Shown here in pieces: positions 1 through 64,000 of a stretch of DNA of 64,000 nucleotides (position 1 is its first letter; the number at the start of each line of letters is the position of its first letter). The notes below the pieces were generated by a model. That model saw nothing but the letters and a program-made list of their open reading frames with translations. It did no database searches and was not told where the DNA came from. Source of the stretch: Heptranchias perlo (Eukaryota). Position numbers and translations under genes: made by a program. Location: assembly GCF_035084215.1 (NCBI RefSeq), contig NC_090336.1, positions 51,832,001 to 51,896,000 on the forward strand, written 5' to 3'.

Positions 1-278
1 GAACATAAATATCCAAATATTGAAAATGGTATTTGTGCATGAAAGTAGTGAATCCTCATTGTTGTACTTCAGCAATATGCTCCATTTGACTGAATTCATG
101 AATACTGTTGTAGAGGCTTGTAGATAGAAATGATCCTGAGTGAGTAATTACAATAAATAAGACAGAGCCTCAGAGACAAAAGATGTGAAAATCTCAAGTT
201 AGAATTGCAGACTGCTGACTGACAAATCCTTTCGGTATTGTCCCCAGCGTTCAGAACTGGTACAGACACCGGGGGCGA

Positions 279-450
279 GGGGGTAATTTTAACCTAACTC
301 GACGAGCAGGAAATCCATGGGATTGGGTGGAACGCCAGTTTCACACCCTGCCGAATATTACCCTGCCGAAAATCGGGCGGGGTGTAAAACCAGCATTGCA
401 CCTGATCCCGTCAGTTTCCCGATGGGCGGGTTAGGTTAAAATTGCCCCCC
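279..450. mobile_element. Palindromic MITE (PIF/Harbinger-like ends)
   Basis: Terminal inverted repeat GGGGGTAATTTTAACCTAAC ... GTTAGGTTAAAATTGCCCCC. Internal arms are also complementary (tttcacaccctgccga / tcgggcggggtgtaaaa). Confidence 0.75.
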
Positions 451-1315
451 AGAACTCTGTGGGGGGAGCGGTGTTTGTGTTTTTCTGTGAAGCTACAGAA
501 AGGTTCTTATGCTCAACTGTTATTAAAAAGCAAATGACAGCTTCACAAAAGAACTGTTCTACCTCTTCACAGGGGAAAATAGGCCACTTTGTGTTTCACA
601 AGTGAGAATAAATGAGTTTACATTTCATCATTAAGGGGCAGGAATGATGAATTTCTAACTCAAAATAAACCATTAAACAATACAATACATAAAACTGGTG
701 TACTTATAGCATTAGCAGCACAGAGAAGGCATGTTAAGCTAACATTATCTTAATGATCTTTAAGTCAATATGCATTTCTTTCATTACCGATCATTTACAA
801 AATGTGTAATTATCACAGAAAAGCAATGATCAGCTTCTTTCCACTACAAGTAGTAATGGGACAGGCTGTTTATAGTGCACTATTACAGTTTGTACCAAGG
901 AGTAATAAATATGGCAAATGAACTGACTGGTGTGTTGACTAGGGGGAGTACTTAGTTTTGCCCACGGGTTTCTTATGTACCATTAAACATAGCAGGGAGA
1001 ATAGAGAACATTACCAACTTCATCAACAAATTGGACCATGTGCTGTAAAGCTAAAATGTTTTACCTAGTGTGCTAGAATTTGCATTGCTGTAATAGATGC
1101 AAACAAACTAACTGGAAAGAGTTTTGATCAGGAAAATCCATATTTAATCAAATTTATGAATCAGATGAATTCCAATCAACAAAGTTCGAAGTTTTCACTT
1201 TAGCCCAACTCTTTCAATAGCATAGCACATTTCATTTTGAAGGACTGAATCTTGCTGTGTTGCTGTCAATGCAGAAATAGTCAATCTGGTCAGCCACAAG
1301 AAAACAGACACCAAT

Positions 1316-3190
1316 GGGCTCGATTTTAAAAGGGCGGCAGGATGGCAGTGGGGGGGGGTGGGGGGTCAATGGGCGCGCGGCAACCCCGACGAATAAAAGC
1401 TTTCCTTTCCCCACGCGATTGTGACTTAATTGGTGGCCATTAATGTTGTTTCCGGGTTTGCCGTCCGAAAGCTGCACAGTGGGCGGACTGCGCACCCGCA
1501 TGACAGGCTGTCAGCTGGAGCGTCTGTATTTGAAGGGCCATTGCACCAATGGATTTTAACGGAGCAAAGACCAAGACCACCCAATGGAGCAGCACAGGGG
1601 CAAGGCTGCTCCAAGATTCACTTCAGCTGCTACCGGCTGGGGTGAGGAGGAGGAGGAGGGAACTATTTTACCCGGCCGAATGGAGGAAGGGCCCTGCCTC
1701 TGCCAACAAGGCGGCCTGGCTCGAGGTGGCAGAGGAGGTCACCAGCAGCAGCAACATATCCCGCACCTGGGTCCAGTGCAGGGTGTGTTTCAATGACCTA
1801 ACTAGGTCAGCAAAAGTGAGTACACTTACTGATACTCCTACATTCCATGGTACACATCACTCCCACCCCCCCACCCCAACTCATTCTGCACTGCCAAGAC
1901 TACTCCATCGCATCACTCCTCACACCCACTTAAGGCTCATCCTCAACTTACTTGCACTTCCTGAGCACTTCTTCACCTCCCCATTTGTGACCCCACCACT
2001 ACCACTCACCCCAATCCTGATCCAATGTGATGTCTCTGTCTCATATTCACCCTCTGACGCACCGCTTTCACGGTCAGCCTCACCCAAAGCAATGCATTCA
2101 TCGGCTGACCACTTCACCATCACTCACTCACATGTCTATATTTTCTCCCCTTCTAGAAGAGAACGCAAAATGCACACGAGAGGTCGAGGACTGGAGGGGG
2201 GACACAACAAATAGTGGTCCTCACGTGTGTCACCAGACGTTTGTCCCAACATCACACACAACATGAATTGATGTTAACAATGATTGGCATGTTGAACACC
2301 TCAGTATGCTCATCGCAATATGACGCATCCGTGATGATGCTTAAATATTGCCTTCTGTTCTCTTACTGGCCCTTCAACGACGCAGTGATGGCAGAGGGCG
2401 ATTCCTCAGAGGAGCTCCCAGCCTCTGACGGCGCATCATCACATCTTAGCGAGCCATCCGCCAGTGCAGATAGGGTCCTAGTAGTCAGTTAGTTGGGTTG
2501 GCACCTGGTGAGTCACCACACACAAGTGAGCACGAGCAGACACTGGTAGCAGGGGCAACTGTGGAGAGTCCGCGTCGGTGGGCGCACGCCTCTCCAGGCT
2601 CTGCTCAGCTGGACGTAGATGCTGAACCCCAGAGGCCATCCTTTAAAAGGAGAATGATCGAGGGACTGCAGCACATTTGCGAGGTACTGGAACAGGTGCC
2701 ACGCACACTCTCCACAATAGCGCAGATGATGGAGGAGTTGAACTCCTGCATTAGTAGAATGGTGGCACAGGTACGGGACCCATCGTGCATCCCCCCACAT
2801 CCTGATGGTGTCAGTTTGAGGGGGTCTGAAAAGTTGGTAAATATGCGTAAACAGAACACTTCTGGGTGGAAACCAAGAATTCTCAGTCTAAACACAAAGA
2901 TCTCCCAGCCAAAAGTTTGTCTGAGAGAACTGAGTGCCCTGCTACAGTAACTCACCTTTTATTCCCATCTGCCAAACAGGCATTTAAATGTCCAAATGGC
3001 AATAAAATGTCCTTCACCATGGCGTGTTTCACACAGCAGGGGAAGCATGCTGAGGCAGCATTGGAATCACTTGCCAGCATAATTAATTACATTCATGCAC
3101 GTTTCAAGTACTTTAAGTACCTGATTTCTTGGTTTAAATATCGACCCGCCAGCTTTAATTGCCGGCGGGACTTCCGGGTTCGGGAACGGT
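1316..3190 (+). mobile_element. Internally deleted PIF/Harbinger DNA transposon carrying a decayed Myb/SANT accessory gene
   Basis: Left end GGGCTCGATTTT and a Myb/SANT-like coding remnant inside. No DDE transposase ORF is visible. The right end is obscured by the adjacent CR1. Confidence 0.7.
1584..2213 (+). pseudogene. Harbinger Myb/SANT-like DNA-binding protein, spliced, frameshifted
   Basis: MEQHRGKAAPRF, then a frameshift to RRRELF...KAAWLEVAEEV...RTWVQCRVCFNDLTRSAK. Donor gtgagt at 1816 and acceptor ttctag at 2156 join in frame to KRTQNAHERSRTGGG; TGGG is typical of this family. Confidence 0.75.
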
Positions 3191-3214
3191 CAACCACTTT
3201 GGACCTAAAAAGGA

Positions 3215-3980
3215 TCGATCAGAATACCTTCTAAATGGTGAAAAGCTCAAAACAGTGGAGGTCCAAAGAGACTTAGGGGCCCATGTACATTGATCATTAA
3301 AATATCATGGACAGGTACAGAAAATAATCAAAAAGGCTAGTGGAATGCTGGCCTTTATATCTAGAGCACTAGAATACAAAGGAGTAAAAGTTATGCTACA
3401 GCTATACAAAACCCTGGTTAGACCACACCTGGAGTACTGTGTTTAGCTCTGGGCACCACACCTTAGAAAGGAAATAGTGGCCTTGCAGAGAGTGCAGCGT
3501 AGATTTACTCAAATGATACCTGGACTCCAAGGGTTAAATTACGAGGAAAGATTACACAAACTAAGGTTTTATTCCCCGGAATTTAGAAGATTGAGGGGTG
3601 ATTTGATCAAAGTTTTCAAGATATTCAGGGGAACTGATGGGCGAGATGGAGAGACACTATTTCCACTGGTCGAAGAGTCTTGGACTAGGGGACATTGCCT
3701 AAAAATTAGAGCCAGGACTTTCAGGAGTGAAATTAGGAAACACTTCTACATGCAAAGGGGGGGGAAGAAGTTTGGAATTCTCTTCCGCAAAGGGCAGCTG
3801 ATGCTAGCACAATTGTTAATTTTATATCTGAGATTGATGGATTTTTGTTAACCAAAGGTATGAAGGGATATGGGGCTAAGGCGGGTATATGGAGTTAGGT
3901 CACAGATCAGCCATGATCTCACTGAATGGCGGAACAAGCTTGAGGGGTTAAATGGCCTACTACTGGTCCTATGTTCCTAT
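3215..3980 (+). mobile_element. CR1 LINE, 5'-truncated 3' fragment
   Basis: ORF2 C-terminal motifs (LVRPHLEYC, VQRRFT, RRLRGDLI, TRGH) and a ctatgttcctat tail. Confidence 0.9.
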
Positions 3981-6028
3981 TAATGATATGCTAATTAAGT
4001 TGTATGGACTAGAATTGGTAGAGACAATTACATGCTCGATGAATCCAATCTTATTGGCCCTGTGGAAATGTCATCCAAGGAATGCAAAAGCCAGGGCTTT
4101 GTAAAGTACGTTCGATAATATTCTGGAGTTTCTGTTCAGTTAAATTAAGGAGTCTGGGAGAATTTTCACAGTTTCTCTTTTATGAAGGTTTCACTTGTCA
4201 CCTGCAATCAATAGATTAAACCTACTGGGAAACACCATGGCAGGTTGAGTTGTATATTGTCAGGGAGGAGTGAACTCTATGTAACAAATGGCCTTTCTTT
4301 GTTCCAAGTCTGTAATCTGATATAAACACACACCACAAGCTCCATGTTTGCAAAAGCAAAAAGGAGGAAAGGTGACAGGCTGAGAAATGGGTACTTCACA
4401 GAAAAGAAAATCAGCTTTCTAATAGCTGTGACCATGAAAAGAAAAGGGATTAAGGACCTATGGGAAGCCATCCCAGAATGAAGTGTACACATTGTGTTTG
4501 GGAACAAACAATCAACACCTCGATGGCATGTCAAAACCAATAAAAAAAACTGTAATGAAATTTGTGGTATTCCTTCCATGAAAAGGTGAACTAAGGATGA
4601 GCTGCTTATTCAAGTCCAAGAAACACAGTCTTGGTAACAAGAGAAGACATTCTGAAGGAGCAGACAACTGACCAGCTTCTCACCCAGAGGTCTTTTCAGA
4701 TCTGGATGAAATACATGGCCGTAATGATGAAATCAAAGCACTTTCATGTGTGTGTCATGTTTCATCCTATTATATTTCATTGTGTGAATTGTCTCGATAA
4801 ACAGAATGATGGCAGACTGGAGATACCTAAACACCCTCAAAATGCATAGCATGGTCAACAGAGTTTAAAGTTACATTGCTTTGGACAATGGAGTCCACAT
4901 CCTTTAGAAAGTTAAGAAAAAATAATCTACAGGAGCAGACAATTTATTCAGGCAGTGGCCCCAAAAATCCGCAGGCACATTCCTGCGGAATCCATCAGAA
5001 GGGCAGCAAATTAGGCTGAGACCCAGATATGCAGTTCCCAATTGGCCCCGTGGGAGCAGAGATTCTGCCAGCCCCAAACAAGGCTTGCAGCATAACAGGG
5101 GGCCAAGGGACGCCCTACATTTGGAGTTCCCATTTTCCTGGTCCTCAGCTGGATCCCAGCGTAGGCTTGATGGAGTTACACGTATCCGTACGCTGAAGGG
5201 TGGAAAAGGTGCTCACCTGGGGTTAGGGAGCGAATTCCATGTCGTGGGTCTTAGGTAGCTGAAGGCACAGCCGCCATTGGTGGGATGAAAGTGGAGGCCA
5301 GAGTTAGAGGGACAAAGAGTTCTGGGGTAGGGGGTCATAGCATTGAGCAAGTTACAGACACAAGCGGCGTGATTTTAACCCCCAACGACTGTAAGATTCT
5401 CAAAATTCACAGATCCCCCAAAACTCGGAGAAAAACCCTAAAGAAAAGGACGATGGACTCTTATCTAACCATTTCAGGGTGATGAAATATTGGGCCTAAC
5501 AGAGAGTGATTCAAGGTCAAAAACCAAGATTTGGTATTTTAAAAACGGCATGTTTGGGCTTGTAAAGGAAAAAAAGGCTGCAACAGGAGTTGGGATCAAC
5601 CTCTGTAATAGACGGTTTGAGTACTAGAGTTAATCAAACTGTCTGGGGAACTGTGTGACCTCACTCAGCCCCTACCAGACATTTACATTCAGACAATAGA
5701 CCCACGGAAGAGCAGTCCCCACCCAAATTACAGGACCCATCCAAAACATGCATAAAACAAATCCAATCAGCCCACTCCATAGAAATCTCAGGCCCAGTCA
5801 GGAAACTCAGAACCTGAGCACAATGACTACAATCAAGCAAGAGCTCAACAACTCATGAAACCATCCCGAAACCACTTCACACATTTCATAAACAAGTTAC
5901 TCTTAACGAGCCAGCCAAAATCTTACAATAAACCGGGTCAGATTTGGCACGCAGATAAGGAGGCTTCAATTAGTATATGTAAGGAATCTTACAACACCAG
6001 GTTATAGTCCAACTGTTTTATTTGAAAA

Positions 6029-6065
6029 TCACAAGCTTTCGGAGGCTTTCTCCTTTGTCAGGTGA
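6029..6065 (-). ncRNA. Hammerhead copy in the inverted arm with a core mutation (CTGACAA)
   Basis: Reverse complement of 8012-8048 with G>A in the CUGANGA box. Confidence 0.6.
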
Positions 6066-6731
6066 GTGTGGGATTCCATGGAAGGTACCGCATTTATAGT
6101 CAGAGAACAATACCTGGTGATTACAGATAAACTTTCCAACTGCCCGTTGTCAAGGCAATCAAAGTGTTCAGACAGAGAGATGTTACCTTCAGGACCACCT
6201 AATTTCCAAACGGCCAGAACAAAAGACAGAGAGAGAGAGAGAAACATCCAAAAGGAAGAGAAAGAGAGAGAATGACCCGTTGTATTAAAAACAGATAACT
6301 TTTTTTCGCTGGTGGGGTAACGTGTAGCGTGACATGAACCCAAGATCCCGGTTGAGGCCGTCCTCATGGGTGCGGAACTTGGCTATCAATTTCTGCTCGA
6401 CGATTTTGCGTTGTCGTGTGTCTCGAAGGCCACCTTGGAGAACGCTTACCCAAAGATCGGTGGCTGAATGTCCTTGACTGCTGAAGTGTTCCCCGACTGG
6501 GAGGGAACCCTCCTGTCTGGCGATTGTTGCGCGGTGTCCGTTCATCCGTTGTCGCAGTGTCTGCATGGTCTCGCCAATGTACCAAGCTCCGGGGCATCCT
6601 TTCCTCCAACGTATGAGGTAGACAACGTTGGCCGAGTCACAGGAGTATGAACCATGTACCTGGTGGGTGGTGTCCTCTCATGTGATGGTGGTATCTGTGT
6701 CGATGATCTGGCATGTCTTGCAGAGGTTGCC

Positions 6732-7766
6732 GATAACATCAACAAGTTCCATCCCACCATCAAGCTCACCATGGACTACTCCTCAGAATCGGTTTCTTTC
6801 TTGGACACACGAATCTCCATCAAAGACGGGCACCTCAGCACCTCACTCTACCGCAAGCCCACGGACAACCTCACGATGTTCCACTTTTCCAGCTCCCACC
6901 CTAACCACGTCAAAGAGGCCATTCCCTATGGACAGGCCCTGCGAATACACAGGTTCTGCTCAGACGAGGAGGAACACGATGGACACCTACAGACACTGAA
7001 AGACGCCCTTCTAAGAACGGGATATGACGCTCGACTCGTCGATCGACAGTTCCGACGGGCCACAGCGAAAAATCGCATAGACCTCCTCAGAAGACTAACA
7101 CGGGAAGCAACCAACAGAGTACCCTTCGTCGTCCAGTACTTCCCCGGAGCGGAGAAACTACGCCATGTTCTCCGCAGCCTTCAACATGTCATCGATGACG
7201 ACGAACACCTCACTATGGCCATCCCCACACCTCCACTACTCGCCTTCAAACAGCCACCCAACCTCAAACAGACCATCGTTCGCAGCAAATTACCTAGCTT
7301 TCAGGAGAACAGCGTCCACGACACCACACAACCCTGCCATGGCAACCTCTGCAAGACATGCCAGATCATCGACACAGATACCACCATCACACGAGAGGAC
7401 ACCACCCACCAGGTACATGGTTCATACTCCTGTGACTCGGCCAACGTTGTCTACCTCATACGTTGCAGGAAAGGATGCCCCGGAGCATGGTACATTGGCG
7501 AGACCATGCAGACGCTGCGACAACGGATGAACGGACACCGCGCAAAAATCGCCAGACAGGAGGGTTCCCTCCCAGTCGGGGAACACTTCAGCAGTCAAGG
7601 ACATTCAGCCACCGATCTTCGGGTAAGCGTTTTCCAAGGTGGCCTTCGAGACACATGACAACGCAAAATCGTCGAGCAGAAATTGATAGCCAAGTTCCAC
7701 ACCCATGAGGACGGCCTCAACCGGGATCTTGGGTTCATGTCACGCTACACGTTACCCCACCAGTGA
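6732..7766 (+). pseudogene. Penelope RT C-terminus/thumb, Cys linker and GIY-YIG endonuclease (truncated, premature stop)
   Basis: INKFHPTIKLT..VSFLD..LYRKPT..SSHP; CHGNLCKTC; VVYLIRC...WYIGET...RMNGHR...GLN. TGA at 7656-7658 where the inverted copy has CGA. Confidence 0.9.
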
Positions 7767-8011
7767 AAAAAAGTTATCTGTTTTTAATACAACGGGTCAT
7801 TCTCTCTCTTTCTCTTCCTTTCGGATGTTTCTCTCTCTCTCTCTCTCTGTCTTTTGTTCTGGCCGTTTGTGTATTCGGTGGTCCTGTAGGTAACATCTCT
7901 CTGTCTGAACACTTTGATTGCCTTGACAACGGGCAGTTGGAAAGTTTATCTGTAATCACCAGGTATTGTTCTCTGACTATAAATGCGGTAACCTTCCATG
8001 GAATCCCACAC

Positions 8012-8048
8012 TCACCTGACGAAGGAGAAAGCCTCCGAAAGCTTGTGA
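8012..8048 (+). ncRNA. Minimal type I hammerhead ribozyme in the Penelope 3' repeat
   Basis: TCAC-CTGACGA-A-GGAG(AAAGC)CTCC-GAAA-GCTT-GTGA: core boxes, stem I, stem II and palindromic AAGCTT in place of stem III. Confidence 0.8.
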
Positions 8049-9926
8049 TTTTCAAATAAAACAATTGGACTATAACCTGGTGTTGTAAGATTCCTGACAT
8101 TTGTCAACCCCAGTCCATCACCGGCATCTCCACATCAATTAGTATAATTGAAGGCCCATTTTCTCAAGAAGTTCAGTTCAGCCAGGAGCTCGACAGCTCG
8201 GGAGACAACAGTTCAACAAGGCGAGGGGGCAACAGAAAGAAGTTCAACAGAGAAGGTCAGCAGCTCTAGAAGCAGGCCGACACACAAGAAGAAACCAGAG
8301 CAACAGCCCCAGTGACCATCAGACACCGCGCGGCAACAAGGGCCTTACGAAACAACCAACCGAATATTACCACCAACCAACCGGGTAATATTGAGCCACC
8401 GCGACCAAAGAAAACTAACTTGGGAGAAAACCGAAGATCCGCAAAGTTTCCACTCTACAATCTATTCCTGACTTACCCCTGGGTGAGTTTTCTACTCAAA
8501 AGAATCTAAATCCTATCACTTTACGAAGAAAAGTGGGTACTCACCCTACCGTATCAGCGGACTCGCGAAGACTGACCAGCTACGCAGTTGAAGTCCTCTA
8601 CCGCGTCCGGGGTACGGCAGACACTAACCAACACATACTGCGAACCCCGAAATCACGAACCAGCTCAACTGTCAAGGATTCGTTTGGTGAGCATTATCTC
8701 TGGTCCTTTAAAGCCCAACTTAGCTAGTAAGGGATTGGGAGGGGTGAGGTATCTTTCTACTGTAATTTCCCTCGTGTGTACCAAAGTGTTCCCCATTTTA
8801 TTAGAGTGTTAAGATTGTTGTGTTGTATTTCCTCTCTTGAATAAAGATCAAAGTTTCTTGCACCAAAACCAGTTGTCTGCTACACTTTTGTCACAACCCC
8901 TAAATAAGTCTAAGGTCGAGAACCAAGGGAGTGGGAGCGATTCGAACCGCTCAGAAGTCAGAGGTGAAGCTGACACATACCACCACCCCCTACAGGATGG
9001 GTGGGTTAAGGGCGGGTAGCAAGGTAAAAATTGTCAAAGTGTAAAATTCGACCCCAACCCATCTACTTCCGGTTTTAAGAGGGAGGGTCAGGCGGCAGGT
9101 GACCAATCAGCTCTCAGGAGGCGAGTCAGTCAGTGAAATCTTTTAAGGAGGCTGCAAACCTCCATTTTAACATCATTTTTATTTTTTAACTCCTGGGGTC
9201 CGGGATTCCCCGACCTTCTGATTCTCGCCAAGTAAGAGGAGGCGAGAAGGCCCAGATCAACAGGTAAGTGCCTTTATTTCACTGTTTGTGAGCCAGGAGA
9301 AGCAGGAGTGTTTCCTCCAGGCCCAACAAGCCCATCTGCCGCGGTCCATCACACACTATCGGCCGACCCCCCCCTCCCCCCCCCCAACGATGTTGTTCCA
9401 CCTCCCTGATGTCTCCGACCCCCACCCCAAACAACACCACCCTCCCCACCCCCACTCCCGCTCTCCATGACTTAGAGTAAAGATCCACAAGAAGTGGCAA
9501 TACCATGAACGAATTTAAACATGAGGATGAGAATTTTAAACTTAATGCTTTGGGGTACTGGGAGTAATGTAGGTCAGCGATGACAGAAGCAATTGGTGGT
9601 AGGGGGCCGGATTTGGTACAGGAGAAGATACGGGCAGCATAGTTTTGGATGTGCTGAAGCATACAGCGGGTAGAGGATGGGCATCCGTCCAGGAGACCAG
9701 CTGAAGGCATTTGCGGCTCATCTAAAGCTTCTGTTGTTAAACAAGTATTCTGACAACACTGAGACCACAGTTGGGTCAAGAAATGCGGTGGAGAGGTAAA
9801 GCTGGCTGTAGTCAGTGTACATATGGAAGCTGACCCAATGTCTGTGACTGATGTCACCAAGAGGCAGCATAAAGACAAGGAAGAGAAGGGGATCAAGTTG
9901 GATCCTTTGGAGAGTCTGAAGATAAT

Positions 9927-10659
9927 GGCCAAGATTTTCCTGGCGAATGACAAATGTGCTGTTAAACTCAAATATCAAAAGTTGCTGTCCGTGTTTCCCT
10001 CTGATCTGCTTTTAAGCTTTGCGAAAACGGCATCGCGCTGCTGGCTCACCATTGAAATACAGTGAAATGGCATGAAGTTGCTGTATTTGCGCTGTAGATA
10101 TGAACTAAACTCGCCACACAAAGTTAAGTTTTGTCTATTCCGTTCTAAGTTCCTTTTTAACGACCTCGTAAACGTTCATTACTGCCAAACAACCTCTCTG
10201 GCATTGAAAATTAACTATTACAAGTGTGGAGTTTCATTCCTTCAGGTTTCAATTATTATTGGAGATTTTTAAAATGTAAAATTTAAAATTAAAAAAAAAG
10301 TTTTACTTTTCCTTTCTGTCTCTTTTTTCTCTCTCTCTCTTAATCCAATCTTTCTTTCCCTCTCTTTATTTCTCTTTCTGTACCTGATTTAACATTGAAT
10401 TCACCCACTTTGATTTACATTTCCTTGTTAGTCCTTGCGCTGTTAATTTCACAATCCTTCAATCTGATTGGTTAAGGAGAGACACAATTGCTTGCCTTGT
10501 TCACTCAGGTCCCAGATGCCCTGTTTCTCTCACTGTGACGTTATCAGCTCGCACTTTCAGCAACTTACCACGCAAAACACTTAAAAACCTAAACCAGCAA
10601 GGGCAAGCCTAACTAATGGTAGATAGCGTTGGATGCCCTGCTACAGCAAAATTTGGCGC
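9927..10659 (+). mobile_element. About 730-bp non-autonomous DNA transposon (MITE family A)
   Basis: GGCCAAGATTTT ... AAAATTTGGCGC ends. Body is shared with 28155-28875, 35300-36048 and 41890-44480. Confidence 0.75.
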
Positions 10660-10902
10660 ATAGGTTAATTGGTGCAAAGAGAAGTCATTGATGGAGATGC
10701 ACTGGCTATGGCTATGGCTAGATAAGAATGGAACCAAGAGAGGGCAGTACTACTGAGCTGGACAATGGAGGAGAGGCATTGGAGGAGGACGGTGTGGTAA
10801 ACTCAGTCATAGCAGTTGAGGAGAATGAAAAGGGATAGTGCACCATGGTCACATTCACAGGATGTCATTGGTGATTTTGGTTCGGGCCATTTCAGTACTG
10901 AG

Positions 10903-11385
10903 AACATAAGAACATAAGAAATAGGAGCATGGCTGATCTTCTACCTCAACACCATTTTCCTGCACTATCCCCACATCCCTTGATGCCTTTAATATCTACA
11001 AATCTATTGATCTCTGTTTTGAATGTACTCAATGACTGAGCCTCCACACCCCCCTGGGGTAGAGAATTCCAAAGATTCACCACCCTCTGAGTGAAGAAAT
11101 TTCTCCTCATCTCAGTCCTAAATGGCCTACCCTTTATTCTGAGACTCTGACCCCTGGTTCTAGATTCCCCAGCCAGGGGAAACATCCTCCCTGCATCTAC
11201 CCTGTCGAGCCCTGTAAGAATTTTGTATGTTTCAATGAGATCACCTCTCATTTTTCTAAACTCTAGAGAATACAGGCCTAGTCTACTCAATCTCTCCTCA
11301 TACAACAATCCCACCATCCCAGAAATCAGTCTGGTGAACCTTCGTTGCACTCCCTCGATGGCAAGTATATCCTTTCTTATGTAAG
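10903..11385 (-). mobile_element. CR1 LINE 3' fragment
   Basis: ORF 10946-11350 has QRRFTRLI, RGDLIE, RRNFFTQRVV; the tail is (gaacataa)n. Confidence 0.92.
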
Positions 11386-11929
11386 GTAGAGGCAGAAATC
11401 TGATTGGAGAGATTCAAAAAGGGAGTTGCAGGAACGATGAGTATGGATTTGAAGCATTACAGAAATTAATACTATGTACAGTAACAGAGTATGTTACAAG
11501 AAGATTGCAATGGGCGGGTCTTGTTTGTCATGTTGATAAAGGCTAGCACCCTTGGATTTGGTCCCAGCTGGGAAAACGCTTTGTACGAGAGCATTGGTGA
11601 GATGGGTAGGAATGTATATGTGAACAACAAATCAATGGAAGAATGACAATGGGTCAGCGGCAGAAGGAAAAACATAACAGTGATGGTTTTGCGGCACTTG
11701 TCAACCTGGTTATGATGACAGAGTTGACTAGTTCAACCGTTGAAGCGACATTATCATTTTAGTTGATAAAGGCAACAAACCCAGTCTTTGTGATTTGTTC
11801 AAATTGTCTGTGATTGGTTAAAGGGACTTCTAGATCTGAATTTCCTCTGATGAATAAAGAAGGGTAGGAATTGGTATGCATTGTGCCCGTTTTTCAGGCT
11901 TAAAATGGGCGCCACGACCTGTGCGGCCC

Positions 11930-12008
11930 AAACTGAGGCCCTGTCTGCTCTTTCAGCTGGATGTAAATGATCCAATGGCACTAATTGAATACGAGCAGGG
12001 GAGTTCTA
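11930..12008 (+). mobile_element. Deu-domain SINE fragment
   Basis: gaggccctgtctgctc...atccaatggcacta...gagcaggggagttct matches the core of the SINE at 19567-20030. Confidence 0.6.
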
Positions 12009-12479
12009 CTCGATTAGGTCACTCGGCACAGTACAGGGGATGAGTCTGGCCTTTCCTGGCTTTTATGGCTAACTAATTGGGGATAAACAAACTGACTCAC
12101 TGCTCAGCTTTTATGCCCCCACTTCCATTAACATTTTATATACTAGGCCTTTCCTTAATCTTTTGACTTCGAATGCCAAGTATTTTAATTTCTCATGATG
12201 CAGATTGCCTAAAAAATCCTGGCTTAATAAGCCACATGTGTGTTTACTTTAATTCTAGAGACACTTTGTTTATCTCGACTGAATTTTGCACTCCTATGTT
12301 CCTCAGCATCTGGCATAAGTACTGCAGTTACCCAGACAAGCAACAGGAAGAACCTCCTGTCACTTCAACCTAATATTGTAGCAAGGGGTTTCCAGGAATC
12401 TCAATTTCCCCAGTAAAGATATTCAGCCTCTTCCTCCTCTTGTAGCAGTAACAGAACAGAGCAAATTATTGCCATTTAA

Positions 12480-12875
12480 TCTTAGCAGATTAAGGGGAGA
12501 TTTAATCCAGATGTTCAAAATTATGAAGAGTTTTGATAGAGTAATTAAGGAGAAACTGTTTCCAGTGGCAGAAGGGTCAGTAACCAGAGGGCACAAATTT
12601 AAGATAATTGGCAAAAGAACCAGAGGCAAGATGAGGACAATTGTTTTTATGCAGCAAGTTGCTATGATCTGAAATGCACTGCCTGAAAGGGAGGTGGAAA
12701 CAGATTCAATAATAACTTTCAAAAGGGAATTGGATAAATACTTGAAGGAGAAAAATGTGCAGGGTTATGGGGAAAGGGCAGGGGAAGGGACTAGTTGGAT
12801 AGCTCTTTCAAAGAGCCAGCACAGGCACGATGGGACGAATGGCTTCCTTCTGTGCTGTATCATTCTATGATTCTA
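12480..12875 (+). mobile_element. CR1 LINE 3' fragment
   Basis: RLRGDLIQMFKIM..TRGH; attctatgattcta tail. Confidence 0.9.
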
Positions 12876-12935
12876 GTAATAAATTTTCCTGGCTCATGAT
12901 CTGGCAAATTGTTCTACTAGGTTAAACAATTTAAC

Positions 12936-13148
12936 GATGTGGAGATGCCGGTGATGGACTGGGGTTGACAATTGTAAACAATTTTACAACACCAAGTTAT
13001 AGTCCAGCAATTTTATTTTAAATTCACAAGCTTTCGGAGGCTTCCTCCTTCACATCGTTCACCTGACGAAGGAGGAAGCCTCCGAAAGCTTGTGAATTTA
13101 AAATAAAATTGCTGGACTATAACTTGGTGTTGTAAAATTGTTTACAAA
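12936..13148 (-). mobile_element. Short non-coding Penelope-derived hairpin element
   Basis: Inverted arms homologous to the Penelope 3' end, with a 35-nt tail on the left arm only. TSD AAACAATTTAAC at 12924-12935 and 13149-13160. Confidence 0.9.
13058..13096 (+). ncRNA. Minimal hammerhead ribozyme
   Basis: TTCAC-CTGACGA-A-GGAGG(AAG)CCTCC-GAAA-GCTT-GTGAA. Confidence 0.8.
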
Positions 13149-14769
13149 AAACAATTTAACAACATTGACAAAGGACAATGATAAAACGTACCATAAACTA
13201 CCTTGAAGCTATATGAGCTTTACTAACATGTGATGACAACAACATCTTTCTACATTCTTAAATTTCTGAGTGTGCCAAGGGTTTTTCTTCTGATACTAAA
13301 ATAAGTGTTAGCAAAAAGGCAACTATCCCATCTGGCCTTTGCTAATATTAATAATTTGACTGACATGTACAGAGCTCCCTTGTGCCTGACCAGAGAATGA
13401 TGTGAAGCCAACAGTATAACTCTGTGCTGGTGGCTTATAGTGCTCCAGTGTTGAAACAGTACCTGCAATTTAATAGGATCTATCGACAGAAAAATGTTCC
13501 TTACTTGCTTTGGTAGTTGTAAAACATGTTTCAGCCCCTCACTAATACATTTTTCATTATGCCAAGTATTCTAATAGAAAAATTATTTTAATAAAACACT
13601 CTATAAAATTCCCCCATTATAAGATACCTTTTGTACGTCTTCCAAAGTCAACCTCATAGAAGAATGTCTGCCTTATTAAACTTTGGGATATCTAAAAACA
13701 ATCTTGTTAAAGAGCTGCCTTCGTAACTATGAGTGGATTGAGAAAAACATTGTAGACTGGCAATCCAAAGATCGTGCCACTTTGAATGTTGTCATATCAC
13801 TGAAATATTGTTCAATACCAATGGTATTGTAATGACATGAATCCTGCAGCAGTTGTTACATCCAAACAATTTCAAACAGTCAAATAGCCAAAACAAAAAT
13901 CAGACCAAAAAAAAAGGTCAAATTCAAATGGTAGCCTGAGAATGACTGCTATGCTATCAGAAACAAAGCAGACGTGGACACTTTCCTCTTAAGGCCAGTA
14001 ATCATTTGAAAATGTCCTGCAACTCCGTTCATGACTAAAATATGGTCATCTTCAGGGATTTGCTGGAAAGGATAGGGTTATGACACTGGAAAGGTTTTCA
14101 AAATACTATTGGATTTTGTTGCTTCCTTTTGAAAATAAACCATAAGCCCCTTGTGACAAAGCAGTCCTGTGTTTTGATAATATGTAGGGCACACCATTTA
14201 TTATTGCTCAGATACCAACATTCTCACTACCTGTGGGACTTTTCCACAAAACTGCAGGACTGAGGCAGAAACTCACAGAACACGTCGCAGGTGTACAAAT
14301 TTCTTGGATTGATCCAGGGATATCACACTGTGCCAAATCATTTACCCTGATAGTATGTTCTGCTGTTAATATGCCTGAAGGCAGTTTTGCAATAAATGGC
14401 TTTGTTAAGTTGTCTCGTAATGTTTTAAATGAGAAACAAAAATATTTTGCCCACATACCAAAAGTCAATGCACTTCAAAAAGTAATTCATTGTGCGATGA
14501 AGTATTTTGGGATGTTTTGGGAGAAATGTGCTTAAGTAGCACGTAAATGTGAGTCGTTCTTCCCTTTAAACAGGACAGAAATTTCCACTTGAGTTGCCGT
14601 TATAATCATGGTCTAACGGAAATCTAATTTATCATTTAATGGCCCATCTAGTCTGTAGCTTTCCTGTTGCACTGATGCAAAAACTGGAGCACAATTTGAG
14701 AGTGCAGTCATCAATCTGATCACGCATTGAATTCTGACAAGTGATATGTGAGCTCTTAGAGGAGGTAGT

Positions 14770-15111
14770 TTCTGTAAACACCAGTTTGAGACCTCTATTA
14801 GAGTGGTACAAGCCGTCAACACTGAGTTATGCCATCAACTTTGAATGGCTTTCTACTTGTACTTCAGGCCAGCTGCACTGTAACTGTAACCAGTGCAAAG
14901 TCTGGAAACTTTTTAAATGTCATTTTTGAACTTCTTAGTTTTCGCAAATAGCAAACTGGCCCATTGACTTTTTGATAACATTAAAAAATGTGGCTTGAAT
15001 ACCAGTGAGTTGAGCTTTCCCTAATTAGAAAGCCATTTAAAGTTGACAGCATAACTCAGTGTTGATGGCTTGTACCTCTCTGACAGAGGTCTCAAATTGG
15101 TGTTTACAGAA
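14770..15111. mobile_element. MITE-like element with about 85-bp terminal inverted repeats
   Basis: ttctgtaaacaccagtttgagacctct...atggctttcta (14770-14854) is mirrored at about 15026-15111. Confidence 0.8.
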
Positions 15112-15424
15112 TGATAGCAGCAGTTTTGTTCCAGAATATGCTGCATGCAAGAATTTAAAGAAGCATATTTTTAACTTAAGAATTTCCTGGTAATCAAGGT
15201 GGATTTACGAGCTGCAATAAAGCATTTCTGTCCTTTTTCACCCAGCTCCCTTTACACTGCCATCCACTGCATAAATGTTTCCATTTTTGTCATTAGTTAA
15301 CCTTGAGGCCTCCCTCAATGCGATAGCTAATTGAGTATTAAATAACGGGCAAATCAGGAATTGGGTTCAACGTTGCCAAATTCTGAATGAGGAGTTGAAA
15401 GAGGCACCAGTAAGACCAAGGCCA

Positions 15425-15745
15425 TACAACAACAACAACTTGCATTTATATAGCACCTTCAACATAGTATAACGTCCCACGTCATTTCATAGGAGCTTTA
15501 TCAGACAAAATTTGACACCGAGCGACATAAAGAGATAGTAGGACAGGTGACCAAAGCTTGGTCAAAGACATAGTTTTTAAGGAGTGACTTAAAGGAGGAG
15601 ATAGGAGGTACAGATGGAGAAGTTTAGGGAGGGAATTCCAGAGCTTAGGACCTGGGCAGCAGAAGGCACGGCCGCCAATGGTGGGGTGATGGAAATCGGG
15701 GATGTGCAAGAGGCCAGAATTAGAGTAGAGCAGAGTGACACCCAC
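15425..15745 (-). mobile_element. L2 LINE 3' end
   Basis: (caa)n-cttgcatttatatagc tail; GGRAF..GPKLWNSLP on the minus strand. Confidence 0.85.
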
Positions 15746-16624
15746 ACACCAATCCAGGATTGGGACACAAAATAAGAATCAGTTTGAGTGCATGGCCCTG
15801 AGCACTATCAAGTGACCCTTGCCGAAAATACATGTCTGAATGGAGGTCAGGACCGTACTCAGTTGTTATGCTCCGGTGGTGAATTACCTGCCAATATTCA
15901 ACGTTTCGGCTCACAACTGCCTATTGGGTTAGTGAGATGTTGCCAGCGCTGCAGAGCCATGTGCCCGTATGAGTCAGCACCTTCAGGGTGAAGGAGGATG
16001 GCATGAAGGAAATGATTAAGGAATCAAGGTAAAATGAAAAAAGTCAAGTTACAATAAAAAATAATATTTTTTTAAGTGTCTCAGTCTTAATGTATTTCAT
16101 ATGTGGTAAAAAAAACCTTGTTCCTTTAATTAGAAATGTGTGAGTTGCCTCAGCACAGGATAATTAAGTTAATTTATAGGTCATGCCAGATAATTGTGAA
16201 ATTACCCAATAAATTATAATGTTAATTTTGCAAAACTATTTGTCTTATAGGTACTGCATGCTCTTTAACTGTCCCCATTGCCACTGATGTTCATTCAGTG
16301 GTTATTTGCCTGTAACATCCCATCCATAAAAGCTTGATTATTCTTGGAAATATTAGAGGCTCAAGGGGCTTATCTCATTCTATTATCTCTTTTTATATAG
16401 TTTTAGTTGTAAAACTACCCAACATTTTGTTTCTGTTCAACTAACATAATTGACACTGACTGTGACATGGAGCTCCTCGGCAGCAAAGAAAGCAAAATAC
16501 CTCATATGGTAATTTTTATATGAAATACATTTAGTATCTAAAAAGGTACCAATGAAAATTAACATAACTAAAACATAGTTAACATAATTGTTGTGGGTTT
16601 TTATGTCAAAATATCTTGCAATGT

Positions 16625-17190
16625 AGAATCACAGAGTCTTACAACACAGAAGGTGGCCAATCGGTCCATCATGCCTGTGCTAGCTCTTTGAAAAGGCTGT
16701 CCAATTTAGTCCCACACCTCAGCTTTCTCCCCATAACCCTGCAAATTAGTTCTCTTCAAATACATGTCCAATTGCCTTCTTAAAGTTCCTTCGGAATCTG
16801 CTTCCACCACCCTTTCAGGTCATGCGTTCCAGATCTTAACAACCCTCTGTGAGAAAGAATTTCTCATTTCCCCTCTAGTTCTTTTGCCAATTATTTTAAA
16901 TCTATGACCTCTGGTTACCGTCCCACTTGCCAGAGGAAACAGTTTCTCCCTATTTGCTCTATCAAAATCCCTCATTATTTTGAAAACCTCTGTCGGGTCT
17001 CCCCTTAACCTTGTCTGCTTAACAATCACAGCTTCTCCAATCTCGACACATAACTGAAACGGCTCATCCCTGGTACAATCTTGGTAAACATCCTCTGTAC
17101 CCTCTCCAAGGCCTTGACATCCTTCCTAAAGTGTGGTGCCCAGAATTGTACACAATACTCCAGCTGAGGCCTAACCTGTGATTTGGAAAG
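16625..17190 (-). mobile_element. CR1 LINE 3' fragment
   Basis: VRPQLEYCVQFWAPHFRKD, RLRGD, TRGH. Confidence 0.9.
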
Positions 17191-17479
17191 GTTTATATCA
17201 TGACCTTTCAAGTCAACAGCTTGTTGGAGGCTTTCAATGAACATTCTTAGAATTTGTGACCATTGATGCAAAAGTAATATTATATTTAGGGCCATAAATA
17301 ATTGTTTTAGAATTCTTTGAGTTTTTTTAATGGTTACATCACTATATTAACATAATTTCTCCATCATTGTGGGTTCTTGCTTCAACCCATAGATGTGTAC
17401 AGTGGTTGATATTATTTATCAATGATAGCTTAACTCTTAATGATTTTCAGTGATCAGCATTTCATATACCTCTCCATAC

Positions 17480-17592
17480 CTTTCCTACATTACAACAGTG
17501 ACTACACTTCAAAAATAATTAATTGGCTGCAAAGTGCTTTGGGAGTTCCTGAGGTTGTGAAAGGCGCTATATAAATGCAACTCTTTCTTTTA
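17480..17592 (+). mobile_element. SINE 3' tail fragment (L2-type tail)
   Basis: tttcctacattacaacagtgactacacttcaaaa...aaaggcgctatataaatgcaa matches the tail of the 19567-20030 SINE. Confidence 0.7.
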
Positions 17593-17609
17593 CGCACCTG
17601 GGTGTCATT

Positions 17610-17755
17610 GGTCAGGAATTTCCTCAGAGCTGCTGTCACTCCGCTGCTGTAACTTCACCGGAAGCAAGGCAGAAACCTCAACAACACATGCCAATGGGGT
17701 TTCCGCTGCAGTTCTGGCGAGGTCATGGCAGCAGCGCCCAGGAAATTTCGGCCCA
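17610..17755. mobile_element. Short palindromic MITE
   Basis: ggtcaggaatttcct ... aggaaatttcggccc. A related half-copy lies at about 52360-52430. Confidence 0.55.
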
Positions 17756-17774
17756 TTGTTTTTGTTAAATTAAT

Positions 17775-18250
17775 TTTAGCGAGAGGGATAGAATATCAAA
17801 GTAGATGATATTGTTACTGTATACGACACTGGACAGACCGCTTCAGGAACCCTGTGTGAAACCTTGTTCACCATGCCATAGAAAAGAAACTATGGCCCTT
17901 CAAAGGTTGCAGCATAGGACGAGGAAGGTACCCAGGCTCAGGAATCTAAGTTATGCATAAAGTCTGGGGAAGTTGGGTTTATTCTTGTTGGAAAGGTGGA
18001 TACTGGAAAAGAGGAGACTTAGAGAAGTTTTCAAAATAATGGTGGATTGTTATCGCTGAGCCAATAAAATTGTTCACACTATCAAACATTTCAAACACTA
18101 GCGGACATAGTTAAAAATTATGAGTACGGATGGAATTCAGCTAGAAATATATTGCATGAAGGGTAATAAACTTAAGTTTAAAGAGAAGGCCATTGAAGTA
18201 AACAGGGGCAATTCGATATGATTCTGGAGAAAGGATGGATTGAGGTACAT
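17775..18250 (+). mobile_element. Highly decayed CR1 3' fragment
   Basis: Degenerate CR1 C-terminal motifs in the expected order (gggatagaatat, ctggacagaccg, gaggagacttag, actagcggacat). Confidence 0.55.
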
Positions 18251-18666
18251 ATTGGGAAGGCTGGAAGCTGTGCCGCTATCAAAAAAGGCCAAAGATTTCC
18301 CAAGAGATCTGAGGAGAGAAAATATCCTAGCAACACCTTGTTTGGTGAAGGGTTGGGGAAGTCTTGATAAATGGCAGGAGATAAGATATAATATTAAAAT
18401 TAGACCATACATTGTCCTGCTTATATTACATCAGGCAGGCCAACCTAAATAAAGTACAGCAGTAATGAAAGTAATTAGAAGCAGGTAAAGTTATACCAAC
18501 TCATGGTAAAATAAACTGTATTCATATAATAAGGGTTATTTTAAACTTTTTTTCCCTCTCAGGAGGTGACAAGCTGTATCTGACATAAATCACAGTCAAT
18601 TTAACTTCAAAATCCAGCTTCAATTTGCTCGTGTGAACAAAGTAAGTGAATGAATGTTAAGCTTAC

Positions 18667-18762
18667 CTGTCTGGCAGCCACTTCCTGTGAACCCAGGAGG
18701 ACAGGAACACATTTGTGGGGCAACACAACTTCCGCCATTCCTGCAGCCTTCCTCACAGAATG
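18667..18762 (-). CDS. NELL1: Internal 96-bp exon encoding one EGF-like domain; NELL family (NELL1-like) host gene
   Basis: Acceptor tatttttctttcaag and donor G|gtaagc, phase 1-1. Translation (A)[31 protein letters not shown] has six EGF cysteines and closely resembles the recalled NELL1 segment [32 protein letters not shown]. The paralogue (NELL1/2/3) is not certain. Absent from the ORF track. Confidence 0.8.
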
Positions 18763-19566
18763 CTTGAAAGAAAAATAGGTTTTAAGCATCTGTATGACTT
18801 AAACATGATCAAAACTTCCAAATGACCTATAGCGACCACAAAGTTGTCAAATGCTCGCTTGAGGTAAATACCCCAGTGACTCGATCTAACTGTCGTGACT
18901 TGGTTAATAAAAATAATGTCCTTATTCAGAGTTCCCATTAAGAGAGAAAACCTAAACTCTCAGCATTTAAAAAAAATCAAACATTCTTTTCCCAGACATG
19001 ATCAATGCACCCACATTACATTTTGCGCTGGGTATTTGTCATTATTTACAATATAGGAGCAAAGCAAAGATGACAGTGGATGGTATTTGAAGCATTCAGC
19101 ATGAAAATTCAGGAAAAGATGTTTAAGACACAATTACCTGGCAGATGTGGTTTGCCCTTTAAGAAATGGTAGGGGCAATTATTACTCCCTCCACCCAGCA
19201 ATAATGGAGTTAAAACTGAGGTGGTTTACTTAATGTACCCGTTACTTGCGGTTCTAAGGGTCAACCGGGCACAGCATGAAACGTGGACACTGCGCTCAGT
19301 GAAACCTGGTGGTCACAGAGTAACTCTAAAATTATTTGTATGGGGCCAGGAGGAGCAGGAGCTCTGCTCCCACGACCACCAGAATAATGTGGGTCTCTGC
19401 TGCCCCAGGCTCCTCCGCTCTGTGATCAGGCCCACCCCCCCACCCTGTCCGATCTTTCCTTATTTGAATCAACCAGCACATCAAACCATCTTCCACGCGT
19501 GTACAGTGAAGTAGTATGGAGTAAGGGGTATGCTAGAACACTTTAGAAAGTCAAAGTGCAGGACAT

Positions 19567-20030
19567 GAAAGAAAGAACTTGCATTCGTATAGCACCTTTC
19601 ATGGCCTCAGGACATCCCAAAGCACTTGATGGCCAATGGAGCACTTTTGAAGTCTAGTCATTGTTGTAATGTAGGAAACACGGCAGCCAATTTTGTACAG
19701 CAAGGTCCCACAAATAGCAAAGTGATGATGATCAGATCATCTGTTTTTTGGTGATGTTGGTTGAGGGATAAATATTGCCCAGGACACCGTGGAGAACTCC
19801 CCAGCTCTTCTTCAAATAGTGCCATGGGATCTTTTACGTTCACCTGAGAGGGCAGGCGGAGCCTCGGTTTAACGTTTCATCTGAAAGATGGCACTTCCAA
19901 CAGTGCAGCACTCCCTCGGTACTTCATTGAACTGTTAGCCTAGATTTTGCGCTCAAGTCTATGAAGTGGGACTTGAACCCACAACCTTCTGACTTAGAGG
20001 CAAGGGTGCTACCACTGAGCCATAGCTGAC
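19567..20030 (-). mobile_element. Full-length tRNA-derived Deu-domain SINE (SacSINE1-like)
   Basis: Minus-strand head with A box TGGCTCAGTGG and B box GGTTCAAGTCC. Deu core aaaagatcccatggcactatttgaagaagag. L2-like tail ending tgcaagttctttctttc. Confidence 0.85.
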
Positions 20031-20074
20031 GTGAAGTATTGTCAAAGTAGGCCCTCTCTTTTTATTTAAATTTA

Positions 20075-20239
20075 TGATGTGAAGATGCCGGTGATGGACT
20101 GGGGTTGACAATTGTAAACAATTTTACAACACCAAGTTATAGTCCAACAATTTTATTTGAAAATCACAAGCTTTCGGAGGCTTGTGATTTTCAAATAAAA
20201 TTGTTGGACTATAACTTGGTGTTGTAAAATTGTTTACAA
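20075..20239 (-). mobile_element. Short Penelope-derived hairpin element, hammerhead mostly absent
   Basis: Same arms and one-sided tail as 12936-13148. TSD TATTTAAATTTA at 20063-20074 and 20240-20251. Confidence 0.9.
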
Positions 20240-20514
20240 TATTTAAATTTAAGTAGTGAAAATTCAGTGTCCTTTCAAGTTTTACAACTAAAGGCAGTAG
20301 GGTTTTGCCTTTCATGAGGTGGCTCGATGGAGGGTCCTGTAACCATGGTGTTGTTCTCCATACTGATAAGTCTGGTCAAAATCAATGAAAAAACAGAAAA
20401 AGTTCATTTCAAATTGAAAAGCTGACCATTGCTTTACAAATTGTGGACCGGGGTTTATCTGTAGCAGTCACAAGTTAGCAGCTGCATGTTCTGCTGTAAA
20501 CTGCCAGTCCCTGA

Positions 20515-20726
20515 TGTTAATTGTAACCGTATAATTTATATCAATTAGTGTTAATTGTATTCAAGTGGTGCGTATCAATTGGGGACTCTCTTGTATCCAT
20601 TTAAATGAAAGCTTATCTTGGATGTGGAGTGGGTAATGTTGAGCTCTGTGAATGAAGGCTTGGAAGCAACTGAAGACCAGGCTCTAGTAGTCAATCGTTC
20701 ACCATCTGGCTATCCAATTTATTACA
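20515..20726 (+). mobile_element. Short solo LTR (212 bp)
   Basis: TGT...ACA termini and a perfect 5-bp TSD CCTGA at 20510-20514 and 20727-20731. Confidence 0.7.
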
Positions 20727-20931
20727 CCTGACAGTTCCTTTCATTTCCTTGCAACGTAGCAGTAGATTTAAAAAGAAAATTTCAGGCCTTGCAGCGTTAC
20801 CCTCATAATTAAGATGTAATTACATCGTTACATCGAAGCAACCGCGCAGAAACAGGCCATTCAGCACAACTGATCTATGATTGTAAACAATTTTACAACA
20901 CCAAGTTATAGTCCAGCAATTTTATTTTAAA

Positions 20932-20970
20932 TTCACAAGCTTTCGGAGGCTTCCTCCTTCGTCAGGTGAA
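20932..20970 (-). ncRNA. Minimal hammerhead ribozyme
   Basis: Reverse complement of TTCACCTGACGAAGGAGGAAGCCTCCGAAAGCTTGTGAA. Confidence 0.75.
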
Positions 20971-21032
20971 CGATGTGAAAACGATGTGAAACCGAGGCTT
21001 CCTCCTTCGTCAGGTGAACGATTTTCACATCG

Positions 21033-21071
21033 TTCACCTGACGAAGGAGGAAGCCTCCGAAAGCTTGTGAA
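21033..21071 (+). ncRNA. Minimal hammerhead ribozyme
   Basis: TTCACCTGACGAAGGAGGAAGCCTCCGAAAGCTTGTGAA. Confidence 0.8.
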
Positions 21072-21334
21072 TTTAAAATAAAATTGCTGGACTATAACTT
21101 GGTGTTGTAAAATTGTTTACAATTGTCAACCCCAGTCCATCACCGGCATCTCCACAACCTGATCTATGATGGCATTTATGCTCCACACAAACCTCCTTCC
21201 TCCCTAATTCATCTTCGCCTGTCAGCATGCTCTTCTATTCCTTTCTCCCTCATGTGCTTATCTGGCTTTCCCTTAATTGTATTCATGCTATTTGCTTTGT
21301 TCCACATTCTTACCACTCTTTGGGTAAAGAAGTT

Positions 21335-22090
21335 TTAAATGGTGATAGATTGGGACATGTTGATATACAAAGGGACCTGGGTGTCCGTGTACACCAGTCA
21401 CTGAAAGCAAACATGCAGGTGCAGCAAGCAGTTAGGAAGGCAAATGGTATGTTGGCCTTCATTGCAAGAGGATTTGAGTATAGGAGCAATGATGTCTTAC
21501 TGCAGTTATACAGGGCCTTGGTGAGACCACACCTGGAGTATTGTGTGCAGTTTTGGTCTCCTTACCCAAGAAACAATATACTTGCCAGAGAGGAAATGCA
21601 GCAAAGGTTCACCAGACTGATTCCTGGGATGGCAGGACTATAGTATGAGGAGAGATAGTGTCGACTCGGCCTGTATTCACTAGAGTTTAGAAAAATGAGA
21701 AAGGGGGTCTCATTGAAACATATAAAATTCTGACAGGGCTAGACAGACTGGATGTAGGGAGGATGTTTCCCCTGGCTGTGGGGTCTAAAACGAGTGGTTA
21801 CAGACTCAGAATACGGGGTAGGACATTTAGGACTGAGATGAGGAGAAATTTCTTCACTCAGAGGGTGGTGAACCCGTGGAATTCTCTACCACAGAAGGTT
21901 GTGGAAGCCAAGTCTCTGAATATATTTAAGAAGCAGCTAGATAGATTTCTAGACACAAAAGGCATCAAGGGGTATGGGGAGAGAGCAGGAATATGGTACT
22001 GAGATAAAGGATCAGCCATGATTATATTGAATGGCGGAGCAGGCTCAAAGGGCCGAATGGCCTACTCCTTCTCCTATTTTCTATGTTTCT
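21335..22090 (+). mobile_element. CR1 LINE 3' fragment
   Basis: QRDLGV, LVRPHLEYCVQFWSP, RRNFFTQRVV; ctatgtttct tail. Confidence 0.92.
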
Positions 22091-23952
22091 CCTGAATTCC
22101 CTATTGGAGTTATTAGTGACTATGCTATATTTAGTTTCGGATTCTCCATTCAGAACTGAACCACCTGCCTGTTATTGTAGTGGCCTGATCCAAATATATA
22201 TTATTATTGTAATTCTAATGCAGTGCAGCCTGGGCAGACATTTTTCATATCTCTGCCTTGCTGACATCATTACATTAATAAGGTGCACACTGCTTTGAAA
22301 GAGATCCTGGGATTGAATGCAGGCAAGTGTCACAATGCCACTTTTTAAGAGGCTTTTAGATAACAATGAACCGGTGATCAGCGGAGACAGTGACAGTGTG
22401 ATTTGTATTGCGTCGGATAGCTGCATGTACAGTGCTCCCCCTGAGGCAGAGTGAATAAATCCAGCTCTATAATAAATACCGTACCTGCTGCCTCAGTGAG
22501 AATCTTTTCATTTATCTCTGGCTGGAGATACTGAGCACTGCTGTGATATCCGTGAAGCTCAGATCACCACAGAAAGATTGTGGGAACAGACAGCCACAAA
22601 ATGCAGCCTGAGGTACCTTGGCTGAAAAGCTGGATGGTTAATAAAAAACAATTTGTTGAGTAGGTACAAGTGCTGTGGACATCTTAAATATGATTTCTAA
22701 CCGCTGCAAGTCAAAGACATTTTTTTTCCTCCAATGTAGAACAGAGAACTTGAGTTTTTTTAAAAATGGTGTTTTATTTTTTAATCCTCAGCAGCCAGCA
22801 ACGACTGAACTGTAGGTTTCTCATCGAACGCGTGCCTGATGTTCAGTCTAATTGGGCACGCCAGGTTTAAGCTGTCTCCTACTTAGCTCGGTATTGAGGG
22901 AAATCACACAACAGCCAGGATGGGCTTGGGGGAAGGGTGTTCAAATCTGCTGGAGTTGAGTGCGCAAAATAAGCTCCTGCCAGCATAAGGCCTGCTCCCT
23001 AACAAGCCCACCTGCCTAATTATACTCTTTGCAGTTGATCACTGGGGACCGGTTACAGCAGACTGCGTGTGAGAAGGCAGCAGGTGGAAGTGGAGTTATC
23101 CAGCCAGCAGAACAACCAATACGGTGGGCTGCGTTCATGTGTCATGCTCCAACGTTCAGGGGAAGAAAGAACAGGTGTCGACTATTCATTTGGAAGGATT
23201 AGGAGGAGTAGCGAGCCAGTCAGGTGAACGAGTATACAATGAGGAGAAATTTCTTTCCAACAACCAATAATGAGGGTACATATTTGTGCTGAAGGAACTC
23301 TGTGCTAATGTTCAACATGACTGTATTGCAAAGGGATGACAGAATCGCAAATTTAATCTTTAAACCACCAGTAAAAATCCCAGTTACATGTAATAAAAAC
23401 AGAATTTGACTTAGTTAGCAGAATGTAATCCCCACAACACCAGTATACTTTGTAATAAAAATTGAATTTGACTTATTCAGTCACTGTAAATCAGAGGGCT
23501 TTGAAATTAAGGGCTGGACATTTTTATCAGAGCATTAAACATGTGCAGGCTGTTTGTTAGTTTTGATTTCTATGAATTTTAACTCGTATGCTGGAATGTG
23601 CTATTTTCTTGAAAGGGATCCCCACTAGAAGGTGAGGCACAACTGAAAAATCAATCAAAGCACATCTGCAACAACACTGCTGAACCACTTGTTAAGTTGC
23701 TATCACCATCTTAATAAATAGAAATCTGCCAAGCTTTGCCAATGCATTGTGTAAGCTTCTAGTGGTTTTCATTCTTAATAGAAGGCACAAGGCCCCTATA
23801 TTCGTTCCTCTCTTAAGCCTTCTGCTTTTTGCCAATACAACAGTGAATCCTGGGTTAAAATTCTTGTTTATGGGAACACTTCTTCTGATCAATTTGATCA
23901 GTCTAATCAACAGTTCCAATATACACGTCCGCTGACTCCCAGAAGAGATTTA

Positions 23953-24423
23953 GGGGGTAAAACTGGCCCGGGTAGCGCTTTTCTTTCCCCAGGTGCTACA
24001 CAGCCACCGAAGGTGCGAAAATGGCAGGCAGGAGGCATGCACACACAAAACCCTAAACATCGCAAAAGTAAAAAAAAATAAGTAGCTACCATCATCATCC
24101 CGATCGCCGTTGTTCCTGGTCCCGAGATCCCTGACCTCCGGCCCCAAGCTACGACACAACCCCCCCCCCCCCGCAACCCCCGGGCCCCGATCCCGATTTG
24201 CCTCCATATCTCCAGCTTAAGCACTTATAGCACCAGCAGCGAGACAAACTCGGAGCACCTGCCTCCACCCACAGTGCCGTCTTCATTATGATGTGGTCCG
24301 AGGCCCAATATCCAGGGCTCCTCGGATTAATGCTGTGCCCGGGGTGGGGGGGGAGGGGGGGAGGGGGAGCGGGGGAGCGGGGTAGAGAGCGCCCAAAAGT
24401 GAGCGCTCCCAAATTTAACCCCT
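23953..24423. mobile_element. Harbinger-type MITE
   Basis: GGGGGTAAAACTGG ... CCAAATTTAACCCCT ends, flanked by TTA/TTA. Confidence 0.6.
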
Positions 24424-24721
24424 TTAATTTTTTCTTTAATTATAAGAAGCAAACTGCATCACTTGCCTCAAGAGACATCATGAATTTGCAGTGGAAATTT
24501 TTGAACAGTAGAGAGTACATGCAACTCAGTTGTACCTCCGGGATTGAGGATGCCTAAAAAACTTAACAGTGTGCATTATTTTGCACTGTAAGCAATAAAA
24601 AAGTAATGAAGTACATTCCTGTATTTGAGTGGAACACGCAGTGCTGAAGGACTGACTGCAGTTTTGTTTTACCCTTTTCCTAAAATGTTGTGCTGCCATG
24701 TGGAACGACAATACAACAAGA

Positions 24722-25030
24722 ATTTTTTTTTATTCATTCACGGGATGTGGGCGTCGCTGGTGAGGCCAGCATTTATTGCCCATCCCTAATTGCCCTTGAG
24801 AAGGTGGTGGTGAGCCACCTTCTTGAACCGCTGCAGTCCATGTGGTGACGGTTCTCCCACAGTGCTGTTAGGAAGGGAGTTCCAGGATTTTGACCCAGCG
24901 ACGATGAAGGAAAGGCGATATATTTCCGAGTTAGGATGGTGTGTGACTTGGAGGGGAACGTGCAGGTGGTGTTGTTCCCATGTACCTGCTGCTCTTGTCC
25001 TTCTAGATGGCAGAGGTCGCGGGTTTGCAG
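24722..25030 (-). mobile_element. 3' end of a CR1/L2-group LINE (same family as 40818-41890)
   Basis: Near-identical to 40818-41125; A-rich tail on the minus strand. Confidence 0.85.
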
Positions 25031-25274
25031 CTCACAATCTGAACGCTGAAAATTGGAGGTCATTATTGTTCAGGACCTTTCACAGTTTTGAACCCCTCAA
25101 TATCACTACATGGTTGTCGTGCAAATAGTGTGAAGTCAAGAAGATCTAAAGCTGAATAACTTTGAGCGCTCATTTCATAAAAGCGCAACTACATTATTGA
25201 CGATCAATATAGAATTCCACAGATCACGCAAATGAAAAGCCAGTTAGTCCAGTTAGTAGTGGATTGGTAAGGAC

Positions 25275-26445
25275 TTACCGCCCACCACAGTACTGAAATG
25301 GCCCTTATCAAAGTCACAAATGACATCCTATGTGACTGTGACTGTGGTAAACTATCCCTCCTCATCCTTCTCGACCTCTGCAGCCTTTGACACGGTTGAC
25401 CACACCATCCTCGTCCAACGCCTCTCCTTCGTCGTCCAGCTGGGTGGGACTGCGCTCGCCTGGTTCCATTCTTATCTATCCAGTCGTAGCCAGAGAATCA
25501 CCTACAATGGCTTCTCTTCCTGCTCCTGCACTGTTACCTCTGGAGTCCTCCCAAGGATCTATCCTTGGCCCCTTCCTATTTCTCATCTACATGCTGCCCC
25601 TCAACACATCATCGGAAAACACAATGTCAGATTCCACATGTACGCTGATGACACCCAGCTCTACTTCACCACCAACTCCCTCAACCCCTCCACTGTCTCT
25701 GATTTATTACGCTGCTTGTCCAACATCCAGTATTGGATTAACAAAAATTTCCTCCAAATAAATACTGGGAAGACCAAAGTCATTATCTTCGGTCCCTATC
25801 ACAAACTCCGTTCCCTAGCCACCGACTCCATCCCTCTCCCTGGTCACTGTTTGATCTGAACCAGAGCATTCGCAACCTTGGCATCCTATTTGACCCTGAG
25901 ATGAGCTTCCGACCACAGATCCGCTCCAGCGCCAAGACCGCCAACTTCCACCTCCATAACATCACCCGTCTCAGCCCCTGCCTCAGTTTATCTGCTGCTG
26001 AAACCCATAGCCATGCCTTTGTTGCCTCCAGACTGGACTATTCTAATGCTCTCTTGGCTGGCCTCCCATCTTCCACCCTCCATAAACTTGAGCTCATCCA
26101 AAACTCTGCTGCCCGTATCCTACCTCACACTAAATCCCATTCACCCATCACCCCTTTGCTCGCTGACCTCAACAGGGTGCCGGTCCAGAAATGCCCCGAT
26201 TTTAATCGCCCCACCATCAGCCCTAAGCTCTGGAACTCCCTCCCAAACCCTCACCGCCTCCCTCTCCTCCTTTAAGACGCTCGTTAAAACCTACCTCTTT
26301 GACCAAGCTTTTGGTCACCTGTCCTAATATCTTCTTATGTGACTCGGTGTCAAATTTTGTTTGATAATCGCTCCTGTGAAGCACCTTGGGACGTTTTACC
26401 ACATTAAAGGCTCTATATAAATGCAAGTTGTTGTTGTTGCTGTTG
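25275..26445 (+). mobile_element. L2 LINE RT fragment with 3' end
   Basis: STEMALIKVTND, SAAFDTVDH, QGSILGP, YADDTQLY, SRLDYSN, QNSAAR; (ttg)n tail. Confidence 0.93.
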
Positions 26446-28154
26446 ACTTGCTGTTCTGGGGAGGTGAGGAGGGGCAGGGGTGAGGTGGGTTATTCATCCA
26501 AATGGCCAGATGTTTGGAATGTTCACTCTAGGATCATACATTATTAAAAGGGTCATGACTCGACCTGACGACTCCAACAATGTAAAACCATAGAAAGCCC
26601 TTTTTCAATGACTATTCATAGATGAATTCGTACTGGGACAAGATAGATGTATATGGCATTACTTCCCACAGTACACCGTAGCAATAGATGTTCCGTCTTA
26701 AACATGCAACTAAGACTGGATGCCCTGGCTTACTGTATACCCACATGCCTAAAATCCTTCAATCATAGAAGCATGATGTCAAAACATCACCATGGCCATG
26801 TCAGATCCTAAATATTGTAACTAGCTAATTACTGGATTCTTAATTTAATTCATACCTTCATTCAAAGTTAATTACTAGATAATTAAAAGCTTGATTTGTT
26901 CTGCATTGTGAATTTCCACATGATGGATTAATAACTTTTCTTATGGCTTCTATCAGTTTATTTGTTTCTATTCTTACCTGTTTGCTTCACCAGCACATAG
27001 CCTTACTTGTCATGTTGATGCTGTAAATTAGTAATATAGTTATATGAATATTAATTCGGTAAGGGTTGTCACTTCCATTAACAGCGGGCTCTTTTTTTCA
27101 TTCCAGTAAATTAATGGATCAATGGTATCCCAGCATGCCACAGCCATAATCATTGGCTATTCATCTTAAAGCAGTGACAAGGGACCTCACATTTAGCTGT
27201 CTAATCCAAACGCCTGACATTATTCACCTGTCTCTGGGAAACGAAGAGTTGCCATCAATGTACTAATTTCTGTCAATGCAACAAGATATGAAATTGATGC
27301 CACGAAAAATAGGAAGAAAAATTACAACGCCATTCTCCTGCAACTAGGAAAATAGAGATATCTGATCTACAATGTCAAAATATTTCCACCAGCCCATTAA
27401 TAGGCATCATGTGATACAGAGTAAAAATGCCAGGTCCAGGATTTATATGTATTTTGCGTTTGTCTGCTCATCAACATTAGTGGTTGTAGTGATAAAGGAC
27501 AGAACTTTCCCCTCAAATAATTCCCAGTCAGTATCAAACATTCATTGGTGAAGTAAAGAAAGTACAAAGCATATCCAAAGCTCAACCTCATTGATATTAC
27601 GACCACGTGTACAGTATCTACAAAGAAACTGGTTCCTTCCACTACTACATCAGCATATTTCCACTTCGTACAATAATTACTCTCATGGCCTTTCTCTGTG
27701 ATAGTGAAATTGCTGTTGAAATTAAAATTGCATGCTCTCCTGACTCATACTCACAGGGAACTACACTGAAGCGTCTCCAGTTTGATTTATCATCACTTCA
27801 GGATCCTTTACATTTTGGTAACCATAAAATTATTTTCACATTGCAGGAATGATTTTGATGGAAAGAAAATCAGGCGGGTTGCACAACGGGCAGTTGATGT
27901 GCTCTGCCAGATTACTGCCCTGGTCTGGCTTTGAATCCAGTTTCGAAGCAAGAGTAGAAAGTCCACTCTGTCCGTCTGTTGTACGGGCTGTCTCCGGCCA
28001 GTTCCTATTGGGTACCAGCCCACAGTATAATACTGGAACAGAACAGTTACTCTCACTCAAAGCGGGCATAAAGAATTCTGGTGAAGGCAATTTCACACTG
28101 ATGCAGTACGATTGCTCTTTTGACATTCAACATTTGTTAAGGCAGAATATAAAG

Positions 28155-28875
28155 GCCCAAGAATTTGCTGGGAAAATAATGACGAGTTTAATGTGCACGC
28201 TGTTATAAGTGTGTAAATAACCCAGCATGCGCCGTGAATTGTGAAACACCACAAATTGCTGGGCGATTTGCACCGCTCCGCCGTTAGCCTTGCAAAAACC
28301 AAGTTCACTGTTAACCACCCCGTGAGTTTCAAGGAATTGCTGCAGTTGCGCTGTGAAAATGAATGAAACTCGCCTCAGAAAGTTAGGGCTGGTACCTAAT
28401 GGCGTAAGGACCCTTTTAATGACAAGATTCATGTTCCTGTAATGCCACTCAATCTCTCTGGCCCATAAAGGGAACAACTGAAACTGTGGAGTCTCATTTC
28501 TGCAGGTAACAAATTGTTCGTAGGGGTTTGTAAAATTTAAAATTTTAAAAATTATTTTCTTTCTTTTCCTTTCTATCCCTTTTTCCTCTCTCTATTTATC
28601 CAATCTTTCTTTCCCTCTCTATTTCGGTACCTAATTTGACTCTCATTCACCATATTTCCTTCTCTGGCGTTCCTCTGTTTCTTTCTCTATCCTTTAATCT
28701 CATTCATTGAGGAGATAGACTGTTGGTCCCGTCATTCACCAAGGCCCCAGATGGCCCTTTGACCTCGTACTTCCAGTGATTTGCAGAGCAAAATATTTTT
28801 GAGCTGAAGGGTAGGAAAAAAATCTAACAAATGGGGCACACAGTGGGATGCGCCACTCCAGCAAATTCTGGGCCA
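28155..28875 (+). mobile_element. MITE family A copy
   Basis: TIR GGCCCAAGAATTTGCTGG / CCAGCAAATTCTGGGCC and the shared body. Confidence 0.8.
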
Positions 28876-29963
28876 TGGCGTTGAACTGTGCTTTATGTAA
28901 CCTTGATGCTGACACTTGGAGACTGAAGAGTTCTACTCCCCAACACTAGCATCCTTCACCTTGATCAGAACGAAACTCACTGCAAGAGATTTTGAAAGGT
29001 TAGAAGTCCAGGTGGCTACTTTTTTTACCCCGTGCGGTAGTTTCTTGCTTTCTATTGATAATACGAAGTCCAGTCAATATAGATGAGTCATTCACAAATG
29101 TGTGCATATATAGTTAAGGGTTTGTCAATTTTTATGAAATTTAACTCGCCAATCAATCAGAGAATATCAACTTACTCAGAGATTCCCTGACAGCTAGTTT
29201 ATATGTGAAGGCTGCTTGCTAATCACTGTACAGCAAACCAAATCTGTTTCAATGACTTTTAGCACCATGTAAATATGAGCTGCCAATTTTTTAGTCAACA
29301 TTTTCCACAATCAAATTATTGACTTATTTTCAGAGGCTTCCTGATGTTGTTAACCAAACAGCAATTAAATGATCATCTGTCACCACAAGATGCTATTTAA
29401 ATAATTAGTTTCACAAACATGAAAACTGGTCAATAAAGTAATCAATTGCACATTTGTTGCTACATGAGTTGAGGCAAGAAAGGTCATTGTTGATGGTGCA
29501 GATTTACTGCAGACCTCATGCAGTAAAAGTGTAAAATACAACTTTACTACATTTATCGACACCGGTGGGCACAATGACTGATGATTGGCACAGCAACAAT
29601 GCCATTACATCTGTTTTATGATGCGACAGATGTAGCAGCTGCTGGCCGGCCAAATCTTGGTGGTTCAGCAGCAGAGCTTTTGGAACAGGTTGTTCTTAAG
29701 ACCAAGGCTGCCAGAGAATCCTCAAATCCAGTGTCACTACTTCGTTAAGAAGTTGTGAAATTTCAGTGATTCAAGAATCCCTTCTCACAAATACAAACTC
29801 GTGGACATGGGCAAGGATGGGTTCAAGCTTCGCTGTGGTGTGCCCCACGATGGCACGAGCTGCCAACACTCAGCACTTGGCCTCAGACTCGAAGGAGAGC
29901 CATTTGAGCAAGTCACTGGAGAGCTGCCAGTGCCCATGGAGCTGTGCACCAAGGCGAGCGAGT

Positions 29964-30152
29964 GGGGGTAAATCTAACTCCGGCAGAGGCTCAAAACGGG
30001 TGTTAGCGGATCCGCCACCAGTTATGCACCCCCAGGAGTATACTAATGCCCGTTTTACACCCCCTCCCAAAATTGAATTAATCGGGCAGCGTGTATAATG
30101 GGCGACCTGCTAACATCCGGTTTGCACACCCAACAAATTTGAATTTCATCCC
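29964..30152. mobile_element. Palindromic MITE
   Basis: ggggtaaatctaact...aaaacgggtgttagc is mirrored by gctaacatccggttt...aatttcatcccc. Confidence 0.6.
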
Positions 30153-30189
30153 CAGTATCTTCACCAGAAAGAGAAAAAACTGGGATTAA

Positions 30190-30670
30190 AGCACTCTTTT
30201 AAATGGATTAACATCTCCCTTGTCTATGTCAGATAGACTGTGTCAGCTCGGAGCACCAGGGGACATGTGTATAAGTTAAGTAAGCAGGAGGTTCTTCTTT
30301 TCACAGATCGCCATTAACCTTTGGATTGCCAGCTTGTGCAGTGAGTGTGGTTCAAAAGGGAGCTGGTGAGTGCTTAACTGACATCACAGCGTACAAAAGG
30401 TAGGTGGGGTATTGGGTGATGTGTCTCTCGCTTGCTACAATCTCCGAAACTTGTTTGATCGCTTTTGGCGGGGGGTGGAGGGGTCCGAGAAGAATTTCCA
30501 AGATTTTTTTCCTTGAGTCGACCTCCGGTTTTTTTTTGCCTCTCCCAGGAAATTTCATGAGTGGGAGGCGATGGGGGCCATGGTGTCGAGTTGCACCATG
30601 ACAGTACGAGGCAGGCTTGATGGACCAGCTAATCTCTTTCTGTCAATCATTTTCCTTTGTTCATAACATT
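30190..30670 (+). mobile_element. Old LINE (CR1-like) 3' region
   Basis: Similar to 46600-47075 (ttcaaaagggagct, gcttgatggaccagct). Confidence 0.5.
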
Positions 30671-30786
30671 TCGGCCTGGTTATGAAGTGATATGGGCTGT
30701 TGCACAGTTTTCTGACTATTGTAGTTTGACAGGAGCAGGGTGAAAAGCAACTCCCGTGATGCATCTGTGCTTGTGTCTCTCCCTAT

Positions 30787-31477
30787 GGGGTCGGTATTAA
30801 CCCGGTCGGGGGGGTGGAGGGTAAAATATTAAAAATCGCATAATCCAACCCCAACCTGCCGCGTATTTACCTGCTGCCATTTTTAAGGGGTGGGTTGCGA
30901 GGCATGTCTGTGTCCCGCTCTTGAGAGGCGGGACACCTCATTATAATATTTAAATCAGGCTCCCACAGTGCAGTCAGGAGTCTGATTTAAATTTAACGCC
31001 GCCAGGTCAGATTTCCCTGAGTTCAGGAAACCCGGCAGCAGTCAGATCAAACAGGTAAGTGCTTTTTAGAGCACTGCTCGTGAGCTAGGAGGAACAGCAG
31101 TGCTCCCCACACCGGCCCCTCAAGCAAACCTCTCCTCGCTGCCGCAATTGGCCCAACCCCTTCCGACCCTGCGATCTTTGCCCCCTGCCCTCCCTCTTCG
31201 CTGTCGTGCTCTGAGCACCCGCCCCCCCCCCCCCAAACCATGCATTGATCTACTCCAATTGCCAGGGACCATCCCTAACGGTCCCCGACTGCGACCTTCT
31301 ACCACTGGCTTTCCCACTCGGCAGCTGGCCGACTTCCGGGCAGGAAACGAGAAAAAAAGATAACGGCTGGACTTCAGCGTTCCTGGGATTTCCGGGTCTC
31401 CCCACACCGTAACCATGCTCCCCTGCCGTAACTGCGCTCCCCTGCTCCCTCCCTACCTCCCTGTTAATATCGAGGCC
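30787..31477 (+). mobile_element. Harbinger-type MITE
   Basis: TIR GGGGTCGGTATTAAC / GTTAATATCGAGGCC, flanked by TAT/TAT. Confidence 0.7.
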
Positions 31478-33174
31478 TATCCCTCTCTCTCACACAAAAT
31501 CTATCAACAGGTGCTCCAAGTCCCAACATCCAAGACTCAGGTGAAATGGTCCAACTCTGGAACAGAAGCAGAACCCGTGTTACAAAGAGAGGGGCAGGTA
31601 TGTGCAGGTGACCTTTCCAGGAGGTATTTCACACATTAAATGACTAATGTTACGGATAAGTTTCATTACTCTTTTTTCTCAAAATAGCGTACTTTTTGTT
31701 AATGTTAAAGTGATTTTTTTTTCATGTTTCCCCTCACCCTGAGGAAGAAAAATGGGGGGGCCAAAATCAGTTTGAACAAAATGTTCAAGCAATTCACTGA
31801 TTTGTTTTGTGGTTGTTACTGGTTCTTGTTTCATAACTTTAGAAAACAACAAAACCATCTGATTGTTTGGGATTTTGCGGGTTGCTGGTTTGTGATTGGT
31901 AGCTTTTCCCACCCCTCCATATTTAAATGAATCAGCAAGACTAACACAGGGTAGTTATTCGAGTCAATCAGGTAAGTGTACCTGACACTGAAGTGTGATG
32001 TATATTTTCGCACACACAATGGGCACACGGTGGATTGAAGACTTTTAAATTATACTCGGAGTTTCTATGGTGACTTGGAAGATATGCTGTTTAATCTCAT
32101 GTAACATGTAACCTACAACATATACTGAGTAAGTTAAGTTGTGTTTTATGACAAAATATTATGAGAGTATCAGTGGTATTTTTGGGTTGAAGAGGGAAGT
32201 GGGGGGACTGAGTGTGTTTGCAATAACTTCACAGGTCATCAGTAAAGCATTTGCCTCATTTTTTTTTCTGTAAAGAGGTTTAAACCCTGACAGATCCGAG
32301 GTTTAACAAGGTTTCATATTTATGGGGAAGCTATCAAAGAATTCAACCAGTGTTCTCTTGATCACACTTGTAATCCCTCATTGGGATTTTTAATCATTTA
32401 TTTGTTGAATTGCCAAATTATTTGTCTCTTTTTCCTCATTTCTATCAGCAATCAGAGTTATTGTCCTATGGCATTGTACTGTGCAGAAACATGTCCTGAG
32501 AACCCATGGCCGTGCCCCGGAACAGCCAGAAACAAGGCTGCGACCCAAATACATCCTGTCCCAACCTTGCAATGAACTTGCCGGATGGCCTTTTGGGTGT
32601 GGACGCCTCACCACCCCTTACAAGGCCATCATCATAAGAAAGGTCGAGGACTCCCTACATCGTGACCTCGGTCTTCAAAGTGACGCAGCCTATGGTCAGT
32701 GCAGGTACACCTGGCTGAGCCAGCGGCAGATGTGGAGAACACCTGGTGTGGGGGTGTGGTGGGGGGGGGGGGGTCTATCCCAGAACCGTGGCCTGGACGC
32801 CTGAAGATGTTCCCCAATTTTTAAATTTTCAAAGTGGCTCTCTTTAAAAGGAGGCCACGAGGGACAGCTACAGTTTCCTTCCAGGAGGGAAGGGGCAACA
32901 CCCCACCAGCATGGACACTTACATTGGCACTTTGTAGCTAGGTTTATATGGTGGACACCTACCATTTTTGGGCAAACTGGGGAACTTCCCCTGACTACAG
33001 AAAATTCACTGGGGGATCAGCAACAAAGTTTCCCAGCAGGTGCGATTGTGGCTAAGTGTTAGGATCTCTGGGCTGTGAACATCCAAGGTCAAAAAAAAAA
33101 ATTTTTTAAGTGTCAAAGGGTTCATGGTAACAAATATCAAGGACATTGTCATCACAGATTATTGATTTTTTTTT

Positions 33175-33690
33175 ACATAGAATTACATAGAATGTACAGC
33201 ACAGAAAGGCCATTCAGCCCAACAGGTGTATGCCCGTATTTCTACTCCACAGGAGCCTCCTCCAACCCCTCTTCATCCAACCCTAAAAGCATACCCTTCT
33301 ATTCCTTTCTCCCTCATGTGGTTATCTAGCTTCCCCTTAAATGTATCTATGCTATTTCATAGAAGTTACAACATGGAAACAGGCCCTTCGGCCCAACATG
33401 TCCATGTCGCCCAGTTTATACCACTAAGCTAGTCCCAATTTCCTGCACTTGGCCCATATCCCTCTATACCCATCTTACCCATGTAACTGTCCAAATTTGC
33501 CTCAATTACTCCTTGTGGTAGCAAGTTCCACATTCTAATCACTCTCTGGGTAAAGAAGTTTCTCCTGAATTTCCTCTTGGATTTGTTAGTAACTATCTTA
33601 TATTTATGGCTCCTAATTTTGGTCTCCCCTCCAAATGGAAACATCTTCTCTCTGTCTACCCAATCAAGCCCTTTCATAATCTTAGGTACA
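33175..33690 (-). mobile_element. CR1 3' fragment with a nested younger CR1 3' end (about 33358-33496)
   Basis: FRRNFFTQRVIRMWN. The nested piece is near-identical to the reverse complement of about 60970-61110. Confidence 0.85.
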
Positions 33691-34356
33691 TTTCTATTTG
33701 ATGAATTAAGCATAATGAGGTCCCCCTTTAAAGCCACCAAGATCCAAATGGGGGTGCACAGTTCAAAGACCTTATAATAAAACAATCTATTGATATAAAA
33801 GCTTGATAGCTGCTGTGTAAAACTATAGGGAAATAATTCAACAATACTGAGAGGAAAGTAGGTTATTTAAGGTCAAAAGATAAAAATCTTCCACATTTGC
33901 TGTTAAAACACATTCCATATATCCAAGTAGTGCTCACATTGTTAGTTTCTAAACTATTTCATTTTCTAATCAGCTGTGATGGTGTCCGAACCAGTGTAGG
34001 CTTTGCAGCTGATATCAGGGGTAAGAAATAAACAATATTAATGCTCAATTGCATTGCACTGTTTCATTGCTAATAATGTTCTGAAAATAGACTGCAACAA
34101 AAATCACTGGTGACAGTTCAATTTTCTTCTGCATTTGTATTCAAAGTTAGCATCGAAGGCTCAAAAAAGTGGATTGGTTGCGATGTCAAATCCAAACCCG
34201 CTCTTTATCACCATTTCAAGATGTGCTCTGCGCATTGGGCAGCTGCACCACTAGCACTGGGCACCAATTGCCTACCCATCAGATGACCAGGTTTCAGATG
34301 CCAGGGGTCTGAGGCGCACACTGCCAGGAATCACACGGCCAGACTAGAACATCAGC

Positions 34357-34460
34357 TCAGATGAAAGGTCATCGACCTGAAAGGTTAACTCTGTTTCTCT
34401 CTCCACAGATGCTGCCTGACCTGCTGAGTGTTTCCAGCATTTTCTGTGTTTATTTTAGAA
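34357..34460 (+). mobile_element. 3' repeat fragment of a second Penelope-like family with a degenerate hammerhead
   Basis: CAGATGA-A-AGGTC(ATC)GACCT-GAAA-GGTT, followed by acagatgctgcctgacctgctgag. Confidence 0.6.
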
Positions 34461-35299
34461 CATCAGCTTGGCAGACTTGGCTCCAGCCACCAACAGATCT
34501 CTCTTGCTCACCAGTTTCCCTGGAGTACTATCTGATATGCCTGTGAACAGTGAATATTCTTTGCAACACTTGCAAAATGGACCGCATCTTTGAACTGGTC
34601 AAAAATATACGGAGAAAGCAATGGTAAGCCCTGTAGCTGCCACCATGTTGGATACATTCAACAGATGCAAGCCTTGAAATTACATGGTGGCATATTAACT
34701 TACTAACGCTTAATGATTTGACTCAAATTCATCCCTCTGCTATTTTAGTAAAGGCATTAGCTCTTTTAAAATAAACTGTTTAAAGCTTTCCTTAAATAAG
34801 CAGAGAAAATTTTTTTTAGACAAATGCATTGAGGAATTATATTTTAGCATCCCATGACATCATTTCAGTCCTTACAGCTGTCAGTTTCTAACAAAACATC
34901 CCTTTTATTTAGATATAAATAATGAAATCCACCCTAAAACATCAGGGTAAAAGTCATGTCTTTTTAATGCTCCATTGATTAAACACTTTTTCTTCTGTTT
35001 CTTTCAGATTGCTCATCTTAAAATGTTTGTACGGCTTTTAAAAATAAGCCAATATTTCTTTGGAATGGTGATCTTCACATCTGTGTTCTCTCCTTATCCT
35101 TTTTATTTTAATTTTAAATCTTTTGTTATCAGTATAAGGACTGATTTCTTGCTTGGGAATTCCTGGTGTGAACACAGAGCGCTGGTCTGAAAGTCAGCCC
35201 TAGAATCTATTATTAAAGCTTAGTGCAATTACATCACTTTATTTTTTCTGCCATTCTAATCCCTCATTGTGAGGATGGGAGCAACATTTTAAAAACAAT

Positions 35300-36048
35300 G
35301 GGCCGGATTTGGCTCTAAAAATTATGGCGAGCCCAACAGGGCTCACCGTTATTCCAGTGGATCTGGTACAGCAACTTCCGGCAACCGCACATGCGCAGTC
35401 AAACTTGGAAATCCGGAAGTTCCTCTACCAGATGCCCTGCTCCTCCATAAGCTTCCCGAGAGCGGCATCTCACTGGCTGACTCACCGTTGAAATGACTGC
35501 AACAGCAAGAAGTTCCTCTACTGCCCTGATTGAAAGGAAGTAATCGCGCCAAAAAAAGGTACATCAAGTTTTTTACGTCTAGGTCAAATGGTGTGGCAAG
35601 TCTTAATTACTGCCAAACAACCTCTCTAGCAATGAAATTTACTTTTCCAAGTGTGAAGTCTCATTCCTTCAGATTTTAATTGTTGTTGGTACATATTAAA
35701 AAAATTACATTTTTTTTTACTTTTTCCTTCTGTCTCTTTTAATTCAATATTTCTTACACTCTCTTTATTTCGCTTTCTGTACCTGATTTGACATTGAATT
35801 CACTATTCTAACGAACACTTCCTGGTTCTGATTCTGCACTACTTATTGACATGTTTTAATCTGATTGGTTAAGGAGATACACAGTTGCTTGCCCCGTTCA
35901 CATAGGTCCCAGATGCCCTGTAGAGGGCGCCGTGCTGGATGGAGGGCCCCATGAGAGGAACTTGCCGGACAAAAGCCCATGAAAAGTCTATGGGCCAGTC
36001 CAAGTCTGGCTAACAGCAGGGTTCGCTGCACAGAGCAAAATCTGACCC
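35300..36048 (+). mobile_element. MITE family A copy
   Basis: GGGCCGGATTTGGCTCT / AGAGCAAAATCTGACCC ends and the shared body. Confidence 0.75.
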
Positions 36049-36577
36049 ATGGGCATTTGATTAGCTGAAAGTTGGCTACAGAGTAGAAAACGCTCCATTA
36101 TTTCAACCAAGTGACAGAAATCTCAAGACTAACGTGATCATGTCATAGATGACCGGATGTGTTTTCCCATGTGCAGATGGGAAGTGGCAGCCAATCATTG
36201 ATTATGGTGATCAATGCATCTATAGGAGTGCAATGTCGACAAGTAAATTCATCTGCAAAACGCTAAGCATTAAAACAGGCAAAATGCTTAAAATATTGTC
36301 CTCTTTTACATATATCACTCAACATGTGTCATCAGTTTGGTCCCTTCCTTTCTGCTGGATAATGTCGAAGTATCCCACTCCCGAACTGCTCACTCAGACT
36401 GAGGCTGTCAGTGTGCAAACTTGGTGTCTCGTTTGAATCAGCCCTGAGCTGCAAATCCCATATCTTATCCATCAACAAGAAAGCTTGTTTAACCCCAAAA
36501 ATATCACCCCTCTCTGCTCTTACTCACCCCATCACCACTTAAACCTTCACCTGTCACTTCCAGGCTCAACTTCCATT

Positions 36578-37490
36578 CAACAACAACGATGATGATAATT
36601 TGCATTTATATAGTGCCTTTAATGTAGAAAAATATCTCAAGGCATTTCACAGAAGCATAAAGAGACAAAAGTGAACACCGGGCCAAAGAAGGAGCTATTA
36701 GGAGGGGTGACTAAAAGCTTCGTCAAAGAGGTGAGTTTTAAGATGCATCTTAATGGAGGAGAGGAAGGCGAAGAGGGTTTCGGGAGGGAATTTCAGAGTG
36801 TGGAGCCGAAATGGCTGAAGGCATGGCCACCAGTGGTGGGATGAAGGGAGTGGGGAATACACATGAGCCAGATTTGGAGGAACACAGCATCCTTGGGGGT
36901 TGTAGGCTGGAGGAGGTTACAGAGATAGGAAGGGGTTGAGGCCATAAAGAGATTTAAACATGAGGATTTTAAATTTGAGGTGTTGGGGGACCAGCAGCCA
37001 ATGTAGATCAGTGAGCACAAGGGTGATGAGTAAGCAGGACTTTGTGCAGGAGAGGATACAAGCAGCAGAGTTTTGGATGAGCTGCAGTTTACAGAGGGTG
37101 GAGGATGGGAGGATGGGAGGCTGGTCAAGAGAGCATTGGAATAGTCGAGTCTGGAGGTGCCAAAGGCATAGATGAGAGTTTCAGCAGCAGATAATTTAAG
37201 CTATGTTACAAAGGTGGAAGTACGCAGTCTTTGTGATGGAGAGGATATATGGTGAGAAGCTCAGCTCAGGGTCAAATAGGACGCTGAGGTTGAGAACAGT
37301 CTGGTTCAACCCGAGACGGTGACTGGTGGGGCAATAATGGTTTTGTTCTTCCTAACTGGGGGAAATTGCAGCTCTTTTAGTGCTATGGCAGGGACAGAAA
37401 CCTAATTGCAGAGATTCAAACAAGGAGCTGTAGAAAAACTAGGCAAGGATTTGGGAGGCGCCAACACTTTCAAGGACTTTGGGGGAAAAA
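36578..37490 (-). mobile_element. L2 LINE 3' fragment, inside an older plus-strand L2 remnant (about 36300-37940)
   Basis: ttgcatttatatagtgcc tail; minus-strand L2 C-terminal motifs (gcagagttttggatgagc). Confidence 0.8.
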
Positions 37491-39444
37491 AGGGAGTTAC
37501 ATTCTACAGAAGTTTCAACTCAGCACAAACTCTGTTGCCCGGATCCCAGCAAGACTAAGTGCCACTTCCCTGCCAAACTAATCCTTCTTGATCTCCATTG
37601 GCTCCGTGTCCCCCAAGCATAAAATTTGAAATCCTCATTACAAATTCCTCCTCAGCCTTGCTCCACATTACCACTACAATTCCTTCAGCCTGACATGCCA
37701 GTGCTCACCTCTGCTCGTCAGCTCTGGTATCTCCTCTGGGCTCTGGCGTGCCCACCCCTCCAGTTGCTCCAACTTTGACGACCTAGCCTTAAGCGTAATG
37801 ATTCAACACTCAGGAACTCCCGACGTAAACCCCTCTGCCTTGCAACTATGCTCCTCAGCTTCATAAACTGCTCAAACCTGCCCCTTTGACCATGCCTTTC
37901 TCCATCCCTAATTCTTCTTTACCATTGCTGAGCATCCTTAATGCTGGAGCAGCTGTCACAGGTCAAATTGCCATTTATTTATTTTTTCTGCACAGAATAC
38001 TGCAAGCTATTATTGAAACATGCTCAAACTGACTGAAAACCTCTCTAGAGTATTTTGCAATGCTTGACTGTAATGTCAGAAAGATTTGCACTATATTTGA
38101 CAGCAGTACTTCAATTTGTCAAGCTATTGCCATAAAAAGCATTGACTGGAGCTAATCTATAGCCTTTTTTTTGCCAATCAATTGCACTTTGGTTGCTTAT
38201 TAAGTTGGTAGGTTTGTTGCCATAGCTTTCGGCCTACAAAATTCTAATATACCAGAGCAATGAAAATGCAGCTTAATGCTTGCTTGCTGAATCTTTAAAC
38301 TAAAGTACTCATTTAACTAATACAGTCTAATGTCATAGGTGCTCCAATAATGCCAGAGGTTAGCAGGGGTCATGTGTGCTCATTTCAAGTCAGTCTTCAC
38401 CATAGCATCTGATGTTTATTCACAAAGAGGCTCAGAGGTTAAAGGTTAATAATGGAGCTCTGTTCTGATCTGCTGGGCTTATTTCCATACTTTGGCTTAA
38501 TGGGTTGGTTTATAATTTTTTTCTCTCCCCACAAGAAAAATGTGGACATCTTGTTCCTTGAAAATACATTTCCACCAACATGAAATGCTCATCCAATTAA
38601 AATCCCCTGTTTAAATCAGTGCACGTAATCCCACAGGCAAATTTAATTAGCATTTACATAAAAATATTATAAGTCATTCGTAGCCTAAATTTGCAGTACT
38701 TGATAAATATGGAAAGACATACATTTACACAATATTGGTTGGAACATTCTCAGGCTTCCTTCCAATAAATATTCTCCTTTCAGTGAAACTGGCACATATT
38801 TCTTTCCAATCAAAAGCAATCAGGACATTGAAAAAAATGGAAATTAACAACAGATCAGGATGAAAGGGGTACATTTGCAAAGAATAATTCAGTGTACCTT
38901 TGCTACATTACTGCACAATTAATTAGAACACATTGGCGTAAACAGAAAATATCTTTGATCAAGTCATCTCCATGAAGCGAATCGGTAAAGTTTTGAATTT
39001 ATTGGGAAGATTCGGATACGTGATAAAATGTAATCTCCATGGAGAATGTTATCGCTATGAATGCAGCTATTATCTGGTATTGGAATAGGTCATTTTTGTG
39101 GAACTACAACTATTTTTTAATCAGTTGAATGGTTCCTATTGTTTCCATTGTTGTCGGACTCAGTCGGTGCACAGGATTATATACAACATTTCAAGGTACG
39201 TTAAGGAAGAAATGCATCAACGTAGCACAAAGCTGAACAGAGTTTTTGTTACAACAAGACATAAATGCTTTCTACACTTTCTAATGGCTGAAGTATATAT
39301 AATGTATTCTCTGTAAAAAAAAAATCAGATTATATGGGGCATTTGGCCACAACATAAAGCATTCATCATTATTTTGTGGAGAAAGTATGATGTAGTGGAT
39401 CCAAAGAAAGATTTTTTAAAAATCCAAAGAAATGACAAAAGAAG

Positions 39445-40222
39445 TATGAAGTGATGCATTTTGAGAGGAAGAATGAGGAGACGCAAAACAAATTAAATCG
39501 TACAATTTTAAAGGGGGTGCAGGAACAGAGAGACCTGGGGATTTACGTACACAAATCTTTGAAGGTGGCAGAACAAGCTAATAAGGCTGTTAAAAAAGCA
39601 CACGGGATCCTGGGCTTTATAAATAGAGACAGAGTATAAAAACAAGGGAGTTATATTAAACACTTTATAAATCACTGGTTAGCGCTCAGCTGGAGTATTG
39701 TGTCTAATTCTGGGCTCCACACTTTAGTAAAGCCTTGGAGAGGGTGCAGAGATTTACTAGAATGGCACCAGGGATGAGGGACTTCAGATATGCAGAGAGA
39801 CTAGAGAAGCTGGGATTGTTCTCCTTAAACAGAGAAGATTAAGAGGTGATTTAATGGAGGTTTCAAAATTGTGAAGGATTTTGATAGAGTAAATAAGGAG
39901 AAACTGTTTCCACTGACAGGAAGGTTGGTAACCAGAGGACGCAGATTTAAGGTAACTGGCAAAAGAACCAGAGATGAGATGAGGAGGTGTTTTTTTTTAC
40001 AAACACAGCGAGTTGTTATAATCTGGAATGCACTGCCTGAAAGGGTGGTGGAACCAGATTCAATAGTAACTTTCAAAAGGGAATTGGATATCTACTTGAA
40101 AAAGAAAAGTTTGCAGGGTTACTGGGAAAAAGCAGGGGAGTGGGACTAATTGGATAGCTCTTTCAAAGAGCTGGCACAGGCATGATGGGCTGAGTGGCCT
40201 CCTTCTATGGTGTATGATTCTA
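39445..40222 (+). mobile_element. CR1 LINE 3' fragment
   Basis: EQRDLG, LEYCV.FW, QRVVIIWNALP; atgattctatg tail. Confidence 0.9.
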
Positions 40223-40817
40223 TGAAAATAAAGAAATTCAACTGGCATACAGGTAATTTTTTTGAAACAAATGTTTGGTTGCATGTCCATTGTTTCATTT
40301 TCACAAAATATTTTAGTAATATGGATTTTTTTTTGTCCATTAAAGACCCAACTATCCCACAAGTTCTTGATGTATTACTTGCAGGTATTTATTTTTTCCC
40401 AAGTTGAATAAGAGGCACCAAGTGCAGTGCTCAATTTTTAAATTCTGGCACAATCCTGATTCTTTTAAATCTCTTTCACAGAGCAATTTAATTCACTGCA
40501 AGATATAAAAAGTGTTTAATAAACTAATTATACTGCCATTTATACATCAATGCAACACGTTTTTTTAGTTCTATCTACACAGAAACCCAGCCTAAATATA
40601 GTTTGAAGTTATCGATCTGAATATGATCCAAATTTTGGCACGGTGAGTGAGTACACATGAGCCAGTATAAGATCAACGCAACTTAATATCAAAACTTGTA
40701 GATGATAATTTGAGTCTGTGGTGATTTAAGTTCATCTACTAACCAGATGGCCAGCCATTGTCATTTTTTTGGAAAAGCTATTGGGCTGGAATTTTTATTT
40801 TATATTCACTCATGGAA

Positions 40818-41890
40818 TTTTTTTTTATTCGTTCATGGGATGTGGGCGTCGCTGGCACGGACAGCATTTATTGCCCATCCCTCATTGCCCTTGAGAAGGT
40901 GGTGGTGAGCCGCCTTCTTGAACCGCTGCAGTCCATGTGGTGAAGGTTCTCCCACAGTGCTGTTCGGTAGGGAGTTCCAGGATTTTGACCCAGCGACGGT
41001 GAAGGAATGGCGATATATTTCCAAGTCGGGATGGTGTGTGACTTGGAGGGGAACATGCAGGTGGTGTTATTCCCATGTACCTGCTGCTCTTGTCCTTCTA
41101 GGTGGTAGAGGTCACGGGTTTGGGAGGTGATGTCAAAGATGCCTTGGCGAGTTGCTGCAGTGCATCCTGTGGATGGTACACACTGCAGCCACTGTACGCC
41201 GGTGGTGAAGGGAGTGAATATTTAGGGTGGTGGTTGGGGTGCCAATTAAGCGGGCTGCTTTGTCCTGGATGGTGTCGAGCTTCTTGAGTGTTGTTGGAGC
41301 TGCACTCATCCAGGCTAGTGGAGAGTATTCCATCACATTCCTGACTTGTGCCTTGTAGATGGTGGAAAGGCTTTGGGGAGTCAGGAGGTGAGTCACTCGC
41401 CGCAGAATACCCAGCTTCTGACCTGCTCTTGTAGCCACAGTATTTATATGGCTGGTCCAGTTAAGTTTCTGGTCAATGGTGACCCCCAGGATGTTGATGG
41501 TGGGGGATTCGGCGATGGTAATGCCGTTGAATGTCTTGGGGAGGTGGTTAGACTCTCTCTTGTTGGAGATGGTCATTGCCTGGCACTTGTCTGGTGTGAA
41601 TGTTACTTGTCATATATCAACCCCAGCCTGGATGTTGTCCAGGTCTTGCTGCATGCGGGGATGGACTGCTTCATTATCTGAGGGGTTGCGAATGGAAATG
41701 AACACTGTGCAATTGTCAGAGAACATCCCGTTTCTGACCTTATGATGGAGGGAAGGTCATTGATGAAACAACTGAAGATGGTTGGCCCTAGGACACTGCC
41801 CTGAGGAACTCCTGCAACAATGTCCTGGGGCTGAGATGATTGGCCTCCAACAACCACTACCATCTTCCTTTGTGCTAGGTATGACTCCAA
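40818..41890 (-). mobile_element. CR1/L2-group LINE (Zenon/Crack-like) RT C-terminus and 3' end
   Basis: GVPQGSVLGP, ILGVTIDQKLNW, YKAQVRNVMEY, IQDKAARLI. Confidence 0.88.
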
Positions 41891-44480
41891 AATAACGGTG
41901 TGTGAACGACGCTCGCCTTTATTAATATGCAAATCAGACAGCAACTTGTGGCGAGTAAGAGATACCCTGTGAATTGCGAATCACCACAAGATGTTGGACG
42001 ATTTGTACCGCTCTGTCGTTAGTTTGCGGAAACGGCATCTCACGCTTAACCTCGCCGTGAGTTTCATGAAGTTGCTGCATTTGCACATTGATTGTCCATT
42101 AAACTCGCCACAGAAAGTTAAGTCTAGTAGTTAATAGGTTAAGTACCCTTATAACATGGGATAATTATTAATGACTGCCAATGAAACTGAAGAAAAAGGC
42201 ATACTCTAAGTACATTGACAATAAAGGAGAGGATGACAGAGGGAATATGAAGAGATTAGGAAAGAAATCAAAAAAACAATTAGGAAAGCAAAGAGGAACA
42301 ACAACATTAAATTATCAAGGAATAGAAAAAGAAATAGTAAAATATTCTACAGACACATAAATAACAAAAGAAAAGTCAGAATAGGGATAGGGCCACTAAG
42401 GGATGCACAAGATAAACTTCCAGGTAATGGCAGAAATATTGAATAGTTACTTTGCCTCAGTATTTACCAGGGAGACTAACAAGGTGGACCACTCGAAGAG
42501 ATCATAAAAAATATAAAAACATTTAAGATAAAAAGGGGGGAGATACTTGATAAACTAATTAAACTAAGAGAGGATAAAACCCCTGGTCCGGATGAATTGT
42601 ATCCACGAATATTGAAAGATGTTAGGGAAGAGATAGCAGAGGCACTATTACATATATATAAAAATTCATTAGAAAAGGGAATAGTGCCAGAAGATTGTCA
42701 GACTGCTAATGTTATACCTATATTTAAAAAGGGAGATAGAACAAGTCTATGGAACTATAGGCCAGTTAGCTTAACATTGGTAGAGGAAAAATAATAAAAT
42801 CTTTACTCAAAGATGTAATAGAAAGACACCTAGAGAAAGAAAATATAATAAAATAGTCAGCACAGATTTCAGAAGGGAATGTCATGTTTGACCAACCTTA
42901 CTGAATTCTTTGAAGAATTAACAGAAAGAGTAGACAAGGGTAATGTAGTAGATGTAATATATTTGGACTTTCAAAAGGCCTTTGATAAGGTACCGCATTA
43001 TAGAATCATGACCTAGGTCAGAGCATGTGGAGATAGGGGGCAGATAGCAGAATGGATAGCAAGTTGGCTGCAAAACCAAAAACAAAGAGTAGTGGTTAAG
43101 GGTAGCCACTCAGACTAGCAAAAGGTGGGAAGTGCTGGGACTACTGTTGATCACCATTAATATTAACGATTTGAATTTGGAATCGGAATTACAATTTCAA
43201 AATTTGCTGACAATACCAAATTGGGAGCTGGAGTTAATACAAAGGAAGAATGCATCAAAATGTAAGAGGACATTAATAAACTTGCAGAATGTGCATGTAA
43301 TTGGAAAATTAATTTCAATATAGACAAGTGTGAGGTGGTGCATTTTGGCAGAAAGAATAAGGAGGCCACATATTACTCGGATAATAAGAGTCTAAATGGG
43401 ATAGAGGAGAAAAGGGATCTCGGGGTACATATACACAAATCAGCAAGAGTAGTAGGTTAATAAGGCTGTAAAAAGGGCAAATCAAACAGTGGGGTTCATT
43501 TCTAGAGTGACAGAATTAAAAAACAGAGAACTTGTATAAAACCTTGGTTGGACCACACTTGGAGTATTGTGCACAGTTCTGGTCTCCATATTATAGAAAG
43601 GATATAGAGGCATTGGAGAGGGTGCGAAAAAGATTCACAAAGACGATATCAGAACTGAGAGGATATACTCACCAGGAAAGGCTGAACAGGCTGGGGCTCT
43701 TTTCTCTAGAAAAGAGAAGACTGAGGGGTGACCTGATAGAGGTCTTTAAGATAATGAAAGGGTTTGATAGGGTAGGCATAAAGAAAATGTTTCCACTTTT
43801 TGGGGAGTCTAAAACTAGAGGTCATAAATATAAAATAATCATTAATAAATCCAAAAGAGAATTCAGGGGAAACTTCTTTACCCAAAGAGTGGTAAGAATG
43901 TGGAACACGCTACCACAAGAAATAGTTGAGGCAAATAACATAGATGCATTTAAGGGAAAACTAGATAAGCACAAGAGGGAGAAAGGGATAGAAGGATATG
44001 CTGTGGGTTAGATGAAGTAGGGAGGGAGGAAGCTCATGTGGAGCATAAACATCGCATAGACCAGTTGGGCCAAATGGCCTGTTTCTGTGTTGTTGTTTTG
44101 CTGTAACTCGATGTAATCTCTCTGGCCCAGAAAGTCAACAAATAAAAGTGTGGTTTCTCATTCTTTCAGGTCGTGAATTGTTGTCGGAGATGTTAAAAAC
44201 GTCAAATTTTAAATTAATTTCTTGTTCTTACTTTTCTTTCTGTCCCTTTTTTCTCTCACTTAATACAATCTTTCTTTCCCTCTCTTTCTGTACCTGATTT
44301 GACATTGAATTCACCCACTCTAATTCACCCTGTCTCAGCCCTTCAGCTGTTTATTTCTCAATCCTTTAATCTCATTGTCTAAGGAGATACACTGTTTGTC
44401 CCATTGTTCACCAAGGTCCCAGATGCCCTGTTACCCATTTTCAGCTCGCACTTCCTGCAATTTACATGCGCTGCTCCAGG
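41890..44480 (+). mobile_element. MITE family A copy split by a CR1 (41890-42185 and 44116-44480)
   Basis: ...aatgactgccaat at about 42180 continues as ctctctggcccagaaag at about 44118, as in the intact copy at about 28440. Confidence 0.7.
42186..44115 (+). mobile_element. CR1 LINE with decayed RT domain
   Basis: [50 protein letters not shown]; multiple stops. Confidence 0.93.
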
Positions 44481-44489
44481 AGCAGTAAG

Positions 44490-45322
44490 GGGAAGTAGAA
44501 AAGTGGCATGTGGAATTCAATCCACAGAAGTGTGAGGTAATAAATTTGGGGAGAGCAAACAAGGCAAGGGAGTACACAATGAATGGGAGGATACTGAGAG
44601 GTGTAGAAGAACAAAGGGACCTTGAAGTGCATGTCCACAGCTCCCTGAAGGTAGCAGGACAGGTAGATAAGGTGGTTAAAAAGGCATATGGGATACTTTC
44701 CTTTATTAGCCAAGGCATAGAATGTAAGAGTAGGGAGGTTATGCTAGAACTGTATAAAACATTAGTTAGGCCACAGCTTGAGTACTGCATACAGTTCTGG
44801 TCACCACATTACAGGAAAGATGTGATTGCACTAGAGAGGGTACAGAGGAAATTTACAAGGATGTTGCCAGGGATGGAGAATTTTAGCTATGAGAAAAGAT
44901 TGGATAGGCTGGGGTAGTTCCCTTTGGAACAGAGGAGGCTGAGAGGAGATTTAATTGAGGTGAATAAAATTATGACAGAACTAGATAGAGTGGATAGGGA
45001 GAACCTATTTCCCTTAGCAGAGGGGTCAGTGACCAGGGGGCATAGATTGAAAGTAATTGGTAGAAGGATTAGAGGGGAGCTGAGGAGAATTTTTTCACCC
45101 AGAGGATAGTGGGGGTTTGGAACTCACTGCCTGAAAGGGTGCTAGAGGCAGAAACCCTCAACTCATTTAAAAAGTACTTGGATATGTACCTGAAGTGCCG
45201 TAACCTACAGGGCTACGGACCAAGTACTGGAAAGTGGGATAATGCTGGATAGCTCATCTTCAGCTGGCACGGACACGATGGGCCGAAAGGCCTCCTTCTG
45301 TGCCATATCTTTCTATGATTCT
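44490..45322 (+). mobile_element. CR1 LINE 3' fragment
   Basis: FNPQKCEV, LVRPQLEYCIQFWSP; tctatgattct tail. Confidence 0.92.
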
Positions 45323-45984
45323 GTTTGTTGGATGGATACTCGAGGTTAAGACAATAAGCACAAATAGGAGCTGAACAGTCTTTCATGAAGTGTTCGGCAA
45401 TCTTTTTTTAATGGTTTTGCAAATCAGAAGATCTCTGCGTCATTTTCATTGTACCTGCACAAGACGCAAAAGTGCATTCAGTCAAAATTTAAGGCATTAA
45501 GTTGTGTGTTCACTCAGGAACAGCTGCACTTTTAACACTTACAATCAGTTAATGTTAGTGAGGAAACACCTGTCACTGCTTAGCTCATTTTTTTAGGTTG
45601 CTGGCTAATATTAGCACCCTATTCACACAGCGACTTATTAAGTGGGGCAGTATCCATTAACTGCCACTAGGTGTCTGGCACACTGAAAATTCTCTGGAGT
45701 ATTTTATTTTGTCGCTGAATAAGCGACATTTAATGACCGAAAAGCTCAGAAGATCTGGTGAGGTTTTTCCTCATGTAAATAACATCTGAACATAAATGAC
45801 AACTGTTCCTAATCATTATTAAATGTACACAGATTTTTCACCTGAAATGTCACTATTTCATTAGTCTGTTCTTGGAGATGCCAATCAATTAAATATCAGC
45901 AGCTGGGAATAGGAGACAACTGGCAGAATTTAATCACTAACTATGGAAAGTCTAATCAATAAGACTTGAAGGATTCCATTAGAA

Positions 45985-46360
45985 CAACGCATGTTCAGAG
46001 GCGATATGATAGATGTGTTTCAAATTATGACAGGGTGATACAAGGTAGATATAAGCAGATTGTTTCCAGTAGTTGAAAGGTCTAGAATGATACAAGCTAA
46101 ATGTAAAAGATTCAGAAGAGAGAGCAAGAGAAACTTCGTTACACAGAATTGCGAAGCTGTGGAATTCACTTCCAGTGTTAGTGGTTGAGGCAGAAACTAT
46201 GACAACGTTTAAGATTAGATTGGATTGGTGGGGTAAAGGGTATAAAGGAATATGGGAACAGGATGGGTAAATATGATTCAGCTATTTGCTTGGATGGAGT
46301 GTAAATGCTGACATGGACTGGTCGGACCAAATGGCTCTGTTTCCACGTTGTATATAGTAA
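45985..46360 (+). mobile_element. Old CR1 3' fragment
   Basis: agaggcgatatgatag, tgtggaattcacttcca, aaatggctctgtttcc. Confidence 0.65.
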
Positions 46361-46499
46361 GGAGTGATTCACTTGACGTCACCAAAATGTATCTACAAAG
46401 AGCACTGGTAGCCTGCCAGACAGAACTCATTCTGCTTTATTGTTCAACTTCAATTTTTCATTACAGATAGGTCTAAAAATACTGTGATATTACTGATAA

Positions 46500-47075
46500 A
46501 AAGACAAAATTTAATGTTATAAAGAAAAGGGTAGACGTCAGAGATATTTGACTGAAGAATTTAAAACAGGCTAGAAACTAGACTGTGTCCATGTGGTTAG
46601 ATTATTTGAATAGATGGGTTCGGGAGGACTAGGGTACAGGCGTATAAGTTATGTAAACACAGAGCTTGGTTAGATGTCTGGAGGTTTTTCTTTTCACAGA
46701 GACCCGAGGAATAAGTTGCCAGTTCATGCAGTGAGCGTAAATTCACTGCAAACGTTCAAAAGGAGGCTTCCTGGGAGAGGCTGATATCGCTGCGTACAAA
46801 AAGGTAGGTGGGAATGTTGGGGTACGTGCCTCGTGGTCACTGTTGTCTCCTGGAGCTCGACTTTGATCACCTTCAGGGGTAGGAGAGAAATTTCCCAAAA
46901 TTCTTTTTCCCCAAATTGGCCTCGGGTAATTTCTATCTGTTTTATTTGACTCTCCTCAGATTATATGGCTGCTGGTAGGTGGGCAGCATTGTGGGTCATG
47001 ATGCTTAGTTGCAACATAACTGATTGGGACAAGCTTAATGAACCAGTTGGTCCTTTGCTGTCAGTTTTTTCATAG
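46500..47075 (+). mobile_element. Old CR1-like 3' fragment
   Basis: tagggtacagg, ttcttttcacagag, ggaataagttgcc; related to 30190-30670. Confidence 0.55.
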
Positions 47076-48589
47076 GCTGTATAGAATCATACAGCAGAGG
47101 AGGAGGCCATTCAGCCCTGTGCTGGCTCTTTGAAGAGCTATCCAGTCAGTCCCAATCCACTGCCCTTTCCCCAAAGCCCTGAAAGTTTTTTCTTACATAA
47201 ACTTTAAAAGTGTTCCACTATATTTGAGGTTTGGACTGAGAAGGACTCCAGCTCAGTCCATGCAGACATAAAATAGCACTGAGACTGATTATTTCAGCAG
47301 TAAAGCCATAATATCAAGAAGGGCTTGGGTTGTGGAAACACTGAAGAAATCAACTTGTTGTCATTGTGGCTTCATAGGACTGCAGCACGGAGCCTCGAGA
47401 GCCACATGTAAAGGCGGATTTTCACTCCGTCCCCTCAGTGTAAACGGGGCTGAAACGCCTCCAAATGACGTCAGGACTCTTCGAGCCTTGTTTAACCGGA
47501 CACTCTGGCCGCCATAGTGGGGAGGGTCCAGAGATGGAACACCCACCTGTTTCAGGCAGTGGGCTACTTGTAACACGCAAATCGGGCTTCTACGATGTAT
47601 GTAGGATTCCGATTGCAAGTTCAAGGTACAGATCGGTGGAGTGTGCGCCGTGCACTCTCCGCCCATTTGGACCAGGTAATGAGGGGCCTATCCAGGAGTC
47701 CGTAAAGGGACACGCTCCGTAACCGGTCCAGGAAACCGGAGCACTTTATTTTTTGCTGGGGCCAGGAGGAGCAGGAGTTCTCCTAGGCCGACAAAAAAAC
47801 TTTGGGCCACTGCTGGCCCATCCGACGTCACCCCCTCCACCATGCGCCCCCCCCCCCCACATCTGGATCACAGCCCCGCAACGCTCTGACTGTCAGCTGG
47901 CTCAACCGACCGATTTCCCACCCTCCCAGAATCGGCAGGCTGGAGCAGGGCACCCGTTTGGCTCCTGCAGCTCACCAGCCGAATGTAAATGATGCTCAGG
48001 TCTCAAAGTGGCTTGGGCCTCACGCCGGCAATCCAATCCATCTTCCCATCAGTTTGCCTATATCTCAATTTACTAACAGGTCTTGACATTCTGGTTGAGT
48101 ATTTATCCACTGATGAGTCAACAGCACTAACATACAGATCGTTCCAAACCTCCAGGCTCAAAACAATCAGCAAATTAAGAATTAGAAACACAAACGGGAC
48201 TGAGTTGCCTGCGCTTCAAAGAAAGAACTTGCATTTATACTGCATCTTTCACCACCTCAGGACATCCCAAACCGCTTCACAACTAATGAAACACATTTGA
48301 AGTGTAGTAACCGTTTGTAATTAGGCTTCACAACCCTCTGGGAATGACTGGGAGTTGCCCGCAATCAGGTGTTCCTTCCCCGAGCGCTGCCTCCAGCCGC
48401 CCGGGAGATCAACTATTTAAATTACTCGCCTCAGTGAGCCCCATCCCGACCCGCCCCATCTCCATGACATCACTGGCTGCTGTGGGAGGAGCCTCTGGCT
48501 CGGTGATGTCACCCGACCGCCGCTGCAAAGAGCCGTGACCACATGGAACGCATGTCGGGAATTGAGGGGGTCTCTAGAATACCCTGGGG

Positions 48590-49648
48590 GGAGAGTGGTC
48601 TCCGAAACGAGGGGGGGGGGTTAGAGTGGTCTCTGAAACGGGGGGGGGGGGGGGTTAGAGTGGTCTCTGAAACGGGGGGGGGGGGGGGTTAGAGTGGTCT
48701 CCGCAACGAGAGGGGGGGGGTTAGAGTGGTCTCCGAAACGAGAGGGGGGGGTTAGAGTGGTCTCCGAAACGAGAGGGGGGGGATTAGTGGTCTCCGAAAC
48801 GAGGCGGGGGGGGGGATGAGTGGTCTCCGAAACGAGGGGTGGGGGACGAGTGGTCTCCAAAACGAGAGGGGAGGATGAGTGGTCTCCAAAACGAGGGGTG
48901 GGGGACGAGTGGTCTCCAAAACGAGAGGGGAGGATGAGTGGTCTCCAAAACGAGAGGGGGGGGATGAGTGGTCTCCGAAACGAGAGGGGGGGGTTAGAGT
49001 GGTCTCCGAAACGAGAGGGGGGGGTTAGAGTGGTCTCCGAAACGAGAGGGGGGGGATTAGTGGTCTCCGAAACGAGGCGGGGGGGGGGGATGAGTGGTCT
49101 CCGAAACGAGGGGTGGGGGACGAGTGGTCTCCAAAACGAGAGGGGAGGATGAGTGGTCTCCAAAACGAGAGGGGGGGGGATGAGTGGTCTCCGAAATGAG
49201 GGGGGGGGAAAGAGTGGTCTCCGAAACGAGGGGGGGGGGGGGGGAAGAGTGGTCTCCGAAACGAGGGGGGGGGGGGGGGAAGAGTGGTCTCCGAAACGAG
49301 GGGGGGGAGAGTGGTCTTTGAAACGAGGTTGGGGGGAAGAGTGGTCTCCGAAACGAGGGGGAGGGGGAAAAGAGTGGTCTCCGAAACGAGGGGGAGGGGG
49401 GAAAAAGAGTGGTCTCCAAAACGAGGGGGGGGGGAAAGAGTGGTCTTTGAAATGGGGGGGGGGGAAAGAGTGGTCTCCGAAACGACGGGGGGGGGGGGGG
49501 GAAGAGTGGTTTCCGAAACGAGGTGGGGGGGGGGGGGGAAGAGTGGTCTCCGCAACGAAGGGGGGGGCGGAGAGAGTGGTCTCCGAAACGGGGGGGGGGG
49601 GGAGGTGGAGTGTGGTCTCCGAAATGAGGGGAAGAGTGGTCTCCAAGT
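48590..49648. repeat. G-rich minisatellite, about 34 units of about 30 bp (GAGTGGTCTCCGAAACGA + G-run)
   Basis: A conserved core of about 18 bp separated by G-rich tracts of variable length. Confidence 0.95.
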
Positions 49649-50082
49649 TGTCATTTTCACATGGAACCTGAGTCCAAACCGGTCCAAGGAGATAGGGAGA
49701 TATATCAGGCCTGTTAAAAGTGGCTTCGACTGGGGAACCCGACCGCACCTTGTGCAGTGCAGAGGGGATTCTGGCTGTGGTTTCAGGGTGAATGTCAGCG
49801 GGTTATAGGATTACTACTCGTTGCAGGTAGAATATCAGGGCATTACATCAATTACTACCAGTTACATATAGACTATCAATGAGTTACTGTATTACTGTTG
49901 GTTATGAGGTAAATCTGAATGTTACCACAATTACTATCAGTTACCAGTGCAATTTCAGTGAGTTACCATTACTTACTGGGGGAATTGAAGTTCCTCCCAT
50001 CTCTGATTTCCCCTCTACAATTCCCCCCTCTTCCCTGCCTTCGCTTTCCCTGCTTCCCCGCCCTCGCTTTCCCCTCCTCATA

Positions 50083-50200
50083 GGAACATAAGAAATAGGA
50101 GCAGGAGTAGGCCATACGGCCCCTCAAGCCTGGTCCGCCATTCAAAAAGATCTTCGACCTCAACTCCACTTTCCCACCCGATCCCCATATCCTTTGCCCT
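50083..50200 (-). mobile_element. CR1 3' end
   Basis: gaacataagaaataggagcaggagtaggccat. Confidence 0.75.
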
Positions 50201-50454
50201 TAGAGTCTTCACCTTCTCAAGGATGGCCACCTGGCTCTTGGAACTTGTCACACAACAGCGGCTGGCATGAATCCACGAGCAAAAATATTCAATTACAGGG
50301 GACCCAACCATTATAAGGTAAATGCATTAACATTTGTAGGAGTCATGTGATCAGATCTCATGTGATATGGCATCACATGGTGAAATGTCATGTGGTCAGA
50401 ATGTCACCTGATCAAACCTCCAGAAATGCCTCCAACCTGAGATGGCAACCCAAG

Positions 50455-50790
50455 TTGTAATGCAGGGAAACGCAATAGCCAATTTACAAATAGCAAGATT
50501 CCACAAACAGCAATGAAATAAATAATCTGTTTTATTTTACACTGATACTGGATAAGGGATAAGGGATGAATGTTGATCAGTACACTGGGAGAACTCCCTT
50601 GCTCTTTAAATAGTGCCATGCGGTCTTTTACATCCACCTGAGAGGTCAGACTTTTCATCTAAAAAACAGAACCTCCGACAGTGCAGCACCCCCTCAGCAC
50701 TGCACTGGTGTCAGCCTAGATTATGTGCTCAAGTCCTGCAGTGGGCCTTGAACCCATGACCTCTAACTCAGAGGTAGGAGTGCCAAGGCC
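50455..50790 (-). mobile_element. Deu-domain tRNA-SINE copy
   Basis: Collinear with 19660-20010; B box GGTTCAAGGCC on the minus strand. Confidence 0.8.
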
Positions 50791-51164
50791 AACAGCTTCA
50801 AGGGCTCAGGGGTGACAGCTGGGATACCCCTACTACACAGCACATGCACAATGTTGCTATAGTAACAAACCAAAGATCCACAAATGATTGATTCTGCAGC
50901 CTCAAATCATAACAAACCAGCGCTTGAAAATAGAATTTCTAAATAATAGGACACTGGCAGCACCAGAAGGGGTGTGCACATGGAGACATACTTTTTTCCT
51001 GCAAAGTATCTTGGGCCAGATCCACAATCCTAAATAGAACAAATGTGATTTATTTTCTGCTTCTATGATATTGTTACTGGACTAAATACTAAACTACAAA
51101 ACTACTTTTAAGTTATTGAGATACAGACCAAAGCAATTAACATATTTATTTGCAATTGAACAGA

Positions 51165-51850
51165 AGCACAGAGATTTCAGCACAGAAAGACACTATTTGA
51201 TTCATTGTGACTGTGCTTGCTCCAGATCAGCAGCATCTGTTCCAATCCAATTTATTTGCTCTTTCCCCTTTATTTGATGCAGAGGTAGATGAAAGGCTAT
51301 GGGAGGGAGAGTGAGGATTAATTTTGGATTGCTCTAGCAAAGAGCTGCCTAGAGATAGAAGGCTGAAGTGCTATAAACTTCCATGGTTCTAATATTTTTC
51401 TTCAAGTATTTATCTAATTTCCCCGTAAATGTCATAGTTCTCAGCTTCAATAGCCATTGGGTGTAATGTATCCCATTCCTAAAAACGCTTCATGTGAAAA
51501 TAAATTCTAACCTCCTCCTTCAATGCTGCTAGTACTAATCCTAAAATGATGTCCCTTTGTTACCAGCTCACAGACTACTGTATATAATCTTTCACTATTA
51601 ATCCTCTCAAACCCTTTAATGATTTCAACCACTTCTTTAGATCCCCAGAACCTTCCTTGCTCCAATAAATACCACCTTAGTTTTTCCAAGTCTCTCATCG
51701 TAACTCTTATCTTTTTATTTCTAATATCAGGCTGCAATAACTTTTCTATAATGGAGTGCCCAAAACTGCACACAGCACTTCATCTATGGCCCAACTAAAG
51801 ATTTGTGTGCCTGCATCTCCAGATCTTCTTGTTCTTTCTCCCCATTCATA
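51165..51850 (-). mobile_element. Old CR1 3' fragment
   Basis: Minus-strand AVCSFGH, IIKGFERI, VTKGH. Confidence 0.65.
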
Positions 51851-54800
51851 ACACTTAGGTGTACTAAGTTATATAGCTACAGCCTTAATTCAAAGTTGCC
51901 TATTTCAAATTACCTGATAATTTTTTTCGCACTAATTCCTACTTGGCTGCGTTATTTACATTGCTTAATTCAAATTATTGGAATTCAAAGTGCAAAATAC
52001 AACTATCGGAAGTAGACTGTAAATTTAAACTAAGAGATCTTCAAAGTACACTTGTGACCTACAATCTCAGGTGGGAGCAAGCAAATCAAATAGTTCTTTG
52101 GAGGTGCCAGTGATATTGTAGAACAGACCTCTGAATCTTCCACAGAACATAGCATGAAATCCCTGATAATCAACAATCAAATTGTGTTCATCAATGAAGT
52201 CTTTTCTCAAACTATGAGATACTGGCTGTAAATTGGGGAATAGTGGAATGTGGAAACTGAAACATGCAGTGCCAGGGGCTGCATAACTCATAAAACTGCT
52301 AACACTTCACTCCTGCCATATCAGAACTGATTTATTAGCTGTAATTCGTTGCGTGTAAACAGGGTTTCCGTCGCACTTCCGGCAGAGTTACGGCGGTGGA
52401 GTGGGAGCAGCTCCAAGGAAATTCCAGGCCAGTTGTCTCTCGATTTTGCCTACATCACACATTTAAAAGCCATTGGTTTTAAAATGTCATAAATATACAA
52501 TATAATCTATTTTTTGGAACAAAACTCCCAGCAAAAACTCCTTCAAAAAAATGTGCTGGTAATTATGAGTTAGAAAAGGAACTGAAGGAAATAGGGTTAA
52601 ATAATGACCGAGGCAGTCAGGTAGAATCCCACTGGTACTCTGCTGGAATAGGAGTCGATTAAAACATTGTTTGTCGCCTTGTGCTATAATCAATTTTACG
52701 TCTTTAATACGGAACAAAGTTCATTGTGTTATTTGTGGTAAGGCACTGTTTCTTTGAGAATGGCCCTATTTAGTTCAACGAGATCTCAGAATGTGATACA
52801 TGCCGCAGCCCATTAAGTGATAATTCATTGCTGTAAATTATCATATGGAGACAGTGGGATTATTGCTAATGGCTGTGGAATAAATACAACGACATGATTT
52901 ATTTTGCTAGCCTGTATTATTTTGCCACCAAAAAGTCATTCCCGAAGGAATACTACAAACTTAATATGGAAATTTGTTCAGACGTTTTAAAACCTAATAT
53001 CATTAAAATGTAAGGTGGCCAAAAGGGAATGATTAAGCTGATCCTATCATACTTATTAATATTGGCTGGAACAGTGGCATTAAGACTTTGAAAGAATAAT
53101 TTTCCACTCAAAGTCGAGCGTTGAATTGCTTTGTCCTTGGAGACAGTACCTTTACAACAGGACTGAGCTCAAGACCTCTTTGACTTTATTCTTGACATCC
53201 TTTTTAGGCTACTTTACAAAACAAAGAATTAACACTAGCAATGCTTGCAGATGACAGGATGTACTAAAACAAGATTTTCCCCAGCATATTTGTACGAGCA
53301 ACCATATTCTGGTCAACTGAATGTTGCTACCATTGCTGTAGACACCGTTTCCACAGCAACTGCTTTTCTTCTTGTTATTGACATTGCTACATATCAAAGT
53401 TGTCTGCTCTGTGTGTTGGTACTTAATGCCATTTTGTTCGATCTGCCACACCCACTCCCCAATTCTTTGTGTCAAAACCACACAGCTCCAGGATGTGCTT
53501 CAATACACAACCTTAAAGCTTACCCTGTGAATATTTTTGATGTGTGGGCTGTGTTTTTATCAGCACTATCGCAACACTTTAATTTTCCATGTTTGAGCAC
53601 TTTGCAATTAGTAACATGGTCCTGTCATTTGATATGTATGATGGATCTAAGGTATTACAGATGAAACTTGCCGAGATTTTTGATGACAGGCTGGTTTCAC
53701 ATCGTAAAAGGAGAGCCATGATTCTACTTTGAGTTTTGTGTGCAACTGATATGTGCTCCTGTGAAATGCCTTGGGACATTTTATGACGTTAAAGGCAATG
53801 TATAAATGCAAATTGTTGTTGTTATCTTGGACAATGAGCATAGGGCTGAAGGACACAAGTACAAGGTTCAGAAGCCTCAACCAAAGTTAGAGATTAGGGA
53901 AAACTGCACCCCCCCCCAACAAATAATCGGAAATGTGGAACAAACTCCCAGAGAAGGTGATTCCATGTTAATTGAGACTTTTAAAATGGGGCTGGATCAT
54001 TGTCTGTTGAGAATAGGGGTCAGGGGTTATAGAGATATTTAGCAACACTGCTTGATTTTTCTCAGTAGGGTAGGGAAAAGGAATTTAAGGGTAAATTCCA
54101 CAATCCAAGTTCCCAGAGGAGAAGCCACACTTGAAGGCAGTGGAGGTCAGAAACCGGTTTACAACACTATAGAATCATAGAAAGTTTACAGCACAGAAGG
54201 AGGCCATTCCACCCATCGAGTCCACGCCAGCTCTATGCAAGAGCAATCCAGCTAGTCACATTCCCCCGCCCTATTATAACCCTGATTCTCTGACCTGCGG
54301 TCCCCGAGAAGCTCCAAGCTGGGAGCACGGGATTGCAGAATGTACCCTTTAGCGATTCTTATAGGATCAACAGGTGGTGTAGGAGGGAAGCCCATGACAG
54401 AATAATCATACAAAGATTCTGGATAGAGCTGATGAGTGGGCTGAATGGCCTTTTCTTGCTCAGGATTTTCTTATGTTCTCATGTACACTTATGGTGGGAA
54501 GAACATTCTAGGATATGTAAAATGGATGGATTCATGGGCAAAACACCATCATTGCAGTTAGATTCTTCTTTATTAACGTTATTATATTGGTATCCAATAC
54601 GCTGAATAAGAGGATAACAGTTAGGGAACGCAGAATCACTCATTTTCATGCCATACATAGATGTTTCCAGCATGTAAACAATGCCTCATGATATTTAATT
54701 TTAATTTAGGGAAGGCAGGCATGAATTCAGATTTCTTTCAGTAAATAGTATTTTGGGATACAGTATATGATTAATTTGAGACATGGCATATGCTAAGTGT

Positions 54801-56970
54801 AGCATGCTTGAGAGGAACAGGTGACTTTGGACCTATGGTTCCCAAAGCTTTCCATCAATGGGGATTTTCCTCGCCTCATGTCTGGGTCTGTTGCAGACTA
54901 ATTGATAGAGATTGATTGCTATGATTAGTCAACAACTGGCAGGATGTGGCTATCAGGATAGTAGAAGGCGAACGAGATGGACCTTAGTCTTTTCTCGTCT
55001 CACAATCCCTACGTTCTCATTAAGAGATTTGGGCCTGATTTTAGACTCACTACCAACCCATTTTTAGATGTAAATGGGGTGGTTGCCGACTTACCACCGG
55101 AGGCCCGAATGTTCTGATTTTCAGGCGGACCTCGATTTAGGTGGTCAGCACTCCCACCAGAAACAGGTGGGGGCCACATTAATGTATTATAATAGTGGTC
55201 AACTGACCCAGTTAAGACCCTGTGCAATTTTGGTGTCAATCAGGGCTACCACTGCTGCTTCCTCAAACTTCCCACAAACCATGGCCGGTAATGGCAATGA
55301 CGTCCTCTTCATTCTTTTTGGGACTTTTAAATCTTAATGGCTTCCTTCAGTTTAACCCCTTGCTGCTGGGTGTGCTCTTTACATTCCCTGCCATTTAAAG
55401 CTGCTACTCCATTGTCCCCAAAGGCCTCATCTTTAAGGTGCTGCTGCAGCCACACAGCGGTCTACGTACCACTAGATTTTCCACCCTCCCAAATGGCAAG
55501 AGGCCTTCAAGAAGTGCAATTAGTACTGGCAGTCCAATTTAACTGAGGTCCCACCACAAAAGTTGACCAGGCCTCCCGTGTAGTCCTCGGGTGGGTGGAG
55601 CAGTCGCCCTGCCCGTTGCCCGCCCAATGTACACCAGATATGAAAGATCGACCCCTTAGTAATCTACACCTCCAACTGGACAAAATATATGCACTGTACA
55701 TTACAATCCTGAAAAACAGAGGATAATAACAAATATAATAAAATGCACATCAGGACCTTTGATACGAACCGTAAATGCACAGGTTACAAAAATAAGTTGC
55801 GTGTCATCAGAGGGAGAAAGACTCAATCTCTGTGCATTACTATACATTATAAATGCAGCAAACAGTAACATGGAACGACAGCTTAGTGCGCTAATGCATT
55901 GTGCTACTGACTAGCAGGAGATGGTTTCATGACCGTGATTTCCAATGACCTACGGTGACATAGGGAAAATTATGGAGGGCAGTTCAACCTGAGCTGATCT
56001 CACACATTTCCGAATACTCGTTCCACAAATTTCGGGAAAGATGTACATGTAAGTCATCAGCCGCCCTTTTAGCGAGGATTGGTTACGCTGCACCGAGACC
56101 TACATTTTAAAGAATGCTCCAGGGAAGCCAGACAGAAATAATAATTGTGAGCCTCTATTATTGAAAACTGTAAAAGTACTGCTAGCCGAGCTGGTTGTCT
56201 ACTGGTAAAATGATATGTTCTTTTCAGTTAGCACTTAGCTGAGTGCTGAAGAGCGATAGACCCGAAATCCAGCACGCCTTATGATATCACGTTATTTTTG
56301 GGTGATGTAATAACCAAATGACCAGTACAACTGCTCCCATATCTCCCATTTTTGGGAAACTGGAATTTCAGTCCCATTATTACGCTCTATGTGTCAAAGT
56401 TCCTGGAAAAACTAACTTGGGGTGTTTTTGTAAGAATAAGGTTTAAATCAAGCATAGAAAATGGGGGCGGGGGGGGCAAAAGTTCAGCATCTCTGTGAAA
56501 ACAAGGATAGCTCACACAGCAGAACATCAGGGAGGCCATAGAATATATAACATTAACGTCACAAGGTGGTTTACATCATAACTAGAGATGTAGTTGCTAC
56601 AAAAACGACATTGGTGGGGCCGTGCAAGGCCGAATAAGGGGGCTGTACTCAGATAAGAAAAGCCACGCGTTCCTCAAAGGAACAAACAGCTTGTAAACAG
56701 AGATGAGAGTTGAGGTCATGAACGACGTTACGTAAAACAGTTTATCTTGAGTTGCAGTGGGAGGACTTAAGACCACGAGAAAAGACCAGCGGTGCTTACG
56801 TACAGAACAACGTAGCCAAATAGTATAAAGATAGGACATGCTCCTTCCCGAAAGTGAGAGCTCTCAAGAGGGGATGGTCTGAAGTCCAGGGCCACAGGCA
56901 GTCCATGGAAGTCAGGTCTGATCATCCTGGATACTTGGACAGATCAGATTGTATTGATTGCTTGTCATTA

Positions 56971-58795
56971 GCGAGAGCGGAGCGGGGATAAAAACAGCGC
57001 AGAGCGAGAGCTCACCAGAGCGGCGGGAAACAGTGAGAGCGGAACGGGGATAAAAACAGCGCAGAGCGAGAGCGGACCAGAGCGGCGGGAAACAGCGAGA
57101 GAGGAGCGGGGATAAAAACAGCGCAGAGCGAGAGCTCACCAGAGCGGCGGGAAACAGTGAGAGCGGAGCGGGGATAAAAACAGTGCAGAGCGAGAGCTCA
57201 CCAGAGCGGCGGGAAACAGCGAGAGAGGAGCGGGGATAAAAACAGCGCAGAGAGAGAGCTCACCAGAGCGACGGGAAACAGCGAGAGCGGAGCGGGGATA
57301 AAAACAGCGCAGAGCGAGAGCTCATCAGAGCGGCGGGAAACAGCGAGAGCGGAGCGGGGATAAAAACAGCGCAGAGAGAGAGCTCACCAGAGCGGCGGGA
57401 AACAGCGAGAGCGGAGCGGGGATAAAAACAGCGCAGAGAGAGAGCTCACCAGAGCGGCGGGAAACAGTGAGAGAGGAGCGGGGATAAAAACAGCGCAGAG
57501 CGAGAGCGGACCAGAGCGGTGGGAAACAGCGAGAGCGGAGCGGGGATAAAAACAGCGCAGAGCGAGAGCTCACCAGAGCGGCGGGAAACAGCGAGAGAGG
57601 AGCGGGGATAAAAACAGCGCAGAGCGAGAGCGGACCAGAGCGGCGGGAAACAGCGAGAGCGGAGCGGGGATAAAAACAGCGCAGAGAGAGAGCGGACCAG
57701 AGCGGCGGGAAACAGCGAGAGCGGAGCGGGGATAAAAACAGCGCAGAGCGAGAGCGGACCAGAGCGGCGGGAAACAGTGAGAGCGGAGCGGGGATAAAAA
57801 CAGCGCAGAGCGAGAGCTCACCAGAGCGGCGGGAAACAGCGAGAGCGGAGCGGGGATAAAAACAGCGCAGAGCGAGAGCTCACCAGAGCGGCGGGAAACA
57901 GCGAGAGCGGAGCGGGGATAAAAACAGCGCAGAGCGAGAGCTCACCAGAGCGGCGGGAAACAGCGAGAGCGGAGCGGGGATAAAAACAGCGCAGAGCGAG
58001 AGCGGACCAGAGCGGCGGGAAACAGCGAGAGCGGAGCGGGGATAAAAACAGCGCAGAGCGAGAGCTCACCAGAGCGGCGGGAAACAGCGAGAGCGGAGCG
58101 GGGATAAAAACAGCGCAGAGCGAGAGTGGACCAGAGCGGCGGGAAACAGTGAGAGAGGAGCGGGGATAAAAACAGTGCAGAGCGAGAGCTCATCAGAGCG
58201 GCGGGAAACAGCAAGAGCGGAGCGGGGATAAAAACAGCGCAGAGCGAGAGCTCACCAGAGCGGCGGGAAACAGCGAGAGCGGAGCGGGGATAAAAACCGC
58301 GCAGAGCGAGAGCTCACCAGAGCGGCGGGAAACAGCGAGAGCGGAGCGGGGATAAAAACAGCGCAGAGCGAGAGCGGACCAGAGCGGCGGGAAACAGCGA
58401 GAGCGGAGCGGGGATAAAAACAGCGCAGAGCGAGAGCTCACCAGAGCGGCGGGAAACAGCGAGAGCGGAGCGGGGATAAAAACAGCGCAGAGCGAGAGCG
58501 GACCAGAGCGGCGGGAAACAGTGAGAGCGGAGCGGAGATAAAAACAGCGCAGAGAGAGAGCTCACCAGAGCGCGGGAAACAGTGAGAGAGGAGCGGGGAT
58601 AAAAACAGGGAGAGAGGAGCGGGGATAAAAACAGCGAGAGAGGAGCGGGGATAAAAACAGCGAGAGAGGAGCGGGGATAAAAACAGCGAGAGAGGAGCGG
58701 GGATAAAAACAGCGCAGAGCGAGAGCTCACCAGAGCGACGGGAAACAGCGAGAGCGGAGTGGGGATAAAAACAGCGCAGAGAGAGAGCGGACCAA
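56971..58795 (+). repeat. Tandem array of 62-bp GC-rich monomers (about 29 copies) at the 5' end of a CR1
   Basis: Unit agcgagagcggagcggggataaaaacagcgcagagcgagagctcaccagagcggcgggaaac, with ctcacc/cggacc variants. A 27-bp sub-unit is repeated at about 58590-58710. Confidence 0.95.
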
Positions 58796-59066
58796 CCGGG
58801 TTCTGATCAAAAAAAAATCAAAGAGTGACGTCACAGGTAAAGCAGGAGGGTGGTTGGTGGTGAGTATTTCTTTTTCTTGGAACTGTGGGCTAAGTTACCA
58901 TAAAACCAGGTAACATAACCACATTTATAATTAACTAATTAACTAAACTTAAGTTCTGCAGGTTTTATAGCAGGTAGTGTTATTTTAGTGAACCGAGGTC
59001 CCGAGTATCGTTAACATTTTCTAATTTCAACGTAATTTAAAAGGGGTAACTAAGCTAAGGCAAGTC

Positions 59067-60017
59067 ATGGCAGCAGACCTCGCACCCGTGATATGCCCCT
59101 CCTGCAAGATGTGGGAAGTCATGGACACGACCAGTGTCCCTGCCGACCATGTGTGCGGGAAGTGTGTCCACCTGCAGCTACTGACCGATCGTATCTCGGA
59201 GCTGGAGCTGCGGGTGGATTCACTGTGGAGCATCCGCGATGCAGAGAAACTCGTGGATAGCACGTTTAGCGAGTTGGTCACACCGCAGGTAAAGGGTGTA
59301 CAGGCAGGAAGTGAATGGGTGACCACCAGGCAGAGTAAGAGGTGCAGGCAGGTCGTGCAGGGGTCCCCTGTGGCCATCCCCCTCTCAAACAGGTATACCG
59401 TTTTGGATGCTGTTGGGGGAGATGGCTCACCAGGGGAAGGTGACAGCGGTCAGGTTCATGGCACCGTGGCTGGCTCTGCTGCACAGAAGGGCAGGAAAAA
59501 GAGTGGCAGAGCTATAGTGATAGGGGACTCGATTGTAAGGGGAATAGACAGGCGTTTCTGCGGACGCAACCGAGACTCCAGGTTGGTATGTTGCCTCCCT
59601 GGTGCAAGGGTCAGGGATGTCTCGGAGCGGCTGCAGGACATTCTGGAGGGGGAGGGTGAACAGCCAGTTGTCGTGGTGCATATAGGTACCAACGATACAG
59701 ATAAAAAATGGGATGAGGTCCCACAAGCTGAATTTAGGGCGTTAGGAGTTAAACTAAAAAGTAGGACCTCAAAGGTAGTAATCTCAGGATTGCTACCAGT
59801 GCCACGGGCTAGTCAGAGTAGGAATGACAGGATAGCTAGGATGAATATGTGGCTTGAGAGATGGTGCAAGAGGGAGGGATTCAAATTCCTGGGCCATTGG
59901 AACCGGTTCTGGGGGAGGTGGGACCAGTACAAATTGGACGGTCTGTATCTGGGCAGGACTGGAACCAATGTCCTAGGGGGGGTGTTTGCTAGTGCTGTTG
60001 GGGAGGGTTTAAACTAA
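59067..60017 (+). CDS. CR1 ORF1p: zinc finger, coiled coil and SGNH/GDSL esterase (316 aa, uninterrupted)
   Basis: CPSC...CGKC; heptads LTDRISELELRVDSL; IGDSIV, PGA, HIGTND; DGLY at the usual DGxH position. Confidence 0.9.
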   Translation: MAADLAPVICPSCKMWEVMDTTSVPADHVCGKCVHLQLLTDRISELELRVDSLWSIRDAEKLVDSTFSELVTPQVKGVQAGSEWVTTRQSKRCRQVVQGSPVAIPLSNRYTVLDAVGGDGSPGEGDSGQVHGTVAGSAAQKGRKKSGRAIVIGDSIVRGIDRRFCGRNRDSRLVCCLPGARVRDVSERLQDILEGEGEQPVVVVHIGTNDTDKKWDEVPQAEFRALGVKLKSRTSKVVISGLLPVPRASQSRNDRIARMNMWLERWCKREGFKFLGHWNRFWGRWDQYKLDGLYLGRTGTNVLGGVFASAVGEGLN

Positions 60018-61038
60018 TGTGGCAGGGGGATGGGAACCGATGCAGGAAGTCAGTGGGAAGTAAAGTGGTGACAGAAACAAAAGGCAGTAAGGGAGAGTGT
60101 ACAAAACATGACTGGACAGATGGTCTGAGAAAGCAGGGCAAAGACCAAGGGAAGTCTAGATTAAACTGCATTTATTTCAATGCAAGAAGTCTGATGGGCA
60201 AGGCAGATGAACTCAGGGCATGGATGGGTACATGGGACTGGGATGTTATAGCTATTACTGAAACATGGCTAAGGGAGGGGCAGGACTGGCAGCTCAATGT
60301 TCCAGGGTATAGGAAAGATAGAGCAGGAGGTAAGAGAGGAGGGGGAGTTGCGTTCTTGATTAGGGAGAACATCACGGCAGTAGTGAGAGGGGATATATCC
60401 GAGGGTTCGCCCACTGAGTCTATATGGGTAGAACTGAAAAATAAGAAGGGAGAGATCACTTTGATAGGATTGTATTACAGACCCCCAAATAGTCAACGGG
60501 AAATTGAGGAGCAAATATGTAAGGAGATTACAGACAGCTGCAAGAAAAATAGGGTGGTAATAGTAGGGCCACACTTGGAATACTGTGTACAGTTCTGGTC
60601 ACCCTATTATAGAAAGGATATTATTAAACTAGAAAGAGTGCAGAAAAGATTTACTAGGATGCTACCGGGACTTGATGGTTTGACTTATAGGGAGAGGTTA
60701 GACAGACTGGGACTTTTTTCCCTGGAGAGTAGGAGGTGAAGGGGTGATCTTATAGAAGTCTATAAAATAATGAGGGGCATAGATAAGGTAGATAGTCAAA
60801 ATCTTTTCCCAAAGGTAGGGGAGTCTATAACGAGGGGGCATTTAAGGTGAGAGGGGAGAGATACAAAAGGGTCCAGAGGGGCAATTTTTTCACTCAAAGG
60901 GTGGTGAGTGTCTGGAACGAGCTGCCAGAGGCAGTAGTAGAGGCGGGTACAATTTTGTCTTTTAAAAAGCATTTGGACAGTTACATGGGTAAGATGGGTA
61001 TAGAGGGATATGGGCCAAGTGCAGGCAATTGGGACTAG
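60017..61038 (+). pseudogene. CR1 ORF2 remnant: N-half of APE endonuclease fused in frame to the post-RT C-terminus
   Basis: YFNARSL, ITETWL, GGGVA, YYRPP, VVIVG then directly PHLEYCVQFWSP. Stop at 60737-60739. ORF1 and ORF2 overlap at TAATG. Confidence 0.88.
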
Positions 61039-62124
61039 CTTAGTGGTATAAACTGGGCGACATGGATGTGTTGGGCCGAAGGGCTTGTTTCCATGTTGTA
61101 AACTTCTATGATTCTATGATTCTATTAATGTAATCTGTAGACAGTTGCATTATAACTATAATAACTGTTGAATGTAATGTTTAAGAAAGCTGTAATGCAT
61201 CTCTGTTGTATGTCAGTCTATTAAACTTGCTATTTTATAACCATTTGGGCTAGAATCAAGCGGAGGTTATTGTTGATGGATTAACAACCCATAGTTGTGA
61301 CAGTAACGGAGAAATCTGCTCACAGTTTGAAAGGAAGGTTGCTTCCTTTTGTCTGACTCTGCAACGTCAGGCACAGTGCAAATCTCATCTCTGCCCATTG
61401 ATGAAATACTGTCATCTGATTTGACAAAGAAAAAGCCCATCTTGTGCTCCAAGGTAAAGGAATACCAATAAATCATTGACTGGTAAGTGTCATGGTCGTA
61501 GAGCAGGCTGAGCCTCGCTGAGCAGAAATGATCTTTCATCCCTGCAGGGTAGAGGGGGTGGAATTAGAAAATCATCAGGAGACGTCACACCACATCAGTG
61601 TCATAAATCCCTGCTTAAATGGTGTCCTTTGTAGGCAGAAGGTAAAACACAGAGGCAATCATCACTTGCAGAACCAGGATTTCTGGATCAGATATAAAAC
61701 CACAAAAAGGCTCTGAACTTGCTCTGTGGCAAAATAGCATAAATTGTCATGGATTTTTATGTTCTCAGAAATCTGAAGGATTTCATAATATTTGTTACAG
61801 AAGGTTTCAGCTGCACCCTGTTAATATGCCGCCTGATATGTCATAAATAAAAGAAATTAAAGGAACAGTCAGGATCCTAAATTTCAATGACCAAAGAAAG
61901 AAGCTAATCAGTGCCATTTATAGGCCAAAGGCAGTTCATATCGACTACCTCATCAGTGCAGGAGCATACCCTGTTCGATGCTTACAATCTCATTGAAGAT
62001 TGGGATGGAGATTTCCCTGCAGCAACAAAAGGGGACTGGGAACGAGACCAAGATTCTAGAGTACCCAGTGAGGTTGTGTGTCATTTAGGGAAAGACGTTC
62101 AGATTTTGAGGAAAGAAGAGAACA

Positions 62125-62905
62125 TAGATATAGAAACATAGAAAACAGGAGCAGGAGTAGGCCATTCGGCCCTTTGAGCCTGCTCCACCATTCAATATGA
62201 TCATGGCTGATCCTCTATCTCAATACCATATTCCCGCTCTCTCCCCAAACCCCTTAATGCCTTTTGTGTCTAGAAATCTATCTAGCTCCTTCTTAAATAT
62301 ATTCAGTGACTTGGCTTCCACAGCCTTCTGTGGTAGAGTTCCACAGGATCACCACCCTCTGAGTGAAGAAATTTCTCCTCATCTCAGTCCTAAATGTCCT
62401 ACCCTGTATCCTGAGACTGTGACCACCTCGTTCTGGACCCACCCAGGGGAAACATCCTCCCTGCATCCAGTCTGTCTAGCCCTGTCAGAATTTTATATGT
62501 TTCAATGAGATCCCCTCATTCTTCTAAACTCTAGTGAATACAGGCCGAGTCGACCCAATCTCTCCTCATATGACAGTCTTGCCATCCCAGGAATCAGTCT
62601 GGTGAACCTTCGCTGCACTCCCTCTATGGCAAGTATATCCTTTCTTAGGTGAGACGACTAAAACTGCACACAATACTCCAGGTGTGGTCTCACCAAGGCC
62701 CTGTATAACTGCAGTCAGACATCCTTGCTCCTGTACTCAAATCCTCTTGTAATTAAGGCCAACATACCATTCGCCTTCCTAACTGCTTGCTGCACCTGCA
62801 TGTTTGCTTTCAGTGACAAGTGTACAAGGACACCCAGGTCCCTTTGTACATCAACATTTCCCAATCTATCACCATTTAAATAATACTCTGCCTTTCTGTT
62901 TTTCC
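62125..62905 (-). mobile_element. CR1 LINE 3' fragment (same family as 21335-22090)
   Basis: YYLNGDRLG..QRDLGV..RKANGML; atagaaacatagaaa tail. Confidence 0.92.
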
Positions 62906-63247
62906 TTCGTGGCAAGATGACTTCCTGAATGAAATTCTCACTGTTTCAATACTGTCAAAAATCAAAGTTTAATATTCAATAATAAGTGAAAAAAAATCAT
63001 CACCAATATATGATCTATAGTTCATTGTTCTACCTATGAGGGAGTAAATCCACAAGTTCATTTGAAATCAAAAGTTATCACAGGGGCATACATATATAAT
63101 AAGGAATTACTCAAGCAGAAACATTACTTAACCAATACAGAATCATCTTTTATTCTGATAGTAGGCTAGCATTGTTCTCATCCTGAGGTGTCCAAAATAC
63201 AGTCTTTGGGCCATACGTGAATTTGAGGTTTGGAAAGGGCTGTTCTT

Positions 63248-63435
63248 ACATAGGAACAGGGATAGGCCATGCAGCCATTCGAGCCTATTCCGCCATTCAA
63301 TGTACCTACATTTACTCACCTTTGCTTCATATCCCTTAATACGATTATCCAACAAAAATCTATCGATCTCTCATTTTTGATTTTTTTAAATTGACCTAGC
63401 CTCATCAGCTTTTGAGGGAGAGAGTTCCAGATGTC
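63248..63435 (-). mobile_element. CR1 3' end fragment
   Basis: cataggaacagggataggccat...; minus-strand WNSLPQK. Confidence 0.7.
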
Positions 63436-64000
63436 CTGCGTGCTGTTGCTGCATTGACAGGTAAATCCTAAATCAGAATCACAAGATCTGCTAGCATCCA
63501 CAGTCTGTTATATATGCAAATCCAATTGATTTAAACTCCAACGTTCCTCCACAGGCTCTGTGCTTGGAAACTCCTGTTCTAAACCGTTTGTATAATTACC
63601 TTCACCCTTTGATATAATACAAGGATTGGGTTAGTATTTAGTATGTATGGAAGGTTGACAGGTGTGTACTAAATTGAAGTTGACGTTCACTAACCAACTA
63701 CTACTTCAGAGCAGCTGATGATCAACAGCCTGAATTACCTAAGGTGCAACTAAAATGGATTACAGTTCAACGGCTGTTTCTATGAATGTAGTCTTCTAAT
63801 TAATGTGACTGTGCTTTTGACACCTAATTTTCATTAACATTTTTTACCAATTTTTGAATACAAAAGGGACAAGCAACTCACATAAAAATAGTCAGATGAC
63901 TTAGCAAACTGGCATCCTAGATTACATTGTACAATCAATGTAAAATAATTAAAATTTCTTAAATGATCGTTCTGGTATTGCTGCGCCTGTACCTTTTAAC

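Follow-up and report, generated by a model that had tools for sequence, protein, structure and literature searches.

Insertions of EN+ Penelope-like elements typically combine an inverted, truncated copy with a tail at one end (Craig et al. 2021, PMC8557442; Arkhipova et al. 2013, PMC3846280), and how these inverted arms and tails are made is still unsettled. The short palindromic elements described here share the published hallmarks, namely head-to-head arms, a tail of 30-40 bp at one end, a short target-site duplication (TSD), an overlap or palindrome at the inverted junction and a minimal hammerhead in the terminal repeat. They depart from them in having arms of only 60-137 nt, without an ORF or direct pseudo-LTR (pLTR), and in an apparent 5' start shared within one subfamily. 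The TSD is also 12 bp in all four insertions seen here, against 8-10 bp in published rotifer examples.

The nearest biochemical precedent is Poseidon PAc of Anolis carolinensis (Frangieh et al. 2024, PMC11167929). In that study, the Penelope protein cuts and extends both strands at AT-rich targets, reverse transcription starts at two sites that bound the tail and needs RNA downstream of those sites, product length tracks where the template's 5' end lies, and hammerhead cleavage is dispensable. Two such start sites would fit the two fixed arm ends described below; we found no model of head-to-head products there, however, and the Poseidon hammerhead overlaps the start of the ORF, while the parent here appears to be of Neptune type, and so the biochemistry can be carried over to Neptune by analogy only.

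The hammerheads themselves have close counterparts. The minimal ribozymes of Penelope-like elements (Cervera and de la Pena 2014, PMC4209133) have a short stem I, an unpaired base before stem II, a palindromic 15.2-16.2 and no helix III, all as here; what differs is the shark sequence and, in two of our elements, a leader predicted to form a competing fold. The same study reports opposite-strand pairs 100-700 bp apart in Schistosoma and attributes closely spaced minimal hammerheads on opposite strands to truncated Penelope-like elements. Both the head-to-head layout and close opposite-strand hammerheads are already published for this group. Animal non-LTR retrozymes (Cervera and de la Pena 2020, PMC7229834; Li et al. 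2026, preprint 10.64898/2026.07.22.740005) are likewise short, non-coding, related to pLTRs and equipped with a type I hammerhead, and are also present in a cartilaginous fish. Their units, however, are tandem and head to tail, with consecutive same-strand hammerheads and circular RNA, whereas ours are head to head with at most one core per strand.

Architecture of three short insertions

The window (the whole 64,000-nucleotide stretch of Heptranchias perlo DNA analysed here, to which all positions refer) holds three short insertions, E1 (12936-13148, 213 bp), E2 (20075-20239, 165 bp) and E3 (20882-21158, 277 bp). The initial annotation had proposed exactly these, each with its own 12-bp TSD, and we found the duplications to be exact and to abut both ends of all three elements directly: 12924-12935 and 13149-13160 for E1 (10/12 AT), 20063-20074 and 20240-20251 for E2 (12/12 AT), and 20870-20881 and 21159-21170 for E3 (8/12 AT). 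Counting also a long copy discussed below, 40 of 48 TSD bases are A or T, compared with 56% for the window.

Within its TSD each element consists of an inverted, tail-less Penelope 3' end and a tailed 3' end. We number the arms by the tailed arm of E3, which defines U1-137, U1 being position 21022. This arm (21022-21158, plus strand) comprises a 12-nt leader at 21022-21033 that is absent from the long copy, a hammerhead core at 21038-21066 and the tail at 21123-21158; its partner (20882-20981, minus strand, U1-100) is tail-less and carries an intact core on the minus strand at 20965-20937. Between them lies a centre of 40 nt (20982-21021, minus strand), which runs from U11 to U2, through two unassigned bases, and then from U36 to U8/9. 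In E1 the tailed arm (12936-13051, minus strand, U22-137; tail 12936-12971) retains a truncated hammerhead core, and the tail-less arm (13049-13148, plus strand, U3-101) begins in the leader and has an intact minimal core at 13063-13091. E2 is built from a tailed arm without a core (20075-20183, minus strand, U30-138) and a tail-less arm (20180-20239, plus strand, U42-101). The tail, 36-37 nt long, occurs on one arm only in all three, and measures about 34 nt in the long copy. The earlier description of elements made only of two inverted Penelope 3' ends thus holds for the head-to-head ends, but not for the asymmetry of the arms nor for the two extra partial copies in the E3 centre.

The arms of E1 and E3 are identical over 114/114 and 97/97 nt, with a single difference at the second-last base of the tail, and 14 differences in 125 positions set them apart from the long copy; the claim that the first and third elements match each other and stand apart from the long Penelope is borne out. 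Membership of one distinct young subfamily applies to E1 and E3 but does not extend to E2, since both E2 arms depart from E3, and agree with the long copy, at three internal sites, the tailed arm agreeing with E3 at nine other diagnostic sites. Overall, identity between the short-element arms and the end of the long copy is 86-91%. Inside each short element the arms are identical and carry common subfamily variants, which requires that both were copied from one RNA or one source locus, or were homogenised by later arm-to-arm conversion.

The long copy and its parent

A 2.2-kb insertion in the same window has the same head-to-head build, with an inverted, tail-less arm (5978-6731, minus strand, 754 nt) that is 96.8% identical to the other arm and has a mutated hammerhead core, and a tailed main arm (6732-8134, plus strand) with a hammerhead core at 8016-8044, enclosed by an exact 12-bp TSD (5966-5977 and 8135-8146); neither this build nor the TSD had been recorded in the initial annotation. 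An inverted copy and a 12-bp TSD therefore accompany every one of the window's four Penelope insertions, which range between 165 bp and 2.2 kb in size. The main arm, which is truncated at its 5' end, encodes the C-terminal part of a reverse transcriptase (RT), a CX4CxxC linker and a GIY-YIG-type endonuclease region that is interrupted by an in-frame stop at 7656-58. A CX2-5CxxC linker between RT and endonuclease defines Neptune, and is shared with Nematis (PMC8557442), and from this motif in its ORF the parent is probably of Neptune type. RT-bearing shark proteins match the ORF remnant at 93-94% identity, and PF01541 is present in some further homologs; when the remnant and its inverted copy were scanned against Pfam, neither had a match (0/2). 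All four window copies are truncated at the 5' end and all lack the direct pLTR, or partial tandem, that is a feature of full-length copies and not required of truncated ones. In sequencing contigs the tail of the Neptune-type parent appears to run into an ATG.

Proposed hairpin formation and a possible shared start point

We consider it probable that E1-E3 are dead-end integration products of a protein-coding Penelope-like retrotransposon of the Neptune clade, the hairpin being formed at insertion. The GIY-YIG endonuclease would nick both strands of AT-rich DNA 12 bp apart, and each 3'-OH would prime a separate cDNA with the element RNA as template, one starting at the end of the tail (U135-138), the other at the tail's start (U100-101). 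Both cDNAs would stop early, and their far ends would be joined through 3-4 nt of microhomology to give a hairpin. The arms conform to this pattern: their 3' ends fall at just these two fixed sites, while their 5' ends vary (U1-6, U22-25, U30-34 and U42-46 in the short elements; in the long copy the arms reach about 0.75 and 1.4 kb). The E1 arms overlap by a 3-nt microhomology, and those of E2 are joined over 4 nt ending at the predicted hammerhead cut site, which we place at U46 from the type I fold; the E3 centre may record template jumps that recurred close to the template's 5' end. Turn-around points do differ among the copies, as had been claimed. The related suggestion that these are extreme truncation products whose hairpin is made at integration gains support from the fixed 3' ends, from centres that vary and are joined by microhomology, and from the build shared with both the long copy and published elements. 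Against it stand the variants common to both arms of a short element, with the constraint on their origin given above, and the fact that three of the four window copies are shorter than 300 bp, which is many for random truncation.

In the E1/E3 subfamily, synthesis would likely often run off the 5' end of the RNA a short way upstream of the hammerhead, which is what use of the pLTR copy at the 5' end of a full-length transcript as template would predict. The tail-less arm of E1 (U3-6), both E3 arms (U1-3) and one inner piece of E3 (U2) start at the leader. A related repeat is very abundant in sequencing contigs (about 13,400 contigs per DNA run, from one sample), with unrelated flanks behind 21156 in 107, 103, 12 and 15 contigs (agreement 0.42-0.51). 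In ten contigs from two runs long unlike sequence stands directly before 21020-21023 (agreement 0.59-0.67), and summed depth, which is not a copy number, rises 25-fold from 21014-19 to 21020-25 in run X1, so that the leader itself is multi-copy. Two or three of the ten distinct contig joints listed enter at U0-3, and the letters before them differ; the listing is silent on strand change and omits the junctions of E1 and E2 themselves. Together, 5 of 13 starts fall within 4 nt (P 0.002-0.04), or 4 of 12 (P 0.02-0.20) once a joint with 18 unassigned letters is left out, the overall range of 0.002-0.2 depending on the null and the rows used. Though the statistics are borderline, a shared start near the leader suggests a template with a fixed 5' end, and the start common to E1 and E3 may be the end of the copied RNA. 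Such an end suggests either run-off from the 5' pLTR of a full-length RNA or a short non-autonomous RNA.

The second of these, a dedicated short, non-coding, SINE-like RNA derived from Penelope, with its start at the leader and with mobilisation in trans by the Neptune RT and endonuclease, the hairpin again arising at integration, we regard as unlikely. Starts at the leader, the contig joints (three of ten, counted in its favour), their clustering, a multi-copy leader and the unlike sequences before 21020-21023 all speak for it, and non-autonomous derivatives of Penelope-like elements have been published (Chlamys, PMC8557442). However, the clustering weakens without the ambiguous joint; homology to our reference ends at U1, so that any arm extending further is logged with its start at that point; two joints agree in two of three letters just upstream, which may be parental; run-off from full-length RNA predicts the same fixed 5' end; and neither a promoter nor a source locus was identified. 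No full-length parent bearing the E1/E3 leader was found among the contig rows listed or in protein searches, and no upstream sequence was common to leader copies among 24 of 425 loose contig ends, where the upstream sequence of the long type appears at 21034; both results count against integration products of a coding parent, the second also being compatible with an independent short template. Protein searches with the frame open across E3, aimed at sequence upstream of the leader, had no match (0/216 and 0/8 candidates), and alternative-frame or UTR translation of the long copy gave one weak, unrelated match. No RNA run is among those listed for the repeat, and two runs that we guess to be RNA contain it as contigs, which are uninformative on transcription.

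In its boldest form, which we hold to be doubtful, the abundant shark hairpins would arise because the Neptune protein primes both nicked strands on a Penelope SINE RNA with its 5' end fixed at the leader, so that every insertion is a hairpin and the leader switches the hammerhead off. If a less bold version is true, a strong-stop-like run-off from the 5' pLTR, hairpins would map the starts of Penelope transcripts and allow two-ended priming to be tested on nothing more than genome sequence. In very short young copies each junction is visible in full, and a genome-wide census of them could discriminate two-ended priming from self-priming and could reveal cDNA run-off at a fixed RNA 5' end.

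Self-priming, by snap-back of a single cDNA or on an antisense template instead of by two target-primed syntheses, seems to us improbable. It has been proposed on an antisense template for rotifer Penelopes (PMC3846280), and would account for the identity of the two arms of each short element, with their common subfamily variants, and it would suit E2 and the long copy, whose tailed arms extend further 5'. In E1, however, it is the tailed arm that stops short on the 5' side, so it is not a simple snap-back copy of the tail-less arm; moreover, the would-be copy has a tail where its supposed template has none. Both arm ends also match the two-start-site pattern obtained in vitro (PMC11167929). 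We reject simple snap-back as the only route.

Hammerhead motifs and the remaining alternatives

A pattern scan found one intact minimal hammerhead core in E1 (plus strand), two on opposite strands in E3 and none in E2, in agreement with the original report of intact cores in two insertions. The pattern has five matches in the window, four of them in Penelope ends, against a mean of 0.63 and a maximum of 4 in pair-shuffled sequence, and both sequence and predicted fold are those of a minimal type I hammerhead with a stem I of 5-6 bp. Rfam gave no match in the window at gathering score, and the hammerhead pattern none in metagenome contigs; a 20-base arm pattern had one metagenome, two prokaryote and no viral matches, all three by chance and extending at most 28 nt. 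Fold prediction gives stems I and II a pairing probability of 0 in whole-element transcripts of E1 and E3, and with the leader included the predicted pairing of stem I falls from about 1.0 to 0.38. The hammerhead would be a passenger from the pLTR and is predicted to be inactive inside the fold-back.

These folds bear on the proposal that the elements form a retrozyme-like family, whose multimeric transcripts would self-cleave into monomers or circles and be re-inserted by the Penelope RT. The intact type I core would allow it, animal retrozymes derive from pLTRs (10.64898/2026.07.22.740005), the start of the tail-less arm of E2 could coincide exactly with the cut site, and the leader has 6 nt in common with the end of the tail (8 nt with that of E2), like an old head-to-tail junction. 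Yet the 6-mer in common is not preceded by tail sequence on its 5' side, five of the six main arms in the short elements start elsewhere than at the cut site, the window has no head-to-tail unit, and no element has two cores on one strand. A tail-to-leader joint is also lacking among the contig joints listed, a weak argument given that the E1 and E2 junctions are missing from the same listing. With the leader's predicted effect on stem I and both stems predicted to be buried in the fold-back, we find membership of a retrozyme family very improbable and reject it; E1-E3 are not evidence for a new self-replicating ribozyme RNA.

MITEs and fold-back assembly artefacts, suggested by short, palindromic, non-coding, TSD-flanked sequence, are rejected as next to impossible on the unpaired tail at one end, the unequal lengths and centres, the derivation from the 3' end of an RT/GIY-YIG element and the 12-bp TSDs, which fold-back artefacts would not yield. 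In annotation, such palindromes resemble MITEs but should be classed as Penelope insertion ends.

Arrangement and variants of the insertions

Three short insertions, E1 (12936-13148), E2 (20075-20239) and E3 (20882-21158), consist of Penelope 3' ends (arms) set head to head, and together with a long copy, a 2.2-kb 5'-truncated Neptune-type Penelope-like element (PLE) at 5978-8134, they are the only BLAST matches to the E3 arm in the window. As the initial annotation proposed, each short insertion has its own 12-bp target-site duplication (TSD), the exact direct repeats abutting its ends; the long copy also has an exact 12-bp TSD, and AT pairs make up 40 of the 48 positions in the four TSDs against 56% of the window. 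That annotation's description of two inverted 3' ends holds for the head-to-head layout, with the correction that the arms are unequal. In sense-unit numbering (U1 is window 21022), one arm of every element ends at U100-101 and the other at U135-138, so that a tail of 36-37 nt is present on one arm only, on the left in E1 and E2 and on the right in E3 and the long copy. The long copy is built likewise, from an inverted tail-less arm of 754 nt and a tailed arm of 1.4 kb.

The open reading frame of the long copy contains the C-terminal part of the reverse transcriptase (RT), followed by a CX4CxxC linker and then a GIY-YIG-type endonuclease region with an in-frame stop. Its protein is 93-94% identical to proteins labelled Heptranchias perlo and 82% identical to one labelled Scyliorhinus torazame, which makes a shark host likely. 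This linker type is described as a mark of Neptune/Nematis (PMC8557442) and would place the parent with that group. The endonuclease stop lies in the forward arm (7656-7658), while the inverted arm reads through. Since its arms differ by about 3%, the long-copy insertion is older than E1-E3. E1 equals E3 save for one base at the tail end, and 14 of 125 sites separate this pair from the long copy. At three internal sites both E2 arms carry the letters of the long copy and not those of E3; at nine others E2 equals E3. There are therefore at least three variants, each short element carrying the same one in both arms, and the single distinct subfamily suggested previously fits E1 and E3 but does not extend to E2.

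Contig placement on 21008-21175 at 90% likeness gave 13,499 contigs for one DNA run and 13,300 for another; for a further two runs, guessed to be RNA, it gave 3,641 and 3,383. All four runs come from one sample, possibly that from which the window derives, and depth summed over contigs does not measure copy number. Two E2 variant letters are common in these contigs, and the repeat is therefore both abundant and diverse. The insertions are real and abundant, and their architecture is already known: endonuclease-type PLEs are described as typically having a truncated, inverted copy next to them and a tail of 30-40 bp at one end only (PMC8557442, PMC8969392, PMC3846280). A search of papers, mainly ones outside subscription, turned up none that treats short Penelope hairpins of sharks or strong-stop-like products of PLEs.

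Formation of the hairpins

The Poseidon protein of Anolis is reported to cut AT-rich DNA with extension of both strands, to start reverse transcription at two internal sites bounding the tail and to require RNA downstream of both, with product length tracking the template 5' end and hammerhead cleavage dispensable (PMC11167929). By analogy across clades, both nicks would prime cDNA, one from each start site, and the two cDNAs would then be joined through microhomology; a single such event would leave head-to-head arms, only one of them tailed, between the two copies of a TSD. Loose contig ends behind 21156 lead into unrelated flanks (107, 103, 12 and 15 contigs; agreement 0.42-0.51), and their consensus starts with the last bases of the tail plus ATG, which fits a tail lying before the open reading frame. 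Because inserted copies end at the tail, they would lack downstream RNA for re-use, and we read them as dead ends.

The centres fit the earlier suggestion that hairpins form anew at each integration, since they differ between elements. In E1, U22-25 is joined to U3-6 with three shared bases; in E2, U30-34 is joined to U42-46 with four; and in E3 the tail-less arm reaches U1-3, followed by a piece from U11 to U2 and, after two unassigned bases, another from U36 to U8/9, beyond which the tailed arm begins at U1-2. An alternative origin of PLE palindromes by self-priming (PMC3846280) would suit E2 and the long copy, but it does not fit E1, whose tailed arm is shorter at its 5' side and is therefore not a snap-back copy of the tail-less arm. 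Cleaved RNA may occasionally serve as template, a hint of which is that the start of the E2 tail-less arm (20180-20184, within the 4-nt microhomology) may coincide with the cut site predicted for the hammerhead, U46 being the first base 3' of that site.

Hammerhead motifs

A minimal type I descriptor matched five times in the window (mean in shuffles, 0.63), four of the matches being in E1 (+), E3 (+ and -) and the long copy and the fifth a weak, unrelated one, bearing out the claim of intact cores in two insertions; an Rfam search of the window at gathering score returned no hammerhead. The motif in these Penelope ends matches in form the minimal PLE hammerheads of PMC4209133, which reportedly need a second copy on the same strand and cleave weakly, and which in Schistosoma occur in pairs 100-700 bp apart on opposite strands, ascribed there to truncated PLEs. 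In whole E1 or E3 transcripts the computed pairing probability of stems I and II is 0, because the arms are predicted to pair with each other, and in an isolated arm the 12-nt leader upstream of the hammerhead (21022-21033) is predicted to reduce the pairing of stem I, about 1.0 without it, to 0.38. The proposed retrozyme-like family is not supported: non-LTR retrozymes are defined by tandem units with consecutive hammerheads and by circular RNA (PMC7229834; 10.64898/2026.07.22.740005), while E1-E3 lack that tandem arrangement and the descriptor places two cores on the same strand in none of the window's elements.

The leader and neighbouring sequences

The one lead worth counting genome-wide is a possible fixed 5' end of the template. 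The leader is common to E1 and E3 and absent from the long copy, four arm or piece starts of E1 and E3 lie within U1-6, and of ten distinct contig joints, tabulated in 11 rows with one repeat, three enter at U0-3. Of 13 starts, taken from the ten joints and the three elements in the window, 5 cluster within 4 nt, for which six uniform nulls give P 0.002-0.04; without a joint having 18 unassigned letters the figures are 4 of 12 and P 0.02-0.20, in a test biased by reference homology that ends at U1 and by a joint table that lacks strand and holds short gaps only. Given this bias, and P values of up to 0.20, the chances that an E1/E3-type template has a fixed 5' end seem to us evenly balanced. 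Such an end would be expected if cDNA synthesis ran off the 5' pseudo-LTR of a full-length transcript, the Penelope promoter of D. virilis being described as internal (PMC2377424), or if the template were a short independent RNA. Long unlike sequence directly precedes 21020-21023 in ten contigs from two runs, and 13 further contigs extend before 21027 with an agreement no better than 0.53. The 24 loose-end rows listed, out of 425, include the upstream sequence of the long type but no common upstream sequence for the leader, and weak protein and DNA-pattern searches for a leader-bearing parent were blank. Three more of the ten joints enter at U15 (21036), after T-rich letters, perhaps the start of another subfamily, likewise just upstream of hammerhead stem I.

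Six nucleotides of the leader (21026-21031) recur at the very end of the tail (21153-21158, 12936-12941), and eight are common to the leader and the E2 tail end (20075-20083), as an old head-to-tail junction would leave; the bases 5' of the shared six are not tail sequence, and four of the six also align with the UTR of the long copy. A 64-codon open frame across the E3 palindrome (20887-21081) has no protein relatives in the searches made and is likely due to chance.

Elsewhere, a tandem array of about 30 copies of a 62-bp unit (56970-58788, 93% matches) has no hammerhead by the minimal type I descriptor, and a G-rich minisatellite (48586-49631) has about 33 units of about 30 bp with variable G runs. 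Open frames at 59025-60739, 43520-44011, 21170-21643, 10946-11413, 25260-26275 and 41133-41609 resemble what we take to be ORF1, endonuclease and RT-end fragments of LINEs (CR1/L2-type). Two further frames occupy 1534-2950, the first with a tryptophan-spaced stretch that presumably recalls the Myb/SANT-like domain of Harbinger-derived sequences.
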